DNA of 64,000 nucleotides, from IMG/VR virus record IMGVR_UViG_3300047157_000171; one strand, given 5' to 3'. A model generated the notes under the pieces. The model was not told where the DNA came from. It worked only from the letters and a program-made list of their open reading frames with translations, and ran no database searches. A program made the translations under genes and the position numbers. Of the stretch, positions 1 through 64,000 are shown piece after piece. Source of the stretch: a virus. Position 1 is the stretch's first letter, and the number at the start of each line of letters is the position of its first letter.

Positions 1-8
1 ATACTATT

Positions 9-470
9 ATGGGTGGTATTTATGAGTATAACCCATATGAAATGATAGAAAGAAAGGTAACGGACAGACACTTAAGACTATCGTTTAATGATGATTTTTT
101 CGATAGAAAAACGATAAATGGGACTACATACCCTAATGGACCTGAAGGTTACTATTATAACCCACATTTTGAATATAAGTTAAGGGTCTATTCGGATTAT
201 ATTGAAGAGTCTGACACTGGCGACATATATAACTTACCATCATATGCCAAATACTTTCAAAAAGAAAATGTTTGGAAATGGAGAGATATATGGTCAAAAG
301 GTTATGTTAATGCTGAGGGATTAGGTGTTGATTATCCGTTTATAAATGGATGTCATTACATTAATAATGTTGAAAATTTATATATAAAACCAGATACCAT
401 TGATGGTGTGACTAATAGTAGAGTAGAAGATACTCGAATAAACCCATTCTTAATTGACGATTGTGAGTAA
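9..470 (+). CDS. C-terminal part of a probable virion structural protein (frame open to the window edge)
   Basis: Frame stays open upstream of the ATG at 9; overlaps the next gene; structural gene context. Confidence 0.55.
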   Translation: MGGIYEYNPYEMIERKVTDRHLRLSFNDDFFDRKTINGTTYPNGPEGYYYNPHFEYKLRVYSDYIEESDTGDIYNLPSYAKYFQKENVWKWRDIWSKGYVNAEGLGVDYPFINGCHYINNVENLYIKPDTIDGVTNSRVEDTRINPFLIDDCE

Positions 471-1380
471 AGTACGAATAGTTAGAGGTAAGAGTTTAAA
501 CATCCCTATTAGTTTAGAGACTAAGTTTGATATTACAGGTCAGGAGGATTTGATTGAAAAGTTCTCTGACGATGTATTACAGGATATAATAAACCCTGTA
601 AAAGATTATGAGGTGTCTAAATTTATACATAATTACGATGATAGTGGGGATAACGGGTTATATATCGCAGCTTCATTTATAGATAAAAGTGGGGAGTCAC
701 CATTTTGGATTGACGAGTATTATCCACAAGGGTTTGAAGAACGAGAATTAGTATTATTTAGTAATGCGGTTAAAAACAGTTTTTTTAAGTTAGATTTTTT
801 CGACACAACCTCAAGAGAAAAACAGAAATTACAGTTAACCAAAATAATACCGATATATCTTTCAAATTTATCAATTTATGATGCCGATTATGACGGTATT
901 GCGGATTATGAGGATGATATGGTGGATATTGATGGTGACGGTGTTGATGATAACACTGCTGGAGGTGTTAGTGGTCCAAACGAGCAGGATTATATCGATG
1001 AGTTTGGGGATAGATTTGAGGATAGTAGTAAATTAACACGAATAGACGTTGGAACGTACATTGTCCCAAATATTTACTCGAATAATGTTAAAAATAATGA
1101 AGTTTCTGATTTATTTGTTTTTAAAAGTTTAAGTACAAAACCCTTTAACGAGTTTTATATGGGTTGTAGATTTTTTAATGCGAAGACAGGTGATGTGGTT
1201 AGAATGACTAATGACCCATTAGTTGATTCAGGGATAAACCCTAAAAAAGATTTTTACTATAAAGTTAAATTAAATAGACAGAAATTGACTTATGAAATTT
1301 ATGATTATAGTGATGGTGTTGAAGGGGAAAGAGTAGGTGATTCAGAAGATAACCCATTAATGTTTTATCAAATGTTATAA
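454..1380 (+). CDS. Hypothetical virion protein with acidic DxDxDG Ca-binding-like motifs
   Basis: 308 aa; DADYDGIADYEDDMVDIDGDGVDDN at 880-954; coupled to both neighbours. Confidence 0.6.
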   Translation: MTIVSKVRIVRGKSLNIPISLETKFDITGQEDLIEKFSDDVLQDIINPVKDYEVSKFIHNYDDSGDNGLYIAASFIDKSGESPFWIDEYYPQGFEERELVLFSNAVKNSFFKLDFFDTTSREKQKLQLTKIIPIYLSNLSIYDADYDGIADYEDDMVDIDGDGVDDNTAGGVSGPNEQDYIDEFGDRFEDSSKLTRIDVGTYIVPNIYSNNVKNNEVSDLFVFKSLSTKPFNEFYMGCRFFNAKTGDVVRMTNDPLVDSGINPKKDFYYKVKLNRQKLTYEIYDYSDGVEGERVGDSEDNPLMFYQML

Positions 1381-2339
1381 TGAAAAAGACAATTAAAAAA
1401 ATATCAGACAATACTAATTACCGTCTTAAGGTTTATTTAGAGCAAGATTACGACAATGTTGGTTTATATACTCCGACTGATGGTGATATTGGTCATATTG
1501 ATGTATTATGTAATTTTGTTGTTCAAACCAATGAGAATGATACGACAGTTAAATTACGTGATAGTGTTAATGACGATAAATATAAATTTATGAAAAGTCT
1601 TTCGTATAATGTTGATTGGGGTGACGGAAATCAAAACACATACCAAGTTAACGGTGTATTAAACACACATCAATATAGTGGTAATGGTTCGTATGATATA
1701 ACACTTACAATTGATACTCCGTGGGGTAGAAATAAACAGGTAAAGAAAGTGACAGTCCCTTCAAATATTGATATTACGTTTGACGTTAATGCGACCACTC
1801 CCGAGAGTTTAGGGTATGACTACGAAATGTTATCGTATGTTAATACTTCAGGTGTTATAATATGTGATGGTGGGGTTAGTCGTTTAAATGAATTAAGAAG
1901 ATATGGCGCAAATGGATTACAGGCTACTATTACCGAGGTTGAGGGTAAATCGGGAATTGACGGTATATCTCAGATAACTAGTGGGTTATCAACAACAAAT
2001 ATGGTTTATGTATATTTCATTGATGGGATTAAGTATATGGATGATGAGGAAACGGGATACACCACGATTAGTGTTTATCCGTCTTTATTTACGGATGGAC
2101 AAAATGAAGGATTTACTCACGAACTTTTGAGTATGGATACAGGTCCTGTGGTACATCAAGAGGTATTTCATGGGATAACAAACGAAATTGAGATACAATC
2201 AGATATCTTTATTGAGAGAGGTAAACAGGCTCCATTTGAGTTCTATTATAAGATGGGTGAGGTATCCAATATGAAGGAACTTGAACAGAATGGAAATAAA
2301 TTCTTCAAGATTAACGATTCTGATGATATTAGGGACTAA
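1380..2339 (+). CDS. PKD-domain virion protein
   Basis: YNVDWGDG...THQYSGNGSYDITLTI is a PKD signature. Confidence 0.65.
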   Translation: MKKTIKKISDNTNYRLKVYLEQDYDNVGLYTPTDGDIGHIDVLCNFVVQTNENDTTVKLRDSVNDDKYKFMKSLSYNVDWGDGNQNTYQVNGVLNTHQYSGNGSYDITLTIDTPWGRNKQVKKVTVPSNIDITFDVNATTPESLGYDYEMLSYVNTSGVIICDGGVSRLNELRRYGANGLQATITEVEGKSGIDGISQITSGLSTTNMVYVYFIDGIKYMDDEETGYTTISVYPSLFTDGQNEGFTHELLSMDTGPVVHQEVFHGITNEIEIQSDIFIERGKQAPFEFYYKMGEVSNMKELEQNGNKFFKINDSDDIRD

Positions 2340-2356
2340 AAAATTTAATAAAATAC

Positions 2357-2364
2357 TATTTATA
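2357..2364 (+). promoter_or_regulatory. Putative phage late-promoter motif TATTTAT(A/T), first of 11 intergenic copies
   Basis: Also at 9672, 20145, 34827, 41723, 43056, 48505, 56052, 58472, 61995 and on the minus strand at 36689; each lies shortly upstream of a start codon. Confidence 0.6.
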
Positions 2365-2379
2365 ATAATATAAAAAGAG

Positions 2380-3288
2380 ATGGCAACAGGTAATTACGGA
2401 ATAAAGAGACCAGCAGATGTTACACCTTCCGATGTGGAGGTTTTTTTACATTATGCTTCAGATAGAGATTCGAATACGGCACCAGTGTTTAAAAAATTAA
2501 ATGCTAGTGATATTTTGTCACCTGTTTTCCATAACGATGTGACAGGTGGTACTCAAGAAACAGAGATGTTAGGGGGTTTATATAACTTAACACTTGAAAG
2601 TGGAGAATTTTCAGATTTAGGGGTGTATAACTTATACATCAGACCAAAAGAAATAAGAACGAATATCACAGATTGTGGTGTGTTATTAACATTACCAAAC
2701 GTTAAGGGGTTGATATTTGACGTATCAAGTATACCATCAGAAGATAGAGGTAAATTTGTGAATAACGGATTGGTTGGGTACAGAATTGAATACTTAGACG
2801 ATAGTGGTAAAAAGATTAGTAACTTCTATAGAGTTATAACGAGTAGTTTTTTCTGTGAACCGATTGTTGCTAATTTAACAAATACAAATCAAAAATCTTT
2901 AAGATATAGATATACGAGTAATCCTACGAGTTTAGTATATTGTACTGTAACTCCGAGTACTGCTCCAACAAATAATCCAAATGAGATTCCATTTATTGGT
3001 GAACCAAACCAAAATGTTATCTTAACCAATACTTACTTTAACCCTGTACACATGGAGGTTGAGTTAGTAGAACACGACGAACAAACATTAGCATACGCAT
3101 TGTATGGTAATCAAACTAAGTCAATTGAAGACGGAATATACACGATTTACGATAAAGAGAATAATATATACAGACAGTATAACTTATTTGAAATACGTGA
3201 TGAAATTAATAATAAATTATATGAGGTCCGTGAAGATAGAATTGATGACATCGACACGTCCAAAGGTTTTGATAATATAGCGAATTAA
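2380..3288 (+). CDS. Hypothetical structural protein (tail/baseplate region)
   Basis: 302 aa; TATTTATA upstream; TAATG-coupled to the 2112-aa gene. Confidence 0.55.
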   Translation: MATGNYGIKRPADVTPSDVEVFLHYASDRDSNTAPVFKKLNASDILSPVFHNDVTGGTQETEMLGGLYNLTLESGEFSDLGVYNLYIRPKEIRTNITDCGVLLTLPNVKGLIFDVSSIPSEDRGKFVNNGLVGYRIEYLDDSGKKISNFYRVITSSFFCEPIVANLTNTNQKSLRYRYTSNPTSLVYCTVTPSTAPTNNPNEIPFIGEPNQNVILTNTYFNPVHMEVELVEHDEQTLAYALYGNQTKSIEDGIYTIYDKENNIYRQYNLFEIRDEINNKLYEVREDRIDDIDTSKGFDNIAN

Positions 3289-6200
3289 TGGCAAACATTA
3301 GATTTCCTTCTAACGGTAGTGGTACATTCTCAGATGGTCTTGTAGGGGGTCAGAATACTGAGGGTAATGATTTCACGCAGAAAAACTTTTCTGAAGAAGG
3401 AACTCCTGTTGTTAGAGATACTAAAAGTTTTACAACTTCAGATTTTTCTAAACCAATTTCTTTAGAGGACTTAAACAGTGAGGAATCGATTAAAGAGGTT
3501 AGTAAACTATTTGACCAATCATTAAAAATAAAGTTTAACACTGAAAAGGGGTCCAAAGATTTGTTTGGTTCTGCTTTCTTAAGAGCTAAGGTTGCGGTTG
3601 AGAATATCGCAAACACATTTCCAGCGTCTTTAAGAGTGTTTAAAACAACAACCGACGCTCAGACCGTTGATACGGCATATGACGTTGTAAACAATCTACA
3701 ATTTAATACCACGACCTTTAAAATACCATTAAGAGCGATTAGAAATCCATTAGGGATTGAATATAGTAATATTGGTTTAAAAGTTTTCGATGGACAATAT
3801 GATTCTGATAGAAACTTCGCTAAAGAATTTACAAAATATGTTTTATTGTTTTCGGGTGTTGAATATAAAATTAAAAAGGTTTTATTACCAGAAGACAGAT
3901 ATAATGGTGAACTATCAATTACTGTTCACGGAAAACCATTTACAGGTTCAACACAGGAAGAATTCTACATTAAGTTAAACGACATCTTATTTGAGAAGAA
4001 GTTTGAACTAATGGACGATTTTGAACAATTATTATTAGATAGAGAGAACGTTCCATTATACGAGGCTAAGTTTAAAGTCCCTAAAGAAACGAGTGACGGT
4101 AGTTTGTATTTTGGTGATGAAAAGATAAAATGGGAATTGTCCGATGACTTTAACATTGTAGTTGAAGGGGATAAATTTGAAAGATATTTAGAGAAGTTAT
4201 TTGAAACGTGTGAAGTTATTGATAACTACAAGGCGAATTTAATTGCTCGTTTTTTAAGTACGGCTTCTTTACAAGAGTTTGATACGGAAGGTCAAAAAGT
4301 TAAGAAAATATTCCAACTATATGGTAGGTTTTTCGATGATGTAAAGAAATTCATAGACAATATTGCGTATATGAACAATGTTACGTATGATAAGATTAAT
4401 AACGTACCCGATTTACTATTAAAGAACTTGGCTGGGTTATTAGGATTGGATGTGATAACCTCAATTACGGACCGTAACATCGAAGAGTACTTATATAAGA
4501 AAAAAGACAGTCAGTTTGATGGGTTAACAAAAGGAAAAACACCATTTGAGACTGACATTGAAATATATAGAAGAATAATATTAAATTCGGCGTACCTATT
4601 CAAATCTAAAGGTACGAGAAAACCCCTTAGATTCTTATTGAGTTTTATTGGGGCACCTGAATCATTTGTTGAGATAAACGAATACGTTTATAAGGTTATA
4701 AACCGAATTGATTACGATAAGTTTTCTGAAAAATTAGATAACGTTATTGATGGTGAGTGGTTTGAATCTGACGTAGACTTCAAAACGATAAAAGTTTGGA
4801 GTGAAATTAAAGAGGAATGGTTAGATAAGTCGGATTTCCAAAAGAAATATCCAAATGTTGAAATAGACGTATTAGGGTATTTAGAGAATGGTCAACTACC
4901 TGACGGTGAGAATCATGGTGATGCTTATATTTTAGATAAAGAACTGATTAGTGTTGAAGTACAGAAATCGGGTGGGGTATACAATGTTGATGACTATCCA
5001 ATAGAGAGAGTTGGTACTTCAGACAATTCAATACCTAAGACTCCTACGATAACTAACGACTACTTCTTCCAAAAGGGTGCTGGTTGGTTTGAAAGGACAG
5101 ATTCACATAAGTCTGTTTCGGTATTGGATGAAGAAAGGTCTGATTTGACAACTTCACCAAAAACAATTAAGACAAAATTTGAAGATTTCACTTATGGTGA
5201 GAAATTCTATGATAGATATAAAAATTTCCCAAACTTCGATGATGGTTGGGAGTTAAAGGCTGACATCGACAATAAGAAGTCAGATTCAGACACAAACAAG
5301 TTTATATTAAACAGAAAGAACGTTGATATATTCCTTAACCCTGGTCGAGCGGTGTTATTTGATTTTGTAAGAACATATCAAAAACACTCATTATCGTATT
5401 CAGGTGTATTATTAAACAATTTAACATTTGCTCAATTCTCTGAATATGGTTTTTGGAACGGAGTTGAAGTGGGTAAAGGTAAGTACGGAAAGAAATATTG
5501 GGATTTAATCGAATTATTTAAGGATTACTATGAAAGTGGGTTAGGTAAGGCGTATGATTATGACTTAACGTATGCGTACTTAAACAAAATTAGTACATAT
5601 TGGATACGTTTAGTTGAACAGTTTATACCGGCAACTACTTTATGGTTTACTGGTGAAAAAGTTGAGAACCATAATCTACATAGACCAAAGTTTAATTGGG
5701 AAGAACCGTGTAGAAACGATGTTATGTCATTAGACTTATCATTGGCGAAGACATTATATGAGACATTAATTGACTCATTAAAAAAATATAAGAATATACC
5801 TGACTGTTACGAAAGATTATATCGTTATGGTAATTGGTATTTACAGGTAAAAATAAACGACAAAATATACCAAATAGGGGGTAAAGAGTGGACACATTTC
5901 TTTACTTCGACTGAGTCTGATAAGATGGGTTCGTGTAATTTGGATAATGCTCAACCTGGTAGTCCTGACACGTGTCCACAATACGACAATCCGATTTATA
6001 TGTTATGTGATTTTGAAACATACGTAACGTGTTATCCTGATGAATGTAAAGATTTTGTGACCACTATTGTTCAGATGTTGTCACAAATATCTAAAGACAT
6101 ATATAGAGATGAGATTGCTGATAAAGTTAGTGATTGTGATTTTTTATGTGATAACGACGATGGATTGACGTATGTCGCTGACACAGTATTTGGTTCTACT

Positions 6201-9200
6201 ATAAAGACGACTAGTCCAGAGGTTGAAGGGTTAAGTGCTTTTGAGATTGAAGGATTTAAAGATGGTGAGTTTTGTTATGATTGTCATAACGAGATAAAGT
6301 TAATAACCAATAGTTACTGTGGAGAATGTTTCGATATAGATTCGTTAGAAATAGGGATGAAAGTTATTATTAATGAGGGTGAAGGACAAGATGACTGTAA
6401 AGACAGATGTTTTGTGTTGGAGAACATTCCGTTTAGTATTGACCAAAGTCAGTTCGGAGGTGTTCACTATGACGTAAATTACCCTGACCATCATATAGAT
6501 ATGTTAGACCCGAGGGGTACTGTATTTTTAACTGAAAAGTTTGAAGTTGTTAAATGCGTGGACTACGATAAAGTATATCATGGGACGTATCAGTATGTCG
6601 GTGGGTTAGACACAATAGACAGGTTTCCTGTGTATAAACACATAACTGAAGACATTTATCTTTCGTGTTATCCTGATGCGCCTGAATCGGTTAATGGTGA
6701 CTTTATGTTTACTGAAGGACCTAAAGGTTCGTATACTCAGATATATGGTAAATTATCGGATAAAAACTTATTAGACTTCACAAACGTATTCACACATTCA
6801 TTAGAATGGGAAATTGACGACTGTATAACAGTTGATGATTTAGAAGAAGACCAAAATGTTATCAGACACCGTTATGCTACGGGTGATAGTATTGGTATTT
6901 GTGATAGAGTTAATGACGATGGGTTTGATTATGTGAAAATATGGTTACATGGTGGGACTTTTGAAGCTCAAGACGGTACCACTTTACCTTATGATATGTT
7001 CTTTGATTGTAAAGAAGATTTGGTTGAGGGAGAAACTATATGGTATGACGAAGCTGGTGATGTTTTTATAGTTAAGATTAAATCAGGAGAGAATAGGTTG
7101 ATACATGCTTATGACCAATCGGGTGCTCCGATACACATATATTTAAAAGAAAGAAACACCGTGTTGGTGGGTCTTGATTTTGAAACGGACTTAGAAACTA
7201 TCGACGAATATGGTGGTTACGGTCAATATGGTGGTTACGGAGGTTATGGTAGTTACACTTCTTACGGTGGTTACGGTCAATATGGTGGTTACGGAGGATA
7301 TGGTGGTTACGGAGGGTATTTCTGTTACGGAAACGAATATCTTTTTTATTCAAATATAAATCCTTATTGTATTGGTAGACTTGATTATGAGATAAGACCT
7401 GAGTGTCAAGGTTATTTAACGGATACTGAATTTTATAGGGTTAAAGGAGAAACAATACCATACGAAATAACTATTGATGAGGTAATTGTCGGTGAAAATG
7501 TTGAAACAGTTAGGGTTCAGGATATTAATGTCGGTGATTTAATTATCGCTGCGAGTCCTAATTACGGAGAAATGGATTTCTGTGATTACTCGGAGTTCCA
7601 ATATGGGAATGAAAGTATTGTGTGTAATTACACAAAAAACATTAAAATGGTTCCTGTGATGAGTACATCATGTGGGAGAATATATAAATACATTAATATT
7701 AATGAAGGTAGGGTTAAAGTGGAATTCCATCATAATATTTTAGTATTAGAGGATTTAAACAAAACGAATTCAAACGACTTATTAACAACGTGTTATACTG
7801 AAGCACCTACAAAACCAATTGGAACGATTTACAACTTAGACGGGACACCATCACAGGTGTTTTATGATAATGAATATCAGATAGTTGGTAAACCGGCTAA
7901 TGAGATTAGTATCGGTGATTATATAATAACAACAGAAGAGTGTGGTGTAATTGAAGTAAAGAGTTTGGTTTATGATGATTACTGTGATGAGGGTCTGTTT
8001 AATGACAAGTATCAAATTAAGTTTGATGAGGATATGTTTGCGTGGTATAGACCTAAAGACGGATATGATACAATATATATCAACGATAAATGTGTTCCTT
8101 ATTGTGAGTTAATATGTTGTGATGAAATAGAGATGTGTATTGACGACATAAGTATTAGTGGTATTTGTATTGACGATATAAGTTACGTTATTGGTGATGT
8201 ACCAACAACAACTACATCAACTACAGAGGAGGTTACAACAACCACAACTACTAAGGATAGACGTTACTACGACTACTTCAACGACAGAGGAGCCGTTACA
8301 ACAACCACAACTACTGAAAAAGACGTTACAACTACTACGACTACAGAAAAACCATGTGTTTGTTATAAAACAAACCCTTATGATGATAGAATGTTTGTGG
8401 TTTACAAAAATTGTGATGGAAATCAGATAACAATAAATAAAACATGTAACTCTACTATCTGTCAGGGGATTGAATTTTCAGCTACGGAAATATTGAGTGG
8501 ACAATCGGAAGTTTTTATTGTTGATTGTGAAGATAAAACAACAACTACTTCTACAACAGAAGAACCGACAACAACGACTAGTACGACTAAGGATATAACG
8601 ACAACGACTAGTACGACTAAGGATATAACGACAACGACTAGTACAACAGAAGAACCAACAACAACGACTAGTACGACAGAAGATAAGACGACTACCACTT
8701 CTACTACAGAGGATAAGACAACAACCACTTCTACGACTAAGGATATAACAACAACCACTTCTACAACAGAAGAGCCGACAACGACTACCTCTACGACTAA
8801 GGATAGGACTACTACTACTTCTACAACGGAAGAACCGACAACAACGACTAGTACAACAGAGGATATGACAACGACTACTTCTACAACAGAAGTTGAACCG
8901 TTATGTGTTTGTATAGAATTTACACATATTTCTACGGGACCTGGAAGACATATTGGGTATTATGACGATTGTGATGGTATTCAGAGAGAGATAATGGTAA
9001 ACCCATTAGAAAGTGAAAAAGTGTGTGGTACCGGGTTAAATATATCAACATCAGATGGTAAATTAATTTACCAAGTAGGTGAGGAATGTGACATTTATAG
9101 AAAATGTCCAAGCGATGAAACGACAACAACGACAAGTTTTAGAGAACCTGACGACCCAACAACAACCACTTCTACAACAGAAGAGCCGACAACAACAACT

Positions 9201-9626
9201 TCAACCACTATGGGTGACGGTGGTTCGGGTCCGATTACAACGACAACAACTAGAGGAAATAATGAAACAACTTATTGTGTTAATTTTGATTGGTTAGGTT
9301 CTCAGGTAATACCACAATCCTCAGGTAAGGCATATGCTGATAGTACAACAGTTAGTCAAATAACTGAATTCTATTTATATGATGTCGCTTGTGGAAATGG
9401 TGATTTTGATACATTAGCAAACGCATTAACCACGGGTTATGGTCTTACGGTTAGTAGAGGTAATTCGACGGCTAACTTTACTCTTAATTCGTTGACAAAT
9501 AATAGTCAAATGAACTATTGGACTTTAGGGGTTACTTATAATTCAGGAACAGTAACACAGGCGCCCGAAGGGTTACCATGTCATCAACCAAATAACTTCT
9601 GTTTCACACAACCAATACTAAGTTAA
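3288..9626 (+). CDS. Large baseplate-wedge/tail protein with YGG repeat, Hint-like region, Cys modules and Thr-rich tracts
   Basis: 2112 aa; LFKSKGTRKPLRFLLSFIG resembles P2 gpI-like baseplate motifs; low-complexity, Cys-rich C-terminal half. Confidence 0.65.
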   Translation: MANIRFPSNGSGTFSDGLVGGQNTEGNDFTQKNFSEEGTPVVRDTKSFTTSDFSKPISLEDLNSEESIKEVSKLFDQSLKIKFNTEKGSKDLFGSAFLRAKVAVENIANTFPASLRVFKTTTDAQTVDTAYDVVNNLQFNTTTFKIPLRAIRNPLGIEYSNIGLKVFDGQYDSDRNFAKEFTKYVLLFSGVEYKIKKVLLPEDRYNGELSITVHGKPFTGSTQEEFYIKLNDILFEKKFELMDDFEQLLLDRENVPLYEAKFKVPKETSDGSLYFGDEKIKWELSDDFNIVVEGDKFERYLEKLFETCEVIDNYKANLIARFLSTASLQEFDTEGQKVKKIFQLYGRFFDDVKKFIDNIAYMNNVTYDKINNVPDLLLKNLAGLLGLDVITSITDRNIEEYLYKKKDSQFDGLTKGKTPFETDIEIYRRIILNSAYLFKSKGTRKPLRFLLSFIGAPESFVEINEYVYKVINRIDYDKFSEKLDNVIDGEWFESDVDFKTIKVWSEIKEEWLDKSDFQKKYPNVEIDVLGYLENGQLPDGENHGDAYILDKELISVEVQKSGGVYNVDDYPIERVGTSDNSIPKTPTITNDYFFQKGAGWFERTDSHKSVSVLDEERSDLTTSPKTIKTKFEDFTYGEKFYDRYKNFPNFDDGWELKADIDNKKSDSDTNKFILNRKNVDIFLNPGRAVLFDFVRTYQKHSLSYSGVLLNNLTFAQFSEYGFWNGVEVGKGKYGKKYWDLIELFKDYYESGLGKAYDYDLTYAYLNKISTYWIRLVEQFIPATTLWFTGEKVENHNLHRPKFNWEEPCRNDVMSLDLSLAKTLYETLIDSLKKYKNIPDCYERLYRYGNWYLQVKINDKIYQIGGKEWTHFFTSTESDKMGSCNLDNAQPGSPDTCPQYDNPIYMLCDFETYVTCYPDECKDFVTTIVQMLSQISKDIYRDEIADKVSDCDFLCDNDDGLTYVADTVFGSTIKTTSPEVEGLSAFEIEGFKDGEFCYDCHNEIKLITNSYCGECFDIDSLEIGMKVIINEGEGQDDCKDRCFVLENIPFSIDQSQFGGVHYDVNYPDHHIDMLDPRGTVFLTEKFEVVKCVDYDKVYHGTYQYVGGLDTIDRFPVYKHITEDIYLSCYPDAPESVNGDFMFTEGPKGSYTQIYGKLSDKNLLDFTNVFTHSLEWEIDDCITVDDLEEDQNVIRHRYATGDSIGICDRVNDDGFDYVKIWLHGGTFEAQDGTTLPYDMFFDCKEDLVEGETIWYDEAGDVFIVKIKSGENRLIHAYDQSGAPIHIYLKERNTVLVGLDFETDLETIDEYGGYGQYGGYGGYGSYTSYGGYGQYGGYGGYGGYGGYFCYGNEYLFYSNINPYCIGRLDYEIRPECQGYLTDTEFYRVKGETIPYEITIDEVIVGENVETVRVQDINVGDLIIAASPNYGEMDFCDYSEFQYGNESIVCNYTKNIKMVPVMSTSCGRIYKYININEGRVKVEFHHNILVLEDLNKTNSNDLLTTCYTEAPTKPIGTIYNLDGTPSQVFYDNEYQIVGKPANEISIGDYIITTEECGVIEVKSLVYDDYCDEGLFNDKYQIKFDEDMFAWYRPKDGYDTIYINDKCVPYCELICCDEIEMCIDDISISGICIDDISYVIGDVPTTTTSTTEEVTTTTTTKDRRYYDYFNDRGAVTTTTTTEKDVTTTTTTEKPCVCYKTNPYDDRMFVVYKNCDGNQITINKTCNSTICQGIEFSATEILSGQSEVFIVDCEDKTTTTSTTEEPTTTTSTTKDITTTTSTTKDITTTTSTTEEPTTTTSTTEDKTTTTSTTEDKTTTTSTTKDITTTTSTTEEPTTTTSTTKDRTTTTSTTEEPTTTTSTTEDMTTTTSTTEVEPLCVCIEFTHISTGPGRHIGYYDDCDGIQREIMVNPLESEKVCGTGLNISTSDGKLIYQVGEECDIYRKCPSDETTTTTSFREPDDPTTTTSTTEEPTTTTSTTMGDGGSGPITTTTTRGNNETTYCVNFDWLGSQVIPQSSGKAYADSTTVSQITEFYLYDVACGNGDFDTLANALTTGYGLTVSRGNSTANFTLNSLTNNSQMNYWTLGVTYNSGTVTQAPEGLPCHQPNNFCFTQPILS
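7209..7331 (+). repeat. (YGG)n coding microrepeat
   Basis: YGGYGQYGGYGGYGSYTSYGGYGQYGGYGGYGGYGGYFCYG; near-identical 42-nt blocks at 7209 and 7263. Confidence 0.95.
8205..9255 (+). repeat. Mucin-like Thr-rich tandem repeats, 30-nt/10-aa unit (TTTTSTTEEP, TTTTSTTKDI)
   Basis: About a dozen units at 8540-8890 plus shorter tracts on both sides. Confidence 0.95.
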
Positions 9627-9691
9627 ATAAAAATATAAAGACAATAAGTAAAAGATTTAATAGAATAAATATATTTATATAATAAAAGAAA

Positions 9692-10786
9692 ATGGGAAAT
9701 ATTAACGATACTAATAACAGGTTAGCCACAGACACTCCAGATACTACTACAACTACTACCACAGGTGGAGTTTCGGTTACGTTTAGTAGTCCTAGTAATG
9801 GACCGTGTAATTTAACATTTACCCCTGATTGTGGTGGGGTAACGACTAATAATAATACATCTAGGGTTGCTACTGACACGCCTGATACACCTACCGTGAC
9901 AATACTGGGTATTAATTTCCCTTACACTTTTTATCCTTCAGAACATGGAGTTGATGATATTTTTGGTACATATACGTTTAATTGTGGTGGTTGTGAATAT
10001 ATAAGAAACATAGAGAGAGTGTGTAACGATAATGATATATCATATACAGTATTAGGTTCTTCTGTTACGACAACAACAACAGAGGATGTTACAACAACTA
10101 GTACGACTGAAGATGTAACAACGACTAGTACGACTGAAGATGTAACAACGACTAGTACAACTGAAGATGTAACGACTACAACCACTTCGTCAGGTTGTAA
10201 AAATTATCTGTTAAAAGCTGATGACCAATTTACGGAGTTTAGATATATTGCGTGTGGTGAAACAAACTACACAACTGTAGGTCTTAATCGAGACACTAGT
10301 AGAGTGGTATGTTCAGAAAATATACCAGTAGTTACTGTTGGTTCGGATAATGCTGAAGTGATTGATACGGGTATAAGTTGTACTGAAGACCCAACAACAA
10401 CGACTAGTACGACTACGGAGATAGAGACGACTCGTTTTTATATTTCAGCAGGAAAACCAATACTTGGGGTGTATGAAGAAGGAACGAACGAAGGTACTGG
10501 GTTCTGTGACAACACATACTTATTATCGGGTGCCCTTTGGGTGGTTGGTAATTTAACACAGACTTCATCTTTACTTAATAAAACAGTATACACCAATAGT
10601 GATATGGATACTTTCATACCTGTCGGATATTATTACGTACACGGAAGTCCGGGTTACCCTAATGGTACCTATGGAGGAGCGGTACCAGGTCAGCAACACT
10701 TAGCAATAAGGGTAGACGCGAATGGTCTTGTTGGTACTGTTGTTAGTCATAATTGTGGAGACCAAGGAGGAGGACAAGACCTTTAA
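9692..10786 (+). CDS. Thr-rich, Cys-module virion-associated protein (paralog of 10807-12114)
   Basis: 364 aa; TTTSTTEDV repeats; N-terminal block shared with the next gene. Confidence 0.65.
   Translation: MGNINDTNNRLATDTPDTTTTTTTGGVSVTFSSPSNGPCNLTFTPDCGGVTTNNNTSRVATDTPDTPTVTILGINFPYTFYPSEHGVDDIFGTYTFNCGGCEYIRNIERVCNDNDISYTVLGSSVTTTTTEDVTTTSTTEDVTTTSTTEDVTTTSTTEDVTTTTTSSGCKNYLLKADDQFTEFRYIACGETNYTTVGLNRDTSRVVCSENIPVVTVGSDNAEVIDTGISCTEDPTTTTSTTTEIETTRFYISAGKPILGVYEEGTNEGTGFCDNTYLLSGALWVVGNLTQTSSLLNKTVYTNSDMDTFIPVGYYYVHGSPGYPNGTYGGAVPGQQHLAIRVDANGLVGTVVSHNCGDQGGGQDL
10066..10190 (+). repeat. 27-nt/9-aa tandem repeat (TTTSTTEDV)
   Basis: About four copies of acaacgactagtacgactgaagatgta. Confidence 0.95.
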
Positions 10787-10806
10787 AAATATAAAAAATA
10801 CGAGAT

Positions 10807-12114
10807 ATGTCTAATATAAACGAAAAAGAAAACAATAACGGTAGTATCAATAATACGTCTATTGATAGTAATGGGAATGGTGATTTAGCTGCTACTGATA
10901 CTACAACAGTTAATGGGAATGGTAGTTTAGACGCTACTGATACTACTACAGTACAACCTTCAACTCAAACGGTTAGGTTTGAACGAATGAGTAATGGTAA
11001 ATGTGATTTAACATTTACCCCAACGTCTACAACATCTACGACTAATAATACGTCTAAGGCCGCTACGGATACGACTGATACGACAACTACACAACCTAAC
11101 AGTGTTAGTATCCCCAACGTGTCTTTTCCTTACGAGTTTGACCCTTTAGACCATGGGTTTAATAGTGTAAATGGGACATATACGTTTGATTGTTGTGGAT
11201 GTCCTTATGTGTTCGTTATCGATGGTGAAGATAATTCTGTAACAACTACTACTACTGAAGAGGTTACAACAACGACAACTAGTAAAGACACTGACCCAAT
11301 AACGACCACAACTACTACTGAAGAGGTTACAACAACGACAACGACTGAAGATGTGTGTGATAACTGTACTACGGTTAGGGTTCGTAAAAATCCGTTATCG
11401 ACTAATGTTAGTTTTGATTATATAGATTGTGATAACAATAGTCAGTCTTATACCTTCCAAACTAAGGTTGCGGTTATTGATTTATGTGTGTGTACAGGAA
11501 GTATACCAAGTAGTGATGACTATACTGTTGAATTTATCGAAGAATGTACAACAGGATTACCGGTATTAACCTGCGATTTATTACAATTCACAGTTAATGA
11601 TGGGGAGAATGGAGAACTTGTTAGTTTTAATAATGGAAGTGGATTATTTATACCGGCTCAGGTAACACCTATTCAATATAATTTAGGTGTTGGAACCTAT
11701 ACTGTTAGTGTTACAGTACCAGATGGATATAGTAACGCAGGTGATACTTTAGAATGTGTGAGTGATGAGGTTATTGTATCTCAAGGTGGTGGTGATACCA
11801 CGACAACATCGACAAAGGGTTCATCTAATGCGTTTTGTGCTAAGGTAACATATGGACCTAACAGTCCGAATACGCTACAAACGCCACAGGGTGGAGAGAT
11901 ATTGGAATTTCAAATAAACCAGATGTTTACATATTCTAACGAAGATGGGGGAGGATTCTTTAGAATATGTACTGACAATGGAGCGTTCTATGTGGTAGAG
12001 AATAATTCGGTGAGAGTAATTCAAGAGAGTGACGATATTGATATTGAATATAATACGGATGATAGATGTACTACTGATGGTTCTGGAAATATTGACTGTG
12101 TACAAAGAGTTTAA
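10807..12114 (+). CDS. Thr-rich, Cys-module virion-associated protein (paralog of 9692-10786)
   Basis: 435 aa; SNGKCDLTFTP...FPYEFDPLDHG...GTYTFDCCGC matches SNGPCNLTFTP...FPYTFYPSEHG...GTYTFNCGGC. Confidence 0.65.
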   Translation: MSNINEKENNNGSINNTSIDSNGNGDLAATDTTTVNGNGSLDATDTTTVQPSTQTVRFERMSNGKCDLTFTPTSTTSTTNNTSKAATDTTDTTTTQPNSVSIPNVSFPYEFDPLDHGFNSVNGTYTFDCCGCPYVFVIDGEDNSVTTTTTEEVTTTTTSKDTDPITTTTTTEEVTTTTTTEDVCDNCTTVRVRKNPLSTNVSFDYIDCDNNSQSYTFQTKVAVIDLCVCTGSIPSSDDYTVEFIEECTTGLPVLTCDLLQFTVNDGENGELVSFNNGSGLFIPAQVTPIQYNLGVGTYTVSVTVPDGYSNAGDTLECVSDEVIVSQGGGDTTTTSTKGSSNAFCAKVTYGPNSPNTLQTPQGGEILEFQINQMFTYSNEDGGGFFRICTDNGAFYVVENNSVRVIQESDDIDIEYNTDDRCTTDGSGNIDCVQRV

Positions 12115-12173
12115 GTGTATACTTAAAGATAGTTTTTATTACATTAATGGTATAATCACATAAAAAATATTGT

Positions 12174-13106
12174 ATGGTAACTATATGTTCACAACCCGAT
12201 AATATATATTTTCATTGGCAAAATCTAATACAGTTCTATAACTTTAAAAAGTTAGGAATTTTAAAAGACCATAGGGCGGTTTTTCTAGTTAGTCAAGGAA
12301 AATCTCCTTCTAAGTTTGTTTTAGAATTTAAAAAACAATATCCTAAAAACGTTTTCATATATATGGACGATAGGATACAAAAACACTACATCCCAACCAT
12401 TAAAATACACGGGGTTGTTAAGTACTTAACGACTGACAGGAAACAACAAGATTTAATGTTAATTGATTCGGACATTATCCTTAACGAAAAAATTGATTAT
12501 AGTAAATTCACAGAAAATAATACGGTATATTGTAGTAACACAAAAGGGTATTTAGGGTATCAATATCTAAAGACTAAGGGGGATGAAATTGTTACAGACA
12601 TGTGTCACTTTATGGGTATTACATTGGACGATGTAAAAGACCAAAATGATAATTCAGGGGGTGCTCAATTATATTATAAAGGTGTTGATGGATTATTAGA
12701 GTATTTTAAAGAGGTTGAGGACAAAGCCCCTAAATTATATGATTTGATGGTTAAACATCCAACGTATAATGATTATAAACCAACAATACAGGCTTGGACA
12801 TCAGAGATGTGGGCAGTGTTATGGTTACTGTGGAAACGAGACGTTAAAACTGAAATACATTCTGAATTAGATTTCAGATGGGCTACTGATGATATTTCTT
12901 TATGGAAGACAAATAAGATACTACATATGGCTGGTGTAACCGCAGGTATGAAAGACGTTTTCTTTAAGGGTGGTTTTATCACAAAGACACCATTTAATAC
13001 TGATTTTGATTATATTAGGGAGAATTCTATCACTAAAATCTATATAGAAGAAATGGAAGAATTAAAGAAAGACCAATCTTTCAAAAACTTAATAGAACTC
13101 CTTTAA
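12174..13106 (+). CDS. SERGT1/HPAT-like (GT96/GT95) peptide O-glycosyltransferase
   Basis: Motifs YFHWQ, IKIHGVVKYL, LIDSDII, SGG and WTSEMWAV occur in the order of plant SERGT1 YFDWQ, NKPVGVLYWL, ILDADMI, VGG and WISEMYGY. Confidence 0.65.
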   Translation: MVTICSQPDNIYFHWQNLIQFYNFKKLGILKDHRAVFLVSQGKSPSKFVLEFKKQYPKNVFIYMDDRIQKHYIPTIKIHGVVKYLTTDRKQQDLMLIDSDIILNEKIDYSKFTENNTVYCSNTKGYLGYQYLKTKGDEIVTDMCHFMGITLDDVKDQNDNSGGAQLYYKGVDGLLEYFKEVEDKAPKLYDLMVKHPTYNDYKPTIQAWTSEMWAVLWLLWKRDVKTEIHSELDFRWATDDISLWKTNKILHMAGVTAGMKDVFFKGGFITKTPFNTDFDYIRENSITKIYIEEMEELKKDQSFKNLIELL

Positions 13107-13158
13107 TTTTCATTCACTTTATTTTTTAATTTAATACTTTTACGTATACAATAGAGCT

Positions 13159-14190
13159 ATGCGAAGACGTAAAAGTAAAATATTTGACATATATATAACC
13201 ACAGGTGCTGGTAACACGGTCGGTGGTGGTTCAGACGTATGGGTTAATAATTGGTTAAAGTTAATACCTAAACATTTGGATATTAAACCAATTCTACTTA
13301 TTGATAATTATAGATTTCAAGGGTTTGAAGAGGACTCAATACCAATAGAACATATTTTCTATAATGAAAGACCTGATGAATCTAAAAGATTATTACAGGA
13401 ATGTCGACACATTCACTTCTTACATAATCATTACACTAAAAGACCTCACTTATGGAAGTATAGGTTTAAGTTTAAGAGTATTGCGGTTCACGCATATGCC
13501 AGAGAGATAGTTGATTCTTATAAGGAGTTAGGATTCTCAAGAGATTCTGTCCCTTTTTTATGGAATGTTGAATGGCAAGACGAATTAATCCGTGAGTGTG
13601 AAACTAAATATTGGGTCGGTTCACAAAGAGGTTTAGTTAACGATATTTTTAACGACTGTATAACAATACCAAATTATTATGAGTTTATATGGAATAAGGA
13701 ATATTTTCATAGTAATGTGGTTGGGTTTGCTGCAAGGGCAGAAACAAGAAAAGCGATTCACTTCTTGGAGAATGTTAGGTCCAATGCTTTTACATCAAGT
13801 AATGGTGTTAAGATATGGGAGAAAAACACTAAAATGAAGTTCAACAATACTAAAATCATTGAGTATAATCCAAACTTAACAGATGAATATTATAATAGTA
13901 GTCTGTTCGGTATATTCCATGGTGCTTATGTTAAAGAACCATTTGGGTATTCAATTCTCCAAGCCGTTGATGCTGGTAAATTACCTATTATATCTAAAGG
14001 GTGGTGTCCAGAGTTTAACTATCCGTATCGAGCGTCGAGTAAAGAAGAGTTTGAAAATATGGTTAAGTTAATACAAAACACAAATAAAGAAACAAGGAAA
14101 AATATCTTTAATTCGGCAAAAGAATTTTTAAAGAAATTTGACAATAAAGACCATTGGGTTGAAAGAATGAAAACAATTTATAATGAATAG
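13159..14190 (+). CDS. GT-B fold glycosyltransferase (GT4-like)
   Basis: N-terminal GGGSDVW loop; EPFGYSILQAVDAGKLPII matches the GT4 EPFG-x-LEA motif. Confidence 0.75.
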   Translation: MRRRKSKIFDIYITTGAGNTVGGGSDVWVNNWLKLIPKHLDIKPILLIDNYRFQGFEEDSIPIEHIFYNERPDESKRLLQECRHIHFLHNHYTKRPHLWKYRFKFKSIAVHAYAREIVDSYKELGFSRDSVPFLWNVEWQDELIRECETKYWVGSQRGLVNDIFNDCITIPNYYEFIWNKEYFHSNVVGFAARAETRKAIHFLENVRSNAFTSSNGVKIWEKNTKMKFNNTKIIEYNPNLTDEYYNSSLFGIFHGAYVKEPFGYSILQAVDAGKLPIISKGWCPEFNYPYRASSKEEFENMVKLIQNTNKETRKNIFNSAKEFLKKFDNKDHWVERMKTIYNE

Positions 14191-15136
14191 AAAATTAATA
14201 GTTTCACGAATGTGGACAAAACGAGGTATACAACAGTACTTCTCATTACTCCAAATATCTAAAGAATTTTGGGACTTTGAAATAGAAGCACATATTCTAA
14301 TTGACGATTGGACACACGATGATGATTGGACTAAGGAGATAGAAAAACTTAATAACCCACATAGAGAAGGGTTTCCGATGAGTGTGGAGTTTTACACCAA
14401 AGAAGAGTTAAAACAATGGTACCATAGTAATAATATTATAGATAAGAGTGTCTTTGATAACATGAAAGGATTTTTACATATTTATCATCTTCTGTTGTAT
14501 TTTTATTTATATGTTGAAAAAGGTATCGATTACTTAGTGTCTTATGATGATGATATCGTGTTTAATAAAAAGGTTAGTCCTGAGTTAAATGAAATCGATG
14601 GTTTAATAGCTAATAAGACACCATTTGTTATTGACGAAGAGTACTTCCCTATGTCTGACAAAAGTATGTTTGTTGGCTTATCTAATTATTTTAACCGTGA
14701 TTTAACACCTGATTATTATAGAAATAATGTAAGGGGTGTTGGTGCCAATGCTGGTTTTATGGGTATAGAAACCTCATCGATATTTAGTTCTTTTAAAGAC
14801 AATTTTATGGGATTATTATCTTTGTTTGATTTCAAATCGCCGAACTTAAAATCTATTGATGAACCTTACCATTATACTGATAAGGTTTTATTCGATACTC
14901 AAGAACAAAGTTTTATGAGTATTATGTTACACTGTTTTGCGACAAAAGAATTGTTTAGGTTAGGTGGGGCATTAGGGTATTTCTTTGATACTCCAATACA
15001 AGAGGCGGTAAATAAGTCTAAATTAATACATTTCACAGGAGACAGAAAATACGACCCACTATTTCCAAAGATTATTATAGATTTTCTAAAGAAACACGGT
15101 CATAACAATATCACACCAGATTGGTTTTATTATTAA
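14183..15136 (+). CDS. GT-A fold glycosyltransferase (GT8-like)
   Basis: YDDDIVF (DxD), ANAGF, EQSF and a late LIHF. Confidence 0.6.
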   Translation: MNRKLIVSRMWTKRGIQQYFSLLQISKEFWDFEIEAHILIDDWTHDDDWTKEIEKLNNPHREGFPMSVEFYTKEELKQWYHSNNIIDKSVFDNMKGFLHIYHLLLYFYLYVEKGIDYLVSYDDDIVFNKKVSPELNEIDGLIANKTPFVIDEEYFPMSDKSMFVGLSNYFNRDLTPDYYRNNVRGVGANAGFMGIETSSIFSSFKDNFMGLLSLFDFKSPNLKSIDEPYHYTDKVLFDTQEQSFMSIMLHCFATKELFRLGGALGYFFDTPIQEAVNKSKLIHFTGDRKYDPLFPKIIIDFLKKHGHNNITPDWFYY

Positions 15137-15142
15137 ATAATT

Positions 15143-16252
15143 ATGTTGGAACCGTTATACAATAAAGAAATATTAGAAGAAGGTATTATTGAAGCATTAA
15201 GGCACATTGATGCTTTTGATGATATTGAAAAGGCGAAAGAATGTCTAAGAACCGCACTATCACCAAATGAAAAATGGGCGATTAATTTACTAAACTCGAG
15301 TGTTAGTGATAATATGAAATTCCACACAATGAATGGGTATAATTTACCGTTTTTTGAAAATGACAGTAATATACCAAAAAGAGCGAAAAATGCTAGATTA
15401 TGTGTCGTATATCAAGTATGGGGTAATCATAACTATTTAAAGTTTTTATACCTATCAATTTTATCACAATTGGCGTATACGGATATTTTAGATTTTGATA
15501 TTAAAATATTTTTAGGAAAAGGATTTGTTAATGATGTAGGTGCGTCATTAATCGACCGATTATTACCTGAAGGGTCTATTATACCTGTTAATGATGGGTT
15601 ATCTTTAAAATATGGATTAACTTCCCATCCACATTTACAGAACTACGACGTAGTTTCTGTTGTTGATACAGACGCATTTTGGTACCACCCTAAAGGTGAG
15701 AAAACTAACGTATACCAAAAAATGTTAGATTTGTATGACTCAGGTTTTGATGGTCTTATTATGGCACCAGACCCTGACTTGGCAAGTTCAGTGTTTTGGC
15801 AAAGAAGAGATACGTTAAACACCAATATACCGGCTGAACATTATAAAAACTATTTCTACAGAAATGCGAATACGGATGAAAAAAGACTTACTGATTTTGT
15901 AGACCATGATAAGAATTGGTTCCTATCATGTCTATTTGTATACGGTAAAAACCAATTTAGAGAACCAGGTTATGGTAAATACGCATTGACCTGTTTATAT
16001 GATGAATTACTTTGTGATGAAACAGTTTGGATGATGTGGGGTCTCGGTCACGATTACGAAATCGAGAACATGAATAATACAGGGTTTTTACGATGGGTTG
16101 GTGCGAATGATTTCGATAGGTATTGGAGCAATGAGAAAAATAGTGAAGATGTTTTGTCTTATATTCATCCTGTACAGGGAGACCATTGTTTTAATATGAA
16201 TTTAATTAAGTTATATGATAAAATAGTAGAAGATTACAAATTAAGTAGATAA
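15143..16252 (+). CDS. Putative GT-A fold glycosyltransferase
   Basis: VVDTDAFW (DxD), CDETVW, YIHP; lies within the GT cluster. Confidence 0.5.
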   Translation: MLEPLYNKEILEEGIIEALRHIDAFDDIEKAKECLRTALSPNEKWAINLLNSSVSDNMKFHTMNGYNLPFFENDSNIPKRAKNARLCVVYQVWGNHNYLKFLYLSILSQLAYTDILDFDIKIFLGKGFVNDVGASLIDRLLPEGSIIPVNDGLSLKYGLTSHPHLQNYDVVSVVDTDAFWYHPKGEKTNVYQKMLDLYDSGFDGLIMAPDPDLASSVFWQRRDTLNTNIPAEHYKNYFYRNANTDEKRLTDFVDHDKNWFLSCLFVYGKNQFREPGYGKYALTCLYDELLCDETVWMMWGLGHDYEIENMNNTGFLRWVGANDFDRYWSNEKNSEDVLSYIHPVQGDHCFNMNLIKLYDKIVEDYKLSR

Positions 16253-17175
16253 TGAAAAGACCCGATTATACTGTAATGTATACTTTACACGTCATGCCAG
16301 AAGAAATACAAGATGTTGGTAGGATAATAAAAGACTTTGAAATATCGACAAAAGAAAACTCAAATGTGGGTGTTACCTTATATATTGATTTGAATTTTTC
16401 AGATGTCTATTATGATTGGACAAATTCTAAAATGACAAAAGAAACTTTTTATAATTTATTTCAAAACTTCTTAACACATTCTAGAAAGAATTTAAATATA
16501 ATACACAATGTAAGAGATACGGGGCATTGGGGTGTTAATTCAACCAGAAGAAACGTGATTAACGAATACAAAGATACGTTTGATTATATTGGTTTTATTG
16601 ATTGTGACATATTTTTTGACCCAGCTGCGATTCAGTATGTGTATAAAACATTAGAAAAAGAGCCGGGAGAATTTATTGTATTCTCTGGTTTATTACCTAA
16701 GATGTGGAACGAACACTTTGATGGTCTCACACATAAAAAATTTAAGAATGTGACTGACAGGTCATTTCCTTTTAAGATTAACCCTTTGAGTGTTTATGGG
16801 TTTCACCAAACTCAGAAAAATGAGGTTGGATATACTTCTGACATTATGATTGGGGGAGGATGGTTTAACGTTTTTTCTACAACGATTTTCGATTACGTAA
16901 CCATACCGACAGAATTAGGGGTTTATGGTATTGATGACCATTGGATTCAAGAATGTTGTCGTTTTCTTAATAAATCAGGGTGGGATATTAAACAATGTTA
17001 TAATAATAAATTTTTAATATTAGAGAACCACGGTCGTAAGTTTAATATGCCAGAGCCTTTTATAGTTAAAAAAATGGTAAATGGGGGTAAATTTGAATAT
17101 GAAAAAAACGCAAAACAAAATTACGAAAGATTATTTAGTGAGTATAAACAAAGTATTATAAGTAAGTATTTCTAA
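16252..17175 (+). CDS. GT2-like glycosyltransferase
   Basis: GVNSTRRNVI...YIGFIDCDIFF; YGIDD acceptor-region motif. Confidence 0.65.
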   Translation: MKRPDYTVMYTLHVMPEEIQDVGRIIKDFEISTKENSNVGVTLYIDLNFSDVYYDWTNSKMTKETFYNLFQNFLTHSRKNLNIIHNVRDTGHWGVNSTRRNVINEYKDTFDYIGFIDCDIFFDPAAIQYVYKTLEKEPGEFIVFSGLLPKMWNEHFDGLTHKKFKNVTDRSFPFKINPLSVYGFHQTQKNEVGYTSDIMIGGGWFNVFSTTIFDYVTIPTELGVYGIDDHWIQECCRFLNKSGWDIKQCYNNKFLILENHGRKFNMPEPFIVKKMVNGGKFEYEKNAKQNYERLFSEYKQSIISKYF

Positions 17176-17177
17176 TC

Positions 17178-18680
17178 ATGAAGTTATTTTTTACTTTTTA
17201 TAGTAAAGAAAGTATTCCTAAGTTACACCACTTCTTCAAACACTACAGAAACTTAGGGGTGACTAATTTTTATGCGATATATCATGCGTATGAAGAATAC
17301 AGTAAAGATGTTTTAGATTATGTGATGGAAAACGCCATGGTTGTTAAGATATGGGACGGGGTCTTTAACGAACATATTAAAGTAAAACACATAAATGATG
17401 CGAGGTTAAAATTCTCAAGTTATGGTGAGTGGTCGTTTACTGTTGATTGTGATGAATTTATAGATATTAGTATTAATGACTTAAATAAGGTGGTTAATAG
17501 TGATGCGAACTATGTGAAGTTTAGTATGATAGACAGGGTATCTAAACCATCACTTAAAGAGGTTACGATTGAAGAAGACATTGGAATAACGTTTCCATAT
17601 TATTCTTTTATTACATATAGTTTATTAGAGGGGGCGATATCTAAAGTGCCTCTATCTGTTCGTGAAGTCATTATTGGTTTAGGTTATCACGATGTCATTG
17701 GAGGGCAAGAACAAGTGGTTAAGTTGAAAAAACATCATTTAAATGGGTATGTTAATCACTTTAAATGGGATAGTGACCTTATCTATACTATGCACGATAG
17801 AGTGACTAATAGGTTAATAGATGACGGAAGTGCTGATGATTACAAAGGAGAATGTGAAGTTGCTTTGTCTTTGGATTATGATAATGTGATTACTTATGAC
17901 AAACCTTTAGAAATGAAATTATTGTTTATTGTTTGGTCCCTTCAGGATTATAATATGTTAAAGCAGTTTTTCATTCATTATAGAAACTTAGGGGTTACCA
18001 AATTCTATTGTATTTTTCATACTTACGGTATGGAAGATAATTTTATTTATGACTTTGTTAAACAAAACGCTGAGATTGTACATCATTGGGATGAGAAATA
18101 TACGACAGAGTGGGAATGTAAACTAAAGAATAAATATAAGAGAGAAATATGTGATGATGAGAACGAATGGGTGTGGTGTGTAGATGCTGACGAATTTGTT
18201 GATGTCTCACCAGACTTTGTAAGGGAAGTTATAGGTAGTGACTCAAATTACGTTAATGGGTGGATGGTAGATAGGTTTTCTGAAGATGGATTAATAGTCC
18301 CATTGGATGATAATATGTTTAAACAGTTCCCAATTAGGACTTACTATACACGGTTTAAATTAAATGGTTCTGCGTCTAAAATTCCACTAACTCGTTCTTA
18401 TGTTATAATTGGTGTGGGTCATCATGTTGTGTTAAATGAAATGTATGATTTTGGTGTAAAGGATGAGAGAGTCTTAATTTCTTATAATGGTAATGAGGAT
18501 GATTGGATTGAAGTTGCTCATATTAAATGGCATTATCAATTGTTAGAGGAGATTTATAATAAATTCACTAAAACAATGAATTTATGTCAATACTCGGCAA
18601 GGGAGATGGGTGTTTTTGTATTGGATTATTGTTATAAGAAAAAACCAATAACTGAAATTATTAAAGACGTGAGAATATGA
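17178..18680 (+). CDS. Tandem two-domain glycosyltransferase (Glyco_tranf_2_4/GT92-like)
   Basis: Internal duplication: HYRNLGVTNFY...VDCDEFI and HYRNLGVTKFY...VDADEFV. Confidence 0.7.
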   Translation: MKLFFTFYSKESIPKLHHFFKHYRNLGVTNFYAIYHAYEEYSKDVLDYVMENAMVVKIWDGVFNEHIKVKHINDARLKFSSYGEWSFTVDCDEFIDISINDLNKVVNSDANYVKFSMIDRVSKPSLKEVTIEEDIGITFPYYSFITYSLLEGAISKVPLSVREVIIGLGYHDVIGGQEQVVKLKKHHLNGYVNHFKWDSDLIYTMHDRVTNRLIDDGSADDYKGECEVALSLDYDNVITYDKPLEMKLLFIVWSLQDYNMLKQFFIHYRNLGVTKFYCIFHTYGMEDNFIYDFVKQNAEIVHHWDEKYTTEWECKLKNKYKREICDDENEWVWCVDADEFVDVSPDFVREVIGSDSNYVNGWMVDRFSEDGLIVPLDDNMFKQFPIRTYYTRFKLNGSASKIPLTRSYVIIGVGHHVVLNEMYDFGVKDERVLISYNGNEDDWIEVAHIKWHYQLLEEIYNKFTKTMNLCQYSAREMGVFVLDYCYKKKPITEIIKDVRI

Positions 18681-20128
18681 TAGGGATACATTCGGTTTTT
18701 AGTAACGAGAATAGGGGGTTTATTTATAACGTGAATACTGATATTAGTACGGTTGAGTTATATACGTGGGTTTATTCGATATTGACGTGGAAAAGAGATG
18801 GGCATCCATTATATCTATATTGTGATGATAAAATTAATGAATTTGTCACCAAGTACGGATTCGGACATTTATATGATGAGATAAGGATTAGAAATTATGA
18901 TGATGATATTCACGAATGTTTTTGGTCGTACAATAAAATACGAGTAATAGAAGAATTTGGGGAACCTGTTTGTTTATTTGATGTCGATACGTTTTTTAGA
19001 AACACTGAATTTACTAAGTTACAATATGATATGATAACATATCATTATGAATTATGGGATTCAGAGTTAAAAGATAAAATGTTTAACAGTAAAGATAGTT
19101 TAAAAAACTTAAGTTTCTATCAACCTGTGGATGACAGTGTTGAGATTGTTAATGGTAGTTTATTGATTTTTAATAGTTATGATTTAAAAACAGAATTTTT
19201 ACGTAACGCTAAAGAGGTTGTTGATACCATAAAGACTATAGAGTATGAAAGTCAATTTGAATATGATTCGTATACTATCTTTATGGAACAGGTTAACTTA
19301 GGTTATTTAAATAATAAATATCACTGTGGTAAAGTGTCTAAAAGAAATGAATGGGGAGACTATAGGTTTAATGGTGACGAACCATTTGTACATTTAGGTC
19401 ATAATAAAGAGAGATTGGCTCATGGTAATCCACAGACGAAGGAAAGATACGTCCATATTATTAAGGAGAAGATTATTGAGTTAGGTTATCCTGAGTTTGA
19501 AAAGTTATTCACTCTAACAACATTTGAAGGGGATAAGACTCAAAATTCCTTAATACCTCAAAGGGTAAAACCATTGGCTAGAAATATGGGGAATAAGATA
19601 AATTCTGAGTTATTCACTAAATGGTATGGTGATAATATAGATATAATAACTGATAATCGATTTGATATTGCAATATGGGGTTCTATATTGGGTAATGATA
19701 TTGATTTAATAATATCAACATCTGAAGGGGTTAATATAAGTGATAAAGACTTAGAAGAATTTATGTTACTATTACATAGGTCAGGGAATTATATTGATAT
19801 TACTGTTGAGGTGTTATATACCAACAATATTAACTATTTCAGAGAATTTAGAATGGAAAATTCTCAAAAAGTGAAAGAAGATATTCTTATTGGGTTTGTT
19901 TCTGAATCGGATTATGAACCAAACGGTGAGTTAAGAACGGTGGGTAAACTAAAGTTTTATGAAGGACCATTTAACGATGCTTACTATAAATCAACAAATA
20001 AACATGATGAAGTTCTATTTATAGATTCGGTAAAAGATATAAAAAACAACGATGGATATACACATTTTTCATCAGAGGTTTATAATACCATATATGAAAG
20101 GTTTGGAATTTTCAGTATGTTAGGCTGA
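18677..20128 (+). CDS. Putative nucleotide-diphospho-sugar transferase with a C-terminal extension
   Basis: FWSYNKI...VCLFDVDTFF (DxD), NGSLL, EQ, VHLG. Confidence 0.55.
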   Translation: MIGIHSVFSNENRGFIYNVNTDISTVELYTWVYSILTWKRDGHPLYLYCDDKINEFVTKYGFGHLYDEIRIRNYDDDIHECFWSYNKIRVIEEFGEPVCLFDVDTFFRNTEFTKLQYDMITYHYELWDSELKDKMFNSKDSLKNLSFYQPVDDSVEIVNGSLLIFNSYDLKTEFLRNAKEVVDTIKTIEYESQFEYDSYTIFMEQVNLGYLNNKYHCGKVSKRNEWGDYRFNGDEPFVHLGHNKERLAHGNPQTKERYVHIIKEKIIELGYPEFEKLFTLTTFEGDKTQNSLIPQRVKPLARNMGNKINSELFTKWYGDNIDIITDNRFDIAIWGSILGNDIDLIISTSEGVNISDKDLEEFMLLLHRSGNYIDITVEVLYTNNINYFREFRMENSQKVKEDILIGFVSESDYEPNGELRTVGKLKFYEGPFNDAYYKSTNKHDEVLFIDSVKDIKNNDGYTHFSSEVYNTIYERFGIFSMLG

Positions 20129-20166
20129 AAAAATATTAACTGAATATTTATAATAAAAGAATATAG

Positions 20167-22278
20167 ATGGCATATCTAAAGAAAAATATAGAAACATTAA
20201 TTGATATTAAAATTACAGACAAAGGTAGAGAGTTAATTTCTACTGGTAAGTTCTGTAACATTGAGTATTTTCAGGTTGGTGATTCTGAATTTGACTATAA
20301 AAACGAAGACATCTTTAAGAGAGATGGGAAGAAGGATACACAGATAGTATTTAGAGCTAAAGATAAAGATTCGGATGTTAAATATCCGATACCTGTCGGT
20401 AGCGAAAGTCCTGATGACCCATTAAGTTGTAATACATATGGTAGGGTTTACCCGAATCATCAAGAAGAGGTTGTAAGTAAGAAAGTAGAGTTTTTAGGTG
20501 TGACACAAAATCAAAATATTAAAACACCGTTAGGTATATGTGTACCATTGATGAACTTTGATGGGACAGATACTTTGGTGACTAACAAGTTAATATCTTG
20601 TGAGTATATTTTAATCAAATTTCCGCAAGACCCATCAAACGTTTTAGATACTGATGGTCCTTGTTTATGGTATAAAGTCGTTTCGTTTATTGATGAGAAT
20701 ACGATTCAATTAGACAGACCTTTACCTAACTATTCTTTTGTTACTGACCTTAGTAAAGAGGCTACATTATTTGAGTACGCAAAAAGAGAGACTACAGAAT
20801 ATTTAGATTTCAATGTTGCGTGGACTGAGGAGTTTGCTGGTTTTGATGTTAACTTACCAAGAACATTTGCTGAAGGGTCTAAATATCTATCGGCTAAAGA
20901 GATGTTTGGTTATACGTCATACGAGCATGGAGATAATTATTATTCATGTAACCCTGAACCAACAACGACCACTACAACAACAATATGTCCTCCTGAGTTT
21001 TTATCATTGGACCTAACAAGAGAACCTACAGTACAATTATTTAGTAATGTTGAAGTAAGTGGAGAGAGCTGGGATTATTGTTCTTCGTATGTTGATTCTT
21101 ACGGTAAAGAGGTTTATGTGTATCCTGACGAACAAAAATTTATTGGTGTAATACATTATACTAAATGGGAAGACTATTATGGAACAGGTGAATGGTGGAA
21201 AGAATTTGACAGTGAATTCGAATTGAACCTACCAACGTTAATGTACCATAGAGATGAAGACAATAAAATGGGACATAAATTTAAAATGGGTTCTATCAAT
21301 AACTACGTTAAGTCGTTAGTGAATGATGAAATGGATTCTGAGGGTGAAGTTTATTTCGATTTAATTGATACGACTACTAATCAAAATATTGTTGGTAAGA
21401 TATTCCCACACAAACAAGCGATTGTTATCGACGATGAAGAGATATTAATGGCGTTATCAATGAAGTCTAATAGGAATTGGACGTTACCAGCACCGAAGGC
21501 GGTTAGAATATCGTCAGATGCTGATTGTATCGATTCTCCTGATGATGTTATGTTACCTAAAGACTTAACAAAACAAGTTTTTATTTCTTATATGTTCTAC
21601 AATAAGAATAATAAAATGTATTCGGCACCATCGGCACAATACGTTAGGGTTGACCCTAGTGGTACTGACGATTTTGATGTTGCGGTTTCATTTAAAGATG
21701 GTTTTAATTTCTTAAGAGATAAAATTATCACGGACAACAATCCAGGATTTCAAGCGACTAATTTCTATATTTTAGTACAACAGGTTGATACTAAAGACAA
21801 ACCACTACCTGACGAATGGAGGTATATTGAGTATACTGATAGTTTAAATGGGTTTGCTGGTGGTAACATATTAAGTTCTCACTTAACGGGAACTAAATTC
21901 ATAGTCAATGCTGAACTATATAATAACGCAGATGCGTTCAATTACAGACAGTTAATTGGTTATCCTAATCAAAATGAAAGAAACAATCTAATATTTGGTG
22001 ATGAATTTATGTTAATGGGTGATGTTACATTAAACAAACAACATAGTGTTTATGTGATGAACTACATAGTAGACCTACCAAGTAATAAGTTTATAAGGTC
22101 ACAAAACCCGACATGGGACCAAGACACTGACGCTAAAAAACAGGATTTATATATTACCGAAGTTGCTTTATACAACGACGATAAGGATATGGTCGCTATT
22201 GGTAAGGTGTCAAAACCACACAAAAGAAAGGTTGACCCTGCTAGTAATCAGGTTATATCGGTTAAAATAGATTTTTAA
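20167..22278 (+). CDS. Tail-collar/baseplate-associated structural protein
   Basis: ITDKGRELI at the N-terminus and YITEVALYNDDKDMVAIGK at the C-terminus resemble tail-collar fibre domains; contains PEPTTTTTTTICPP. Confidence 0.6.
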   Translation: MAYLKKNIETLIDIKITDKGRELISTGKFCNIEYFQVGDSEFDYKNEDIFKRDGKKDTQIVFRAKDKDSDVKYPIPVGSESPDDPLSCNTYGRVYPNHQEEVVSKKVEFLGVTQNQNIKTPLGICVPLMNFDGTDTLVTNKLISCEYILIKFPQDPSNVLDTDGPCLWYKVVSFIDENTIQLDRPLPNYSFVTDLSKEATLFEYAKRETTEYLDFNVAWTEEFAGFDVNLPRTFAEGSKYLSAKEMFGYTSYEHGDNYYSCNPEPTTTTTTTICPPEFLSLDLTREPTVQLFSNVEVSGESWDYCSSYVDSYGKEVYVYPDEQKFIGVIHYTKWEDYYGTGEWWKEFDSEFELNLPTLMYHRDEDNKMGHKFKMGSINNYVKSLVNDEMDSEGEVYFDLIDTTTNQNIVGKIFPHKQAIVIDDEEILMALSMKSNRNWTLPAPKAVRISSDADCIDSPDDVMLPKDLTKQVFISYMFYNKNNKMYSAPSAQYVRVDPSGTDDFDVAVSFKDGFNFLRDKIITDNNPGFQATNFYILVQQVDTKDKPLPDEWRYIEYTDSLNGFAGGNILSSHLTGTKFIVNAELYNNADAFNYRQLIGYPNQNERNNLIFGDEFMLMGDVTLNKQHSVYVMNYIVDLPSNKFIRSQNPTWDQDTDAKKQDLYITEVALYNDDKDMVAIGKVSKPHKRKVDPASNQVISVKIDF

Positions 22279-22333
22279 GTCTTTATTTAGTTCTAAATAT
22301 AGTTAAGTTTATAACTCAAAAGATATAATATAT

Positions 22334-22948
22334 ATGAGACCTAGTCAGAAAAAGAGCCCAAAAGTTTTGGGTTTAGATATTTCAACAAAGACAATTGGAT
22401 TTGCTTTGTTTGAAAAAGAAGATGTTAGTTTATTAGAACTTACACATTATTCTCCCATAATTAAACCAAGACCGGAAGACCTTATCGAAGAATTAATCAA
22501 AAAAGCGGATGCGTTTGCTAATAAGTTAAAAACGTATAAGGGAATTGGAATCGAAATGGTTGTGATTGAACAACCATTATTAAACTCAAATAATATATAT
22601 ACAGTTGGTACCTTAATGAAGTTTAATGCTTTGGTATCTAAAATCGTTTATGATATATTAGGTGTCGTACCTAAATATATTTCAACTTACGATTCAAGAA
22701 AATATGCTTACCCTAACTTATATGCTGAAAACGCAAGAGGTAAGAAGGTATTGTTCGGAGGATTTCCAAAAGGATGTGATAAGAAACATATAATTTGGGA
22801 ACAAGTCGCAGAGAAAGAACCACAAATCACTTGGTTATACACTAGAAACAACACATTAAAAAAGGAGAACTTTGATATGACAGATGCGTATACGTGTGTG
22901 TTAGGATATCTAAACGTTCTTAAGGAAAAGGAAGAAAAGGGAGAATAG
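22334..22948 (+). CDS. ruvC: RuvC-like Holliday junction resolvase
   Basis: VLGLDISTKTIG, VVIEQP and DMTDAY catalytic motifs. Confidence 0.8.
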   Translation: MRPSQKKSPKVLGLDISTKTIGFALFEKEDVSLLELTHYSPIIKPRPEDLIEELIKKADAFANKLKTYKGIGIEMVVIEQPLLNSNNIYTVGTLMKFNALVSKIVYDILGVVPKYISTYDSRKYAYPNLYAENARGKKVLFGGFPKGCDKKHIIWEQVAEKEPQITWLYTRNNTLKKENFDMTDAYTCVLGYLNVLKEKEEKGE

Positions 22949-22985
22949 ATTTGACTAGTTAAGGATAATTCTTTATTTTTACCCT

Positions 22986-23927
22986 ATGAGTGAAAACTTA
23001 GACACAGATTTATTATTATCGTTAGTTGAGGATGTTTTAGGTGAATACCGTAAACACAATGACGGACAGGGTCAAATATCGTTTGACTGTCCTACCTGTT
23101 CTTATGATATAAAAGGATTAGATGATGGTGACGGAAAAGGTAACTTGGAAGTTAACTATCATCGTAATGTGTTTAAATGTTGGGCGTGTTCAGAAACACA
23201 CGGTACACATGGTTCGATATATAAGTTAGTCAATATGTGGGGAACCCCATATCAAAAGAAACAACTTTCTTTAGTTATGCCAGACACCTTTATGGATAGA
23301 GGTGAGATTAAGTATGAGGTTGTTAAACTACCAAAAGAATATGTTAGATTTAAAGATGCGACTGTTGGGTTAAAGATGACTCACCATTACAAATACGCAT
23401 ATAACTATCTGAAAGGTCGTGGTATTAGTGACGAGGTTATTGACAAACACCATATGGGTTTTTGTTATGACGGACCGTACTCGGGTAGAATTATTGTTCC
23501 TTCCTACACTCAGGATATGGAGTTAAACTTTTTTGTGTCAAGATTATATGGTAATGGTTTCTTAAAATATAAGAACCCTAAAGCCTCTAAAGACACGTTA
23601 ATCTTTAACGAATATTTAATCGATTGGAATAAAGACATATATATTTGTGAAGGTGTCTTTGATAGTATATTCTTACCTAACTCAATACCGTTATTGGGTA
23701 AGTTTATAAATGATTATCTATGGGGTCGACTTTACGATGACGCAAAAGGTGATATAATTATATGTTTAGACGGTGATGCTTGGGCAGATGCTGAAAAACT
23801 ATATTATAAACTAAATGGTGGTAGACTTTACGGAAGGGTTAAGGTTGTTAAACTACCTGAAGATAAAGACATCGGTGACCTAAGAGGTGTGTTACCTGAA
23901 GGTTCGGTGTTAGAATTAGAAAGATAA
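22986..23927 (+). CDS. DNA primase (Zn-binding plus TOPRIM domains)
   Basis: CPTC/CWAC Zn site; ICEGVFD; CLDGD. Confidence 0.85.
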   Translation: MSENLDTDLLLSLVEDVLGEYRKHNDGQGQISFDCPTCSYDIKGLDDGDGKGNLEVNYHRNVFKCWACSETHGTHGSIYKLVNMWGTPYQKKQLSLVMPDTFMDRGEIKYEVVKLPKEYVRFKDATVGLKMTHHYKYAYNYLKGRGISDEVIDKHHMGFCYDGPYSGRIIVPSYTQDMELNFFVSRLYGNGFLKYKNPKASKDTLIFNEYLIDWNKDIYICEGVFDSIFLPNSIPLLGKFINDYLWGRLYDDAKGDIIICLDGDAWADAEKLYYKLNGGRLYGRVKVVKLPEDKDIGDLRGVLPEGSVLELER

Positions 23928-23937
23928 AAAATAAGAT

Positions 23938-24627
23938 ATGATACATCCAGAAATTTACAGTTATTTTGATGATAAGGAGGCTTGGAAAAGAAAGTATATG
24001 AGACCTGAGGCTTTATCAATGGAGTGGGATATGATGTTGGAAGAAGTCGGTCCTGACGTATTCCAATTCCCATTATTTAAAGAAGAGTTATGTGCTAAGT
24101 TAATTGAAGAAGCTGAAGCGACACAATCGTGGACACATAAGAGACATGCGTTTTATCCCACTACGGATATGTTAGTGGAGACCTTTGGGTTTGAAGAGAT
24201 ATATCATGAGATAATGGATGAATATATTATGGGAGCAGCAAGACACATTTACCAATTAAATGGTCAGAATTGGGACCAAGGAAATGTATATTCCGAGAAT
24301 TTTATGATACGTTATTCACCTGAAGAACAGGGACATTTATCACTACATTATGACCAATCGTCAATATCGTGTAACGTGGCGTTAAATGACGACTTTGAGG
24401 GTGGTGGTACGTATTTCTCAAGACATAAGGTATTGGCGAAAGCTAAAGGAACGGGTTATGTTACATTTCATCCTGGTCAGATAACACACAAACACGGAGG
24501 GATGCCGACAAACAAAGGAACTCGATATATTATTGTTTCATTTATGAATGATGATAAAAATAGAGAAGACCACATTAATGATTTAGAAAGATTTGCTAAC
24601 GAAAACGGATTCTATAATGATAAATAA
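23938..24627 (+). CDS. PLOD-type lysyl hydroxylase domain (2OG-Fe(II) dioxygenase)
   Basis: HYD...H...R triad; NFMIRYSPEEQ, FEGGGTYF, FHPGQITHKHGG and TRYIIVSF match the LH domain of PLODs. Confidence 0.85.
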   Translation: MIHPEIYSYFDDKEAWKRKYMRPEALSMEWDMMLEEVGPDVFQFPLFKEELCAKLIEEAEATQSWTHKRHAFYPTTDMLVETFGFEEIYHEIMDEYIMGAARHIYQLNGQNWDQGNVYSENFMIRYSPEEQGHLSLHYDQSSISCNVALNDDFEGGGTYFSRHKVLAKAKGTGYVTFHPGQITHKHGGMPTNKGTRYIIVSFMNDDKNREDHINDLERFANENGFYNDK

Positions 24628-25396
24628 GATAGTACATTTCTCAGATTTACATTTAAGATTATATCAATATCATGCTCAGTATAAAGAAATATTGACTGAT
24701 ATGTTACAACAATTTAAAGACGAGGAACCTGACCGTATAGTTTTTACTGGTGATTTAGTACATTCAAAAAATCAAATTACTCCTGAACTTATTGATGTAA
24801 CAAGGTGGGTATTAGATGAATGTTCTAAAATTGCGAGAACTGTATTAATAATTGGTAATCATGATTTCTTAGAAAACAATATGGATAGGATGGATTCAAT
24901 CAGTCCTATTTTAGATTCTATGAATAATGATAATATTGATTATTATATGGATAAGGGATTATATGAAGATGAGAATGTGGTGTGGGTTGTGTATTCGTTA
25001 AGGACACATAACGAACCTCCTGTTATTGACAGAGTTGAAGGTAAGAAACATATTGGGTTATTTCACGGACCAGTGCATGGATTAACGACTGACGTTGGTT
25101 ATGAATTTTCAGAAGGTTATGACCCGTTTAAATTTAAAGGTTGTGATTTGGTATTGTGTGGTGACATACATAAAAGACAGATATTTGATATTCCTGAAGG
25201 TAAGGCGTATATGGTCGGTTCGACAATACAACAAAACTTTGGGGAGTCAGTTTCAAAACATGGGTATGGTACCTACTATATAGATAAAGATGAATATTCG
25301 TTTACGGACTTAGATAATAAGTCACCGTTCTTACAATTTAAGATTACGGATATTGAGGACATTGAGAATGGGAAAGAAGTTTTGCTTAACGCTTGA
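24617..25396 (+). CDS. Mre11/SbcD-like metallophosphoesterase nuclease
   Basis: SDLH, GDLVH, GNHD, FHG and GDIH motifs; start reassigned to ATG at 24617. Confidence 0.9.
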   Translation: MINKIVHFSDLHLRLYQYHAQYKEILTDMLQQFKDEEPDRIVFTGDLVHSKNQITPELIDVTRWVLDECSKIARTVLIIGNHDFLENNMDRMDSISPILDSMNNDNIDYYMDKGLYEDENVVWVVYSLRTHNEPPVIDRVEGKKHIGLFHGPVHGLTTDVGYEFSEGYDPFKFKGCDLVLCGDIHKRQIFDIPEGKAYMVGSTIQQNFGESVSKHGYGTYYIDKDEYSFTDLDNKSPFLQFKITDIEDIENGKEVLLNA

Positions 25397-26255
25397 TAAG
25401 AACGTTTTAGATTTTTGTAAATTAAATGACATTGAAGATGTTAGGGGATTTGCTATAAAATGTTTTGAAAAGGGTCTGACTATAGAGAAGTATGGTGAGA
25501 CACCTTTACTTATGCCTAAAGAAATACAGACGGTAATCAAAGAAGTGGAGAAAGAGGTCATTAAAGAGGTTGAAATACCTGTTGAGGTGGTTAAGGAAGT
25601 TAAAGTAGAGGTCCCTGTTGAGAAAATAGTGGAAAAGATAGTTGAAAAACCTATTGAGGTGATAAAGGAAGTCATTAAAGAGGTACCAGTCGACAAAATA
25701 GTAGAAGTGGAGAAAGAGGTAGTGGTTTATAAAGAAAGACCTGTAGAAGTCGTAAAAGAGGTTGAGAAGATAATTGAAAAAGAAGTCCCAATAGAGAAAA
25801 TTAAAGAAATTGAAGTAATTAAAGAGGTCTATATAACGGATGACGAACAGGTTGAGGAACTTGGTGATAAAATAACACAATTAGAGAAAGAAAATAAGGA
25901 TTTGTCACAAAAAGTGATTAAATTGATGACAATTCCACCTAAAATTGTGGAAAAAGAAATACCGATTGAGAAAATTAAAATAGTCGACAGGGAAGTCCCT
26001 GTTGAAGTAATAAAAGAGGTTGAGAAAATAGTTGAAAAACCTATTGAAGTGATAAAGGAAGTCATTAAAGAGGTAAAAGTGGAGGTTCCTGTTGAAAAAA
26101 TCGTCAAGATTAAGGATAACTCTGAAATAGAAAAATTGACTAAACATAATAAAGAATTAATTGAGTCATTAGCTAAATATGACGAAATGTTTAGTAAATT
26201 TGAACAGAAAATAAGCGTTAAAAAATCAAAAAGAGATAATTTATATGATGAGTAG
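25368..26255 (+). CDS. Val/Ile-Glu-Lys repeat protein
   Basis: (EVIKEV/EKIVEKP)n; start probably ATG at 25368. Confidence 0.75.
   Translation: MGKKFCLTLDKNVLDFCKLNDIEDVRGFAIKCFEKGLTIEKYGETPLLMPKEIQTVIKEVEKEVIKEVEIPVEVVKEVKVEVPVEKIVEKIVEKPIEVIKEVIKEVPVDKIVEVEKEVVVYKERPVEVVKEVEKIIEKEVPIEKIKEIEVIKEVYITDDEQVEELGDKITQLEKENKDLSQKVIKLMTIPPKIVEKEIPIEKIKIVDREVPVEVIKEVEKIVEKPIEVIKEVIKEVKVEVPVEKIVKIKDNSEIEKLTKHNKELIESLAKYDEMFSKFEQKISVKKSKRDNLYDE
25641..26074 (+). repeat. 44-bp near-identical direct repeat inside the VEK-repeat gene
   Basis: gttgaaaaacctattga(g/a)gtgataaaggaagtcattaaagaggt at 25641 and 26031. Confidence 0.9.
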
Positions 26256-26565
26256 TTTAATATTATTTGCGTTTGTGGCATATGGTATGACCACAATAAT
26301 AGTTTACGGTTCTATATTTGAAGGAATTCGTAATTTCATACATAAAAAGGGGAAAAATAGTTCGTTTATGAAGTTTTTCTCAGACTTAGTAGGTTGTGTG
26401 TTATGTACATCGACATGGGTAGGGTTCTTCTTATCAATAACGATGTTTTCACCAACTAACACTATTTATGGTATATCCCTACCAATGACAATATTCTTTG
26501 ACGGAATGTTTTCAGCGGGAATAGTATGGGGAATAAACACACTTATAGAGTGGTTTGAAGATTAA
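26245..26565 (+). CDS. Small membrane protein with CxxC (DUF1360-like)
   Basis: Hydrophobic helices; GCVLCTSTWVG. Confidence 0.55.
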   Translation: MMSSLILFAFVAYGMTTIIVYGSIFEGIRNFIHKKGKNSSFMKFFSDLVGCVLCTSTWVGFFLSITMFSPTNTIYGISLPMTIFFDGMFSAGIVWGINTLIEWFED

Positions 26566-27181
26566 TATTATGATTAAATTTTTAAAGAAATTATTTAGTA
26601 AAGATGTTTTATTTGACTTATCAAAGATTGATGGGTTTGTTAAAAACTATGAATTAGATTTAGATAGGTTTGAAAAGGACTGGATGACAGGTGATGGTGT
26701 TTCTGATTATGTTAAAGGTGTTAACTACGAATGGTTATCTCCTGAATCGGTAAGTTTGGAAAATGAAGAAATACACATAACGTCTATACATAGACCCACT
26801 AATGTTGAGGGAGAAATATTTGACTATAAAACAGGTTTGGTAACAACAACACGTTTTTTTAGTTATGGTTATTATGAGTTCTCAGTAGACTTACCAAACA
26901 AAGGTTCACATACACCGACTGTTGAGATATTCAACCCTGAAAGTAACATTGAATTAGTTATAGGTAATTACGGGGTTAAAAAAATTGGTTTATTATATTT
27001 AAACAATAAAATAGAACTTTACCACGACAATCTTTTAGTTAAGAAAATTAAGAATGGGGATATAGGTTCTGAAGTCAAGATAAGAATTAAACATGGGTTA
27101 AATCCTTCGGTTGAGGGTACACACATTAAAGGTAGTGATACTTTAAGGTTAATTAGTTTAGACTATTATAGAAAAAAATGA
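26555..27181 (+). CDS. Degenerate GH16/ConA-like domain protein
   Basis: YKTGLVTT...FSYGYYEFSVDLP resembles GH16; no ExDxxE motif. Confidence 0.45.
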   Translation: MKINIMIKFLKKLFSKDVLFDLSKIDGFVKNYELDLDRFEKDWMTGDGVSDYVKGVNYEWLSPESVSLENEEIHITSIHRPTNVEGEIFDYKTGLVTTTRFFSYGYYEFSVDLPNKGSHTPTVEIFNPESNIELVIGNYGVKKIGLLYLNNKIELYHDNLLVKKIKNGDIGSEVKIRIKHGLNPSVEGTHIKGSDTLRLISLDYYRKK

Positions 27182-28107
27182 TACTAAAGTTAGGTTCTAA
27201 AGGTGAGAGTGTTAAAGAAATACAAGAGTTTCTCGGTATTACAATGGATGGAGATTTCGGTCCAAAAACTGAGAGAGCGGTTAAAGAATGGCAAAAGACA
27301 AAAGGACTACTTGTTGATGGTATTGTTGGTCCTTCCACTTGGAACGCTATGGGTATTGCTACTACTGATATATCGGAAATTGCGTTAACAGATGAAATAG
27401 TTATCAATAAGTCCTATTTACCTGACGGTGAATATTATAAAGGACCTGTAGATAAAGAATACTTATTTTTACACCACACTGCTGGTGGTAATAATCCATA
27501 TCGAACTATAATACATTGGGGTAGAGACAGTAGAGGTAGAATTGCTACTGAATTTGTTATTGGTGGTAAGTCAATTGATGGTGATGACCAATACGATGGT
27601 GAGATAGTTCAATCATTTCCTGAAGGGGGTTATTCATGGCATTTGGGTAAGAATGGTTCACAACATATGCACGTACACTCAGTAGGTATTGAGGTTTGTA
27701 ATTATGGTTATCTAACTAAAGGTGGGTACAAAAAGAAAATTAATGGTAGACGTGTCTGGGTGGATAGAGACCCTGATTCTTATTACGCATACACAGGTAG
27801 TAAAATACGTGAAGAGGATATTGTGTTTACTGAGGAATTTAGAGGTTATACTGCGTGGCACGCATACACAGACAAGCAAATTGAGTCTTTAAAGGAGTTA
27901 ATACTTTACATCAAAGAAAGAGATGGTATTGACATACAAAAGGGATTAATTAGTGAATATAAAAAAAATGGTTTGGATTCATTTGAATGGAATTCAGACG
28001 CTTATTATGGTAAAATTAAGGGTATGTGGACACATACGAATACCCGAAAAGGTAAGTCGGATATGTCTCCCCAACCCAAACTGATTGAGATGTTACTCAG
28101 TCTATAA
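27178..28107 (+). CDS. Endolysin: peptidoglycan-binding domain plus N-acetylmuramoyl-L-alanine amidase
   Basis: DGDFGPKTERAVKEWQ...DGIVGPSTW; LHHTAG, WTHTN and KSDMSP Zn motifs. Confidence 0.88.
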   Translation: MILKLGSKGESVKEIQEFLGITMDGDFGPKTERAVKEWQKTKGLLVDGIVGPSTWNAMGIATTDISEIALTDEIVINKSYLPDGEYYKGPVDKEYLFLHHTAGGNNPYRTIIHWGRDSRGRIATEFVIGGKSIDGDDQYDGEIVQSFPEGGYSWHLGKNGSQHMHVHSVGIEVCNYGYLTKGGYKKKINGRRVWVDRDPDSYYAYTGSKIREEDIVFTEEFRGYTAWHAYTDKQIESLKELILYIKERDGIDIQKGLISEYKKNGLDSFEWNSDAYYGKIKGMWTHTNTRKGKSDMSPQPKLIEMLLSL

Positions 28108-28124
28108 AAAATACAAATACTAAT

Positions 28125-28150
28125 AAATCCTGTCAGAAATGACGGGATTT
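28125..28150 (+). terminator. Stem-loop after the endolysin
   Basis: aaatcctgtca-gaaa-tgacgggattt. Confidence 0.6.
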
Positions 28151-28163
28151 CAAGTTTAATATA

Positions 28164-28595
28164 ATGAATATGGAAAGTTATAATATTAGAAAGGCGGTCT
28201 TCGAAGATTTAGAAGACATTTGTCGATTATTAAGCGAATCGTTTATTGAAACCAAAGAACCGATTAGGTATTGGTGGAGAATAATGGAGAACACATCGAT
28301 ACATACATATGTGGTTGAGAGTGAAGGATATATTGTGGGTACGGCTACATTACACGTATTAGAAAAACTAATCGGTGGAGGTTCATATGTTGGGCAAATT
28401 GAGGATGTTTGTATATCAAAATCACATAGTGGTAAAGGGTTAGGACAAATGTTAGTCAACCAATTAGTCGAAACCTCAAAAGAATTACGTTGTTATAAGG
28501 TTATTTTAAATTGTGATGAAAAATTGGTACCATTTTATGAGAAAAATGGGTTTTACCAGAAAGAGATACAAATGCGTTTGGATAATAAAAAATAA
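28164..28595 (+). CDS. Glucosamine-6-phosphate N-acetyltransferase (GNA1-like GNAT)
   Basis: IEDVCI...GKGLGQML...CYKVILNC...FYEKNGF. Confidence 0.75.
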   Translation: MNMESYNIRKAVFEDLEDICRLLSESFIETKEPIRYWWRIMENTSIHTYVVESEGYIVGTATLHVLEKLIGGGSYVGQIEDVCISKSHSGKGLGQMLVNQLVETSKELRCYKVILNCDEKLVPFYEKNGFYQKEIQMRLDNKK

Positions 28596-28608
28596 AGTCA
28601 TACATTTG
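28577..28608 (+). promoter_or_regulatory. Bacteroidota housekeeping-sigma promoter
   Basis: TTTG-N20-TACATTTG. Confidence 0.7.
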
Positions 28609-28632
28609 TGTTCTAATTAAAAAGACACTTAT

Positions 28633-28869
28633 ATGACGACAGTAACATTTAGCATTTGGGACGGTGGGAAACTAATCACTGAATATCCTTTAGACATTCA
28701 AGAAGAAAACATAGAGAAAACACATATTGACGCATCGTCAGTATGGGATGAGTATACCGTATTGGCAGAATGGGGTGACGGTAAAACTGCCACTATCATG
28801 CCGTTTACATACTCCAACTCACTTAATGGGGTGGTGTCTAATAATCAACCAATTGAAATCTTATTGTAG
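28633..28869 (+). CDS. Hypothetical protein
   Basis: 78-aa ORF downstream of a promoter. Confidence 0.55.
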   Translation: MTTVTFSIWDGGKLITEYPLDIQEENIEKTHIDASSVWDEYTVLAEWGDGKTATIMPFTYSNSLNGVVSNNQPIEILL

Positions 28870-28871
28870 TT

Positions 28872-29120
28872 ATGATTAATAGAAATGATATATATTTGTT
28901 ATTGGTTGTATTGATGGTTATTACAATCATGGGGGTTTCTTTAGGTATTATAACCTTATTGGTGTTTTTTGTATCAAATCTGTCGTTATTACTGTCTTTA
29001 ATAGTCGCGGCTTTTACACATGTTATTTTGTTTTATATGTTATATCGTAAAATCATTTCAGAGTTAAAGGAAATGGATGTTGAAGGATTAGATTTTGATG
29101 ATATGGAGGACTTAGGTTAA
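28872..29120 (+). CDS. Small two-TM membrane protein
   Basis: Long hydrophobic N-terminus, acidic tail. Confidence 0.55.
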   Translation: MINRNDIYLLLVVLMVITIMGVSLGIITLLVFFVSNLSLLLSLIVAAFTHVILFYMLYRKIISELKEMDVEGLDFDDMEDLG

Positions 29121-29127
29121 AAAAAAA

Positions 29128-29159
29128 TTTGTGAGGGTCAGATATTTAGCTTATCTTTG
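29128..29159 (+). promoter_or_regulatory. Bacteroidota housekeeping-sigma promoter
   Basis: TTTG-N20-TATCTTTG. Confidence 0.75.
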
Positions 29160-29180
29160 TAGTATCAAAATAAGGAAACT

Positions 29181-29729
29181 ATGACAAGACAAATAATCGA
29201 AAATACAACTGTGAACTATTGGGGTCAAACTCAGGATACTAAGAAAATCAAGGATGAGTTATTCTGTGATAGTAACACAATCGCTCAGAACGGAAGTTCA
29301 TTAGCGATGTCAGAAAAGAATGACTGTGTAGTACGTGCGTTTATGGTTGTTTTAGATTTGTCTTATGATAAGACTCACAAATGGGTTACAGATAACTTTA
29401 ACAGAGTTCACCGAAAAGGGACGTACACTAGTCGTTACTTAACTAATATCTTAGGTAAAAGAAAAAACTACAAAAAGATTAGTTTGTTCGGTGTGTCACC
29501 AGGTCGTAGATATTCTTTCGGTAAGAAAGAGTTGTACAATCCTAAGTACAAAGGGAAAAAGACTTGTTATACAGTTAAGTCTTTCATGGAAAACTATCCG
29601 AAGGGACGTTATTTCATCATCGTTAAAGGTCACGCATTGGCTTTGGTTGACGGAGTATTATATGGTAACGGTAGTGAGCAGTTTAACGGATTTCGTAGAA
29701 GAATCCACTATGTGGTAAAGGTAGGGTAA
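29181..29729 (+). CDS. Hypothetical phage protein (NDCVVRA motif)
   Basis: 182 aa; DCVVRAF and GHALALVDG motifs. Confidence 0.6.
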   Translation: MTRQIIENTTVNYWGQTQDTKKIKDELFCDSNTIAQNGSSLAMSEKNDCVVRAFMVVLDLSYDKTHKWVTDNFNRVHRKGTYTSRYLTNILGKRKNYKKISLFGVSPGRRYSFGKKELYNPKYKGKKTCYTVKSFMENYPKGRYFIIVKGHALALVDGVLYGNGSEQFNGFRRRIHYVVKVG

Positions 29730-29983
29730 TGGAAAAAGAATACGGATATGAAAATAACCAACATATAATGGACGTGGTCCTAGACGAACTTATGTTGGTG
29801 AGGACGATACAGGAAATTACGGATTTCGATAAAGCGGTTATGATGGTTTTCTTATCGATGTTTCCAACGGTAAATCCACAGGCAGATATCATTGAGAAAA
29901 TGTTTAAGGATTATTGTGAGGATTACACGGTTAGGGTGTGGTATGAAAGTTTATTTAAAATACCTATTGAAAAGATTGTGTAA
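29729..29983 (+). CDS. Hypothetical protein
   Basis: 84 aa, TAATG-coupled. Confidence 0.55.
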   Translation: MEKEYGYENNQHIMDVVLDELMLVRTIQEITDFDKAVMMVFLSMFPTVNPQADIIEKMFKDYCEDYTVRVWYESLFKIPIEKIV

Positions 29984-30006
29984 TACAAACATAAATGTTA
30001 TCTTTG
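29975..30006 (+). promoter_or_regulatory. Bacteroidota housekeeping-sigma promoter
   Basis: ATTG-N20-TATCTTTG; 19 bp identical to the promoter at 30627. Confidence 0.7.
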
Positions 30007-30049
30007 TACTATCAATAAGAAAGATATAAACCTAAAAAATCCGATTCAA

Positions 30050-30583
30050 ATGACAAACGCCAAAAACATCATCGTAAAAAAAGCAGAAGAATTAATCGAC
30101 TACTTAGTTCAGAAAGAAGAGTCTCGTTTCAACGACATCAAAGAAAGTTACGAACTTTTCTTAAAGGAAAATCCGTCAGTATATCAGTACGGTCCTTATG
30201 ACAGAAAGAAGTACTATAGTCTATCTAAGAATGGAGAATCTGACTATACAAACGTAAGGTATTTCTACCACAACAGAGGAGCGGTTAAACTACTTGAAGA
30301 GGTAAGAATGGCGACTGATACGAAAGGGATAGTTAAATACCTTGAAAACTACAGAGAACTAAACAAAGTTAAATTGGTTCGAGCGATTGAGAAGTACATC
30401 ACTGAAGACATGACTGTAAAAGGTGAGGTATACATCAACGAAGGTGTGAAAGGTGTTGAGGTGTCAGCGGAGGTTAACACAACTGAAGGGTTAAGAAACT
30501 TTAGAACCAACGCAATATTCGCAGGAGGATACATCCAAAGATATCACTACCGATACAGAGGAGGTCTTCACTTAGTGAAGTAA
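30050..30583 (+). CDS. Hypothetical protein
   Basis: 177 aa with its own promoter and terminator. Confidence 0.65.
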   Translation: MTNAKNIIVKKAEELIDYLVQKEESRFNDIKESYELFLKENPSVYQYGPYDRKKYYSLSKNGESDYTNVRYFYHNRGAVKLLEEVRMATDTKGIVKYLENYRELNKVKLVRAIEKYITEDMTVKGEVYINEGVKGVEVSAEVNTTEGLRNFRTNAIFAGGYIQRYHYRYRGGLHLVK

Positions 30584-30588
30584 GACCA

Positions 30589-30617
30589 AAGGGGGACGAA
30601 AGTCCCCCTTATTTTTT
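30589..30617 (+). terminator. Rho-independent terminator
   Basis: aagggggac-gaaa-gtccccctt followed by attttttg. Confidence 0.85.
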
Positions 30618-30626
30618 GAAATAATG

Positions 30627-30658
30627 GTTGTGTAATACAAACATAATGCTTATCTTTG
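30627..30658 (+). promoter_or_regulatory. Bacteroidota housekeeping-sigma promoter
   Basis: GTTG-N20-TATCTTTG. Confidence 0.7.
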
Positions 30659-30685
30659 AAGTGTTAAACAAAAAGAGATAGAATT

Positions 30686-30925
30686 ATGATTAAGAGAGGA
30701 CAATCGGATGGTACTAAGAACCCATATAAGAATGGTTTTTTACCAAAAATTGCATACCACATAGCGTCTAACAACCCTGAAAAGGTTTCATACTTCTTCA
30801 ATCGTCAGGCGGAGGTTTACGGTCCCATCACCGGTGAGAATATGGAATTCATCACTAAAGAGGTGAATAAGATACAACGTATTTGGGATATGGAAATGAA
30901 AGAATTTAATAGTCACTTAGGGTAA
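30686..30925 (+). CDS. Hypothetical protein
   Basis: 79 aa downstream of a promoter. Confidence 0.55.
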   Translation: MIKRGQSDGTKNPYKNGFLPKIAYHIASNNPEKVSYFFNRQAEVYGPITGENMEFITKEVNKIQRIWDMEMKEFNSHLG

Positions 30926-31667
30926 TGGAAGGATACGTATACATAGCAAGAATCATTGACCACGGAGGTAAATTCGTAAATGGGTACCATAAGATTGGTA
31001 CCATAAGATTGGTCTCTCAAAACAATATAAAGTCCGTGAGACACAGTTAAATTCCACACACTTACCTTTTGATGTTATGATGGTAAGAGTCTTTGAAACG
31101 GAAGATATGAACAAATTAGAGGGTATTCTTCACGTTTGTTTCGAGGACCATAGAGTTATCAAAGAGTACGATGACCGTAGGAATATCACAACAGAGTGGT
31201 TTGATGTTTCAGACATCGACACCTTTCATTCGAGATTGGATAAGATGGTGAACTATCTTTCAGTTAAGGAATTGGATTTAGGTCTTAGTATTGATAATGA
31301 CGAAACTCTAACGTATGAAGAAAAGGTTGAGGTTAAAAACAAAATAGGTAGAGCAAAGTCTACGAACCTTAAGGTTACCATTGGGGATAGAGTTATCACC
31401 AACAAAACGGCAAAAGAGACGTATGTGTCAGTTATCAATGAAATCACTAAAGGAGTTGATAGGTCAGTTATAGAATACAATTTCTCGTCTTTCTTTAAAA
31501 ACAGTGAGGAGGATTTTAGAGACTCACTTAGTGACCACAATAAGGTTATGATGGGTTGTGGGATGTTTATGTCCACATGGGGTTCTAATGTAACCAAAAT
31601 CAAACGAATTAATATGGTTTGTGAGAAGTTGGGAGTGGAAAATGTGAAGTGTGAAATTATCGATTAA
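30925..31667 (+). pseudogene. T5orf172/GIY-YIG-like protein frameshifted by a 14-bp tandem duplication
   Basis: ATG at 30925 gives MEGYVYIA...YHKIG; removing one ggtaccataagatt restores LSKQYKVRETQLNSTHLPF, in frame with the 31077 ORF (LH...EWF). Confidence 0.85.
30983..31013 (+). repeat. 14-bp perfect tandem duplication
   Basis: ggtaccataagatt x2 followed by ggt. Confidence 0.97.
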
Positions 31668-31682
31668 CTGAGAAAATAAAAG

Positions 31683-31712
31683 ACCCTCACTATTGAAAGT
31701 GGGGGTTTTTTC
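31683..31712 (+). terminator. Rho-independent terminator
   Basis: accctcact-attgaa-agtgggggt followed by a T run. Confidence 0.75.
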
Positions 31713-31739
31713 TGTTATATTTAAAACAAAATACGATTT

Positions 31740-34082
31740 ATGTTAGATAAAGATAAATTGGAAAATCCAAAGATAAAGATAGTGTGGGAAGACGTTGCTG
31801 AGTCATTTACTCAAGAACGAATCGCTCGTATTAAATCTTATTTTGCGAAGAAGTACAAATCAAAGAATGTTACGGTTGTGACCAAAGTAGTGGTATCCAA
31901 AAATGAAACAAAATTGGATTCCATTGATATGGCTGATAATATCTTAGACACACAATACCAAAAAGAGTTGGTAAAGGACTACATAAAGACTAATGAGATT
32001 AAAGTTGATTGGGATTTATTATCTAAGTTAGACGACCGTGTTAATAATGAAATTGATAAGTCACACCAGAACACAATACGTTTTAGACAATGGTATATTA
32101 AGAGATTAGAGTTTTCAAACTTCTTATCTTATGGTGAAGGTAACACAGTTCCGTTTGACGACTTAGGTGGTATAACCTGTATTGAATCTGACCCACCAAA
32201 CTTTGGTGGTAAAACTGTATTAGCGGTGGATTTATTAATGTTCTTATTCTTCAATAGAACAACAAAGACCAAAAAGAACGAAGAGATATTCAATCAATTT
32301 ACAACCAAAGATGAGGTTCATGTGAGGGGTGATGTTATGATTGATGGTGATGAATATGTTATTGTCAGAAACATTAAAAGAAAACCAAAAAGAGCTGGTG
32401 GGTTTACTGTAACGTCTTCATTGGAATTTATTAAGAAAATGAGTGACGGTTCATTAGTCAATCTTTCAGGAGAACAAAGAAGAGAAACGGAGGAGTTTAT
32501 TAAGTCGGCCATTGGTACTGAAGATGATTTCTTAACTACTATATTGACAACAGGTACAAATTTGGAGGAGTTAATCGATTCCAAACCTACCGCGTTGGGT
32601 CAGGTATTTACTAAGTTTATTGGTTTAGAATCGTTAAGAGAAAAAGAAGATGTGGCTAAAAAGATATTTTCAGAATGGAACAAATCGTTAATCTCAAACG
32701 TCTATAATTCTCAGGATTTAAAACAGACGATATTGGACTGTAAAGAGACCATCGAAGAGAATAAGGTTTTGATTGTTGATAAGACAAAACTATTGGGGAT
32801 TAAAGAAGGTGAGTTAAAAAACGCAATTGATAAGAAAGATTTGTTGATTGAGAAGAAACATTCTGACATCGATGAAGAATTGACTAAACTAAACCCTGAG
32901 AGATACTTAACAGAGATAAAGGAATTCGAGGATAAAGTTACGGTAACCAAACATTATTTTGAAGAAATTAAGGTGGCCGAACCATCTGAATATTATCACG
33001 GTGACGAGCATAAGGAAGTCAGAGATTCAATCAATGAGGGTAAAGTTAATCAGACAATAAGTGAGAGAGTAGTTAAAGAATTGGAAGAGATGATTACCCA
33101 ACTTAAAGAGGGGGAGATTTGTCCTACCTGTAAAAGGGCATTGGACGATGTTGACCATACTGACGAAATTAAACAAAAAGAGAAAGAACTTAAGAAAGAA
33201 AAGAAATCACTTAAGTCCGTTGAAAAAGAACTCATAAAACTAACCGATAAAGATGAGAAACAATCTGTTCTTAAGAAACAATTTGAGGATTATGACAGAG
33301 ACAAGTTACGAAAAGAGAAGTATCGTTTAGAGTTAATGACTAAAGAGTTGGAATTAAAGTCTATGACTGATACAATGGACAAATGGGAGTCTAACAAACA
33401 TAAGTTAGAGGAGAATATGGTTATTGAAAAGGACTTAATGTTGATTAAGACAAAGATTGACGGTTTAGCGGCTGAGGTTGATACGTTTAAGTACTTAATC
33501 CAAGACTATAACAACACTATTAAGATAAATGAGACCAAAATCACAGAATCTGAACAATTAATGGATAAAATTGTGAAAGAAGAGGACTATAAGAAGATAT
33601 TTGAGTCTTTCTTAGCGATATTTGGTAAGAATGGGATATCAAAGATGATTTTAAGGTCTATGATACCTGTTATCAACTCAGAATTGGCTCGTCTGTTGGA
33701 GGACAGTTGTAGATTTACATTAGATGTTAGAATATCTGAAAAGAATGAGATAATGTTCGTTATGATTGATGATGAAACAAGAGTGGAGAAACCTATGGGT
33801 TCTGGCTCAGGGTATGAACGTACAATTGCGTCTATGGCGTTAAGAGCGGTGTTATCAAAAGTGTCAGCATTACCAAAACCAAATGTTATTGTTATGGATG
33901 AGGTCTTTGGTAAAGTTGCTGATGAAAATTTAGAGATGGTTGGTGGATTTTTTAGGAAAATTAAAACATATTTTGAACATATATTTGTGATTACTCATAA
34001 CCCATTGGTTAAAAATTGGTCTGACCATGTAATTACTATAAACAAGGACGACAACGTCTCAAAAATTAAAAACATTATATAA
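31740..34082 (+). CDS. Rad50/SbcC-like ATPase with an N-terminal extension
   Basis: SNFLSYG, Walker A NFGGKT, Zn hook CPTC, signature GSGYE, Walker B IVMDE, ITH. Confidence 0.9.
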   Translation: MLDKDKLENPKIKIVWEDVAESFTQERIARIKSYFAKKYKSKNVTVVTKVVVSKNETKLDSIDMADNILDTQYQKELVKDYIKTNEIKVDWDLLSKLDDRVNNEIDKSHQNTIRFRQWYIKRLEFSNFLSYGEGNTVPFDDLGGITCIESDPPNFGGKTVLAVDLLMFLFFNRTTKTKKNEEIFNQFTTKDEVHVRGDVMIDGDEYVIVRNIKRKPKRAGGFTVTSSLEFIKKMSDGSLVNLSGEQRRETEEFIKSAIGTEDDFLTTILTTGTNLEELIDSKPTALGQVFTKFIGLESLREKEDVAKKIFSEWNKSLISNVYNSQDLKQTILDCKETIEENKVLIVDKTKLLGIKEGELKNAIDKKDLLIEKKHSDIDEELTKLNPERYLTEIKEFEDKVTVTKHYFEEIKVAEPSEYYHGDEHKEVRDSINEGKVNQTISERVVKELEEMITQLKEGEICPTCKRALDDVDHTDEIKQKEKELKKEKKSLKSVEKELIKLTDKDEKQSVLKKQFEDYDRDKLRKEKYRLELMTKELELKSMTDTMDKWESNKHKLEENMVIEKDLMLIKTKIDGLAAEVDTFKYLIQDYNNTIKINETKITESEQLMDKIVKEEDYKKIFESFLAIFGKNGISKMILRSMIPVINSELARLLEDSCRFTLDVRISEKNEIMFVMIDDETRVEKPMGSGSGYERTIASMALRAVLSKVSALPKPNVIVMDEVFGKVADENLEMVGGFFRKIKTYFEHIFVITHNPLVKNWSDHVITINKDDNVSKIKNII

Positions 34083-34083
34083 T

Positions 34084-34824
34084 ATGAAGATTGATAGAGT
34101 TTACGTCATCACAATGGATATGAGTGATGAATACAAAGATGAGTTATTTGAGAGAGTGTTAAATTTACCACTACCTTCAAATACACCTGTTGAGTTTAAA
34201 CAAGGATTTCCCGGTAAGGATTTATTGGAAAGACCTGAAGACTTTCCTGAGTATCGTTTATACCCACATTGGAACCTTAACAATCCAGAGGGTTGGTGGT
34301 GGTGGCAGAGACCAGCGTTATCAGGTGAAGCGGGTGGTATGATATCACATACAATGTGTTGGGAAGATGCGTATGAAAATGGGTATGAGAATATAATGAT
34401 TATTGAAGATGACTTTACAGTGGAAGAACCTATTGATTGGGGTATCTTTAATGAACTTGACGGTTATGAATGGGATTTATGTTTAATGGCTCACAATTCA
34501 TTACACGAACATTTTTCAGATATTATGAAACCTTTAAACATTGGTAGAGAACATTTTATTAGACCAACGTTCTTTTACAATACACATACCTATATACTTT
34601 CTTCGGGGGGGATTCAGAAATTGGTTGAGGACCATTTAGATGTGTTAAAACAAAATATTATTGTATCTGACGAATTTTTATCGGCGGTTACATCATCACA
34701 TCCGAGACCTGATTTGAGAGAGATGTACATAACTAATATGTCAGCGGTGGCGACAAAGGTTAATTATACAGGACAAACTCGAAGTGAAGGTTTGGGTAAT
34801 TCATTAACGGAGACTGAAAAGTGA
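34084..34824 (+). CDS. GT25 glycosyltransferase (COLGALT/LgtB-like)
   Basis: GEAGGMISH..CW, IIEDD, WDL, YNTHTYILS..G..KL, DEFL....SHP. Confidence 0.8.
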   Translation: MKIDRVYVITMDMSDEYKDELFERVLNLPLPSNTPVEFKQGFPGKDLLERPEDFPEYRLYPHWNLNNPEGWWWWQRPALSGEAGGMISHTMCWEDAYENGYENIMIIEDDFTVEEPIDWGIFNELDGYEWDLCLMAHNSLHEHFSDIMKPLNIGREHFIRPTFFYNTHTYILSSGGIQKLVEDHLDVLKQNIIVSDEFLSAVTSSHPRPDLREMYITNMSAVATKVNYTGQTRSEGLGNSLTETEK

Positions 34825-34838
34825 TATATTTATAAGAT

Positions 34839-35393
34839 ATGGGATTAGATATTAGTTATTACAAATTAGGGGAAAAAGTCGAGGTTGACGAAAACATAGA
34901 AACATGGTCACAAGAGTTCTATGATGAATATGGGCACGATATGATATGGTTATATAGTAATTATGAAATGGAACAGTCAGACGACCTTGATGGTTTTTAT
35001 AGAGCAGAAAGATTAGGTGGTTTTAGGGCTGGTTCGTATTCAGGGTATAGTAATTATAGAAATACTTTACGCAGATTATCTATTGTTGCGATGGCGGAAA
35101 ATAAAGAACTAGCTGAAAAATATAAAGATATTGTCCCATTTGACTTACAACTCAACTTCAGTGATTGTGAAGGGTTTATCGGACCGTTTTCAAGTATCAC
35201 CTTAAGAGACCAATATATAGATTTTCATGGACCAATTATTCAAGACATTATAAAGATGGCTAAATATGGGGTAAAGCCTGAGATATACAAAACAATTTCT
35301 AGAGAAGAGTTAGAGTATTTTGCTGATTTGTATATGGATTGGAAAAAAGCATTTGAAGAAACTTCTAACGTAGGTGTTGTATATTACGCCTAA
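34839..35393 (+). CDS. Hypothetical protein
   Basis: 184 aa; TATTTATA upstream. Confidence 0.6.
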   Translation: MGLDISYYKLGEKVEVDENIETWSQEFYDEYGHDMIWLYSNYEMEQSDDLDGFYRAERLGGFRAGSYSGYSNYRNTLRRLSIVAMAENKELAEKYKDIVPFDLQLNFSDCEGFIGPFSSITLRDQYIDFHGPIIQDIIKMAKYGVKPEIYKTISREELEYFADLYMDWKKAFEETSNVGVVYYA

Positions 35394-35407
35394 TTGTTAT
35401 ATATTTG
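35376..35407 (+). promoter_or_regulatory. Bacteroidota housekeeping-sigma promoter upstream of clpP
   Basis: GTTG-N20-TATATTTG. Confidence 0.6.
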
Positions 35408-35429
35408 TATCACACTAAAAAAATAATTT

Positions 35430-36104
35430 ATGGATTATAGAGATATTAACGACTTTGGTCGTTTTGCTAAAGATAAGGGGATTTCAGGAATGAATCTTCA
35501 CTACTTCAACCAAAAAGTAGAAAATTCAATGACACCTTACATTTTAGAGGAGAGAAGTCTTAACGTAACACAGATGGATGTGTTTTCAAGATTAATGATG
35601 GACAGAATCTTATGGGTTTCGGGACCTGTAAATGACCAAATGGCGTCTATTGTACAAGCACAATTACTATTCTTAGATAACATTGATGATAGAGATATTT
35701 CAATGTATATCGATTCACCAGGTGGTTCTGTTAAGGCGGGACTTTCAATGGTTGATGTTATGGACTATGTGAATAGTGATATCGCTACCGTTAATGCGGG
35801 AATGGCAGCATCGATGGGTTCTGTATTGTTAGGTGCAGGAACCAAAGGTAAAAGGTCTTCATTAAGATTCTCACAAACAATGTTACACCAATCATCAGGT
35901 GGTGCGGTCGGTAACATCCAAGACGCTGAGATTTCTATGATTGAATGGAGAAAAGTAAATCAACAGTTATTTGAACTATTAGGTGGTTACTGTGACAAAG
36001 ATGCTGAACAAGTTAAGAAAGATGCGACTCGTGATTTTTGGTTAAGTGCTGATGAGGCCAAAGAGTATGGAATTATTGATGAAGTGATTCGTAAACGAAG
36101 TTAA
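35430..36104 (+). CDS. clpP: ATP-dependent Clp protease proteolytic subunit
   Basis: DVFSRLMMDRI, YIDSPGGSV, AASMGS (Ser), MLHQ (His), RDFWLSADEAKEYGIID. Confidence 0.95.
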   Translation: MDYRDINDFGRFAKDKGISGMNLHYFNQKVENSMTPYILEERSLNVTQMDVFSRLMMDRILWVSGPVNDQMASIVQAQLLFLDNIDDRDISMYIDSPGGSVKAGLSMVDVMDYVNSDIATVNAGMAASMGSVLLGAGTKGKRSSLRFSQTMLHQSSGGAVGNIQDAEISMIEWRKVNQQLFELLGGYCDKDAEQVKKDATRDFWLSADEAKEYGIIDEVIRKRS

Positions 36105-36108
36105 AAGT

Positions 36109-36135
36109 AAAAAGGGACCTTAGGGTCCCTTTTTT
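36109..36135. terminator. Bidirectional terminator between convergent genes
   Basis: aaaaagggacc-ttag-ggtccctttttt. Confidence 0.9.
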
Positions 36136-36158
36136 AGTATATATGTATGGTTGATTGG

Positions 36159-36656
36159 TTAGTATAGTTTGTCTCTAAAGAATACTGATTCCTCATCGGA
36201 TAAGTAAGTCTCACCATTGGTTAGTCTCTTTCTTTCGAACTCTAAAATACCCATAGCGACTTTTTTGTCATATTCTTTATCGTCTGTCATAGGTATTAAT
36301 GCGTCGTAATATATAAGACCTGTAAAACGTCTTCTAGTCCCGTCGTTATATGAAAACAATTCATCTACATCATTCTCATCTAATTCTATTTGTCCAAACT
36401 CATTTTCTTTAAAATGGTTTACTTGGCTTAGTGGGTTTACTTCATCCTCATCTTCATCATCATCTTGTTCTGATAAGTTAGGGTTGTCGTAGTTTTTGAC
36501 CTTATGGTCTTCACCGTGAGCTAAGTCTTTTTGTTCTCCATTTGCGTAATCACTAAACGGTTCAGACTCAACATGGGTTTCATCAATTTCAGAGTTAGTC
36601 ATAGATTCAACTATACGTCTAAATTGTGATTCGTCTAATTTAATTTTTTTACTCAT
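36159..36656 (-). CDS. Acidic hypothetical protein
   Basis: 165 aa; minus-strand TATTTATA at 36689-36696. Confidence 0.65.
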   Translation of the reverse strand: MSKKIKLDESQFRRIVESMTNSEIDETHVESEPFSDYANGEQKDLAHGEDHKVKNYDNPNLSEQDDDEDEDEVNPLSQVNHFKENEFGQIELDENDVDELFSYNDGTRRRFTGLIYYDALIPMTDDKEYDKKVAMGILEFERKRLTNGETYLSDEESVFFRDKLY

Positions 36657-36746
36657 TATAAAATGTTTTTAAGAATATGATTCTACTATATAAATATAAG
36701 AAAACCAAAACAAAGTTAATTTTTACCTATATAAATGTAAATAATG

Positions 36747-36778
36747 TTTGGATATAAGTGAAATAATTTTTACTTTTG
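36747..36778 (+). promoter_or_regulatory. Bacteroidota housekeeping-sigma promoter upstream of the sigma operon
   Basis: TTTG-N20-TACTTTTG. Confidence 0.7.
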
Positions 36779-36798
36779 TCTACTTATAAAATACACAT

Positions 36799-37380
36799 AT
36801 GAATAAAAGAAATAAGTCATACCTACTTTTCCTTTATGGGGTTTGGATAGATGAGAAAGATATTATACGTGCGCTACAAGAGACACTAATCGTTGTAATT
36901 GACACGGGATATATGAAGTTTGTACACGGACCAGGTTCCGCTATTGTTTGTTTTAAATCGCAAGAAAGTTTTGAGGATTTGGCTGACTTCATACAAGATT
37001 CTTTACCAAACTACGTTACTAATCACATATTCATTCCAAAACCAAGAAAACTATCACATAGATTTCCTGATGATATGGACAAACACTTATTCGATGTTGA
37101 TACCAACACTAATGATTTAGTTGATAAGCAAAACGAAAAATATCAAACACCACCAGATATCCCTATGAATATGGAGGACTTCGATAATCCAATGTTCGAT
37201 GGGATTATAGGTAAAATAGATGAGATGTTTGAAGATTTTGTAACAGACGTAAAGAAAATTACTAATAAATCAAATAATTTTAATATTGATGATATATTAG
37301 ATAAGATAACAGAAAATGGCGTATCTTCGCTAACCAAAGAGGAGAAAGATTTTTTAGATAAACAAAACAACCAAAAATAA
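36799..37380 (+). CDS. Hypothetical protein with a C-terminal DUF6576-like motif
   Basis: IDDILDKITENGVSSLTKEEKDFL. Confidence 0.6.
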   Translation: MNKRNKSYLLFLYGVWIDEKDIIRALQETLIVVIDTGYMKFVHGPGSAIVCFKSQESFEDLADFIQDSLPNYVTNHIFIPKPRKLSHRFPDDMDKHLFDVDTNTNDLVDKQNEKYQTPPDIPMNMEDFDNPMFDGIIGKIDEMFEDFVTDVKKITNKSNNFNIDDILDKITENGVSSLTKEEKDFLDKQNNQK

Positions 37381-37383
37381 TAT

Positions 37384-38175
37384 ATGGCTAAATACACATC
37401 ACACATCAACCAAGACGAGATATCACATTATCTTAAAGAGTTAAGAAAGATTCCTGTTATAACACCAGAAAGAGAAAAGGAATTGTCTAAAATCATGTTA
37501 AACCCCGATGTAACCCAACGAGAGATTGATAAGGTACATAAAGAATTATTAGAGGGTAACTTAAGATTCGTTATAACAGTAGCTAAAGACTACCAAGGTC
37601 AAGGTATTGATTTATCTGACTTGATATCTGAGGGTAATTTAGGTCTTATGAAGGCGATTAAGTCATTTGATTGGAGTAGAGGTTTAAGATTTATATCATA
37701 CGCAGTATGGTGGGTTAAACAATCAATCTTCCAATGTCTAAATGAAAACTCAAGGACTATTAGATTACCTGTTAATGTTGTGCAAGAAGTACAAAAGGCA
37801 AAAAAACAAGATAAACGTGTGGAGGATATAAACCCACGTCTTAGTAATTTAGCACATGCAATTACCTTCGATGACCATATTAATGAGGAGGGTGATACTA
37901 TGTTCGATTTATTAGAGGATGCTGATGCGGTGATGCCAGATTCAGCTTTGGACGGTAAAGATATAGTTAAAAGACAACTCCTTAATATTATGGATGTCTT
38001 AGACGAACGTGAAAATGCTATCGTTAAAGATTACTTCGGAATCACTGGAACCCCAAGAACGTTAGAGGACATTGGTAATGATTTCGGACTAACAAAAGAA
38101 AGGGTTAGACAAATTAAAGAAAAGGCACTACGTAAGTTACGTAATGAGTCAGACGCAATATTTGACTACTTATAA
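37384..38175 (+). CDS. Sigma-70 family RNA polymerase sigma factor (short RpoD-like, no region 1.1)
   Basis: NLRFVITVAK, DLISEGNLGLMKA, FISYAVWWVKQ, TLEDIG..FGLTKERVRQI. Confidence 0.93.
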   Translation: MAKYTSHINQDEISHYLKELRKIPVITPEREKELSKIMLNPDVTQREIDKVHKELLEGNLRFVITVAKDYQGQGIDLSDLISEGNLGLMKAIKSFDWSRGLRFISYAVWWVKQSIFQCLNENSRTIRLPVNVVQEVQKAKKQDKRVEDINPRLSNLAHAITFDDHINEEGDTMFDLLEDADAVMPDSALDGKDIVKRQLLNIMDVLDERENAIVKDYFGITGTPRTLEDIGNDFGLTKERVRQIKEKALRKLRNESDAIFDYL

Positions 38176-38227
38176 AAGTTTGACTATTTATAGTGATATG
38201 TGTATTATTTAAAAATACTATGTCATT

Positions 38228-39754
38228 ATGAGAATACTTAGAGAACTACAGAAAAGAATATTCCCAACGTTGATAGCACTTACGGCATTGTCCGTGAGTC
38301 TTTCAGCTGCCTTTTATTCGGTAACGGGATTAAGTAAATTATTTGCGGGAGCGTCATTCCAAGTTATGGTAATGGCGGGTTCATTAGAAGTTGCTAAATT
38401 GGTGATAGCTTCGTTGCTATACCAATATTGGGGACAGTTAAATAAGATATTAAGAACCTATCTGTCAGTTGCTACTGTGATATTGGTGATAATTACATCG
38501 GTAGGTATATATGGATTCTTATCTGCGGCGTACCAAGAAACTGCAACGAAAACAGGAATCGTAGATAAAGAAGTTGAGTTATTAGAACTTAGAAAAAATA
38601 GATTTATTGAGAGTAGAGATTACTACTACCAAGAAAAAAAGTCTTTAGATGAGGGGATAAATCAATTAAGAAAAGGTTTATCTAATAACGTCATTCAATA
38701 TAAAGATAAAGAAACAGGTCAGATTATAACCACAACATCATCTTCAAACCGAAGAGCATTACAAGAACAACTTAAGAGTGCTATAGAACAAAGAAGTCAA
38801 ATCTCTATTAAATTAGAACAGGCGACAGATTCTATAAATTCAATAGAGGTTAAATCATTGACAGTAGAGACAGAGTCAGATTTGGCTGGTGAATTGGGCC
38901 CACTTAAATATTTGAGTGAATTGACGGAAGTGCCGATGAATAAGATTATCAATTACTTATTATTGGTTATTATATTTGTGTTTGACCCGTTAGCCATATC
39001 CTTAGTGATTGCTGCTAACTTTGCATTTGATAAAATAAGACCTAAAAAGAAAGAGGTTGATGACAATACGGAGGTTGGACCACAACCAATGATTTTAAAC
39101 GAAGAAGTTTTATCACACATAGAAAAAGTATTAGATAAAAAAGTTAGGGATGTCTCAGACCTTAAAGAACCTGATTCTGAACAAGGGGTAATGGTTGATG
39201 AAGAAGAAATCGACGAAGACAATATGTACGATGAAGATTACTACCAATGGGAAAAAGAATCTGTTGAAGAATTACATTTACAAGACATATCTGAAGATTT
39301 CGAAGAAGATATCATAATTGATAAATCCAACCAAGACGAGTTAATCAGAACAATGGCTAGTTTAGATAGTAGTGAAGTTTTACGTGAAATTAAGAAAGAG
39401 ATGACGCCAGATAAAGATAATTCATGGGATGTTACATTACAAGACGGTTTAGAGGAAGAAGAGGAATGGGATGAAGACCATGCCCTTGATTTGGTAATGA
39501 ACGATATGGTTAAAGATTTCACTGAGGAGGATATTCAAAAAATAATTGATACCAACGAAGAAGAAATCGAACCTAATGAGGATTTAAAATTGGCAACTGA
39601 AAAGTTTAAAGAAATAGTGGTTAATGACCCTGAAGAAGTGGTTGTTGAGGATACATTAAAAGAAGTGGAACCACCTGTTAGTAAAACTAATGTGTCACCA
39701 TATTTAAGAGTGGGAAACAGGGTAATACCGAGAAACAAGAGATATGGAAAATAA
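38228..39754 (+). CDS. Multi-TM membrane protein with a coiled coil and an acidic tail
   Basis: Three N-terminal TMs, coiled coil, ELGPLKY...IIFVFDPLA TM, very acidic C-terminus. Confidence 0.7.
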   Translation: MRILRELQKRIFPTLIALTALSVSLSAAFYSVTGLSKLFAGASFQVMVMAGSLEVAKLVIASLLYQYWGQLNKILRTYLSVATVILVIITSVGIYGFLSAAYQETATKTGIVDKEVELLELRKNRFIESRDYYYQEKKSLDEGINQLRKGLSNNVIQYKDKETGQIITTTSSSNRRALQEQLKSAIEQRSQISIKLEQATDSINSIEVKSLTVETESDLAGELGPLKYLSELTEVPMNKIINYLLLVIIFVFDPLAISLVIAANFAFDKIRPKKKEVDDNTEVGPQPMILNEEVLSHIEKVLDKKVRDVSDLKEPDSEQGVMVDEEEIDEDNMYDEDYYQWEKESVEELHLQDISEDFEEDIIIDKSNQDELIRTMASLDSSEVLREIKKEMTPDKDNSWDVTLQDGLEEEEEWDEDHALDLVMNDMVKDFTEEDIQKIIDTNEEEIEPNEDLKLATEKFKEIVVNDPEEVVVEDTLKEVEPPVSKTNVSPYLRVGNRVIPRNKRYGK

Positions 39755-40337
39755 TCAAAAGCCGTTTCATATTAGAAGAAAACAGAATAAGACTCAAATA
39801 ATGTTAACTCACACATCACGTGACTTAAAATTTTATTTTATGACTCTTAAGTATAGATACGGTGGTAAGTTTGAAAGAATACCGTCTTATATTATTAGTA
39901 AAGATGGTAAGGTAACCAATTTATTTGAGGCAAAATATAGTTCAAACTACTTTGGGACTAGAAGAATTGATAACCGAGCGATTATAATTTCATTAGAAAA
40001 TAACGGTTGGTTAAAAAAACATCACCTATCAGGTAAGTTTATGAACTGGGTTGGTGATATTTATTTTAAGAAGCCTTTCGAAAAGAAATGGAGAGGTTTC
40101 GGGTTTTGGGATTCTTATACTGATGAACAGTATAAATCATTATCGGACCTAATAATAAAGTTAAGTGAAGAGTTTGACATACCTTTAGAGTATGTGGGAC
40201 ACAACACTAAGATTACGGGGGTACAAAATTTTAAAGGTATTACCTCAAGGTCGAACTATTCGGATATACATACAGATGTATCACCGGCATTTGATTTTAA
40301 AAAGTTAAAACAATATATAGATGAAAAACACGATTAA
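39744..40337 (+). CDS. Amidase_2-like protein with degenerate Zn ligands
   Basis: Collinear with the 27178 amidase domain (IMLTHT, IIISLEN, YTDEQYKSL, TDVSPAFD). Confidence 0.65.
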   Translation: MENNQKPFHIRRKQNKTQIMLTHTSRDLKFYFMTLKYRYGGKFERIPSYIISKDGKVTNLFEAKYSSNYFGTRRIDNRAIIISLENNGWLKKHHLSGKFMNWVGDIYFKKPFEKKWRGFGFWDSYTDEQYKSLSDLIIKLSEEFDIPLEYVGHNTKITGVQNFKGITSRSNYSDIHTDVSPAFDFKKLKQYIDEKHD

Positions 40338-40842
40338 CGAATACGACCAAATTAAAACGTTACTTAAACGTTCAAGGGCGTTAACAGAACAAATTGATGA
40401 CAGACAAAGTATTGACGATGCGTCATCAGAAGACACTAAACCTGAAGAAAAGAGAGAAGAGTTCACAGTTTCAGGTGGTAAGATAGTTGTACACGGTTAC
40501 GAAACAGAAGATATGAAAGTAACTGATGAAGAAAAACAAAACTTCCAAGAGACTATGGATGAATTTGTTGAACAGGTTTCTGATTTAGTTGATTATAACG
40601 CATTACATCTTTACCCGGATAACATTGAATGGTCAGGTAAGTTAGTTAAATTTGACTTAGAATTCTTTTACACGTTAGGTGAAAACAACGGAGTATATCT
40701 AAACGGTCAAATGATTAAAATTGACGACGACTTTTTAGAGATGATTAGTAAGTTAAGAAACTACTATAAAGTATTCTCAAGTAAGTGGGCTAAATTAGTG
40801 GCTGCGAGAAAGAAAACAGAAATAGATGACGATTCTATATAA
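40321..40842 (+). CDS. Hypothetical protein
   Basis: 173 aa, overlapping its neighbours. Confidence 0.6.
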   Translation: MKNTINEYDQIKTLLKRSRALTEQIDDRQSIDDASSEDTKPEEKREEFTVSGGKIVVHGYETEDMKVTDEEKQNFQETMDEFVEQVSDLVDYNALHLYPDNIEWSGKLVKFDLEFFYTLGENNGVYLNGQMIKIDDDFLEMISKLRNYYKVFSSKWAKLVAARKKTEIDDDSI

Positions 40843-41722
40843 AATATTAGGTTATATAACTGATGGTTTGGGGTTAATTAAAAAATACCCTAAATTTTTC
40901 TTAGGTGTTGCTATTGCTATTTTTGTTATGTTATTCTTCAAACAATGTGAAGATAATAGACAACTTAAAAATAGTATTGAGCAATTAGAAGTTGATATAG
41001 ATAACGAATCTAATAGAACTTTAAATAATATAAAGGCGTTAAGGGACAGTGTGATAACAATCAATGAGACTAACACATATTTAAAAGGTGTTGTTAGGGT
41101 TAAGGATGGTGAGAACGAAATTTTATCAGAAAGAATAGGAAAACAAGTAGTTAAGATTAACACTCTAAAAGAAAAATTAGACGATAAAATTAAAATTAAG
41201 AATGTTTATGTTACTGATATTACTTCAGAAATTGAAACTAATGATGTGTTAACTCAGGTTGACAGGGACACTTTAGGTAATATTGGTATTGGGATAAAGG
41301 ATAGTAATCAGGTGTATTCTATTGAAACACAAACGTGGTTTAAGTTGATTCCTGATTCTACGAGTATGAAACTAAAATTGGTGGATAAGTACGGTTTCGG
41401 AAAAAGTTCACTATTAAAACAAAATTTTAATTTCTCATTAACATTATCTCAATTAGAGTTACCAGACGGTAATACAAGGGTTCTTATAACCCCGTATGAT
41501 ACTTTTGGTAATGAGATACCAAAAAGTCTATTATCGATACCATACGTTGACGGTGTTGATTTTATAGACATTGAACCACAGTTAATACCTTCACCAATTA
41601 AGAAAAGAAAAAGGACAGGATTTGGTGTAATGATTGGTCCTAGTTTTGGGTTAAATCAATTCGATGGAGCCTTCAGACCGACATGGGGAATAGGAATAAC
41701 TGTAGGTTATAAGATTTTCTAA
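40826..41722 (+). CDS. Envelope protein: N-terminal TM, coiled coil, C-terminal amphipathic beta strands
   Basis: FFLGVAIAIFVMLFFKQC; ends WGIGITVGYKIF. Confidence 0.6.
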   Translation: MTILYKILGYITDGLGLIKKYPKFFLGVAIAIFVMLFFKQCEDNRQLKNSIEQLEVDIDNESNRTLNNIKALRDSVITINETNTYLKGVVRVKDGENEILSERIGKQVVKINTLKEKLDDKIKIKNVYVTDITSEIETNDVLTQVDRDTLGNIGIGIKDSNQVYSIETQTWFKLIPDSTSMKLKLVDKYGFGKSSLLKQNFNFSLTLSQLELPDGNTRVLITPYDTFGNEIPKSLLSIPYVDGVDFIDIEPQLIPSPIKKRKRTGFGVMIGPSFGLNQFDGAFRPTWGIGITVGYKIF

Positions 41723-41734
41723 TATTTATTAGTA

Positions 41735-41983
41735 ATGGCACTAACAAAAACAGACACATTAAAGATTGAGAGAATGGTTCGTAAAGAGATGAAAGACTTT
41801 ATGAGTAGCAGTCGTATAAAAAACCTTGTTATCAAATCCGTAGAGGAGGAGTTATCGAAAAAAGGGGTTGTAGATAAAAAGCAAGTGGTTGACATTTCCA
41901 CTAAAGCATTGGTTGAGTTGTTCAGACAATTATGGATGAGAAGAAGTTTTTGGGAACAACCAGTAAAAAACATTAGACCGTAA
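41735..41983 (+). CDS. Hypothetical protein
   Basis: 82 aa; TATTTATT upstream. Confidence 0.6.
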   Translation: MALTKTDTLKIERMVRKEMKDFMSSSRIKNLVIKSVEEELSKKGVVDKKQVVDISTKALVELFRQLWMRRSFWEQPVKNIRP

Positions 41984-43044
41984 TGGATATTAAAAAAGAC
42001 ATAAAAAGCGCATTGACTACTCACATGAGTAAAGTAGGTCATATTAACCAATCAAAAGACTTAAGTAATTTAAGTAATATGATATCTGAGAAAACCGTAA
42101 AATTCGGAAAGAAAGATGTGTATGAGATATTAGATGAGGTTATGACTGTAGAAGGTGATATTGACGAATTAAGGTTAAACCCTTTTGGTTCGAATATTAA
42201 AGACATTGAGAAAGCATCTGCTAGTTTCATTAAAGTGTTATCTAAGAAATTACCTAAGTTAAAAGTTCAGGATTTACAAAGACTTAAAGTATTGTTTGGT
42301 CAGGTGGAGTCAGAATTGAGAAACGTTAAGAACCAAATTAATCTTGACGGTGTTGATGAGCCAGAACCGTCTACAAAAGAAAAAATTATTAATAAGGTTA
42401 AGGGGATGATGTCAGAAATCACAGGAGCCGCTTCGGCAGGAGGATTTTTAGGACCACTCTTTTCACCGATAGTAAAACAAAAAGGACCATCAAAACCAAA
42501 TAAGAATAAAAAGTCTTATGAGGTTAAAGAAGATAAAGGTTTCTCAAAGTACTTAGAAACTGATGAAAACCCTAATGGGGAAACTGACGGGTTAACTCCT
42601 GATGTTTTAAACAACATTATCTCTAAGATTGTAAAATCACATAATGATGAAGAAGAGACACCTAAAATGGATACAAAAGAGGCTACATTAGCGTCAAGTT
42701 CAGGGTCTTATGAGACACCATTCTTTTTAGCTAAGAATAATAAGAATTGGAGAGGTGCTGCTAAGACATTATATAAAGGTGGTAAATTTGTGAAGGTAAA
42801 GGATAAGTGTAAGACATTCCCATATTGTAACCAAGGAGATATAAAGGCATTAGAATTATTTGAAAACGGGAAGTACTCAACGTTAGCTGAGAAAGTTGCT
42901 GACAAAATGGGTGAAGACCCACTAAAAGTTAAATCATTAGTATTGAACAATATTGAAGAGTCATTATTTCAGACAAGGATGAAAGAAAAGAATGAAAAGA
43001 ATATTGAAAATTCAGAAAAAAACAATAAGATTAAGAATAAATAA
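41983..43044 (+). CDS. Hypothetical protein
   Basis: 353 aa, TAATG-coupled. Confidence 0.65.
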   Translation: MDIKKDIKSALTTHMSKVGHINQSKDLSNLSNMISEKTVKFGKKDVYEILDEVMTVEGDIDELRLNPFGSNIKDIEKASASFIKVLSKKLPKLKVQDLQRLKVLFGQVESELRNVKNQINLDGVDEPEPSTKEKIINKVKGMMSEITGAASAGGFLGPLFSPIVKQKGPSKPNKNKKSYEVKEDKGFSKYLETDENPNGETDGLTPDVLNNIISKIVKSHNDEEETPKMDTKEATLASSSGSYETPFFLAKNNKNWRGAAKTLYKGGKFVKVKDKCKTFPYCNQGDIKALELFENGKYSTLAEKVADKMGEDPLKVKSLVLNNIEESLFQTRMKEKNEKNIENSEKNNKIKNK

Positions 43045-43079
43045 TACTATAAAGATATTTATATTAAAAGACCATTAAG

Positions 43080-43970
43080 ATGAAACTAAATAAATTCAAT
43101 AAAGAACTAGGTAATATTATCGAAAACGTCGTAAAAGACGAAGTTCTTAAGACATTAAATATAACTGAAGAGGCTACGGTTTGTGAAAACTGTGGATTAA
43201 ATGAGACGGAATGTAAATGTGCCGTTAATGAAGAATCTGATGTAGACGAAGGAAATGCTTTTACAGATGCTAGAAGTAAGGCTATTGAAGCGGGTGAAGA
43301 TTCGTTTACAGTTGACGGAAAAGAGTATCCAGTTAAAGGAGATAAGGAAGAAGTTAAAGAATCTACTAAAAAAGTATTAACATTAACAGAATCTGAACTT
43401 ATATCTCTTATTGAGAAGTTAGTTTCAGAACAACAATCAGTACCTGGAATTGATGAATACAAAAAGGCTCATAAAGAATCAGGTAAGTTTAATAAAGATA
43501 ATGACGAGATTGTCTCTAAAAAAATGTCTGAATATACAGATGTTGAAGGAGGAGAGAAAAACGAATTTCCAAATCAAAATGGTGGTGAAGTAAAAGCCGA
43601 TAGAGTTGAAGATGACAAAGAAATCGAATTCATTGAAGATATGAAGGGTGGGATGACCGCTTTAGAGTATGACAGAACAAATGATGAATTTGAAGAAAAA
43701 GTAGAGAAACAACTTAAAGGAGATTCAACTCAAGGAAACGCTCAAGTTGATGAGGATAACGAACCATTAGGTAACGTAGTCCCAACAGAGACAGGTGAGA
43801 AGTTCGACAAAGCTCGTAAAAGACAAGGTCTTAACAAAGAAAAGAAAAAGGGTTACAATACATTTCCACAAAAGGTTGAGCAGGTTAAAGAGTCGTTGAT
43901 AAACGATAAAGTGTTATCAGATATGGATAAGATGAAGCATCTTGTTCTGTATACGAAAAAGACTCAATAA
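43080..43970 (+). CDS. Acidic hypothetical protein (possibly head-associated)
   Basis: 296 aa, E/K-rich; TATTTATA upstream. Confidence 0.6.
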   Translation: MKLNKFNKELGNIIENVVKDEVLKTLNITEEATVCENCGLNETECKCAVNEESDVDEGNAFTDARSKAIEAGEDSFTVDGKEYPVKGDKEEVKESTKKVLTLTESELISLIEKLVSEQQSVPGIDEYKKAHKESGKFNKDNDEIVSKKMSEYTDVEGGEKNEFPNQNGGEVKADRVEDDKEIEFIEDMKGGMTALEYDRTNDEFEEKVEKQLKGDSTQGNAQVDEDNEPLGNVVPTETGEKFDKARKRQGLNKEKKKGYNTFPQKVEQVKESLINDKVLSDMDKMKHLVLYTKKTQ

Positions 43971-44007
43971 GACTTGATATAACTTAAGTTTTTGGTATTC
44001 TTATTGT

Positions 44008-44478
44008 ATGAGTGATAATCAAAACTTTATAGTTACAGAGTTTTATCAATACCTTACTCAAGAGATGAATGAAAATCAAATAGAGGTATGGTTAAAGGCT
44101 AATAACATAATCCCCGAATATTCTGAATTATTCTATGATTTTGTTATGTCTTTGTATACTCTCGTAGAAATCACATACTTAGGAGACGATGTGGTGTCTG
44201 ATGTCGATGACAAACAGGGACACTTCAACTGGTGCTTTAACAAAGTTATTGACGACTTTGAGAAAGAAGGTATTGTGTTTTCACCTAAAGGTCAACACTA
44301 CGACTACTTTTGGTCATTCTTTAAAGATGCTTTTTACTACGAAGAAACTAGAGAGACCGTAGAGAATATAGAAATATTTTTTAAAAACCTGTTTAACTTA
44401 AAAGGTAAAAAGACTAAGAGTGAGTTAGATATGTATACTGATTTGTATAAAATATTAGAAAACGCATTAAAGTCTTGA
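44008..44478 (+). CDS. Hypothetical protein
   Basis: 156 aa. Confidence 0.6.
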   Translation: MSDNQNFIVTEFYQYLTQEMNENQIEVWLKANNIIPEYSELFYDFVMSLYTLVEITYLGDDVVSDVDDKQGHFNWCFNKVIDDFEKEGIVFSPKGQHYDYFWSFFKDAFYYEETRETVENIEIFFKNLFNLKGKKTKSELDMYTDLYKILENALKS

Positions 44479-44526
44479 CATAACATAAAAAAGTAATTAA
44501 CTTTTACATAAATAAAAACAATTGTA

Positions 44527-44700
44527 ATGGATACATTAACGAAAATTAAAGAATTAACTGAGGTATTATCTTATGATTCTCAGAAAGCGATTGAGAAAGG
44601 TAATAAAAGTGCCGCTACAAGAGCTAGAAAAACGGCACAAGAGATAAAAAATCTTTTACAAGATTTGAGAAAAGAGGTTTTAGACGCAACAAGAAAATAA
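44527..44700 (+). CDS. Histone H1-like Hc1-family small protein (not in the ORF track)
   Basis: 57 aa: MDTLTKIKELTEVLSYDSQKAIEKGNKSAATRARKTAQEIKNLLQDLRKEVLDATRK; KGNKSAATRARK signature. Confidence 0.8.
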   Translation: MDTLTKIKELTEVLSYDSQKAIEKGNKSAATRARKTAQEIKNLLQDLRKEVLDATRK

Positions 44701-44701
44701 G

Positions 44702-44881
44702 ATGATACATAAAATTGAATTATTCCTTTTTATCCTTTCAGTATTCTACAATACTACATTAGTATTTAAGATGGTTAGAAATGTTCTTAGAACACCACCA
44801 CAACCGTTAAACTTAGAATGGAAAGATATGTTACTTTGGGGTATTTCATTATCATACATTATAACCTATATTTTAACATAA
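44702..44881 (+). CDS. Small two-TM membrane protein (not in the ORF track)
   Basis: 59 aa MIHKIELFLFILSVFY...WGISLSYIITYILT; fills the gap exactly. Confidence 0.6.
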   Translation: MIHKIELFLFILSVFYNTTLVFKMVRNVLRTPPQPLNLEWKDMLLWGISLSYIITYILT

Positions 44882-44882
44882 C

Positions 44883-45332
44883 ATGAGTTTATATAATCAC
44901 ATAGAAAAAATGGAACCTTACTTCCATTCAATCAGAAAACATAAAGGATTTTTTATCATTGATATTAAATTACCAGATGATTGGAGATATAAGGACATTA
45001 CTTTTGAAAAGAAAGATGTTGTAGGTTTTAAAGACAATGGATTAAAAGACGGTAAGAGATTCTTATCTTTCTTCTCAAAGCAAGAAGAGATTGATATTGA
45101 AAATTCGGTTAACACGGTCTTAGAGGTTATAGAGTCAAACAAAGAGAGAGAAGCTAAAGAATCGTTATTAAGAGAGAAAATGGTTGAACTTAAAAAACAG
45201 TTTGAACAAACTGACTTAGATACCCTTAAAAGTTTAGAATTTGTCTTTGACTCTACTGAAGAAATAGAAACAGAAATAGAAAGTCACGATGAAGGAAGTG
45301 AATTGGTTGAGCAGGGAACTGAAGAGGGATAG
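44883..45332 (+). CDS. Hypothetical protein
   Basis: 149 aa. Confidence 0.6.
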   Translation: MSLYNHIEKMEPYFHSIRKHKGFFIIDIKLPDDWRYKDITFEKKDVVGFKDNGLKDGKRFLSFFSKQEEIDIENSVNTVLEVIESNKEREAKESLLREKMVELKKQFEQTDLDTLKSLEFVFDSTEEIETEIESHDEGSELVEQGTEEG

Positions 45333-45477
45333 TCTTGAGGTTAAAACCCACAAAGAAAATTTGATTAAACAAATAACTTCGTTAAATAAAGAGGTTATTT
45401 CGAACACCGTAGTAGTTAATACGGAGAAAAAACGTTTAGGATTGATATGGCGACTAAAAAAGGTGTTGGGGATATAA
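45289..45477 (+). CDS. Small coiled-coil hypothetical protein
   Basis: 62 aa, overlaps the upstream gene. Confidence 0.45.
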   Translation: MKEVNWLSRELKRDSLEVKTHKENLIKQITSLNKEVISNTVVVNTEKKRLGLIWRLKKVLGI

Positions 45478-45680
45478 TGAATCAATTAGGTATAATCTCA
45501 GACCTATTAGAAAAAATAAATTTAGAGACAGAAAACGTAAAAGTTGACATAGATTTAAAATCTGAAGAGTTTGATGAGATACATAATAAAGTAGTTCAAA
45601 AACGAGGGTTGTTTGTTATTCCTAAAAAATCTTTTAACGTAACAATTTCAGGTATTACATTCACATTTAGAAAAGTCTAA
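45447..45680 (+). CDS. Hypothetical protein (true start may be 45477)
   Basis: TAATG coupling at 45475-45479. Confidence 0.5.
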   Translation: MATKKGVGDIMNQLGIISDLLEKINLETENVKVDIDLKSEEFDEIHNKVVQKRGLFVIPKKSFNVTISGITFTFRKV

Positions 45681-46312
45681 TAAGAGTAATGACGATATAA
45701 GGATTCCTTTGGGAATCCATTTTTTTGCAGTAAAACGTATAAATCTTTACGTTGAGCGGTTGAAAAATCAATTACATACATAACATTTCCCATTCCATCG
45801 TCTAAAGACAGTTTACGAAGAATACTAAACAATCTCTGACAATCATCTATATTTTTAAGACCATAACCAATAATACTATCGTCTTTTTGTATGAATATCT
45901 TAGAATTAAGTGTGAAAACTTGTTTAAATTCGCCACCACGTTTTATTCGTCTATATAATTCTTCAGCATAGATAAATTCGTTGTTTTTATAATCCCATAT
46001 TTTTTCTTCAATATCGTAATCATCTAAATTTAAGAATGTATATAATCCTGAAGTGAATTCTGCTTTTTTATTTCTACCTAAATCATCTTTAAAGAATAAG
46101 TCAGGTGATGGTACGTCTAAAGTGGTAACTAACGCAATATTATATTTGACTTTCTCTTTATTACGAAAGACTTGCGGAAAAATGGGTTTATCTTTATTTA
46201 GATATTCCTTATATTTCTTTTTAGTATTGTTTAAGTTATTGGACCTAAACAACACTCTTCTTTTTTTCTTATTAGAAAAAAGAACAATACAATATTTTTT
46301 ATCAGTACCCAT
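45677..46312 (-). CDS. Hypothetical protein
   Basis: 211 aa; divergent from and abutting the dnaJ gene. Confidence 0.65.
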   Translation of the reverse strand: MGTDKKYCIVLFSNKKKRRVLFRSNNLNNTKKKYKEYLNKDKPIFPQVFRNKEKVKYNIALVTTLDVPSPDLFFKDDLGRNKKAEFTSGLYTFLNLDDYDIEEKIWDYKNNEFIYAEELYRRIKRGGEFKQVFTLNSKIFIQKDDSIIGYGLKNIDDCQRLFSILRKLSLDDGMGNVMYVIDFSTAQRKDLYVLLQKNGFPKESLYRHYSY

Positions 46313-47119
46313 ATGAATAATTATTACAAAATTTTAGGATTAAGTAAAGACGCAAGTCAAGAGGACATTAAAAAGTCTTATCGTAAACTTTCTAAAAAAC
46401 ACCATCCTGACATGGGTGGTGATGACGAAATGTTTAAAAAGATTAATGAAGCTTATAGTGTGTTGGGTGATGAGAAAAAAAGAAAAGAACATGATAATCC
46501 AAGACGTAGTTTTGATGATATATTCTCGTCAGGTTTTGGTTCTGATTTTATGGAAAGTATGTTCAATCAAGGTAGGTCTCGCAGATATCGAGGTTCCGAC
46601 ATAAAAATTGACTTAACTATCACGGTAAAAGATTCTATGATGGGGGGTGAAAAGGAAGTGTCTTATTATCGTATGACTAAAGATTTCAGAGAAGAAAGAC
46701 GTAGTATAAAGATTAATATACCACAGGGTGCAGACGATGGTAATCTTTTCAGAGTTTCAGGTGGTGGTAATCAAGGGGAGTCCTCACCGGGAGATTTAAT
46801 TATAATTATTAATATAGGTTCAGATGGTGTGTATTCAAAATCAGGTTTCAACCTTTTTTATAACTTAGAGTTGAACCCTTTAGAGATATTAACAGGTAAA
46901 GAGGCTACGATTGATTTATACCACAGTAAGATTAAAGTAAATATCCCATCGTGTGTTGATATGAATAAACAAATGAGGGTTAAGGGTAAAGGATTTAAAA
47001 CACGAAGAGGTTTTGGTGATTTGTTTATTACATTTAAAGTAAAAACACCAAAAGAATTATCTGAATATGAATGGAGATTAGTTGAACAACTAAAAAAAGG
47101 AGATAATTTTAGAGATTAA
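46313..47119 (+). CDS. DnaJ-class chaperone (J domain plus C-terminal domain, no Zn finger)
   Basis: YYKILGL...KHHPD...FKKINEAYSVL; G/F region; PGDLII; RVKGKG. Confidence 0.9.
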   Translation: MNNYYKILGLSKDASQEDIKKSYRKLSKKHHPDMGGDDEMFKKINEAYSVLGDEKKRKEHDNPRRSFDDIFSSGFGSDFMESMFNQGRSRRYRGSDIKIDLTITVKDSMMGGEKEVSYYRMTKDFREERRSIKINIPQGADDGNLFRVSGGGNQGESSPGDLIIIINIGSDGVYSKSGFNLFYNLELNPLEILTGKEATIDLYHSKIKVNIPSCVDMNKQMRVKGKGFKTRRGFGDLFITFKVKTPKELSEYEWRLVEQLKKGDNFRD

Positions 47120-47248
47120 CTCAACCATACCATAAAGAAACAAACTTCCTACGATTATCATTCCTATAATAACAGGTCTTTCAGTTTTTCTCAACTCTCT
47201 TTCGAGTTGTTCTCTCTGTTCTTTCTTTTTACATTTTGTACATGCCAT
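47090..47248 (-). CDS. Small CxxC/TM peptide (not in the ORF track)
   Basis: MACTKCKKKEQREQLERELRKTERPVIIGMIIVGSLFLYGMVELISKIISFF. Confidence 0.45.
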   Translation of the reverse strand: MACTKCKKKEQREQLERELRKTERPVIIGMIIVGSLFLYGMVELISKIISFF

Positions 47249-47323
47249 TACTTCACTATTTTCTTTAAATATAGTGGTTTTATGGTCTTTGTCAAACGAT
47301 TTTTAAAATTTAACTAAATAAGA

Positions 47324-47355
47324 TTTGCCTTTTACCTTTTTTTATACTACATTTG
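47324..47355 (+). promoter_or_regulatory. Bacteroidota housekeeping-sigma promoter upstream of the methylase
   Basis: TTTG-N20-TACATTTG. Confidence 0.7.
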
Positions 47356-47386
47356 TCTACAATAAAGTTTTAAAATAGAAAAAAGT

Positions 47387-48265
47387 ATGTTTAGTTATAT
47401 AGGTGGAAAAAGTAAGATTGGTAAATGGATTAAAGAATTCATACCTACAGATATGGAGACTTATGTGGAACCCTTTAGTGGTGCCTTTTGGGTTTACTAT
47501 AATTTAGATTTGGCGTTATACCCAAAATTAAAGACAGTAGTTTATAATGATTTTAATAAGGTAAATGCGAACTTATTTGCTTGTGTAAAGAAATATGAAG
47601 AGTTTTACGAGTTTATTAAAGACATTCCTGCTCAAGAGAAGGATAGGTTTGAAAGATACCAAAAAGGTGCGTTTGAGGACTTTGATTTTGACCCAGACAC
47701 ACCTAACTTTCAAAAAGGTTTGGAGTATATCTATGTTGTGACTCAAGTGTTCAGTGGGATTAGACCTGAAACATCTAACTTCATTGATTTAAAGGGTAAA
47801 TACAATTCTAAATTCAACTCATTTAGAAACAAACTAAATAACCCTAAGTTCTATAAACATTTCCAAATGATAACGCACGTTAAGAATGAGGATTTTGAAG
47901 ATATCATTAATGAGTTTGATTCACCAACCACATATTTTTATTTAGACCCACCATATTGGAAAACTGAGGATTATTATTCTAACCAAGACTTTGATGTCAC
48001 GGACCACAAAAGACTTTCAGAAGTTTTAGGTAAGATTGAGGGTAAATATAGTCTATCTTACTACGATTTTGAGTTATTGAAAGAATACTACCCAAAAGAC
48101 ACCCATAGATGGACGAGTAAAGATTACGCAAAGGCGGCAGGTGCGGTATCAGGTAAAAAACAGACAAAGGCAAGTGAGTTATTGATTATGAATTATAATG
48201 ATACAACGTGGCAAGATGTAATTTTAGAAAAAGAAAATATTACAGACGATACATTTGGAAAATAA
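47387..48265 (+). CDS. Dam-like (D12 class) N6-adenine DNA methyltransferase
   Basis: YIGGKSK, YVEPFSG, YNDFN, YLDPPY, ELLIMNY. Confidence 0.9.
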   Translation: MFSYIGGKSKIGKWIKEFIPTDMETYVEPFSGAFWVYYNLDLALYPKLKTVVYNDFNKVNANLFACVKKYEEFYEFIKDIPAQEKDRFERYQKGAFEDFDFDPDTPNFQKGLEYIYVVTQVFSGIRPETSNFIDLKGKYNSKFNSFRNKLNNPKFYKHFQMITHVKNEDFEDIINEFDSPTTYFYLDPPYWKTEDYYSNQDFDVTDHKRLSEVLGKIEGKYSLSYYDFELLKEYYPKDTHRWTSKDYAKAAGAVSGKKQTKASELLIMNYNDTTWQDVILEKENITDDTFGK

Positions 48266-48284
48266 CGATTTTTATGTATCTTTG
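48254..48284 (+). promoter_or_regulatory. Bacteroidota housekeeping-sigma promoter
   Basis: TTTG-N19-TATCTTTG. Confidence 0.7.
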
Positions 48285-48321
48285 TACTTCATTAGAACAT
48301 TTAATAATAACAATTTAAGTC

Positions 48322-48450
48322 ATGGCAGCAAACACCAACACATTTAAAAAGGCTAAGAAAAAAAGACCAGGAGTTCATTCGAAGAATAACAATTCTGCGA
48401 GTAAAAACTCACCAAACTACAAGAAAAAGTATAGAGGTCAAGGAAGATAG
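48322..48450 (+). CDS. Very basic 42-aa peptide (not in the ORF track)
   Basis: MAANTNTFKKAKKKRPGVHSKNNNSASKNSPNYKKKYRGQGR; own promoter and terminator. Confidence 0.75.
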   Translation: MAANTNTFKKAKKKRPGVHSKNNNSASKNSPNYKKKYRGQGR

Positions 48451-48453
48451 TCT

Positions 48454-48492
48454 AAAAAAATATCCCTCTAATTAATTTAGGGGGATATTTTT
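48454..48492. terminator. Stem-loop terminator
   Basis: aaaaaaatatccctctaa-ttaat-ttagggggatatttttg. Confidence 0.75.
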
Positions 48493-48527
48493 GTTAAAAA
48501 CAGATATTTATTAATAAACGTATTAGT

Positions 48528-49979
48528 ATGAATTTTGAAAAATTAATCAGAGAAATGCTTTTAGAAGATGCTCGTTTAGAGCACCTATTAAAAACACATG
48601 CTCACAAAGATATAGTAAAGGTTAATAAGGAGACAGGAAAGAGAAAGGTTAAGAAGGCTCCTCTTACTTCAGACCAAATGATGATTATGGTTGGTAACGA
48701 CCCTACATCAAGAATTGATGGTTTAGATTTAACACAACTACACGATGACGAAACATTGAAGAATATTTCTCCTGATTCTGTTAAGAAAACAGGTGAATAC
48801 ACTCAATGGATGGTCAAACAATATAAAATGTTACCACAGATGACTGAGATTCCTTATGGTGAATCAGGATACTCTGATGAGTTATCAGAAAAACAAAGAT
48901 TATTTTTCGAAGATTTATATAAGACTAAAGAGGATTTAATAAAGTTCCATAGATTTAAAACTACGGATAAGATTGAAGAGGCCGATATTAACAAGTACTC
49001 AATTAAAGAGTTGGAAGATATTGTGGCACCATTATCATTAGAGATGGCGACAAGTACTAAGGCTGAGAGAAAATCGTCTATGTTACACCCAGGTGCTGAA
49101 TTTATGGTAGAAACCGATAAGTGGTATGTGGTTAAAATACATCGTAATGATGAATTAGGAAAAGAAGCTGCCGTGTTCTATGGAGGTTCACAAAAACGTC
49201 CTTCTGAGGGGGAAACTAATTGGTGTACATCTGCTCCTGGTATGAATTATTATTTCACTTACTTAAAAACAGGTCCTTACTACGTTTTCTTAGATAAAAC
49301 AGACACAAAGACAGGTAATGTATCGGGATTACCGACTCATAGATACCAATTCCATTTTGAGTCTAATCAGTTTATGGATGTTAATGATAGACAGATTGAC
49401 TTAGTTAAGTTCTTTAATGATAGTCCTGATTTAAAAGAAGAGTTTAAATCGGTTATTACCTCACACTTCAGTAAATCAAATAAAGGTGGTACTAAGTCAA
49501 AAACAGTTGAGGTAAATTACCCTTCTGATGGTATATCTAAATTAATTGGGTTATACGGTTTTGAGGATTTCTTCAACGGATTACCATCTGATTTAGAGAG
49601 TTTTGAATTTGAGTACTCAAACTCAGGATATGGTAGTCAAAAAGATATTGAACCACCTAAATTAGCGGTACCTGATAGTATTGGTAGGTTTAATCAGTTA
49701 AAGGTTTTATTCTTCGATAACTGTATCATTTCAATACCTGAGAGTATTTCCAAAGTACCTTTAAATATTTTATCAATACCAAACAACAAAGGTGTTAAGT
49801 TACCTGACTCGTTGGCTGATATGATAAGTAATGGAACCTTAAATATTTTAGGGTTGTCAGGTACTGGGTATACAATGGAAACTTTACCACCAAAAATTGC
49901 TAAAGCGATTAACGATAGAAACAATGAACAGGATGAGAATCCAAGTGAAGATACTGCGTTCTTAGTGATATTAGATTAG
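48528..49979 (+). CDS. Hypothetical protein with a WCTS-motif domain and C-terminal LRR-like repeats
   Basis: GETNWCTSAPG...RYQFHFESNQFMD; VPDSIGRFNQLKVL, IPESISKVPLNILSI, LPDSL. Confidence 0.6.
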   Translation: MNFEKLIREMLLEDARLEHLLKTHAHKDIVKVNKETGKRKVKKAPLTSDQMMIMVGNDPTSRIDGLDLTQLHDDETLKNISPDSVKKTGEYTQWMVKQYKMLPQMTEIPYGESGYSDELSEKQRLFFEDLYKTKEDLIKFHRFKTTDKIEEADINKYSIKELEDIVAPLSLEMATSTKAERKSSMLHPGAEFMVETDKWYVVKIHRNDELGKEAAVFYGGSQKRPSEGETNWCTSAPGMNYYFTYLKTGPYYVFLDKTDTKTGNVSGLPTHRYQFHFESNQFMDVNDRQIDLVKFFNDSPDLKEEFKSVITSHFSKSNKGGTKSKTVEVNYPSDGISKLIGLYGFEDFFNGLPSDLESFEFEYSNSGYGSQKDIEPPKLAVPDSIGRFNQLKVLFFDNCIISIPESISKVPLNILSIPNNKGVKLPDSLADMISNGTLNILGLSGTGYTMETLPPKIAKAINDRNNEQDENPSEDTAFLVILD

Positions 49980-49983
49980 TGAT

Positions 49984-50256
49984 TTGATGGATAATGAGGT
50001 TATTATTTACGTTAAAAACTTAAAGAAGTATTTAGTTAATTCCGCTAAGGCTCGAGAATTATTTCTTACTAACGACATTGACATCGATGATTTTATAAAT
50101 GAGGTTGTTAAAGTTGCTAGGAATAATGTTAAGGAAGGTAAAGACCCACAACTAACACAAAAACAGTACGAAGAAGTACGTTTTAAACTAACAGACAAAG
50201 AATCCGACATTCCGATGATGGAGATAAAAGGGTTCCCACCATTTTTTTTAAATTAG
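49984..50256 (+). CDS. Hypothetical protein
   Basis: 90 aa. Confidence 0.6.
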   Translation: MMDNEVIIYVKNLKKYLVNSAKARELFLTNDIDIDDFINEVVKVARNNVKEGKDPQLTQKQYEEVRFKLTDKESDIPMMEIKGFPPFFLN

Positions 50257-50301
50257 TATTGTTTATTAATCAGTTTTTCTTATATTTCTAAAAAAGATTT
50301 A

Positions 50302-51708
50302 ATGAAAAACAGGTTAACTTTAGTAACGGTTGCGACTCATAAGACGCATGAGTTAGATAGGTTTATTGAGTCCGCTAATTATCACGGATATGACTATGTT
50401 ATATTAGGATTAGGGATGGAATGGACCGGTGGTGTTGCCGATAATGGTCGGTTAGTATTCCCCGGTGGAGGAATGAAAGTGAATCTTCTAAAAGATTATT
50501 TATCCACATATGTGGGGTCGAATAGTGATGTTATACTTTTTACAGATTCTTACGATGTTGTATTCAACGAAAAACCCGATGAGTTATTAAGTAGATGGAA
50601 CGGTAATGTATTATTTACTGCGGAAAAAACTTGTTGGCCTGACAGGGATTTGGAAGAAGAATATCCAAACTCACCTTATGGTTATAAATATTTAAATAGT
50701 GGTGGTTTTATTGCTACAGTTGGTGACCTAATTAATCTAACGGAGACTAAGTGTATGGACCACGACGATGACCAACTATATTACACACTAAAGTTTTTAA
50801 ATGGTGATAAGATTAATTTGGATTATAATTTAGATATATTTCAAACTCTTAATCAGTCTATTGACGATGTTGAAATACATAATGGTAGAGTATATAATAA
50901 AGTGACTAAAACGTATCCTATTGTTATTCACGCTAATGGAGGTGTTGGTCCAAGAACTTATTTAAACAAATTATATAACGATATGAGACAACCAGACCCT
51001 AAGTTAAAACAGTTAAATGGTGATGAAAGAGTGTGTTTACAAATGTTATTTGATAAGAAACATACGAATCCATCAATTATGGTTGAAAGTCTTTCTTACT
51101 TAACCTATGATAAAAGATTGATTGATTTATCGTTTTATAATAATGACAAAGAAAATCAATGGGCGATTGAGAACTACATTAAAAATAATGGAGATAAATA
51201 CAACTCAATCACACAGGTTTATGATGAAAGTAAAGGGGTTTATGAGTTAAGAGAAATGTCGTTTAAGGAGTCTACAGGATATGATGGTGATTATGTATTA
51301 CATAACGATTCATCATTTATTATAAAAAACAAGGATACAATTCAGTTATTAATGTCTGAGGGTAAGGATATAATCTCACCGATGATTAATACTGAACAAA
51401 CGTTTAACTCTAATTTTTGGGGTGGTGTTTCAGACGATGGGTATTATTTAGAAAGTTATGACTATCACGATATTAGAACGTACAATAAAAAAGGAACTTT
51501 TGTTGTTCCATTTATTAGTGGTGTGATAATGTTCAGTAAAGAAATCTTAAAGACTGATTTATTTTCAACTATGTTTAGTGATTTAGATAAAGAGATACTA
51601 AATTACTACAATGAGGACCATATGGTTGTGTTAGCTAATACTATCAGAGATAAGAATCTGTTTATGTATATAACCAATAAAAGATATTACGGAAAATTCT
51701 TTAATTAA
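50302..51708 (+). CDS. PLOD-type glycosyltransferase plus accessory domain (procollagen GT-like)
   Basis: LVTVAT, LGLGMEWTGG, GGGMKV, FTDSYDV, AEKTCWPD, YLNSGGFI, DDDQLYYT, IHANG, SNFWG. Confidence 0.88.
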   Translation: MKNRLTLVTVATHKTHELDRFIESANYHGYDYVILGLGMEWTGGVADNGRLVFPGGGMKVNLLKDYLSTYVGSNSDVILFTDSYDVVFNEKPDELLSRWNGNVLFTAEKTCWPDRDLEEEYPNSPYGYKYLNSGGFIATVGDLINLTETKCMDHDDDQLYYTLKFLNGDKINLDYNLDIFQTLNQSIDDVEIHNGRVYNKVTKTYPIVIHANGGVGPRTYLNKLYNDMRQPDPKLKQLNGDERVCLQMLFDKKHTNPSIMVESLSYLTYDKRLIDLSFYNNDKENQWAIENYIKNNGDKYNSITQVYDESKGVYELREMSFKESTGYDGDYVLHNDSSFIIKNKDTIQLLMSEGKDIISPMINTEQTFNSNFWGGVSDDGYYLESYDYHDIRTYNKKGTFVVPFISGVIMFSKEILKTDLFSTMFSDLDKEILNYYNEDHMVVLANTIRDKNLFMYITNKRYYGKFFN

Positions 51709-51709
51709 A

Positions 51710-51742
51710 TTTGGACTACAAAGAAAAAAAGGCTTATCTTTG
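51710..51742 (+). promoter_or_regulatory. Bacteroidota housekeeping-sigma promoter
   Basis: TTTG-N21-TATCTTTG. Confidence 0.7.
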
Positions 51743-51769
51743 TATTGAACAAAAAGAGAAATAGAAATT

Positions 51770-52579
51770 ATGGCAGACTTATTAAAATATCACAAATCGT
51801 TACCTTTAACAGAACAAGAAATCTTAGACAGAGCACCATCTGTTTTCGCAACAGAGGCTTCAGGTCACGTTTCAGAAAAATATACGTTTATTCCAACAAC
51901 TCAAGTTATTAAGGACATGGAGGAGTTAGGGTGGAAAGTATATTCGGCAGAACAAAGAACTGCGAGAACTAAGGTAAGAAATACACATACGAAACACTTA
52001 CTACGTTTTCGTAACGACAAAATTACCGAGGTGTTAGACTGTATCCCTGAGATTACACTAACCAATTCACACGATGGTCGAAACGCATTTCAATTCTATG
52101 TTGGTCTATACAGACCTGATGTTCAAAGTTCTTTCGTAATTCGTCATGAAACTCTAAATGGTTTACGTATCAAACACCAGTGGTACACATTAAATGAGGT
52201 AAGAGAGGTAACACAAAAGGTTATCAATCACTTACCAACCTTAATCGAACAAGTACAGTTACTTAACAATACCAATATTGGTAAGACAGAACAAAGAGAA
52301 TACGCAATGAGAGCCATGATGACACGTTGGGGAAAAGATTACCCTTCAATCCTACACAAAGTGGTTATGAACCCAATTAAAGGTGAAACAGTAACATTGT
52401 GGGATGCTTTCAACAACATACAAAACCATATATTAAACGGTGGTATTACTTACACATTAGCATCTAAACGACAACAAACTGTGAGAGCGATTACAAATGT
52501 CGACTTAAAAATTAAAATCAACGAAGAGTTGTGGGAAGTGACCCAAGGGTATGTCAAACTAAAACAAAAAGTATATTAA
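51770..52579 (+). CDS. DUF932/DUF945-like protein
   Basis: APSVFA...SEKYTFIPT; HLLRFR; LTNSHDG..AFQF; LWDAFN.IQ. Confidence 0.7.
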   Translation: MADLLKYHKSLPLTEQEILDRAPSVFATEASGHVSEKYTFIPTTQVIKDMEELGWKVYSAEQRTARTKVRNTHTKHLLRFRNDKITEVLDCIPEITLTNSHDGRNAFQFYVGLYRPDVQSSFVIRHETLNGLRIKHQWYTLNEVREVTQKVINHLPTLIEQVQLLNNTNIGKTEQREYAMRAMMTRWGKDYPSILHKVVMNPIKGETVTLWDAFNNIQNHILNGGITYTLASKRQQTVRAITNVDLKIKINEELWEVTQGYVKLKQKVY

Positions 52580-52580
52580 C

Positions 52581-52610
52581 AAAAAGGGACCTCGAGTCCC
52601 TTTTTTTATT
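52581..52610 (+). terminator. Rho-independent terminator
   Basis: aaaaagggac-ctcga-gtccc followed by a T run. Confidence 0.85.
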
Positions 52611-52635
52611 CGGTAAAAACTCTTATCTTTACTCC

Positions 52636-54294
52636 ATGGTTGAAAATCTGTATAAGAATATTTTTGATGAGCATAGGACTACGTATCACGAAGTATCTAA
52701 TGATGCGACTTTAATGCGTAATATAACTGACCATAAAACCAATGCGTCTAGAATGGATGGGTATAGTAATAAGAAGTTATATTATTTTACCGTGTCTAAA
52801 TATTCAGAAAATAAAGAAGATTTTATTGATGAATATGGTAATATGTTGTGTGACTTGGAGAATAATCGAAGGACTGTTGTTGTTGAAAAGGAAGGGGATA
52901 AGGTTAGGTTATCGTTTTACTATTACAAGAAATTCAGGAAGGTTGGTAAGTTGTATTTTGCTAAGATGTACGACCGACATTATCTAACCTATAATTTAAA
53001 GACTAATAATTTTTATATGACAAACGTTATGAAGTCGATAGGTTATAGAAGAAGTAAACGAATACGTTGTAACCCAACACATAATATTAGTCGAGTGGTT
53101 GAACATATTCATGATTTTAAGTTTACTAATGATGATTCAGAATATCTTAAAGTGTTTATGAGGACTTTAGACCCTGACACTAACTATGGTAAAGACAAGT
53201 ACTTAACATTTGAAGAGGCGTTCATAAGATTCTTTGTTAGTAGAAATGGTATCAAAGGTCCAAATCATATGACATCGTTAATATTGAGAAATTATCCAGG
53301 TAAGAAGTCCTTAAAAAAGAATGGGTATAATTTGATACATTCAATCTTAGATAATGTTGGGTTGAAAAGTAAGTACTTCATTAGTTTAATGAATAACTAT
53401 AAACCTGATTTAAGTTATTTGATTCAGTACGCTAACCTATTAGGGTTAAAATATGTTAAGAGTATTAATAAGGAGTTTTTTAAGAAAGAGAGGGCTCCGT
53501 ATGAGACCTTTGTTGATTTAAAGAAAAAGTATTACGAAGATACGGAACTTTATCCGATTTACCAAAACATTACCGATTATGATAGAAAAAACATCGTTAA
53601 GGTCATCAACGATTTTACAGTTACGAGTCCTGATACGCCAATAAACAATACACGGTCTATGAATATCACTGGTTTGATAAATGACCATATTAGGATTATG
53701 GATAACTTAAGAACGTTTGAGGAGGATATTAAATTTAGGGCTAAGACTTATTCAGAATTTGAGCAAGAACACGTTAACTATAGTGAGAAGTATTCATTAT
53801 ATAGAAATTCTGAGGAAATTTACTATCAATACGATGAAAAAATAATTAATAGCTTAAAGAATTCACAAAAAGGGTATGAGTACGTATTATTATCGAATGA
53901 TATGGACTATATAAATGAGTCTACACATCAAAATAATTGTGTTAGAACTTATATAGATAAGTTTGATTCTATAATCATTTCTGTCAGGCTTGGGGATAAA
54001 AGAATAACGACTGAATTCACATACAAAGGGGATTGTATTCAAAAGAGAGGGTCTTATAATAGTAAAGTTGACGAATCTTTTAATGAGGGTATTATGGAGT
54101 TGGAACGTATTATGAAAACTATTTATTTGGGTGGGGGGTTAAAACAACCAACTATCAAAATAAAGAATAAACTTAACGGAGACGAAAAACACTATACAAT
54201 CAAAGAGTTAAAAACTAATGGGTATAGACGTTCTAGAGGTAATGAAGGTTTTTTGGATTTTGTCGACGATGAATTAGATTTTATGTTAATATGA
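52636..54294 (+). CDS. PcfJ-like domain protein
   Basis: DHIRIM...ESTHQNNCVRTY...IISVR; start reassigned to ATG at 52636, after the terminator. Confidence 0.65.
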   Translation: MVENLYKNIFDEHRTTYHEVSNDATLMRNITDHKTNASRMDGYSNKKLYYFTVSKYSENKEDFIDEYGNMLCDLENNRRTVVVEKEGDKVRLSFYYYKKFRKVGKLYFAKMYDRHYLTYNLKTNNFYMTNVMKSIGYRRSKRIRCNPTHNISRVVEHIHDFKFTNDDSEYLKVFMRTLDPDTNYGKDKYLTFEEAFIRFFVSRNGIKGPNHMTSLILRNYPGKKSLKKNGYNLIHSILDNVGLKSKYFISLMNNYKPDLSYLIQYANLLGLKYVKSINKEFFKKERAPYETFVDLKKKYYEDTELYPIYQNITDYDRKNIVKVINDFTVTSPDTPINNTRSMNITGLINDHIRIMDNLRTFEEDIKFRAKTYSEFEQEHVNYSEKYSLYRNSEEIYYQYDEKIINSLKNSQKGYEYVLLSNDMDYINESTHQNNCVRTYIDKFDSIIISVRLGDKRITTEFTYKGDCIQKRGSYNSKVDESFNEGIMELERIMKTIYLGGGLKQPTIKIKNKLNGDEKHYTIKELKTNGYRRSRGNEGFLDFVDDELDFMLI

Positions 54295-54884
54295 AAAAAA
54301 CAATGACAATGATTTTATGTATATGTTTTGTCACGGCATTTACATTAAGAGAACAACAACAATATGAGGACGTAACGATAACTACAGACATATATACGGT
54401 ATTATACTCTCAAGAATATGAACAACCACTTAAGTTAGATTATATAGTACAATGTCCTGGTGACGGGGTTAGTAGAAAAGGATTAGATTTCTACGGAGTT
54501 GATAGCGTGAAGACTTCAAACAATAATGATTATCGTAATAATGTTTGGGATAAAGGTCATTTAGCACCAGCAGCTGATTTTAATTGTAGTCGAGAGATGT
54601 TAAAGAAGACATTCTCGTATTTGAATTGTGCACTACAACATGAAGGTCTTAATAGAGGGCCGTGGAGATTCTTGGAAGAATATGAAAGAGAGTTAGCGTT
54701 AGAAAATGACACGGTTAAAGTTTCTGTGATAGTGCATTTCGATAACGATACTGTATTACCAACAGGCGCTAAGATACCATCAGATTTTACTAAGATAATT
54801 ATAGTCAATAATGACACCCTAACATACAAATTCCCAAACAAAAATGTTAGAGGTAAAAAATGGGAAGAATTTCAGGTTAAATAA
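54291..54884 (+). CDS. DNA/RNA non-specific endonuclease (NucA-like) with a signal peptide
   Basis: WDKGHLAPA, TFSYLN, LNRGPW..LE, IPSDFTK; hydrophobic N-terminus. Confidence 0.88.
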   Translation: MKKTMTMILCICFVTAFTLREQQQYEDVTITTDIYTVLYSQEYEQPLKLDYIVQCPGDGVSRKGLDFYGVDSVKTSNNNDYRNNVWDKGHLAPAADFNCSREMLKKTFSYLNCALQHEGLNRGPWRFLEEYERELALENDTVKVSVIVHFDNDTVLPTGAKIPSDFTKIIIVNNDTLTYKFPNKNVRGKKWEEFQVK

Positions 54885-54929
54885 TTTACAACCTTAATAT
54901 TATAAGGTATTATTATAAAAACAAAAATT

Positions 54930-55250
54930 ATGAAAAAAGTATCATACAGTGAATTTAAAGAGTTACAATCTGGTAACAATAGAATATTCGTAGATTTCTA
55001 CGCCGATTGGTGTGGACCATGTAAAATGATGTTACCTGTGTTAGAAAAGGTGTCTGATGAAATGTCTGAGTCAGGTGTAACCTTTGTTAAGGTTAACGCT
55101 GATGAAGAAAGAGAGTTATCTGCGGAATTTGGTGTTAGAGGAATTCCAACATTTGTTATGATTGACGAAGGTGAGGTTAAAAATAGATTCTCAGGTGTTA
55201 AGGGCAAAGCGGAATTAACCGAAAGTATTAAAGAAACATTCAATGTCTAA
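54930..55250 (+). CDS. trxA: Thioredoxin
   Basis: FYADWCGPCK, VRGIPT. Confidence 0.93.
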   Translation: MKKVSYSEFKELQSGNNRIFVDFYADWCGPCKMMLPVLEKVSDEMSESGVTFVKVNADEERELSAEFGVRGIPTFVMIDEGEVKNRFSGVKGKAELTESIKETFNV

Positions 55251-55518
55251 AGACGTATTCCTATACACAATGGACGGTTGTCCTTACTGTCAAGAGGTTA
55301 AAACATTATTGGATAATGATAATGTTAAATACACTGAGAGAGATTGTGATGAATATGAAATGCAGTATGAGATATTAAAGTCGAATACTGATAATAATGA
55401 GTTTGTTCCGGCTTTTGAAATCAGGGATAATGAAAAAATGTCTAAACGTTTTTTAGTTCCTGATAGAGATTTTGAGGAATTAGAACACGCGGTACATTTG
55501 ATTAAAAAATATATTTAA
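55243..55518 (+). CDS. Glutaredoxin/NrdH-like protein
   Basis: CPYC, FVP. Confidence 0.85.
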   Translation: MSKDVFLYTMDGCPYCQEVKTLLDNDNVKYTERDCDEYEMQYEILKSNTDNNEFVPAFEIRDNEKMSKRFLVPDRDFEELEHAVHLIKKYI

Positions 55519-56051
55519 TGATAGTAGAAACAAAAGTTGGGTTGGAGTATAAGGTACCTAAAGGACCGAGATTAAAATCAAGAAGAGAGTTTCAGTTAGA
55601 TGATGGGTTAGTAATAGCAACTTTTGATGGTGACTTAAGTGATTTAGATTTTATGGTAAAATACTTAGACCCTAATGTTTCTAAGAGTTTAAGAACCCCG
55701 TCTTATTGTATGATTGGTGTGGACTTATTATTGAAGGCTCAACAGAATAAAGGGTTAACTAAGGATTTTATTATTGAGTTTATTCAATTATGGGACAACT
55801 TAGTTCCACCATCAGATATTGAAGCTAGAGATAGTTACGTATTTAACTTTGATAATGTGTTAGGTGATTATTCCGAATTAAACTTCTATGGTGAAATGTC
55901 AGTTGAGATGTTATCAACAGTCATTAATTTGTATGTGTTAAATGAGAAGTCTAAGTTAAAAGGTAAGAAGTTTAGGACCCTTTTAGAGAGTATCGTTAAA
56001 TATTGTGATAACAATATGGACTACTTCACACTAATTTCTAAGATAAAGTAG
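55518..56051 (+). CDS. Hypothetical protein
   Basis: 177 aa, TAATG-coupled. Confidence 0.6.
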   Translation: MIVETKVGLEYKVPKGPRLKSRREFQLDDGLVIATFDGDLSDLDFMVKYLDPNVSKSLRTPSYCMIGVDLLLKAQQNKGLTKDFIIEFIQLWDNLVPPSDIEARDSYVFNFDNVLGDYSELNFYGEMSVEMLSTVINLYVLNEKSKLKGKKFRTLLESIVKYCDNNMDYFTLISKIK

Positions 56052-56075
56052 TATTTATAGTTAATACTATCTACT

Positions 56076-56888
56076 ATGGAAAAAAAATACGAGATTAAAG
56101 TTAGAGACAAAGGTTTTAGCGTGTTACGTACTAATGACGTGATAGGGTTTAAAACGTATACGGTTGTTAATGAGAATGACAGTAACTACTATACCGTATC
56201 AGTTGCTAATAACGCAACCTTAAAAGAATCTAATAATGATGAGGTTTTTTATGTCATTAAGGAGAAAGGTAAAAGAGTTATTAGAGAAAATATAAACACA
56301 ATCTTTCCAACTACAATTGTAAATTACTTTCTATCGAATTTAAATGAAAATGAAGAGTATGTGGGGGAAGGTAATTCAGAAGAGGTTTTAGATTACCTTT
56401 ATGATACTTTCAATAGGTTAAGTTATCGAGTAAGACATGTAATATATTACGATAATATAGAAGACTCTTTAGATTATGAATTTTTATTAATAATTGGAGG
56501 TGATTTGGATACTATATATCTTTCAGTTAAGGAAAACGGTGATATTTTTGTTGTTGACAATGACGAAGTTCATTTGTTAGGTGATACAGGTTCTCCTGAG
56601 TATTTTGAAAAGTCTTTATCTACTTACTTAAGTGGTATGGAACATTTTACTGCGATGGTTAATGAGGATATGGATGATGAGGTCATCATTGAGTCATTTA
56701 ATCAAACACACGGTATTGTAATAGAAAATAGAATTGCTCAAATATACAATAAGAATACTTCAAAATCTTGTGGTTATATTGATAGACGTAATGGTGTTTA
56801 TAAATTAACAGAAGATGTTAAATTATATGGGGTTGATAGGTTAAAATCTATTGTTGAAAACTACGAAGTAAAACAATTACTTAAATAG
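56076..56888 (+). CDS. Hypothetical protein
   Basis: 270 aa; TATTTATA upstream. Confidence 0.6.
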   Translation: MEKKYEIKVRDKGFSVLRTNDVIGFKTYTVVNENDSNYYTVSVANNATLKESNNDEVFYVIKEKGKRVIRENINTIFPTTIVNYFLSNLNENEEYVGEGNSEEVLDYLYDTFNRLSYRVRHVIYYDNIEDSLDYEFLLIIGGDLDTIYLSVKENGDIFVVDNDEVHLLGDTGSPEYFEKSLSTYLSGMEHFTAMVNEDMDDEVIIESFNQTHGIVIENRIAQIYNKNTSKSCGYIDRRNGVYKLTEDVKLYGVDRLKSIVENYEVKQLLK

Positions 56889-56890
56889 TA

Positions 56891-57442
56891 TTATTGTCTT
56901 ATCAGTAGGTCTATAAAGTGTTCTTTAAGGTCCATTCTTTCTTCTTCGGGGTAACTACACCACTGCCAAGTAATACTTGCTTTAATCGTATCTATTTCGG
57001 TCTGAACTTTCTTACAGTTTTTCTCTAAGGTGTCTAAATCTTTCTTATCAAATTCTTTCTCGATATCAATATCTAATTCGTCTGATAACATAACCAACTC
57101 CATTAGATTTAAATCTTCATATGCTTTGGCTGCTTTTGAAAATATCTTATTCATCTTTTCGTCCTTAATAACGTCAGGATGTGTTTTACGTGAGATATTA
57201 CGGTACAGTTCTTTTGCGATTTTAGAATTGTTCTTAGGTTTAACCTCTTCGTTAAGTTCATCGATTAGTTTTTGACCTTCAGCGGATGCCTTATCAATAC
57301 CATCATGATTAGACTCGTCCATTAGGGTATCTTTAAAGTCCTCCATAAATATTGCAGTATATTCTTCCTGTTGTGAAGTCACTTCGTCTAATTCTAATTG
57401 GAGGTATTTGTATTTAAACACCCATTTTTTTGTTGTATTCAT
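56891..57442 (-). CDS. J-domain-like protein
   Basis: KELYRNISRKTHPD...IFSKAAKAYE. Confidence 0.7.
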   Translation of the reverse strand: MNTTKKWVFKYKYLQLELDEVTSQQEEYTAIFMEDFKDTLMDESNHDGIDKASAEGQKLIDELNEEVKPKNNSKIAKELYRNISRKTHPDVIKDEKMNKIFSKAAKAYEDLNLMELVMLSDELDIDIEKEFDKKDLDTLEKNCKKVQTEIDTIKASITWQWCSYPEEERMDLKEHFIDLLIRQ

Positions 57443-57443
57443 A

Positions 57444-58421
57444 TTAAAATATAATAAGTTCTTTAGTTTTGTCTAACTGTTCCCATTGAAATTTATCAGG
57501 AGTATCAAAACCGTTAATATAGTAATCTTTATAAATTGGTGTAAAAAAATCTAACTTATCTTTCATTTGTTTAATTGATAGAGGAAAGACATCCATAACA
57601 CAACTATAAATATTTTTCATATCGTATTTCTCAGTACCAAATGAATTAATATTAAAACTTAATGGTGTGATTGAACTTTGATTAAAGTTAACACTTATTA
57701 AACATTCGTCCATCAATGAACTATTAACAATGTTCTTAGACATATACCTCAAATAAAGAGGTAGTATTCTATTTGGTGATAATGGGTCAGAACCAATGAA
57801 TTGATTATTGGTGGTTGGTAATTCGTGATAACTATGTAGTGTGTTATTATTAGTATAAAACTCACTATGGGTTGTGTATGTGTTTAAGATACTTACAGAA
57901 GGTTTCTCTAATTTTGGGTCGTCGAGTCTAACGATATTTAAAACATCTTTCTTAGACACACTCCTGTCGTTAGTCATAACAGTAATTGATACGACATTAC
58001 ATTCTTTCGTATCGTATGTTAATTGACAAATGTGCGAGTGACTTTTACTTAACCCGTCTACGATTTTTTGTGAGATGTGTTTACCAATAGGGTATGAGTT
58101 GACTACATTTTTTGTTGAGTAACCATAATAGTTACCATAATGTAGTGTGTCAGAATAAATTGGCGATTTTTGTTGAAAAAAATTAATCTCGGAGAACGTA
58201 TTAAATAACTCAAAATTATCTTGGAAAAGGTATGATTTCAAATCAATTAAGTTTGTAGTAGGAAGATAGATATTACAGTATTTACCAAATATTGAAGTAT
58301 TTATATTGTAAGGAAACAGATTGTTACACTCAATGAAGTAGTCCACAATAGATTCACTAATAATATTAGGAATAGATTGTTTAGTTTTAACCGAATAAGA
58401 CTTGTAATTTCTGTATCTCAC
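57444..58421 (-). CDS. Catalytically degenerate S-adenosylmethionine synthetase (MetK) homolog
   Basis: Collinear with MetK: QQKSP, GYST, GSDP...RYMSKNIV...DEC, FGTEK, PIYK, FQWEQLDK; GHPDK, GRK and GKD are absent. Confidence 0.75.
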   Translation of the reverse strand: MRYRNYKSYSVKTKQSIPNIISESIVDYFIECNNLFPYNINTSIFGKYCNIYLPTTNLIDLKSYLFQDNFELFNTFSEINFFQQKSPIYSDTLHYGNYYGYSTKNVVNSYPIGKHISQKIVDGLSKSHSHICQLTYDTKECNVVSITVMTNDRSVSKKDVLNIVRLDDPKLEKPSVSILNTYTTHSEFYTNNNTLHSYHELPTTNNQFIGSDPLSPNRILPLYLRYMSKNIVNSSLMDECLISVNFNQSSITPLSFNINSFGTEKYDMKNIYSCVMDVFPLSIKQMKDKLDFFTPIYKDYYINGFDTPDKFQWEQLDKTKELIIF

Positions 58422-58508
58422 TTTTTTTTTAATAAATGTATATAAATTATACTACATTATAAAGGAGGTGATATTTATAAAAGTATTAAAACAGTAAAAA
58501 GATAATAA

Positions 58509-61079
58509 ATGGCTAGGTATAGAAGGCTCACCACAACTACTACTTCAATCATTCAGGGCGTCCCGTCCACTATCGACACAATACAAGAATTAGCATCATT
58601 CGTAAATGAAAATGCTATTATTAATGTTGATGTAAACGGGTTAGACTTAGTAATTGACAGAAATAACGGAACACAAGACGTTATTGATTTAACTCCTATT
58701 GCTACAGGAGAGGTAAGTGCGGTATCTATAATAAGTGCTGGTTTAAATAACGGTACTTTAACACTAACCAAGTCAGACAACACAGAGTTTAGTGTTGATT
58801 TAAAACAACTACAATTCATCGTTACCCCTTCATTGGTTGGTAACGATTTAATATTTACAGATTCTTTAGGTTCTACAATTAGTATTGACCTAACTTCATT
58901 CGACCAAACAGTTTCAGTTAATTCGCTTTCTACACGTATTTCTTCAGAAGAAATCAGTAGAATCGCGGGGGATAACTCATTATCTGGTTCGATAAATTCA
59001 CTTTCAACGAGAATAGATAATAGTGGTTCTACGTATGACGATACTGCCGTGTATGGTGAGATATCTACGGTAAAAACGTCATTAGATAGTAGAATAAATG
59101 GTATTTCTATACCATCAGAATTTGATTCAAGTTCTTTAACCACTAGAGTTTCATCGGTAGAGAGTACGGTTAACGGAATCTCAATTCCTTCGGAGTTTGA
59201 TTCGAGTTCGTTAACAACAAGAATATCTTCAGTAGAGAGTACGGTTGATGGGATTTCAATTCCTTCGGAGTTTGATTCTTCTTCACTAACCAGTAGAATT
59301 TCTATTGAGGAGAGTGTTCGTACTGATGGTGATACATCGATTTCACAGTCGATTAATCAAAGGTTTAGTAATATAAGTGGTTCTATTTACGATGACACGT
59401 CATTAACAACAAGGGTATCATCAATAGAGAGTAGCGTTGACGGAATATCAGTACCTACAGATGTGTCTGATTTAACTGACAATGGAAGTCTTTTAAATGG
59501 TACGACATATGATGATACATCGATAGAGAGTAGGGTTAGTCTAACCGAAAGTGTTAATAGTTCTTTAGATTCAAGAATATCAACTGAAGAGTCTAATAGA
59601 ATATTATCTGATGTATCACAAAACACATCAATAGACCAAAGATTCACAAACCTTAGTAGTTCTACATATAATGATACGTCTTTAGTTACACGAGTATCTT
59701 CAGTGGAGAGTACAATCAATGGTATATCAATACCGTCTGAATTCGACCCTTCATCTTTAGAGGATAGAGTATCTGTGGAGAAAGTTGGTAGAATTGCTGG
59801 TGATAATTCATTAACAATTCGTGTTAGTCAGTTAGAAGTTGCTGACCCATCTATAGACAGTAGAATATCAACTGAAGAGTCATCTCGTATATCGGGTGAT
59901 ACTTCGATAGACCAAAGATTTAGTAATCTTAGTGGTTCTATATATAATGATACATCATTAGTAAGTAGGGTATCAACATTAGAGGATACGGTTGGTGGCA
60001 TATCTATACCATCAGAATTTGATTCGACATCACTTACAACGAGGTTATCGTCAGTAGAGAGTACGGTTAATGGTATTTCAATACCATCAGAATTTGATTC
60101 AAGTTCAATTGAGACACGTATCACAACAAACGATACTCATATAGCTTCTATTAATAATAGAGTATCAACCAAAGAAATTTTAATTAGTGATGTATCAACA
60201 GAGTTGGCGTCATTATCTATACCATCAGAATTTAATTCTTCGTCTTTAACAACGAGAATATCTGCGATGGAGATTGTTCATGATTTAGACGAACAATCAA
60301 TCAACACAAAAATATCGAGTAATAGTTCAACAATAGCTTCATTAGATAATAAGTTATCGTTAACTGAAACTAATTTTAGTTCGGATATATCATCATTAAC
60401 TAGTTTAATTGGTGGGTTACAAACTGTTGTTAACAGTCAACAATCTACAATAGTCTCATTAGGGGATAAAATTGAAGAATGTTGTGATGGTCCTGAACCG
60501 ACTACAACAACTACGACAACAGATAGTTCAACGACTACTACAACAACTGAGTCACCAACGACTACTACAACAACTGAGTCACCAACAACTACAACAACAA
60601 CGACTCAGAGTGGTACGACTACAACGACAACGACATTAAATAGTAGTAACTCTTATCTATTATATGCTGACGCTGGACCTGGTGCAGGACAAGTATTATA
60701 CAATTCGAGTAACCAACAATTTTATCCGTTCTTAGTACAAAATAGTCCAACAAATTTTAATGATTTTGTTACGGACAGACTTAACAATTCAAATAATATT
60801 ACTATATTTAGTCATGACGTATGTGCAGATAAAAACACCGTCACTTTTAGTTTGAATTTCCCAGGAAGTACAAACGGAGTACAGGCGTTCTACTTACATC
60901 CGTCGTCTCAAGGTACAATAGTTAATATACTTGATACAAATAATAATACTACCTATTCTGTGACACCAAGTAGTGGTCAATCGGTAACGATAGGTGGTGC
61001 TAACTATACCTTATATAGATGGTTACAACCACAACCAAATGGTTCGACTTTCTCAATAAAGGTAAATAATTGTTTATAA
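58509..61079 (+). CDS. Fibre-like virion protein with 25-aa repeats and a Thr-rich hinge
   Basis: TIDTIQELA motif; repeated GISIPSEFDSSSLTTRVSSVESTV; coiled coil; Thr tract; beta-rich C-terminus. Confidence 0.7.
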   Translation: MARYRRLTTTTTSIIQGVPSTIDTIQELASFVNENAIINVDVNGLDLVIDRNNGTQDVIDLTPIATGEVSAVSIISAGLNNGTLTLTKSDNTEFSVDLKQLQFIVTPSLVGNDLIFTDSLGSTISIDLTSFDQTVSVNSLSTRISSEEISRIAGDNSLSGSINSLSTRIDNSGSTYDDTAVYGEISTVKTSLDSRINGISIPSEFDSSSLTTRVSSVESTVNGISIPSEFDSSSLTTRISSVESTVDGISIPSEFDSSSLTSRISIEESVRTDGDTSISQSINQRFSNISGSIYDDTSLTTRVSSIESSVDGISVPTDVSDLTDNGSLLNGTTYDDTSIESRVSLTESVNSSLDSRISTEESNRILSDVSQNTSIDQRFTNLSSSTYNDTSLVTRVSSVESTINGISIPSEFDPSSLEDRVSVEKVGRIAGDNSLTIRVSQLEVADPSIDSRISTEESSRISGDTSIDQRFSNLSGSIYNDTSLVSRVSTLEDTVGGISIPSEFDSTSLTTRLSSVESTVNGISIPSEFDSSSIETRITTNDTHIASINNRVSTKEILISDVSTELASLSIPSEFNSSSLTTRISAMEIVHDLDEQSINTKISSNSSTIASLDNKLSLTETNFSSDISSLTSLIGGLQTVVNSQQSTIVSLGDKIEECCDGPEPTTTTTTTDSSTTTTTTESPTTTTTTESPTTTTTTTQSGTTTTTTTLNSSNSYLLYADAGPGAGQVLYNSSNQQFYPFLVQNSPTNFNDFVTDRLNNSNNITIFSHDVCADKNTVTFSLNFPGSTNGVQAFYLHPSSQGTIVNILDTNNNTTYSVTPSSGQSVTIGGANYTLYRWLQPQPNGSTFSIKVNNCL
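59100..60260 (+). repeat. Dispersed 75-nt/25-aa repeat (SIPSEFDSSSLTTR...)
   Basis: Three tandem units at about 59100-59300, with further units near 59720, 60000, 60075 and 60215. Confidence 0.9.
60500..60635 (+). repeat. Thr-rich tract (TTTTTTESP)n
   Basis: EPTTTTTTTDSSTTTTTTESPTTTTTTESPTTTTTTTQSGTTTTTTT. Confidence 0.9.
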
Positions 61080-61080
61080 T

Positions 61081-61962
61081 ATGGCTGACGAAATATTTCC
61101 AATTCAAGAAGGTGGTTTAACAGTGGGAGGACCTATCGTACCAGCATCTGAAGATGCTACGTACGGAACGCACTTCTCATATTTAGGTGTTGGTGGGTAT
61201 GTTGAAGTACCAACTGACGATTATAGAAATGGAATCCCTGTGGGTTCAAACATAAATGCTGACGGATATTCTTCAGGTAGAAGAAGATTCGGTATGATGG
61301 TTTATGTTATTGAGGATAATAAACTTTATAGACTATCACCTACAAAGGCCGATGGTAATAAGGTATCGTTATCTGATTGGGACAACGCAAGTGAAGCACA
61401 AAAGATTGTTTGGTTAGACCCTATGGCGTCTGCATTTGACTTCTCAACGTTCTCACAAATAACAGGGACACAAAATGATGATGATGCTTGGGAAGAGTTA
61501 GATTTCACGTCAGGTGGAAGTAATACAGATACTAAAGTGTCAGGTGCGACTCTAACGGGTTCAGTACTTTCAATAAAACAAAACAACGGAGAACCTAATA
61601 TCAATTTAGATTTATCAGGTTTAGACGACCGTTTTGTATATGCTGGTAGCTATAACGCTGGTCAACTAACGTTAAATATATCAGGTGCTGATGATGTGGT
61701 AGTTCCATTACAGGGATTAGTAAACACCATAGCAGATACGGCATCATTCGATGCTACAACAAATAAAATAGTATTCTCAAGTGATGGAGGAGGTAGTCTA
61801 TTTAGTGTAGACCTTTCAGCACTTAAGGATAACGAAGATAATTTAGTCGCTTCGGAAGCGGTCAACGGTGAGGTTGATGTCGTAACTGAAGAAGAACTAA
61901 CGCAGAGAATTAATGAAGATTTTTCTGATTATTTAGACGATAATCTTAATTCATTAATTTAA
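61081..61962 (+). CDS. Fibre-associated structural protein
   Basis: RRFGMMVYVIEDNKLYRL motif; beta-rich modules like those at the N-terminus of the 58509 ORF. Confidence 0.6.
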   Translation: MADEIFPIQEGGLTVGGPIVPASEDATYGTHFSYLGVGGYVEVPTDDYRNGIPVGSNINADGYSSGRRRFGMMVYVIEDNKLYRLSPTKADGNKVSLSDWDNASEAQKIVWLDPMASAFDFSTFSQITGTQNDDDAWEELDFTSGGSNTDTKVSGATLTGSVLSIKQNNGEPNINLDLSGLDDRFVYAGSYNAGQLTLNISGADDVVVPLQGLVNTIADTASFDATTNKIVFSSDGGGSLFSVDLSALKDNEDNLVASEAVNGEVDVVTEEELTQRINEDFSDYLDDNLNSLI

Positions 61963-62032
61963 TGTAAAACGAGATACTTACGACCGGTGGGTTGTATTTA
62001 TTAATAATAAACCATATATAAAAACAAACAAA

Positions 62033-64000
62033 ATGGCAAACACACAATTTCAAGATTTAGCATCACTTATTGCGGGTAAGTTGAATTTAATCATTGGTAA
62101 AGTAAACACCAACACATCAGGAAGGACTTCATTAGGAGTTGCAATTTCTGACGAGGCGGCTACACGTTTATCAAATGACAATTCAATCGTAGCATTAATC
62201 GACGCTAACGATGCAAAAGACGTATCATTAGAAACAAGAGTTTCAGGTGAAGAGGTCTTAAGAGCAAATGCTGACGGTTCTTTAACAACAAGAATCGGAG
62301 CGGAAGAAGTAGCAAGAGCGAGTGCTGATTTAGCGGCGTCTCAATCAGTTACTGCAAAATTAACATCAGTAGATTCAAGAGTAACTGCTGAGGAGTCTTC
62401 AAGAGTTATAGGTGACGCATCTGTAACAACTGCAATGACTAATAAAATTAATCAAGTTGAAGCGGATTCAATTTCTGCTGACGGTTCATTAGCAACTGCT
62501 ATCGGTAACGAGGCGACTGCTAGAGCAAACGCTGACGGTTCTTTAACAACAAGAGTATCGAACGAAGAAGTAGCAAGAGCAAACGGAGACGTTTCAATCG
62601 CGGCTTTACTTTCGACTGAGGTTGTTGACAGAACAAACGCAGATGCTGCTGAATACGCGGCTAGAGTAAATGCTGACAGTTCATTAAATTCTAAGATTTC
62701 TTCTGAAACTTCAGCAAGAGTATCGGCTATCACATCAGTAGACGCACAATTAGCGGGTGGTGTTGGTTCAATCGAAACAAGATTATCTGAAGAAGAAGTA
62801 GCATCAGCATCGTCTGACGCATCTATCGTTGTTGCTTACCAAGCGGCTGACGTATCTTTAACTTCAAGATTATCTTCTGAAGAAGTAGCAAGAGCAAACG
62901 GAGATTCTGCATTAGAAACTTCATTAAACTCTGAGATTTCTTCAAGAGCATCAGGTGATGTAGTATTAGATGGTAAAATCTCAACAGAAGTTGTAAGAGC
63001 AACTGCTGCTGAAGGTTCATTAAATACTAAAGTATCTGTTGAAACGGCAAGAGCAATCGGTGTTGAAGGTTCATTAGAAACAAGAATTTCTTCTGAAGAG
63101 GAAGCTACAGTATCTTTAGCTAACTCATTACAGGTTTACATGTCTGACGAAGTTGAGTCAATTGACGTAAGAGTATCAAACGAAGAATCGACATCAGCAT
63201 CAGCTGACGCATCTATCGTTGTTGCTTACCAAGCGGCTGACGGTGTATTAGAAACAAGAATTTCTAACGAGGAAATCGCAAGAGCTAACGGAGATTCTGC
63301 ATTAGAAACTTCATTAAACTCTGAAATCTCTTCAAGAGTATCAGGTGATTTATCGTTAAACAACAAAATTGATTCAGAAATTTCAACTGAGGTTATCGCA
63401 AGAGACTCGGCAATTACTGTAGCAATTAACGACTTAGTAGATGGAGCAGGTGATGCTTACAATACTTTAAGTGAGTTACAAGCAGAATTAGAAGGTAACG
63501 ATAGTGATATCGCAACTATCTTAACGGCACAAGGTTCTTTATCAACAAGAATCGGAGCTGAAGAGTCTGTATCTGCATCAGCTGACGCATCTATCGAACT
63601 TAGAGTTTCAACTTTAGAGAACGGTAATACATCAGCAGTAGATTCATTAGATGTAAGAGTAACGGCTGAAGAGTCAATCTCAATTTCATCTGACGCATCT
63701 TTAGAGACAAGAATCTCAAATGATGAAGACGCATTAGCAGCGGCGAAAGTTTCATTAGGAAACGCTGACGGTTCATTAGAAACAAGAATTTCTGAAGAAG
63801 AATCAGTACAAGCATCTGTAGAATCATCTTTAACTACAAGAGTTTCAAACGAAGAATCAACAAGATTGGCTAAAGACACTTCAATCGAGGTAGCTTACCA
63901 AGCGGCTGACACTTCATTAACGTCAAGAATTTCTGCTGAAGAAGTTTTAAGAGCGACAACAGACAACAACTTAGCAATCGCTATCGAAGATGAAGAATCA
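62033..64000 (+). CDS. Long coiled-coil fibre protein, truncated at the window end (not in the ORF track)
   Basis: ATG at 62033 (MANTQFQDLASL...), open to 64000; repeated SLETRISxEExARAxxD; GAGDAYNTLSEL motif. Confidence 0.85.
   Translation, partial: MANTQFQDLASLIAGKLNLIIGKVNTNTSGRTSLGVAISDEAATRLSNDNSIVALIDANDAKDVSLETRVSGEEVLRANADGSLTTRIGAEEVARASADLAASQSVTAKLTSVDSRVTAEESSRVIGDASVTTAMTNKINQVEADSISADGSLATAIGNEATARANADGSLTTRVSNEEVARANGDVSIAALLSTEVVDRTNADAAEYAARVNADSSLNSKISSETSARVSAITSVDAQLAGGVGSIETRLSEEEVASASSDASIVVAYQAADVSLTSRLSSEEVARANGDSALETSLNSEISSRASGDVVLDGKISTEVVRATAAEGSLNTKVSVETARAIGVEGSLETRISSEEEATVSLANSLQVYMSDEVESIDVRVSNEESTSASADASIVVAYQAADGVLETRISNEEIARANGDSALETSLNSEISSRVSGDLSLNNKIDSEISTEVIARDSAITVAINDLVDGAGDAYNTLSELQAELEGNDSDIATILTAQGSLSTRIGAEESVSASADASIELRVSTLENGNTSAVDSLDVRVTAEESISISSDASLETRISNDEDALAAAKVSLGNADGSLETRISEEESVQASVESSLTTRVSNEESTRLAKDTSIEVAYQAADTSLTSRISAEEVLRATTDNNLAIAIEDEES

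Follow-up and report, generated by a model that had tools for sequence, protein, structure and literature searches.

Genes at the locus

The window, a stretch of 64,000 nucleotides from an uncultured marine T4-like phage (IMG/VR record IMGVR_UViG_3300047157_000171), carries three consecutive genes with threonine (Thr) tracts at 3288-12114, followed directly by seven tightly packed, co-directional ORFs at 12174-20128. The first of the tract genes (3288-9626, + strand) encodes a protein of 2112 residues, which is presumed to be an appendage of the tail or baseplate and is proposed as a glycan acceptor. Its N-terminal ~1000 residues correspond to a conserved ~1010-residue protein encoded upstream of ORF1 homologs at 51 related viral loci; its C-terminal half is lineage-specific and consists of a Gly-Tyr repeat and then Cys-rich modules with Thr tandem tracts between them. 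There are 20 runs of four or more Thr or Ser (T/S) between residues 1640 and 1990. At the DNA level the Thr tracts are tandem repeats with periods of 27-90 nt, the first of which begins at 8205. The repeats at 8205-8892 (+ strand; periods 30, 61 and 90 nt) encode decapeptides of the type TTTTSTTE(E/D)x within the 2112-residue gene, and their copy number is unlike that of L002, a relative with 94-99% identity.

The second and third tract genes, at 9692-10786 and 10807-12114 (both + strand), encode proposed acceptors of 364 residues (21% Thr) and 435 residues (18% Thr), which have an N-terminal Cys-containing module in common. Seven T/S runs are present in each, and the counts of 20, 7 and 7 bear out the sequence-only reading of three successive genes with long Thr/Ser tandem tracts. 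Downstream of the seven ORFs, a 703-residue protein (20167-22278, + strand) has a single run of seven Thr at residues 266-272, which is kept in L003; its C-terminus weakly resembles tail-collar fibres and its AF2 model is poor (pLDDT 53). A fifth Thr-tract protein had been placed at 58509, and the gene at 58509-61079 (+ strand) indeed encodes 856 residues with Thr runs at residues 665-710, a distal candidate acceptor.

Neither for the tract proteins nor for most of the glycosyltransferase candidates did Pfam, PHROG or NCBIfam return a usable match, and the 2112-residue protein matches no Pfam or PHROG family. The tract proteins show neither a membrane segment nor a signal peptide. The tract genes had been taken as structural; no family or structure search marks the Thr-tract proteins of the window as virion components, and they are here presumed to be tail-associated or virion proteins. 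The statement that structural genes resume after the cluster comes down to the 703-residue gene with its single Thr run, the only gene between the cluster and the replication genes. These begin 2 kb past the cluster, and a RuvC-like resolvase, a primase and SbcC come next.

A TATTTATA box at 9672-9679 (+ strand), 13 nt before the start of the 364-residue gene, is a candidate late promoter for the unit 9692-20128. Further TATTTATA boxes lie at 20145-20152 (+ strand), 15 nt before the start of the 703-residue gene, and at 58472, preceding the 856-residue gene; overall, 8 of the 14 + strand boxes have a gene start at most 60 nt downstream of them (P 1.3e-7). No intergenic box was found inside 9692-20128, and + strand terminators do not exceed chance. 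Judged from these signals, the 364- and 435-residue tract genes and the seven enzymes appear to be co-transcribed from the late-type promoter at 9672.

The seven-gene cluster

ORF1 starts 59 nt after the end of the 435-residue gene, before which lie two further tract genes, so the description of glycosyltransferase (GT)-like genes that follow the tract genes at once and on the same strand is accurate. Three of the seven ORFs, with four GT domains together, are well-supported GTs. ORF1 (12174-13106, 310 residues) is a soluble enzyme of predicted GT-A, GT8-like fold that belongs to phrog_4417 and is the proposed initiating Thr O-glycosyltransferase. ORF3 (14183-15136, 317 residues) is GT8-related, with an invariant D122-D123-D124 and distant homologs (E 1e-16 to 1e-20) that carry the GT8 domain PF01501. 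ORF6 (17178-18680, 500 residues) is the only one with significant Pfam matches (Glyco_tranf_2_4 in two stretches, 2e-13; GT92, 5e-4); an internal duplication gives it two GT-A domains (Glyco_tranf_2_4/GT92-like), each with a DxDEF motif. All seven ORFs lie on the + strand.

The remaining four are weak leads. ORF2 (13159-14190, 343 residues) is a possible GT-B enzyme with a GT4-like C-terminal motif and a weak Glycos_transf_1 match (E 0.09). ORF4 (15143-16252, 369 residues) has an invariant D175-x-D177 and is a possible GT-A enzyme, with Atlas leads to GT6 and GT8 at 0.92-0.93. ORF5 (16252-17175, 307 residues) contains D117-C-D119 and is possibly a GT2-like GT-A enzyme, again with a weak match (Glycos_transf_2, E 0.01). 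ORF7 (18677-20128, 483 residues) consists of an N-terminal DUF6734 region of ~270 residues with an invariant D102-x-D104 and an unassigned C-terminal domain of ~200 residues. The original count of seven GT-like genes with eight GT domains holds for ORF1 by fold, ORF3 by homologs and ORF6 by Pfam, and is reduced to leads for ORF2, ORF4, ORF5 and ORF7.

Profile searches of ORF1-5, ORF7 and the 703-residue family against PDB sequences returned nothing (as for ORF2 and ORF5) or spurious TAL-effector and other matches. No paralogy is demonstrable among ORF1, ORF3, ORF4 and ORF7, because profile-profile comparison of their families was not significant. No membrane segment or signal peptide was found in any of the seven enzymes. 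The phage has no cultured close relative among the GenBank phages, since these gave no match when searched by megablast with the cluster or by tblastn with the 2112- and 703-residue proteins.

ORF1 and its family

ORF1 matches phrog_4417 ("unknown function") over its full length (E 4.7e-68; residues 1-298 on profile positions 1-292 of 293). A tblastn search of 50,697 phage records recovered relatives in 77 GenBank phages at 31-37% identity, and the identity to gp51 of phiFL1A is 37%. The family is very widespread, with members in at least 565 viral contigs (IMG/VR loci) and 149 bacterial genomes; a Chryseobacterium phage and aquatic contigs associated with Bacteroidota carry it as well.

The AF2 model of ORF1 (pLDDT 95.9) was matched by VIA to glycogenin with a Z score of 14.3 (rmsd 3.4 over 225 residues), followed by LgtC (14.0), Skp1 alpha-galactosyltransferase (13.4), GlyE (12.8) and A64R (11.8), and Foldseek agrees with a GT-A/GT8-like fold. 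The D98-S99-D100 motif is invariant in 29 homologs. ORF1 has no match to PF01501, and its best structural matches are GT8 enzymes. On the strength of the model, the soluble ORF1 is taken to be a GT-A enzyme of GT8-like fold that has a DxD motif. Assignment to the plant peptide O-glycosyltransferases HPAT/SERGT1 (GT95/GT96) was rejected, as ORF1 scored 14 bits (E 0.034) with PF23452, the HPAT family of Pfam, whose cut-off is 23.9. No more than 3 of the 29 members of the ORF1 family reached E 0.1 with it.

Association with poly-threonine tracts

A poly-Thr tract is encoded by the gene that immediately precedes the ORF1 homolog in all eight sampled GenBank phages, namely those of Enterococcus, Lactococcus, Staphylococcus, Clostridium, Lacticaseibacillus, Arcanobacterium and Chryseobacterium and a Lactobacillus myovirus. 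The carriers include a major tail protein, a capsid protein and a protease, among others. Six phages that have a tail-tube protein homologous to that of phiFL1A and no ORF1 homolog have neither a Thr tail nor any tract within ±12 kb.

A sample of 80 loci was kept from the IMG/VR set. Tracts are present at 72 of these 80 loci, at a density of 10.0 tract-bearing ORFs per 100 kb, compared with 6 of 118 random viral loci. The random control has a GC content of 0.47 compared with 0.33 at the ORF1 loci, and its small subset with GC below 0.40, with tracts at 2 of 23 loci, agrees with the full control. Tract frequency peaks at +1 kb (40%) and +4 kb (53%) from ORF1 and is ~2% per kb further out. Among bacterial genomes, tracts accompany ORF1 relatives at 29 of 30 Bacillota loci and at only 6 of 42 ORF1-like loci of Bacteroidota. 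The family is not exclusively tract-linked, because in soil Bacteroidota genera the ORF1-like domain is fused into proteins of 450-577 residues with no tract nearby.

Homologs of the 703-residue protein lie just downstream of ORF1 homologs at 58 of 79 viral loci, and 48 of those 58 carry Thr tracts. In the wider lineage of the window phage, these homologs have tracts in 35 of 44 cases if ORF1 is within 10 kb upstream and in none of 48 otherwise, an association that is phylogenetically clumped, with ~4 changes of each trait (tract, ORF1) on the family tree and few independent pairs. Taken together, these genome comparisons show a genetic tie between the ORF1 family and poly-Thr tracts on the virion proteins of unrelated phages. 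The co-occurrence of GTs and Thr tracts proposed as a check is thus found for the ORF1 family; ORF2-7 are tied to the tracts by position only.

A proposed cytoplasmic O-glycosylation system

The region probably codes for a cytoplasmic system of protein O-glycosylation, carried by the phage and directed at its own particle. A sugar coat on the particle is proposed because the tract genes adjoin sugar-transferring enzymes and the ORF1 family travels with poly-Thr tracts. The sequence-only reading had phage enzymes glycosylating their own Thr tracts in the cytoplasm, and the genomic association of the ORF1 family lends this strong comparative support. The tract proteins and the seven enzymes would be made together from the promoter at 9672, and ORF1 would add the first sugar, from a nucleotide sugar, to hydroxyl groups within the Thr tracts. 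Upstream, the C-terminal half of the 2112-residue protein and the 364- and 435-residue proteins would accept it; so would the 703-residue protein downstream and, probably, the 856-residue protein at 58509. ORF2-7 may lengthen the sugar of ORF1 into an oligosaccharide, and the extended linkers of the tail appendages would then bear a dense brush of glycans, for which stiffening, resistance to proteases or predators, and adhesion are conceivable roles.

The general O-glycosylation of Bacteroidota was considered as the source of the modification and rejected, since its motif is largely missing from the tracts and the tract proteins have no signal peptide or hydrophobic segment. In agreement with the earlier remark that the repeats mostly lack D-(S/T)-x, D-(S/T)-(A/I/L/V/M/T), a Bacteroidota motif that may not be that of the host, has no site among the 156 S/T of the tract region of the 2112-residue protein. 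The 364-residue protein has one such site, the 435-residue protein six and the 856-residue tract none.

A broader reading, which can be offered only tentatively, is that phrog_4417 reads poly-threonine as a 'glycosylate here' code and, in this phage, heads a cytoplasmic, seven-enzyme assembly line for oligosaccharide brushes on the mucin-like tandem repeats of the tail appendages, a bacterial-virus counterpart of mucins that arose independently of the eukaryotic GT27 and the mycobacteriophage systems. If the ORF1 family glycosylates poly-Thr, sugar-coated virions would be common in phages of Bacillota, Bacteroidota and marine hosts, and a poly-Thr tract together with an ORF1-family gene would be a simple sequence rule that predicts glycosylated virions, with a bearing on how virion masses, antigenicity, stability and adhesion are read. 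The pair would also provide a compact tag and enzyme with which glycoproteins could be made in the bacterial cytoplasm. Among the cases examined, that of the window phage is the most elaborate, and it could reveal the route of sugar-chain extension.

Alternative explanations

An unlikely alternative is that function is split: ORF1 places a single sugar or short chain on the tracts, and ORF2-7 are unrelated to this and remodel a host surface glycan (LPS, capsule, S-layer glycan) in the course of infection or make another glycoconjugate. Marine-phage multi-GT clusters are commonly taken as host-surface modifiers, and searches for homologs of ORF2-7 led only to close relatives of the window phage, with ORF1 standing alone in nearly all other lineages. 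Against such a split, no gene for a flippase, a polymerase, an undecaprenyl-phosphate priming transferase or the synthesis of sugar nucleotides was found in the window, and all seven cluster proteins are free of membrane segments. Moreover, ORF2-7 are wedged between ORF1 and the conserved 703-residue gene, which lie 0-3 kb apart in relatives, and Thr-tract sequence is far more abundant in the window phage than in those relatives.

It is improbable that the tracts are unmodified flexible or extended linkers, with ORF1 acting elsewhere and the neighbourhood reflecting modules that travel together. Thr- and Pro-rich inter-domain linkers are frequent in extracellular proteins, and the clumping on the 703-residue family tree and the tract-free ORF1-like domains of soil Bacteroidota would both be accommodated. 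The association nevertheless recurs in unrelated lineages and on unrelated carriers (tail tube, capsid, protease/scaffold, portal-region protein and tail appendages), and close tail-tube homologs are without a tract where the enzyme is absent. In addition, the stretches of 7-25 Thr with which capsid and tube subunits end join no domains.

It is very improbable that the cluster glycosylates the bases of the phage's DNA, a hypermodification by which T4 and other phages evade restriction. Phage GTs are classically DNA-modifying (PMC12619734), and the replication genes start close downstream of the cluster; yet no dCMP/dUMP hydroxymethylase or other base-modifying enzyme was found among the searched ORFs of the window, where the only gene of DNA modification detected codes for a Dam-like methyltransferase (47387). 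In siphophages, ORF1 homologs sit in the tail module, between tube and chaperone genes, and a role on DNA leaves the tie to Thr tracts unexplained.

That the cluster serves the collagen-like fibres of the phage (hydroxylysine-linked Gal-Glc) instead of the Thr tracts is scarcely credible: the gene at 34084-34824, which matches human ColGalT1 (E 1e-6) and so points to such a modification, itself speaks against this, as it gives the collagen hydroxylysine pathway its own galactosyltransferase, so that the cluster is not needed in a pathway complete without it (hydroxylase near 24 kb, galactosyltransferase near 34 kb, glucosyltransferase near 50 kb), and no match to GT25 or to the PLOD GT domain was obtained with any of the seven ORFs.

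Relation to known glycosylation systems

Streptococcal and staphylococcal serine-rich repeat adhesins (PsrP, GspB, Fap1) are glycosylated by GtfA/B together with Gtf3, GlyD, GlyE and others. Several clustered soluble GTs decorate very long Ser/Thr repeats in the cytoplasm, where the glycan is initiated and then extended step by step. The cytoplasmic O-glycosylation proposed here follows the same logic, and the ORF1 fold matches that of GlyE (Z 12.8), the GT8 enzyme of the pneumococcal serine-rich-repeat protein pathway (structure 5gvv). The adhesin system has features of its own in the GtfA/GtfB GT-B initiating pair, accessory Sec (aSec) export and Ser-rich dipeptide repeats; no GtfA/GtfB homologs or aSec genes were found among the ORFs searched, of which ORF2 gives a weak GT-B hint.

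As in animal mucins, dense Thr/Ser tandem repeats of variable copy number would form an O-glycan scaffold. In contrast with mucins, the window tracts lack proline and contain acidic spacers (E/D), and the process would be cytoplasmic, not in the Golgi. The label mucin-type, given to the system from the sequence, is not supported in the enzymatic sense: Pfam matched no GT27 catalytic domain or ricin-type lectin domain in any of the seven ORFs, and the ORF1 fold is GT8-like. In chlorovirus PBCV-1, as proposed here, viral cytoplasmic GT-A enzymes (A64R, PDB 2p6w) build glycans on a structural protein. Those glycans, unlike the ones proposed for the window, are N-linked at non-canonical sites of a capsid protein, in a eukaryotic virus and with no Thr tracts.

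To our knowledge, virion glycosylation by phage enzymes has been demonstrated in mycobacteriophages only, where the glycans shield particles from antibodies. For poly-threonine tails, or for glycosylated virions in phages other than mycobacteriophages, the literature searched held no relevant report. In Che8, Corndog and Myrna, phage GTs are described as acting in the host cytoplasm on virion proteins of the phage itself (Freeman et al. 2023, Cell Host Microbe 31:1216, as reported in PMC12619734 and PMC12363180). The system proposed here, read from genes alone, would likewise have phage-encoded GTs act on the phage's own virion proteins in the cytoplasm. The mycobacteriophage GTs belong to another enzyme family than ORF1, and the tblastn search with ORF1 as sole query against the 50,697 phage records returned no mycobacteriophage at E 1e-5. 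The Che8 capsid and tube proteins end in ...KTGS and ...SDGS, with no poly-Thr, unlike the window tracts. The acceptors in mycobacteriophages are the C-termini of capsid and tail-tube proteins, whereas those proposed in the window are long internal tandem tracts of large, tail-associated, non-capsid proteins; one to three clustered GT genes are present in mycobacteriophages compared with seven here.

The Firmicutes phages with phrog_4417 resemble mycobacteriophages in their proposed acceptors, the C-termini of capsid and tail-tube subunits, and resemble the window in having a full-length family member that adjoins Thr-tract genes. These phages, siphophages and myophages that infect Gram-positive hosts, have a single GT and short tags at the C-terminus, whereas the window presents a marine T4-like carrier with tandem mucin-like tracts of up to ~350 residues inside giant proteins and six extra GT-like genes.

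Threonine Tracts and Gene Layout

We moderately favor a mechanism in which phage-encoded enzymes would O-glycosylate the phage's own threonine tracts. The window has a GC content of ∼33%, and its + strand holds nearly all of the genes. The Thr/Ser tandem tracts that a sequence-only reading had placed in three consecutive genes are borne out by run counts, threonine content, and DNA repeats. The 2112-aa ORF (3288-9626, +) harbors 20 runs of at least four Thr/Ser from residue 1640 to 1990, and the 364-aa (9692-10786, +; 21% Thr) and 435-aa (10807-12114, +; 18% Thr) ORFs contain seven Thr/Ser runs each. The fifth tract protein of that reading, the 856-aa ORF (58509-61079, +), does carry Thr/Ser runs, at residues 665-710, and the 703-aa ORF (20167-22278, +) has one T7 run only. 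The tract DNA consists of tandem repeats with a period of 27-90 nt, the first of which begins at 8205. Repeat copy number is unlike that of a 94-99% identical relative, in which the 364-aa protein is 297 aa long and the count of decapeptide units in the large protein also differs.

The Thr-tract half of the 2112-aa protein is preceded by a Gly-Tyr repeat (GGYGQY/GGYGGY units; window 7150-7290, amino acids ∼1290-1335) that is kept, with variable length, in the relatives L002 and L003. In L003, a relative at 65% identity, the two tract genes give way to one gene for a 386-aa Thr-tract protein (L003:3703-4863) whose tracts flank an Ig-like module (DUF5011/HYR-type, by eye); the large protein has just one T7 run, at its end. 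Tract content therefore changes fast among relatives, while the glycosyltransferase (GT) cluster is retained.

The seven ORFs of this cluster (12174-20128, +) are tightly packed, with intergenic gaps of -8 to +59 nt. Structural genes were said to resume after the cluster, which is true of only one gene, the ORF at 20167, because it is followed by genes for a RuvC-like resolvase, a primase, and an SbcC-like nuclease.

The box TATTTATA, a candidate late promoter of the phage, occurs 14 times on the + strand, with eight occurrences placed no more than 60 nt before a gene start (P 1.3e-7); overall, the motif is not over-represented. Each of these eight, at 2357, 9672, 20145, 34827, 38185, 43056, 56052, and 58472 (all +), precedes a gene start by 5-36 nt; those at 9672, 20145, and 58472 precede the 364-aa, 703-aa, and 856-aa genes, respectively. 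Inside 9692-20128, no intergenic box is present and no + strand terminator stands out; from this arrangement, we infer that the interval fits one late-type transcription unit of two tract genes and seven enzymes.

Assignment of the Cluster Genes

Three of the seven genes described as GT-like are well supported, ORF1 (12174-13106), ORF3 (14183-15136), and ORF6 (17178-18680), and the remaining four are leads only. ORF6 is internally duplicated, and each copy is a Glyco_tranf_2_4/GT92-type domain (Pfam, 2e-13). ORF1 has no significant Pfam match, and its model, built with 29 homologs (pLDDT 95.9), has its best solved structure matches among GT8-type enzymes, namely glycogenin (Z 14.3), LgtC (14.0), Skp1 alpha-galactosyltransferase (13.4), UGGT (13.4), and GlyE (12.8), with Foldseek in agreement. 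D98-S99-D100 is invariant across the 29 homologs, and ORF1 is, by its predicted fold, a GT-A enzyme. ORF3 has an invariant DDD, and its distant homologs (E 1e-16 to 1e-20) bear PF01501 GT8.

Among the leads, ORF2 (13159-14190) and ORF5 (16252-17175) have weak matches to Glycos_transf_1 (E 0.09) and Glycos_transf_2 (E 0.01), respectively. ORF4 (15143-16252) has an invariant DxD and Atlas neighbours in the GT6/GT8/Nucleotid_trans clan at 0.92-0.93, and the N-terminal domain of ORF7 (18677-20128) is DUF6734 (21 of 29 homologs) with an invariant DxD. For the ORF7 C-terminal domain (residues ∼280-480), stand-alone homologs exist, P0097 and P0098 (E 1e-14 to 1e-18), and no family could be assigned.

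Linkage of ORF1 to Threonine Tracts

The match of ORF1 to phrog_4417, a family annotated as 'unknown function', spans the full length (4.7e-68), and 77 GenBank phages carry a relative by tblastn. Enterococcus phage phiFL1A has its homolog flanked by the genes for the tail chaperones and the major tail protein, the latter ending in a 23-residue Thr/Ser run. The co-occurrence of GTs and tracts proposed as a check is found across phages for the ORF1 family: a poly-Thr tract is present in the gene immediately upstream of the ORF1 homolog in all eight diverse carriers sampled (Enterococcus phiFL1A, Chryseobacterium MA9V-3, Lactococcus 1706, Staphylococcus SA2, Clostridium phiCTP1, Lactobacillus Semele, Lacticaseibacillus R3.3, and Arcanobacterium TPWB06); capsid, protease, or portal-region proteins carry extra C-terminal tracts. 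The paired control comprised six phages (three Streptococcus prophages, SPP1, phiJL-1, and cIP1) that lack an ORF1 homolog and encode a homolog of the phiFL1A tail-tube protein (40-60% identity). Their tube proteins stop at a common ...PGE(T/K)TG(D/E)... motif; none of the six has a Thr tail, nor any tract within 12 kb on either side.

The major tail protein of SA2 (L007:19649-19927) and of TPWB06 (L011:7660-7923) terminates in T8-9. A short ORF that overlaps in a different frame codes for a far longer Thr tract, suggesting that the tail-tube protein may exist in a tract-bearing form extended by frameshifting.

A broader survey of IMG/VR identified at least 565 loci with an ORF1 relative. Tracts are present in 72 of the 80 loci kept (10.0 tract-bearing ORFs per 100 kb), compared with 6 of 118 random viral loci fetched by an arbitrary 14-mer (2 of 23 in the subset with GC <0.40). 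Tracts occur in the +1 kb bin from the ORF1 relative in 40% of loci and in the +4 kb bin in 53%, over a background of ∼2% per kb beyond 6 kb. ORF1 relatives are also encoded by 149 species-representative bacterial genomes; among the 80 bacterial loci kept, tracts are found in 29 of 30 from Bacillota versus 6 of 42 from Bacteroidota. In soil Bacteroidota chromosomes (Pedobacter, Chitinophaga, and Elizabethkingia), the ORF1-like domain forms the N-terminal region of 450-577-aa fusion proteins, and poly-Thr tracts are absent within 6 kb (L299:6001-7710, L308:6001-7731, L352:6001-7353). The ORF1 family as a whole is therefore not exclusively tract-linked; the fused form looks like a different subfamily, and the stand-alone phage form is, as judged from its gene neighborhoods, tract-linked exclusively. 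In aquatic Bacteroidota-associated contigs (L298, L304, L310, and L333), a large tract protein ends just before the ORF1-family gene.

Within the lineage of the window, 58 of 79 IMG/VR loci selected through ORF1 share a gene order that opens with a ∼1010-aa protein homologous to the 2112-aa protein's N-terminal half and continues with ORF1 and a homolog of the 703-aa protein, often with a ∼450-aa protein bearing a tract near residue 100 between the last two. The gene at 20167 is therefore the evolutionarily conserved partner of ORF1, and 48 of these 58 homologs contain tracts. ORF2-7 homologs are confined to the close relatives L001-L003 and L012; these genes appear to have been inserted between ORF1 and the gene that formerly adjoined it, in a phage whose tracts have also become much larger. 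Sampling of the 703-aa family without reference to ORF1 gave 92 distinct proteins: 35 have ORF1 as well as a tract, 9 have ORF1 but lack a tract, none has a tract in the absence of ORF1, and 48 have neither. Each trait has changed only approximately four times on the tree, and there are not enough independent pairs for a test. The association inside this lineage is, on these gene contents, real but clumped, and unrelated phage groups are its independent replicates. A functional tie between ORF1 and the tracts is highly probable, and that tie is likely to be O-glycosylation.

A 362-kb viral contig (L015:9043-10912 and 10955-13585) carries two tandem ORF1 homologs, followed by a homolog of the 703-aa protein with an unbroken run of 28 threonines.

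Alternative Explanations

Extension of the same glycan by ORF2-7 is a tentative proposal; these genes may instead remodel the host surface. Against such remodelling, no flippase, polymerase, priming transferase, or sugar-nucleotide gene was seen, and all seven enzymes appear soluble, with no membrane-like segment or signal peptide in any of them. Glycosylation of phage DNA by the cluster is argued against by the placement of ORF1 homologs within siphophage tail modules and by the lack of a base hydroxymethylase among the window ORFs searched; the sole DNA-modification gene seen in the window encodes a Dam-like, D12-class N6-adenine DNA methyltransferase (47387-48265, +; Pfam 6.5e-21). Modification of the tract proteins by general O-glycosylation of a putative Bacteroidota host is argued against by their lack of a signal peptide and by the repeats, which, as the sequence-only reading held, mostly lack the D-(S/T)-x acceptor motif: D-(S/T)-(A/I/L/V/M/T) is nearly absent from the tracts. 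A role in collagen hydroxylysine glycosylation is rejected, since the same phage has a separate ColGalT1-like gene (34084-34824, +; 246 aa) whose residues 75-222 match human procollagen galactosyltransferase 1 (PDB 9evj and others; E 1.1e-6), supporting a putative pathway separate from the GT cluster.

Relation to Known Systems

For O-glycosylation of the tracts by phage enzymes, the nearest cellular analogue by mechanism is that of serine-rich-repeat adhesins, which are decorated in the cytoplasm by multiple GTs. GlyE of that system structurally matches ORF1; neither its initiating pair GtfA/B nor its accessory Sec genes were seen among the window ORFs searched. The earlier label 'mucin-type' holds for the mucin-like architecture of the substrate and for nothing further.

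Phage-encoded virion glycosylation is established in mycobacteriophages Che8, Corndog, and Myrna, according to the passages of PMC12619734 and PMC12363180 that cite Freeman et al. (2023). The proposed window system would work alike. Membership of the window system in the mycobacteriophage type is ruled out, as ORF1 has no mycobacteriophage homolog by tblastn against GenBank phages (E 1e-5) and the Che8 capsid and tube proteins carry short ...GS motifs at their ends rather than poly-Thr.

Among the papers searched, none described a poly-Thr tag plus GT-A module. The new elements are the ORF1 family in a marine T4-like phage, a Chryseobacterium phage, and aquatic Bacteroidota-associated contigs; internal mucin-like tandem tracts within giant, presumably tail-associated proteins; a conserved candidate acceptor family that is neither capsid nor tube, the 703-aa protein; and a seven-gene GT cluster, three genes of which are well supported as GTs.

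Follow-up and report, generated by a model that had tools for sequence, protein, structure and literature searches.

The locus studied here raises the question of what a collagen-type lysyl hydroxylase (LH) domain is doing among the replication genes of a bacteriophage, and on which substrate it would act. The window, that is, the whole stretch of 64,000 nucleotides that was analysed (IMGVR_UViG_3300047157_000171), has a G+C content of ~32% and carries nearly all of its genes on the + strand. The LH gene occupies positions 23938..24627 (+) and encodes, from an ATG start, a free-standing protein of 229 aa, in which a helical segment at the N-terminus precedes the core, a double-stranded beta-helix. 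A DnaG-type primase gene (22986-23927) has its stop 11 nt before the LH start, and the end of the LH gene overlaps the start of a gene for an SbcD-like phosphoesterase (24593-25396). A RuvC-like resolvase is encoded upstream and an Amidase_2 endolysin downstream, so the seat among replication genes described in an earlier, sequence-only reading of this DNA is confirmed. Elsewhere in the window, a sigma-70 factor, ClpP, an SbcC-like ATPase, a Dam-type methyltransferase and tail-fibre-like proteins are encoded, and the source is a large, uncultured marine tailed phage. Its genome may reach ~300 kb, a value extrapolated from a 46-kb IMG/VR relative rated 15% complete by CheckV. When 20 kb of the window were compared with deposited phages by megablast, no match was obtained. 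In seawater metagenomes the phage is abundant; 105 blocks of the metagenome collection are listed with a protein identical in sequence to one of its glycosyltransferases (the GT/AC protein, see below).

Some further genes of the window can be named from contigs that are nearly identical to it. Their precomputed Pfam assignments comprise DnaJ and DnaJ_C for the protein at 46313-47119, a faint J-domain match for a 183-aa ORF at 56891-57442, and S-AdoMet_synt_C as the only match of a MetK-like ORF at 57444-58421. Also, a 57-aa ORF at ~44527-44700 (from L008:4226-4399) matches Hc1, a histone H1-like nucleoid protein, on such contigs. Five presumably structural or fibre ORFs within 9692-12114 and 58509-64000 contain 1.1-2.7% Lys, versus 6-13% in most proteins, which may be a property of surface proteins or an avoidance of off-target lysine modification. 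Metagenome contigs that otherwise nearly match the window (L010, L011, L015) lack one of these low-Lys ORFs (856 aa, 58509-61079) or have something else in its place, which suggests a hypervariable cassette for fibres or host range.

The family assignment of the LH gene product was addressed with several searches. In a phmmer search of PDB sequences, residues 2-204 of the phage LH were aligned with residues 503-714 of human LH3/PLOD3 (E=2.2e-33, 119 bits, ~33% identity), which correspond to the whole LH domain and the preceding helical segment, and residues 6-204 with the LH domain of Mimivirus L230 (6ax6, E=6.4e-27). Besides LH3 and L230, the sole PDB sequence at E<=1 was an antibody fragment (E=0.55). 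The LH3 alignment includes the N-terminal "linker", where IHPEIYSYFDDKEAWKRKY of the phage protein is paired with LHPDLWQIFDNPVDWKEQY. PF25238 and PF03171 were each assigned above the curated cut-off, and PF13640 (P4H) was absent from the Pfam result. A length of 228-229 aa is also found in relatives with 70-99% identity to the phage LH, which points to a free-standing gene. The comparison with a relative having a 99% identical protein gave a dN/dS of 0.037; therefore, the LH gene is under purifying selection. The identification of the ORF at 23938-24627 as a collagen-type LH is far beyond chance. In PHROGs, the protein was assigned to phrog_61, which carries the category "auxiliary metabolic gene". 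A secondary match (E=1.5e-12) was to phrog_2297, whose label "DNA endonuclease" is most likely a mis-annotation of a 2-oxoglutarate (2OG)-oxygenase family; this label could mislead the automatic annotation of phage oxygenases.

Conservation of the catalytic residues was scored in an alignment of 40 free-standing LH homologues. Y126 (codon 24313..24315, +), the predicted ligand of the 2-oxoglutarate C5-carboxylate (L230 Y814), is Tyr in 39/40 homologues and stands 11 residues ahead of the first Fe-binding His, with the same spacing as in L230 (PMC5802723). This His is part of H137-Y138-D139 (24346..24354, +), the HxD half of the Fe(II) facial triad (LH3 H667/D669; L230 H825/D827), which is aligned with "HHD" of LH3 and found in 40/40 homologues. 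By alignment, H186 (24493..24495, +) is the distal Fe(II) ligand (LH3 H719; L230 H877) and R196 (24523..24525, +) the 2-oxoglutarate-binding Arg (LH3 R729; L230 R887), both again present in all 40; in the region of R196, TRYIIVSF of the phage LH is aligned with TRYIMVSF of LH3. In L230, the C5-carboxylate is bound by R887/Y814, and the activity is abolished by mutating the Fe(II)- and 2-OG-binding residues (H825/D827/H877/R887/Y814) (PMC5802723). The sequence-only reading had described a stand-alone domain at 23938-24627 that tracks PLOD3 from its linker to the end of its LH domain and keeps the Fe and 2OG ligands. The ORF proves exact, all the motifs quoted are present in the translation, and both the alignment, linker included, and the ligand set agree with that description.

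The predicted structure leads to the same family. An AlphaFold2 model, built on the alignment of the 40 homologues, had a mean pLDDT of 92.8. With Foldseek, the closest PDB folds to this model were LH3 (E=2e-21, TMq 0.80) and L230 (TMt 0.89), both with an rmsd of ~2 A. After a gap, the next folds were PolD and prolyl hydroxylases (E ~1e-7, TM ~0.5), the P4H structures giving E-values of ~1e-6 to 1e-7, TM of 0.45-0.55 and 14-18% identity. In BFVD, which contains predicted viral structures, the best and sole comparable match was the procollagen-lysine dioxygenase of Megavirus, with a large gap to the next one, and the phage 2OG oxygenases reached TM <=0.65. No TET/JBP, AlkB or thymine hydroxylase was among the matches listed for Pfam, PDB sequences, Foldseek PDB or BFVD. 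L230 forms a tail-to-tail homodimer in which L873 is locked into an aromatic pocket of Y798/Y801/Y831 (PMC5802723). In the phage LH, the lock position is Ile182 (I/V/L/F in 33/40 homologues), and the pocket aromatics are kept as Y105 (39/40) and W112 (30/40), with Ile at position 143. From the alignment, the L230-type dimer contact appears only partly recognisable.

To place the phage LH within its family, homologues were collected in an exhaustive search of 1.84 billion cluster representatives, in which 78 proteins had E<=1e-30. A set of 264 homologues was sorted into architectures by local phmmer with the domains of the window itself; matches that the P4H probe gave to the LH fold were disregarded. 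The free-standing form was the most frequent (111), followed by GT4-GT25-LH (62), GT25-LH (42), PLOD-type GT/AC-LH (38), GT25-GT/AC-LH (6) and GT4-LH (5). GT25 and/or GT4 are fused to LH in 104 of the 264, and such fusions are frequent among relatives with ~45-50% identity. The LH-domain tree (146 rows; IQ-TREE quick search, LG+C20+F+G4) was rooted on one cyanophage oxygenase, and its clades were anchored by domain architecture, or by PDB search in the case of P0197. A PLOD/L230 clade (SH-aLRT 95) contains mostly the GT/AC-LH architecture and includes the L230-like P0197 (E=2e-66 to 6ax6). One named metazoan homologue of PLOD type, the nematode P0215, has the GT/AC-LH architecture; a filter for 70% redundancy kept it out of the tree. 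A larger, microbial clade (SH-aLRT 87) comprises free-standing, GT25-fused and GT4-fused forms, and the phage LH falls within it together with near relatives (SH-aLRT 100), apart from the PLOD/L230 clade. The deep order of the tree is insecure, because it comes from a quick search with a single long outgroup branch and moderate deep support. Judged by its sequence relationships, the phage LH is a true member of the LH family and was not copied recently from an animal or a giant virus. Since it lies outside the experimentally characterised PLOD/L230 clade, its specificity could differ. Relatives were detected in at least 267 viral contigs by a pattern scan of IMG/VR; among cultured or deposited phages (50,697 genomes), the best identity to the phage LH is <=28%. 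The sequence-only reading had named a phylogeny as a check, with a grouping among nucleobase or prolyl hydroxylases speaking against it; the phage LH is found inside the LH family, in the microbial clade, and no such grouping is observed. Together, sequence, fold and phylogeny support the placement among collagen lysyl hydroxylases.

The window also encodes two candidate glycosyltransferases for hydroxylysine. The first, a GT25 glycosyltransferase of 246 aa (34084..34824, +), matches PF01755 above the cut-off (E=3.6e-9) and is a candidate COLGALT-like hydroxylysine galactosyltransferase. At E<=0.1 it matches nothing in the PDB other than human COLGALT1 (four sequences, E=1e-6), and by tblastn it matches the GT25 domain of GT4-GT25-LH fusions with E=1.7e-26. 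The second is a protein of 468 aa (50302..51708, +) with a PLOD-type GT and an accessory domain (GT/AC), which resembles Mimivirus R699 (E=1e-50) and matches PF25342 GT_PLOD (E=3.6e-64). Its residues 4-466 were aligned with residues 15-492 of LH3, that is, the GT and accessory domains (E=1e-56), and both the DSYD metal motif and the poly-Asp loop can be recognised in the alignment with LH3 and R699. R699 is a demonstrated galactosyl-hydroxylysine glucosyltransferase (PMC9546862), and the GT/AC protein is a candidate for this activity. The ORFs at 23938 and 50302 jointly cover residues 15-714 of LH3, and the phage thus appears to encode a "split PLOD" in addition to a COLGALT-like enzyme. In PLOD, the GT, AC and LH domains are on one polypeptide; here, the 229-aa LH and the 468-aa GT/AC are separate ORFs, 26 kb apart. 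"Stand-alone", as the domain had been called, is therefore right for the gene, with the qualification that the GT and accessory domains of PLOD are nonetheless encoded separately in the same window. The in silico evidence supports that candidate enzymes for all three activities of the animal Hyl-Gal-Glc pathway (LH, GT25 and GT/AC) are encoded in the window.

The substrate candidates were found outside the window. An ORF search of the window identified no collagen, that is, no ORF with K-G enrichment or collagen-like G-X-Y repeats. Runs of at least four G-x-x triplets are limited to G-G-Y/G-Q-Y repeats (two runs at 7212-7319) inside a 2112-aa ORF (3288-9626) without Pfam match, and these repeats are not collagen-like; a homologous frame of 1703 aa in the related IMG/VR record G003 has a weak, sub-threshold Collagen match. 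Two genes downstream of LH, a 300-aa repeat protein (25353-26255, +) is rich in Glu/Val/Ile/Lys, with 18% Lys and 1.7% Gly. The ORF that follows the SbcD-like gene, matched by position, has only 184-197 aa in relatives with an 81%-identical LH, and so the repeat tract may expand or contract. This Lys-rich protein was considered as an LH substrate and rejected on its low Gly content, its single K-G dipeptide and its variable length among relatives. Collagens were reached by walking metagenome contigs that encode proteins identical to those of the window. A 101.6-kb metagenome contig is 98.6-99.5% identical to window positions 51081-64000 (L013 98.6%, L017 98.9%, L019 99.5%), and three tandem collagen genes of 938, 971 and 948 aa were found on this contig at window-equivalent positions 73033-81613, ~9 kb past the end of the window. 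Each product matches Pfam Collagen (E=1e-65 to 1e-84) and ends in a chaperone domain of the Peptidase_S74 type. They contain 218-232 G-X-Y triplets each, with Lys at Y in 85/228, 87/232 and 71/218 of them (33-38%) and Pro mostly at X. There are 76-91 G-x-K-G motifs per collagen and ~250 X-Lys-Gly sites over all three. The classical recognition context of collagen lysyl hydroxylases is X-Lys-Gly, with Lys at Y (established knowledge; see also PMC13382579), and by their sequence the three Lys-rich collagens are a very plausible substrate of the phage LH. The LH gene lies ~49 kb from them, among replication and recombination genes, and neighbourhood evidence is thus absent in this particular phage.

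Such evidence is available from a second phage lineage. Among 21 long IMG/VR records with an LH relative, Collagen was found above the Pfam cut-off in 19, including 7/7 of those at least 90% complete, and the two collagen-less records are fragments with LH at the contig end. By coordinates, collagen lies ~2-6 kb from LH in 19/19 records, a spacing that assumes that the contig ends join for G005, G006, G010 and one of the two collagen stretches of G011. Because the 19 records are related to one another, they are taken together as a single further lineage rather than as 19 independent cases. In their collagens, Lys is at Y in 11-35% of the triplets and at X in 0-3%. GT25 was identified in 8/8 of the largest records (87-100% complete), and GT_PLOD in 0/21, a weak absence given that this search had no positive control. 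In one such record, from a T4-like phage (L031:3-3621, IMGVR_UViG_3300025849_002055), the collagen gene is followed by a compact cassette for a P4H-like 2OG oxygenase, then a GT2, then a GT4-LH fusion of 576 aa, and a T4 gp15-like tail gene comes after two further, unassigned ORFs; judging from these domain assignments, a prolyl hydroxylase may also act on the phage collagens there. As a reverse control, 76 viral records with an encoded (G-x-K)5-G run were screened, and weak, partial matches to 2OG oxygenases were found in only 5 of them. LH was identified in 0/21 of the near-complete viral records with such a run; therefore, Lys-bearing phage collagens do not need LH. In other words, LH is a predictor of collagen, but a short G-X-Y run that bears Lys is no predictor of LH.

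The analysis shows that the protein belongs to the LH family, has its catalytic residues intact and is under purifying selection, and that partner enzymes and collagens are encoded along with it. In our reading of the sequences and the structural model, the protein is most probably an active, free-standing Fe(II)/2-oxoglutarate peptidyl-lysine 5-hydroxylase, which would prepare the phage's own collagen fibres for Gal-Glc glycosylation. The substrate, regiochemistry, order of steps and timing of this pathway we infer as follows. The phage LH would bind the new, still unfolded chains of the three ~950-aa collagens in the infected, aerobic bacterial cytoplasm and convert Lys at Y of Gly-X-Lys-Gly into hydroxylysine, in a reaction that uses O2 and decarboxylates 2-oxoglutarate to succinate. 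Next, galactose would be attached to hydroxylysine by the GT25 (34084-34824) and glucose by the GT/AC protein (50302-51708) to give the animal-type Glc-Gal-Hyl, and the modified fibres would trimerise, aided by their C-terminal S74 chaperone domains. The operon-like run of LH with primase and SbcD suggests that LH might be made ahead of the late structural proteins.

The alternative that survives best, still an unlikely one, is that the protein is an active protein lysyl hydroxylase whose target is not the collagen fibres, and instead is another structural protein of the phage or a host protein. Targets other than collagen are the rule for JMJD6 and the ribosomal oxygenases. The LH gene stands beside early replication and recombination genes and not beside collagens, and its relatives on four gammaproteobacterial MAG contigs (44-47% identity) have no collagen gene within 8 kb (4/4), a collagen match above the Pfam cut-off being present in only one of the four MAGs. 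In addition, L230 also hydroxylates lysines of non-helical telopeptides, and the fold therefore tolerates contexts other than the triple helix (PMC5802723). Against a target of this kind, no ORF of the window has X-K-G enrichment or G-X-Y repeats, the repeat protein at 25353-26255 with its one K-G included, whereas in the second lineage collagens accompany LH in 19/21 records and are near it wherever they occur. The co-encoded GT25 and PLOD-type GT also fit a glycosylation of collagen-type Hyl, as the pathway on the phage's own collagens has it.

Less probable still is that the protein hydroxylates free lysine or another small molecule, in a metabolic or secondary-metabolite role, or that it is a catalytically silent structural remnant. 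The roles of many phage 2OG oxygenases are not established and are possibly metabolic (PMC2938197), and the PHROGs category of phrog_61 points in this direction. However, LH3 and L230, both peptidyl-lysine hydroxylases, are by a wide margin the closest folds, the N-terminal helical segment specific to LH is conserved, and the fusions of LH to the protein-glycosylating GT25 and GT4 speak for a protein as the substrate. The retention of every catalytic residue and the strongly purifying selection speak against a dead enzyme. A nucleic-acid base hydroxylase of the TET/JBP or AlkB type, serving DNA modification or repair, is the least probable explanation of all, since the location between primase and SbcD, the "DNA endonuclease" label of phrog_2297 and the presence of a DNA methyltransferase elsewhere in the window are outweighed by fold matches that run from LH3 and L230 to prolyl hydroxylases with no DNA-base enzyme listed, by Pfam and PDB sequence searches that give LH-type families only, and by a tree that puts the protein inside the LH family. 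The position among replication genes is best read as a feature of expression timing rather than as a clue to a DNA substrate, and the earlier preference for protein lysine over a DNA base as the target is supported in silico by sequence, fold and phylogeny.

To our knowledge, Mimivirus is the one viral exception to the view of hydroxylysine, with its Gal-Glc glycosylation, as a hallmark of animal collagens. A phage with a hydroxylase, both types of sugar transferase and three ~950-aa Lys-rich collagens, as their predicted roles have it, runs against this picture. If the enzyme is active, the lysine modification of collagen extends to bacterial viruses, and ideas on how the PLOD enzymes arose in evolution can be put to the test. 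Also, an LH this small, with one domain only, would be expected to fold in bacteria and could serve the production of modified recombinant collagen. A wider scenario, which we regard as possible rather than probable, is that tailed phages make animal-type Glc-Gal-Hyl on collagen fibres hundreds of residues long in bacterial cells, that the microbial and phage LH radiation is the older pool from which metazoan and giant-virus PLOD were drawn, and that collagen lysine modification predates animals.

Comparison with known systems helps to define what the phage protein is. The 2OG-Fe(II) oxygenases of cyanophages and other phages (phrog_61; e.g., Synechococcus phage S-PRM1 and S-CAM9) share the superfamily fold and were the only matches among the 50,697 deposited phage genomes. 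However, their identity is 23-28% over 66-79% of the phage LH, they form a long outgroup branch with TM <=0.65, and they are without the N-terminal segment of LH. The nearest relatives outside the phage's species group are instead metagenomic GT4-GT25-LH, GT25-LH and GT4-LH fusions, including P0083, a GT4-LH protein annotated as coming from a Chromatiales bacterium, with 45-54% identity. They belong to the same clade of the tree, and the GT4-LH form adjoins collagen genes in T4-like marine phages. In these proteins the glycosyltransferases are fused to LH, whereas the phage LH is free-standing and its glycosyltransferases are dispersed.

Human LH3/PLOD3 (LH domain, 6fxk and related; EC 1.14.11.4) has in common with the phage LH the Fe(II) triad and the Arg/Tyr ligands of 2-oxoglutarate, and a comparable X-Lys-Gly substrate is available to the phage enzyme. 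In LH3, however, the GT and accessory domains are fused to LH, whereas the phage has the LH domain alone and the GT/AC gene 26 kb off; LH3 has its site in the ER, in contrast to the bacterial cytoplasm proposed here; and the phage LH is found in another clade of the family tree. F673, part of the aromatic dimer pocket in LH3, is replaced by Ile143.

The Mimivirus system (L230, R699 and R655) comes closest in its overall design, with a virus-encoded collagen LH and virus-encoded collagens, a role that is predicted in the case of the phage. R655 is GT25-like (PMC9546862), and R699, a free-standing GT/accessory glucosyltransferase, has its phage counterpart in the ORF at 50302-51708. L230 differs in being a GT-LH fusion of a giant virus with a eukaryotic host, while the phage LH is unfused, belongs to a tailed bacteriophage and lies outside the L230/PLOD clade. 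In the literature searched, viral collagen hydroxylation is described only for giant viruses (including PMC5802723 and PMC9546862), and no description of a phage LH was found in that literature, which was limited to non-subscription sources. The kind of enzyme is thus already known; what is new here, as far as the sequences indicate, is an LH that is free-standing, phage-borne, proposed to work in the bacterial cytoplasm and drawn from an uncharacterised microbial clade.

Follow-up and report, generated by a model that had tools for sequence, protein, structure and literature searches.

Can a bacteriophage encode the enzymes that attach sugars to the hydroxylysine of collagen? To our knowledge, Glc-Gal-hydroxylysine counts as a hallmark of collagen in animals, and mimivirus is the sole viral case that has been studied. 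The question is raised by a 64,000-nucleotide stretch of viral DNA (IMG/VR record IMGVR_UViG_3300047157_000171; here called the window), in which an initial annotation, made from the letters of the sequence, had described an animal-type PLOD split into two genes and had proposed a phage system for hydroxylysine glycosylation. Below we describe the two genes, a third candidate enzyme and the fibre proteins that may be their substrates, and we then consider the relatives of the locus and the readings that compete to explain it.

Two genes covering the domains of PLOD

The first gene (positions 50302 to 51708, plus strand) encodes a 468-aa protein, which we call GT-AC, composed of a glycosyltransferase (GT) domain at residues ~1 to 228 and an accessory (AC) domain at residues ~229 to 468. 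Residues 2 to 226 match the Pfam family GT_PLOD (PF25342) over profile positions 2 to 234 of 246, with an E value of 3.6e-64 and a score of 216.7 bits (cutoff, 27). When solved structures were searched with phmmer, residues 4 to 466 of GT-AC matched chain residues 15 to 492 of human LH3/PLOD3 (E = 1e-56), and a match to mimivirus R699, residues 18 to 455, had an E value of 9.5e-51. The phmmer match to COLGALT1 was confined to the AC part of the protein (residues 312 to 464; E = 2e-16). Over both domains, GT-AC is 30 to 36% identical to collagen-specific enzymes.

The initial annotation had reported a resemblance to the GT and accessory domains of PLOD3 with the motifs intact, and the alignments bear this out. 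The GT-AC motifs DSYD (residues 82 to 85), HDDDQ (154 to 158), and HANGG (210 to 214) align to DSYD, DDDDDQ, and HGNG of LH3, respectively. In addition, W112 aligns to Trp145, the UDP-binding tryptophan of LH3, and D156 and D157 align to the poly-Asp pair Asp190/Asp191. Across 15 phage homologues, which represent two clades and range down to 34% identity, D82/D85, W112, D156/D157/Q158, and H210 do not vary. The predicted fold agrees with these alignments: an AlphaFold2 model of GT-AC (pLDDT of 87, pTM of 0.81) superposes on the GT and AC domains of LH3 with a TM score of 0.87 and on R699 with TM scores of 0.80/0.84.

The second gene (positions 23938 to 24627, plus strand) lies 25.7 kb upstream of the GT-AC gene on the same strand, between genes for a primase and an SbcD-like nuclease. 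It encodes a stand-alone lysyl hydroxylase (LH) domain protein of 229 aa, a 2OG/Fe(II) dioxygenase. This protein matches chain residues 503 to 714 of LH3 (E = 2.2e-33) as well as the LH domain of mimivirus L230 (E = 6e-27), and its Pfam matches are OGFOD2-like and 2OG-FeII_Oxy. The iron triad (HxD...H) and the arginine that binds 2OG (H137, D139, H186, and R196) align to those of LH3 and are invariant in 16 homologues.

The similarity of these two ORFs to PLOD domains is far beyond chance. GT-AC itself is not a full-length one-chain PLOD (GT-AC-LH): it carries no LH domain, and its ORF ends at the AC/LH boundary, where the C-terminal FMYITNKRYYGKF aligns to FLHLSNQHEFGRL of LH3 and stops at chain residue 492. 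Since GT-AC covers LH3 up to this residue and the LH protein takes over at residue 503, the two ORFs abut within ~10 residues. At the level of sequence, they do reconstitute a complete PLOD (LH3 residues 15 to 492 plus 503 to 714), as had been claimed. A complex prediction for GT-AC with the LH protein returned a score of 0.02, which says nothing either way on re-association.

How do these genes compare with characterized enzymes? Relative to LH3/PLOD3, and to PLOD1 and PLOD2, the homology is collinear through GT, AC, and LH, and each of the two active sites retains its catalytic residues. However, the animal enzyme is one polypeptide whereas the phage has two genes 26 kb apart, identity is limited to the range given above, and the phage shows no sign of an ER setting. 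R699 (PDB 9dyt, 9dzs, and 9e92), a proven Gal-Hyl glucosyltransferase (PMC9546862, PMC12279948), has a form that fits GT-AC: two tandem Rossmann-like domains, GT and then AC, in ~460 aa without LH (458 aa, compared to 468 aa in the phage). GT-AC keeps the equivalents of the R699 tryptophan and of its DXXD motif (D83/D86), which binds Mn2+ and is essential (PMC9546862). The R699 gene likewise stands apart from the mimivirus LH (L230) and GT25-like (R655) genes (PMC9546862), and the virus also encodes collagens. The two proteins differ in that they are only ~28% identical and that mimivirus infects an amoeba, whereas the phage host is a bacterium. R699 forms an antiparallel homodimer with a 2K-1E triad (K222, K438, and E54).

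The description of a PLOD split in two thus stands in part. The genes are indeed separate, but a stand-alone GT-AC form is also seen in R699; the arrangement is therefore not a one-off division of an animal gene, and we use the word "split" in a descriptive sense only. We infer that GT-AC is an R699-type UDP-sugar glycosyltransferase, with predicted activity on hydroxylysine acceptors and, more precisely, a predicted role as galactosyl-hydroxylysine glucosyltransferase.

A GT25 gene and candidate collagen substrates

A third gene of interest is located at positions 34084 to 34824 (plus strand), between Rad50-like and ClpP genes, and encodes a single-domain GT25 glycosyltransferase of 246 aa that we predict to be a hydroxylysine galactosyltransferase. 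The protein matches the Pfam family Glyco_transf_25 with an E value of 3.6e-9 and 37.2 bits (cutoff, 24). Among solved structures, it matches the catalytic domain of COLGALT1 (GLT25D1) best, with an E value of 1e-6 and an alignment to COLGALT1 residues 375 to 522 only; 8xlz, the sole bacterial GT25 structure among the matches listed, had an E value of 0.95. The phage EDD at residues 108 to 110 aligns to the EDD of COLGALT1 and supplies a DXD motif. COLGALT enzymes have a two-domain architecture, with a non-catalytic N-terminal GT-A domain followed by GT25, whereas the phage protein is one GT25 domain; the non-catalytic domain of COLGALT1 is similar to the AC domain of GT-AC. The similarity between the phage GT25 protein and COLGALT1 is modest, and the GT25 family also takes in LPS enzymes.

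A hydroxylysine pathway would need a protein to act on, and we found no Gly-X-Y proteins within the window. The initial annotation had proposed that such proteins be sought in the full genome. Walking downstream on metagenome contigs that are 98.6 to 99.9% identical to the window revealed three tandem paralogous collagen genes ~9 to 18 kb past the window end; these genes are therefore read from near-identical contigs and not from the window itself. The contig that carries all three is 98.6 to 99.5% identical to the window where the two overlap. The encoded proteins (938, 971, and 948 aa) each consist of an N-terminal domain of ~90 aa, 666 to 708 Gly-X-Y residues, and a C-terminal Peptidase_S74 chaperone, and they match the Pfam Collagen family with E values of 1e-65 to 1e-84. 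From ~700 helical residues, the length of the fibre can be estimated at ~200 nm.

The composition of the helical regions is uneven between positions. Lysine is the top residue at Y, where each chain has 73 to 89; hardly any occurs at X. Collagen lysyl hydroxylases recognize X-Lys-Gly (PMC9546862), a consensus that the Y-position lysines of the fibre chains fit, so the presumed substrate motif is the one that animal PLODs use within a Gly-X-Y helix. Proline occurs 63 to 80 times per chain at X but, in contrast to animal collagen, is found at Y only in rare cases (at most ~5 per chain). No prolyl hydroxylase gene was found in Pfam scans covering part of the window ORFs. The enzyme genes are scattered, at distances of 22 to 49 kb from the collagen genes, and linkage inside this genome therefore amounts to co-occurrence only.

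Relatives, gene order, and domain fusions

With a G+C content of 33%, the window is AT-rich, and the genes around the three enzymes encode a primase, a RuvC-like resolvase, SbcD/Rad50-like nuclease proteins, ClpP, a sigma factor, DnaJ, a Dam methylase, and a DUF932 protein. One GT2-like match is also present in the window. When 20 kb were compared with GenBank phages by megablast, there was no match, and the nearest genome record gave none either. The identical GT-AC protein recurs on many phage-like marine contigs, spread over >100 metagenome-collection blocks, and we rejected contamination or a eukaryotic contig as its source on these grounds.

Relatives of the locus form two phage clades. 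Clade A comprises GT-AC homologues that are 48 to 99% identical and lie on phage contigs of 40 to 158 kb with the same gene order. The position of GT-AC is kept in clade-A relatives at 48 to 55% identity, and in the most divergent of those that were walked (48%), GT25 again follows the Rad50-like gene and LH again precedes the SbcD-like gene. Clade B consists of five IMG/VR records (100 to 199 kb; CheckV completeness of 34 to 66%) with GT-AC proteins of 476 to 480 aa that are ~35% identical to ours and sit in the same gene order. An LH homologue, 45 to 48% identical and with a paralogue alongside, is present in four of the five records. Collagen ORFs of 988 to 1,773 aa occur in all five, with lysine the commonest residue at Y in those pieces that were inspected, and GT25 was found in two of these five genome fragments, at 60 to 62% identity. 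Across the relatives, GT25 shows the strongest conservation among the three enzymes, with 60 to 78% identity and the same gene position.

Several observations bear on the type of virus. Two of the clade-B records, which are syntenic with the window, have a tail-sheath match (one over the Pfam cutoff), and these matches, together with PHROG matches to phage primase, SbcD, and RuvC, point to a tailed phage. A search of the clade-B records for NCLDV capsid proteins gave no match, although the controls gave none either. By primase, the closest cultured relatives are Flavobacterium phages at 32% identity, which is too distant for naming a host.

The initial annotation had also called for a phylogeny, seeing in the locus a possible bearing on the origin of collagen-modifying enzymes. 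In an unrooted maximum-likelihood tree, from which R699 was left out, clade A (UFBoot/SH-aLRT support of 100/99), clade B (100/100), and their union (98/95) were recovered, and animal PLODs formed a separate clade (100/100). Animals and phages together were divided from sequences of giant-virus metagenome-assembled genomes (MAGs) by a split with support of 95/93. The phages thus fall on the animal side of this split without being nested in animals, but the branching order among animals and phages is not settled by the tree. Recent capture from an animal was rejected, as the phage clade is not nested in animals and gene order is kept across phages at 30 to 55% protein identity. The tree thus shows the phage genes as old residents of a deep phage lineage.

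In other genomes, the same domains are joined in single proteins. P0054 (718 aa), which is nested in phage clade B and whose contig has its genes in the same order, combines GT25, GT, and AC; P0063 has the same three domains and groups with giant-virus MAG sequences, and P0176 (922 aa) carries GT25, GT, AC, and LH. The PHROG family phrog_61, labelled only "2OG-Fe(II) oxygenase," is a fusion of GT25, GT, and LH without AC, and the GT and LH proteins of the window map to consecutive stretches of it (positions 213 to 416 and 433 to 636). Like our locus, phrog_61 and L230 represent virus-encoded PLOD-type GT and LH domains with collagen-like proteins beside them; they differ in being fused (GT25-GT-LH and GT-LH, respectively) and in lacking AC, whereas the window has three genes and an AC domain. 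Members of phrog_61 are found in cultured phages. In Synechococcus phage S-CAM9, gp031 adjoins two further 2OG oxygenases and comes directly after the 1,830-aa tail fibre AOV60630 with a 177-residue Gly-X-Y run, in which 22 of 59 Y positions are lysine. In the Roseobacter podophage CRP-6, the tail fibre gp60 has 297 Gly-X-Y residues, including repeated GAKGQKGE, and gp58 is encoded two genes after it.

Linkage was also apparent when loci were counted. Within 10 kb of 80 viral GT_PLOD loci, we found an LH-like domain at 47, a GT25 at 33, and a collagen ORF at 42. A pattern-based scan of bacterial and archaeal species genomes yielded 16 loci only, all with the GT domain alone, of which the four closest (36 to 42% identical) are linked to LH and GT25. 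Distant homologues in Bacteroidota (28 to 33% identical) have no LH, GT25, or collagen neighbours. The possibility, raised at the outset, that the homologues are widespread bacterial glycan glycosyltransferases unlinked to LH genes was not borne out: the closest homologues are nearly always LH-linked, and only those distant Bacteroidota sequences are unlinked.

A proposed pathway and its alternatives

The GT25 gene, the Lys-rich collagens, the conserved gene positions, and the three-enzyme fusions all strengthen the earlier proposal of a phage hydroxylysine glycosylation system, whose function is predicted. Reading these sequences together, we think it probable that the three genes make up a collagen-lysine pathway that converts Lys to Hyl, Gal-Hyl, and finally Glc-Gal-Hyl on the phage fibres, with GT-AC acting last. 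The activities, acceptor, sugar identities, order of steps, and role of the sugars that we propose are modelled by homology on LH3, COLGALT1, and R699, whose activities have been described (PMC9546862, PMC12279948).

The pathway would operate in the cytoplasm of the infected bacterium while the chains of the three fibre proteins are still unfolded. In the first step, the LH protein, with Fe2+, 2-oxoglutarate, and O2, would convert Y-position lysines (X-Lys-Gly) to 5-hydroxylysine. The GT25 protein would then attach galactose from UDP-Gal, and GT-AC would use Mn2+ and UDP-Glc to attach the glucose that completes Glc-Gal-Hyl. The C-terminal S74 chaperone would subsequently nucleate trimerisation, which would bring modification to an end. 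The sugars may lend stability or solubility to a triple helix that is very basic and free of Hyp, or shield it, or they may help in host binding.

The same substrate could be modified by other chemistry, with GT-AC placing its sugar directly onto hydroxylysine, or using a sugar other than glucose, while GT25 acts elsewhere, for instance on a glycan of the host or the phage. Direct placement of glucose on hydroxylysine is indeed known from the GT domain of mimivirus L230 (PMC9546862), and the order of sugars in the phage could differ for this reason; donor and acceptor specificity cannot be fixed from sequence alone. The distance between GT25 and COLGALT1 also leaves room for this reading, as does the Pfam description of the GT25 family, which is one of LPS biosynthesis. 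However, GT25 is fused immediately upstream of GT_PLOD in many viruses, including the clade-B relative, and its conservation exceeds that of the other two enzymes. Furthermore, GT-AC shares its architecture with R699, which does not act on Glc-Hyl (PMC9546862). We judge this other chemistry unlikely relative to the three-step pathway.

Slightly less likely still is that GT-AC serves a different acceptor altogether, be it Ser/Thr-rich virion proteins, host envelope glycans (in superinfection exclusion), or DNA, and that its likeness to collagen enzymes reflects a shared fold. Glycosyltransferases of marine myophages (pelagimyophages) have been read as LPS modifiers (PMC7029224), the window holds the GT2-like match, and the distant GT_PLOD homologues of cultured Bacteroidota lack all three kinds of neighbour. 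A shared fold would nevertheless have to account for identity to collagen-specific enzymes that extends over both domains, and for an acceptor-side poly-Asp pair and tryptophan that are kept. LH and Lys-rich collagens also co-occur across two deep phage clades, and fusions to the LH domain, for which no part in glycosylating LPS or DNA is known, are common. That GT-AC is a decayed or non-catalytic remnant, retained to bind collagen in a structural or chaperone-like way and inactive as a transferase, has some precedent in the non-catalytic AC domain of LH3 and in animal PLOD1 and PLOD2, which keep the GT fold and are regarded as weak or inactive GGTs, but we consider it very improbable, given that every metal and donor motif is invariant even in the most divergent homologues compared and that the confident AlphaFold2 model superposes on active enzymes.

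The three-step collagen-lysine pathway, then, is the reading that we carry forward. Hydroxylation of bacterial collagen-like proteins has been predicted before, via other dioxygenase families (Iyer et al. 2010). A full-text literature search, with many subscription journals outside its reach, found no papers that link lysyl hydroxylase or hydroxylysine to phage fibres, which agrees with the earlier remark that no description in tailed phages was known. PLOD-type GT and LH domains have, however, already been deposited in GenBank phage genomes, annotated only as "hypothetical" or "2OG-Fe(II) oxygenase." New here are the occurrence in tailed bacteriophages, an LH domain encoded on its own, a GT25 protein with one domain, collagen-S74 fibres very rich in Lys, and the breadth across phage lineages.

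We offer a broader idea more tentatively, as possible but doubtful: that Hyl O-glycosylation is widespread in at least three unrelated tailed-phage lineages (the family of the phage described here, which are large marine myoviruses not yet cultured; T4-like cyanomyoviruses, among them S-CAM9; and roseophage CRP-6), and that the animal toolkit may be of prokaryotic or viral descent. Such descent could be envisaged because the AC-bearing phage clade shares a branch with animal PLODs and is not nested among them. The phage glycosylation reading itself is testable now, since S-CAM9 and CRP-6 are in culture.

If our reading is correct, the complete LH, GT25, and GGT chemistry would run in the bacterial cytoplasm on phage fibres, and in many marine phages, genes labelled "2OG-Fe(II) oxygenase" or "LPS glycosyltransferase" would acquire a function. 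These phages would also be a source of small enzymes, expressible in bacteria, for making glycosylated recombinant collagen, a need that has been stated previously (PMC9546862). Finally, their deep-branching sequences could inform the origin of the animal PLOD and COLGALT enzymes.

Collagen genes beyond the window and LH-like genes of its relatives

Beyond the window end, a contig 98.6-99.5% identical to the window in their overlap (L014) carries three collagen paralogues at L014:10001-18581, which corresponds to ~73033-81613 in window-equivalent coordinates. The three are nearly equal in length and each has a separate S74 chaperone, and their N-terminal domains (~90 aa) differ from one another; the chains may assemble as homotrimers or as a heterotrimer. 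Within the window, a 2112-aa protein (ORF 3288-9626) lies in the virion-gene part and contains short GGY/GQY repeats at 7212-7319 (GGYGQYGGYGGY...); the repeated triplets are not of the collagen type.

In the clade-B relatives, IMG/VR records whose GT-AC homologues are ~35% identical to the window protein, lysyl-hydroxylase (LH)-like genes are paired in tandem (L100/L104 in G006, L101/L105 in G003, and L102/L106 in G004). One copy of the pair is 45-48% identical to the window's LH and the other 30-35%, and the presence of both hints at two hydroxylase specificities. Other gene products of the window are ClpP, a sigma-70-type factor, a complete DnaJ, and the redox proteins thioredoxin and glutaredoxin (35430-36104, 37384-38175, 46313-47119, and 54930-55518). 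We speculate that the latter two might contribute to maintaining the iron of the LH protein in its reduced state.

Other PLOD-GT architectures and a bacterial locus

In a large metagenomic protein group (P0015, P0031, P0043, P0059, and similar proteins of ~692 aa), the PLOD-type GT shares one chain with two further domains, a methyltransferase (PF13489/PF08242) and one that is GT2_4-like. Separately, tblastn gave consecutive LH-like, GT25, and PLOD-GT matches on an Arenicellales MAG chromosome (OZ241837.1, 324118-336753; L123), adjoined by a 494-aa ORF with 156 Gly-X-Y residues. This locus could be a prophage, or it could be a cellular version of the LH/GT25/PLOD-GT system.

Three-domain fusions in phages

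The PHROG family phrog_61, labeled "2OG-Fe(II) oxygenase" in the database under the auxiliary-metabolic category, is despite this label a three-domain GT25+PLOD-GT+LH protein. One member gene (L077:9371-11215) is preceded by a collagen+S74 gene (1335 aa) and two small 2OG oxygenases.

In the cultured cyanomyovirus S-CAM9, a 613-aa protein annotated as "hypothetical" (L117:2365-4206, equal to KU686206.1 34413-36254; also L118) is a GT25+GT_PLOD+LH-like fusion, and two 2OG oxygenases adjoin its gene. Gp58 of the Roseobacter podophage CRP-6 (MK613348.1; 589 aa, L119:4467-6236) has the same build; it lies two genes after the gp60 tail fiber (L119:2624-4090), which has 297 residues of Gly-X-Y with GAKGQKGE repeats. 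Immediately before the S-CAM9 fusion gene is that of an 1830-aa tail fiber with a Gly-X-Y run of 177 residues that is rich in Lys at the Y position. Because this fusion and a Lys-rich Gly-X-Y fiber occur together in a cultured phage, S-CAM9 provides a system in which phage hydroxylysine glycosylation can be tested.

What the first reader, a model, noticed from the sequence alone, without database searches (positions are those of the whole stretch)
57444..58421. Phage-encoded dead SAM synthetase (pseudo-MetK): candidate inhibitor of host SAM supply
Seen: collinear similarity to E. coli MetK across all three domains. Examples: SYSV..IISESIVD versus SESV..QISDAVLD; QQKSP/GKQSP; GNYYGYST/GLMFGYAT; FIGSDP...RYMSKNIVNSSLMDEC/FSGKDP...RYVAKNIVAAGLADRC; SFGTEK/TFGTEK; FTPIYK/LHPIYK; FQWEQLDK/FPWEKTDK. 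The catalytic motifs GHPDK, GAGDQG, GRK and GGGAFSGKD are eroded, while the C-terminal domain is best kept. Known: MetK active sites form at subunit interfaces; type I R-M, BREX and viperins need SAM; T3 SAM lyase also binds and inhibits MetK. Inferred: a dominant-negative subunit that poisons host MetK as an anti-defence mechanism, or a ligand-binding/scaffold exaptation. Caveat: the phage's own Dam-like methylase needs SAM, so timing would matter.
Basis: partly seen in the sequence, partly recalled or inferred. Interest (0 to 1): 0.9.

Follow-up and report, generated by a model that had tools for sequence, protein, structure and literature searches.

The report
Dead SAM-synthetase mimic in marine phage
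A large marine phage keeps, under strong selection, a full-length copy of the SAM-making enzyme MetK that has lost essentially every catalytic residue; it is always co-transcribed with a chaperone-recruiting J-domain gene, so it has a new non-enzymatic job that is still unknown.

Summary
Evidence: Pfam C-domain 1.4e-18; hhalign to E. coli MetK, probability 98.7; tblastn with a compact phage MetK over aa 20-349, E 3e-17; an AF2 model at pLDDT 86.9 that matches MetK structures at TM 0.80-0.85.

Fourteen of fifteen catalytic or ligand positions are substituted or deleted. It scores 75 bits against the 309-bit TIGR01034 cut-off, so it is not a SAM synthetase.

It is not decaying. Fourteen homologues (41-98% identity, 318-327 aa) have no stops, and dN/dS is 0.03-0.08. 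In the tree a very long stem is followed by short inner branches.

New here: in every lineage sampled the gene is followed, one nucleotide later, by a J-domain gene with an invariant HPD motif. A second dead-MetK lineage sits in the same syntenic slot of related phages, but there it is followed by ClpP.

Arguing against it are the replaced interface and active-site residues and the phage's own Dam methylase.

My best reading is a non-catalytic MetK-shaped binding module that works with host protein-quality-control machinery. Its target is unknown, possibly host MetK.

The scan has noted other dead MetK relatives in other phages. I found no published description.

The parts
57444..58421 (-). 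Dead MetK-fold gene (pseudo-MetK), 325 aa, GTG start. All three MetK domains are present; the catalytic residues are lost.
56891..57442 (-). Co-transcribed J-domain protein, 183 aa, starting 1 nt after the pseudo-MetK stop codon. The HPD motif (H88-P89-D90) is invariant in 13 homologues. N- and C-terminal extensions of unknown function are also conserved.
   Evidence: Pfam DnaJ 1.8e-5, 25.2 bits, just under the 27.8 cut-off. Alignment A3. The pairing is seen in all sampled lineages.
58456..58478 (-). Conserved upstream element (ATAAATATC-N5-CTTTATWAT) in the 87-bp divergent intergenic region. It is a candidate promoter or operator of the pair, or of the divergent fibre gene.
   Evidence: Conserved in 9 loci at 48-99% protein identity. 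Unique in the window, although one match is also what shuffled sequence gives, so its weight rests on the cross-lineage conservation.
58433..58440 (-). TAnnTTTA box 19-27 nt before the start codon in all lineages, followed by an A-rich leader without a Shine-Dalgarno sequence. It resembles the Bacteroidota -7 promoter box TAnnTTTG.
   Evidence: The promoter reading is inference.

Best explanation
WHAT IT IS (about 0.95). A pseudoenzyme descended from a MetK gene. It keeps the three-domain MetK scaffold but cannot bind ATP, Mg2+/K+ or methionine in the canonical way, so it does not make SAM. It is a functional, selected gene of a lineage of large marine phages. These are probably phages of Flavobacteriia, resembling the published 'moraphages'.

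HOW IT MOST LIKELY WORKS (inferred, about 0.4; this is the confidence given below). It acts as a non-catalytic, MetK-shaped binding module. It is expressed from its own divergent promoter as a two-gene unit with a J-domain co-chaperone, and it works together with the host protein-quality-control machinery. Here that link is DnaK, recruited through the HPD J-domain. In the sister lineage the equivalent dead MetK is paired with ClpP. The remodelled but strongly conserved former active-site face (for example the YGNYYGY segment and the G-S-D-P...R...LYLR segment) would be the new binding surface.

TARGET. The target is not shown. The most attractive candidate is host MetK or SAM supply (sub-claim about 0.25): a mixed oligomer would lack half of each composite active site, and DnaK or ClpP could help remodel or remove the host enzyme.

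SHOWN: homology, fold, loss of catalytic residues, purifying selection, and gene pairing.
INFERRED: every step about binding partners and effects.
For: Identity and fold.

Catalytic loss: 14 of 15 positions. TIGR01034 scores 75.2 bits against a 309.4 cut-off, whereas the compact phage MetK P0017 scores 386.

Selection:
- 14 homologues of 318-327 aa with 68 invariant columns.
- dN/dS 0.029-0.048 at dS 0.13-0.40, and 0.08 at dS about 1.1.
- Monophyletic family with a 4.58 substitutions-per-site stem and short inner branches, the pattern of a burst of change followed by constraint.
- Conservation within the family is highest in segments aligned to the old active-site loops, and E42 to N and E55 to P are invariant replacements.

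Link to proteostasis:
- The J-domain gene follows at 1-nt spacing in the window and in L003, L005, L010, L012, L014, L015-L019 and L020, while the next gene beyond it varies.
- The positional orthologue P0029/P0177/P0178 is followed by ClpP at 3-15 nt in L008, L022 and L023, with the same Grx/PcfJ/DUF932 flank.
- The phage also carries a full DnaJ and a ClpP.

Established knowledge:
- MetK active sites are built from both subunits of the tight dimer.
- J-domains with HPD stimulate the DnaK ATPase.
- A phage J-protein that acts on DnaK is known (Rki of RB43, PMC3486835).
- Phages do attack MetK and SAM (T3 SAMase, PMC8406200).
Against: - No binding was demonstrated.
- Gene adjacency in phages with conserved synteny is weak evidence of joint function, and the two-lineage proteostasis coincidence was noticed post hoc.
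- The J-domain Pfam score is slightly under the gathering threshold.
- For host MetK as the target: the interface and active-site residues are replaced, and five segments are deleted relative to MetK.
- MetK dimers are stable and exchange subunits slowly (general knowledge).
- The phage encodes a SAM-dependent Dam methylase.
Confidence: 0.4

Rival explanations
1. Stand-alone dominant-negative subunit. The dead protein heterodimerises with newly made host MetK, inactivates both composite active sites and lowers SAM. This would blunt type I R-M, BREX or other SAM-dependent defences, with no need for the J-protein.
For: The whole MetK fold is retained. The active sites are composite (established knowledge). 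T3 SAMase inhibiting MetK is a precedent (PMC8406200; bioRxiv 10.1101/2023.02.27.530186). The protein evolves about twice as fast as its neighbours, as host-interacting proteins often do.
Against: The isologous interface residues are mostly replaced or deleted. The N and M domains are undetectable by MetK HMMs. The stem branch is very long. The phage has its own Dam methylase. This model does not explain the strict pairing with a J-protein or ClpP.
Confidence: 0.15
2. Small-molecule sponge or sensor. The remodelled cleft binds SAM, a SAM-derived signal (such as SAM-AMP from the type III CRISPR systems of Bacteroidota), methionine or a nucleotide, and sequesters or senses it.
For: The adenine-stacking Phe is kept (F188, 92% in the family). 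The cleft-lining segments are the most conserved parts of the protein. SAM-AMP signalling exists (PMC12255297).
Against: All canonical methionine, phosphate and metal ligands are lost, and the gating loop is deleted. No ligand test was possible. The pairing with J or ClpP is unexplained.
Confidence: 0.1
3. Prozyme-like helper or decoy. It binds host MetK (or a host or competitor factor that attacks MetK) and thereby stabilises or protects SAM synthesis, which the phage needs for its Dam methylase.
For: The phage needs SAM for its D12 methylase. Dead paralogues that activate their live partner exist (trypanosome AdoMetDC prozyme, PMC6221367).
Against: A heterodimer would lack half of each active site, so activation is mechanistically unlikely. 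The same interface erosion applies as above.
Confidence: 0.07
4. A new enzyme. The scaffold was re-tooled for a different reaction, using the conserved Tyr/Asn/Ser-rich cleft.
For: There is strong conservation of new residues at old active-site positions (N41, P54, the YGNYYGY segment, the FYTNNN segment).
Against: There is no metal- or phosphate-binding constellation and no acid/base pair recognisable. No similarity to any other enzyme family was found.
Confidence: 0.07
5. A decaying relic of a phage MetK auxiliary gene, with no function.
For: Loss of all catalytic motifs.
Against: dN/dS is 0.03-0.08. Reading frames are intact in all 14 or more homologues. There are 68 invariant columns. The gene is retained at the same locus in two deeply diverged lineages.
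Confidence: 0.01

Closest known systems
Canonical methionine adenosyltransferase MetK/MAT (E. coli MetK, e.g. PDB 1FUG, 7LL3; TIGR01034; Pfam PF00438+PF02772+PF02773)
   Same: Same three-domain fold (TM 0.80-0.85). It is collinear over the whole length. The C-terminal domain is clearly homologous (about 33% identity), including the G-x-D-P...R...R-Y-x-x-K-N-I-V helix, F-G-T-E and P-W-E segments.
   Different: It is about 60 aa shorter. 14 of 15 catalytic or ligand residues are lost. The GAGDQG/gating loop and the D238-K245 loop are deleted. It fails the equivalog threshold (75 against 309 bits), and only one of the three Pfam domains is detected.
Compact phage-encoded MetKs (phrog_1569; e.g. 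genes annotated S-adenosylmethionine synthetase in Staphylococcus phage UPMK_1 and Faecalibacterium phage FP_Brigit)
   Same: Phage-borne and of similar small size (347-371 aa). They are the best non-family hits of the exhaustive profile search (P0017, 2.9e-21) and a plausible ancestor.
   Different: They keep all the motifs and pass TIGR01034 (386 bits). The window protein matches only the last 108 positions of phrog_1569 (2e-9).
T3 SAM lyase (SAMase), which also inhibits E. coli MetK by heteropolymer formation (PMC8406200)
   Same: A phage protein aimed at host SAM supply or MetK. It is the functional precedent for the hypothesised target.
   Different: Unrelated fold. It has a demonstrated enzymatic activity and demonstrated binding; nothing of the kind is shown here.
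Dead-paralogue regulators such as trypanosome AdoMetDC prozyme (PMC6221367)
   Same: A catalytically dead paralogue, kept by selection, of a SAM-pathway enzyme whose active form is oligomeric.
   Different: Prozyme activates its partner, and both are encoded by the same genome. Here the dead copy is viral and its partner is unknown.
Rki, the J-domain protein of T4-like phage RB43 (PMC3486835)
   Same: The neighbouring gene is likewise a small phage protein with an HPD J-domain plus unrelated extensions, and is expected to engage host DnaK.
   Different: There is no sequence relationship outside the J-domain. Rki is not linked to a MetK-like gene.

Membership tests
MetK/MAT (EC 2.5.1.6) | Three-domain alpha/beta MetK fold | tested here: met
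   AF2 pLDDT 86.9. Foldseek against the PDB gives MetKs at E 1e-22, TM 0.80-0.85. Atlas TM 0.86. Caveat: the MSA used for the confident model included true MetKs. The family-only model was poor, but gave the same secondary structure for residues 1-180.
MetK/MAT (EC 2.5.1.6) | All three Pfam domains (N, M, C) above gathering score, or the TIGR01034 equivalog score | tested here: not met
   Only PF02773 (C) passes. TIGR01034 scores 75.2 bits against a cut-off of 309.4.
MetK/MAT (EC 2.5.1.6) | Catalytic and ligand residues (GHPDK; GAGDQG; D238/R244/K245 loop; GGGAFSGKD...K269, D271; E42, E55, Q98, K165) | tested here: not met
   Eleven are substituted and three are deleted. Only F230 is kept.
MetK/MAT (EC 2.5.1.6) | Synthesis of SAM from ATP and methionine | not testable with these tools
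   Needs an enzyme assay. The sequence predicts no activity.
MetK/MAT (EC 2.5.1.6) | Tight isologous dimer (dimer of dimers) | not tested
phrog_1569 (compact phage MetK) | Full-length match to the 346-position profile | tested here: not met
   Only positions 239-346 match, E 2e-9. True members match positions 3-346 at about 1e-111.
J-domain proteins (neighbour gene 56891-57442) | J-domain with the HPD tripeptide between helices II and III | tested here: met
   HPD is invariant in 13 sequences. Pfam DnaJ scores 1.8e-5, 25.2 bits, just below the 27.8 cut-off. Homologues carry a precomputed PF00226 hit.
J-domain proteins (neighbour gene 56891-57442) | Stimulation of DnaK ATPase | not testable with these tools
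   Needs biochemistry or a genetic complementation assay.
Anti-defence proteins that deplete SAM (T3 SAMase-like function) | Lowers cellular SAM or inhibits MetK, and rescues phage on R-M or BREX hosts | not testable with these tools
PADLOC gave no meaningful hit.

The most novel reading that the evidence does not exclude
The dead MetK is the targeting subunit of a phage 'enzyme-demolition' module. It co-assembles with host MetK through the shared fold and hands the mixed complex to host DnaK (through its J-domain partner) or, in the sister lineage, to ClpP. Host SAM synthesis is thereby unfolded or degraded. SAM-dependent immunity (type I R-M, BREX, SAM-AMP signalling of Bacteroidota type III CRISPR) would collapse after the phage has methylated its own DNA.
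Probability: 0.08. Interest if true: 0.9.

Novelty: new variant of a known kind. Interest (0 to 1): 0.62.

Why it matters
MetK is the sole source of SAM, and SAM feeds restriction-modification, BREX, some CRISPR signalling and radical-SAM antivirals. The only characterised phage attack on MetK is T3 SAMase.

This protein is a selected, catalytically dead MetK copy. It has been kept at one locus through deep phage divergence and is wired to chaperone or protease genes. That would be a new kind of phage tool.

If it acts on host MetK, it would be the first viral pseudoenzyme mimic of a central metabolic enzyme in bacteria. If it does not, it is a clean case of a MetK scaffold recruited to a new function.

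It is also a practical warning. Databases label some members 'S-adenosylmethionine synthetase', which would wrongly count them as auxiliary metabolic genes.

Tried and rejected
- Complex prediction of pseudo-MetK (A1) with the J-protein (A3) returned 'no answer' (score 0.00, controls not run). It counts neither for nor against binding.
- AF2 with the 14-member family alignment alone gave pLDDT 56.7 and was not used for fold search.
- BFVD fold search gave no useful viral relative.
- PADLOC gave only a noise-level Csn2 hit with no matching stretch.
- Scans of viral contigs and genome contigs for family members found none, so there is no prophage copy and no direct host link.
- The window's own assembly is not held, and the nearest record G001 lacks the gene. 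Loci from metagenomes could not be used as handles. I therefore could not check whether complete genomes also carry a genuine MetK. Within the 64-kb window there is none.
- hhalign against single sequences reached only the M+C domains (E. coli) or only the C domain (P0029). N-domain homology therefore rests on the MAFFT alignment, the tblastn with P0017 and the fold.
- The tree did not resolve which MetK clade the family came from, and long branches make the placement of P0029 unreliable. Only the quick tree finished.
- The conserved C-terminal L-I-I-F was considered as a degron. I rejected that as unsupported, because it aligns with hydrophobic positions of the normal MetK C-terminal helix.
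- Literature searches found no paper describing a phage dead MetK. The moraphage paper does not mention MetK.

Full report
1. OBSERVATION

The ORF at 57444-58421 on the minus strand encodes 325 aa and starts with GTG; homologues start with ATG at the same residue.

Sequence searches detect only the MetK C-terminal domain directly:
- Pfam PF02773: 1.4e-18.
- E. coli MetK chains: 1.5e-12 over aa 207-320.
- TIGR01034: 75 bits.

Profile and alignment methods extend the homology to the rest of the protein:
- hhalign of the family profile against E. coli MetK aligns 95-320 with 120-377, probability 98.7.
- tblastn with a compact phage MetK (P0017) aligns its residues 20-349 to nearly the whole ORF at E 3e-17.

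The structure agrees. With an alignment of 61 sequences, AF2 gives pLDDT 86.9 and pTM 0.86. The model matches only MetK structures at the top of the PDB search (E 1e-22, TM 0.80-0.85), and an Atlas MetK cluster at TM 0.86 over residues 1-325.

Caveat: that alignment contained true MetKs. The family-only model was poor (pLDDT 56.7), although its secondary structure for residues 1-180 was the same.

2. CATALYTICALLY DEAD

I mapped 15 catalytic or ligand positions of E. coli MetK onto the protein.
- Eleven are substituted: H14, D16, K17, E42, E55, Q98, D118, K165, K265, K269, D271.
- Three lie in a deletion: D238, R244, K245.
- The GAGDQG/gating-loop segment is deleted.
- Only the adenine-stacking Phe is retained.

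The protein scores 75.2 bits against the TIGR01034 cut-off of 309.4, whereas the compact phage MetK P0017 scores 386. It is therefore not a member of the MetK enzyme family in the functional sense.

3. NOT A RELIC

- Word-based and exhaustive profile searches find a small, sharply delimited family: 13 clusters at 41-98% identity, all 318-327 aa. Only two 50%-identity representatives are found, and then there is a gap to true MetKs at 1e-21.
- There are 68 invariant columns spread over all three domains.
- dN/dS is 0.029-0.048 against near relatives (dS 0.13-0.40) and about 0.08 at dS about 1.1. This is comparable to the adjacent J-protein, thioredoxin and a 177-aa gene, although at the amino-acid level the pseudo-MetK diverges about twice as fast.
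- In a quick ML tree the family is monophyletic (support 100) on a stem of 4.58 substitutions per site, with short internal branches. This is the pattern of a burst of change followed by constraint.
- Several of the most conserved segments are the ones aligned to the old active-site loops. This indicates a remodelled, still important face rather than erosion.

4. CONTEXT

Almost all genes in the window are on the plus strand. The pseudo-MetK and the next gene (56891-57442) form a two-gene minus-strand unit.

Immediate surroundings:
- The stop and start codons of the two genes are one nucleotide apart.
- Upstream is an 87-bp divergent intergenic region. It holds an element conserved in all lineages and a TAnnTTTA box 19-27 nt before the start, followed by an A-rich, Shine-Dalgarno-less leader.

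The second gene:
- It encodes a 183-aa protein with a J-domain (Pfam 1.8e-5).
- HPD is invariant in 13 homologues, and the flanking regions are conserved.

Conservation of the pair:
- It is present in every locus with enough DNA: L003, L005, L010, L012, L014, L015-L020.
- The gene beyond the J gene varies: 270 aa, 273 aa, a 613-aa gene with a PPK2 domain, 406 aa or 414 aa.

The sister lineage:
- A second dead-MetK lineage (P0029/P0177/P0178, 338-343 aa, also lacking the motifs) occurs in related phages. Their ClpP is 65-69% identical to the window's.
- It sits in the same slot: on the opposite strand, between the Grx/PcfJ/DUF932 block and large structural genes.
- There the co-oriented downstream gene is ClpP, 3-15 nt away.

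So two deeply diverged positional orthologues are each paired with a protein-quality-control gene.

Other genes in the window:
- a full DnaJ (46313-47119);
- a D12 Dam-type methylase (47387-48265);
- ClpP (35430-36104);
- a sigma-70 factor;
- thioredoxin and glutaredoxin;
- several glycosyltransferases.

Lineage and host:
- This gene set, the Gln synthetase in L014 and the aquatic sources (including Tara Oceans) resemble the 'moraphages'. Those are large aquatic phages with predicted Flavobacteriia hosts, and the paper describing them does not mention MetK (PMC12619734).
- Host assignment here is inference. No family member was found in bacterial genomes.

5. MECHANISM

Shown: a selected, non-catalytic MetK scaffold, co-organised with a J-domain gene.

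Inferred: it acts by binding, together with host DnaK (or ClpP in the sister lineage).

Whether the bound partner is host MetK is open.
- In favour: MetK active sites are composite, so a mixed dimer would be dead. Phages are known to attack MetK (T3 SAMase; PMC8406200).
- Against: the isologous interface and active-site residues are the ones replaced or deleted; the N and M domains are beyond HMM detection; MetK dimers are stable; and the phage needs SAM for its own methylase.

The one complex-prediction job (pseudo-MetK with the J-protein) gave no verdict.

My estimates are:
- proteostasis-linked binding module: about 0.4, with host MetK as the target about 0.25 overall;
- stand-alone dominant-negative subunit: 0.15;
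- ligand sponge: 0.1;
- prozyme-like helper or decoy: 0.07;
- new enzyme: 0.07;
- relic: 0.01.

6. COMPARISON AND NOVELTY

The closest relatives are canonical MetK and the compact phage MetKs of phrog_1569. PHROGs labels that family 'unknown function', but its members are full MetKs. The window protein fails the defining catalytic and profile criteria of both.

Functionally, the nearest precedents are T3 SAMase (for the target), trypanosome prozyme (dead paralogue of a SAM-pathway enzyme) and RB43 Rki (phage J-protein).

Literature searches found no description of a phage dead MetK.

Earlier notes of this scan report other dead MetK relatives in other phages, for example 231-aa two-domain forms in lake phages. 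I did not test these. They suggest a wider phenomenon, as do the Atlas clusters of short MetK-like proteins commonest in Uroviricota and the other degenerate representatives P0067, P0087 and P0106.

I rate this a new variant of a known kind: a MetK-derived pseudoenzyme family with a conserved proteostasis partner. Interest is moderately high because the function is unknown but directly testable.

Noticed in passing
L008:3297-4982; L022:6001-7716; L023:6001-7689: A second dead MetK-like lineage (P0029/P0177/P0178, 338-343 aa) occurs in related phages. It sits at the same syntenic slot but is followed by ClpP (65-69% identical to the window's ClpP) instead of the J-protein. In L022 a ribosomal protein S21 gene follows ClpP.
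   Followed up: partly
window 46313-48265: A full DnaJ homologue (J-domain plus DnaJ_C, 268 aa) lies directly upstream of a D12-class Dam-type N6-adenine methyltransferase (292 aa). The phage therefore has two J-domain proteins and a SAM-consuming enzyme.
   Followed up: partly
window 35430-36104 and 37384-38175: A strong ClpP homologue (Pfam 4.9e-58) and a phage sigma-70-type factor (regions 1.2, 2 and 4).
   Followed up: no
window 56076-56888; L005:7526-9367; L012:9522-10742; L014:1975-3219: The slot just beyond the J gene is a variable cargo site. It holds a 270-aa ORFan here, a 613-aa gene with a PPK2 (polyphosphate kinase 2) domain in L005/L007, and 406-414-aa genes in L012/L014.
   Followed up: no
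L009:6001-7071: P0067 is a 356-aa MetK homologue on a contig of a bacterial genome assembly (GCA_964371715.1). It keeps HPDK but lacks GAGDQG, the GRK loop and the GKD/K/D phosphate ligands, so it may be an independent bacterial pseudo-MetK. P0087 and P0106 are further degenerate representatives.
   Followed up: partly
L014:4462-5481: A glutamine synthetase gene in a related phage, near the thioredoxin/glutaredoxin block. This is a trait reported for 'moraphages' (PMC12619734).
   Followed up: no
window 58456-58478: The 23-nt element conserved across all lineages in the divergent intergenic region. Its variable 5-nt core happens to read as a perfect Shine-Dalgarno sequence on the plus strand in this phage only, too far (about 30 nt) from the fibre gene start to act as one.
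   Followed up: partly
window 58509-61079: The divergently transcribed 856-aa protein is made of many copies of an approximately 20-30-aa Ser/Thr/Ile-rich repeat and a poly-Thr tract. It is probably a fibre.
   Followed up: no
window 50302-51708 and 23938-24627: A PLOD-type glycosyltransferase domain protein (Pfam GT_PLOD 3.6e-64) and a separate 2OG-Fe(II) oxygenase. Earlier first-reader notes propose a split collagen-type lysyl hydroxylase/glycosyltransferase pathway.
   Followed up: no
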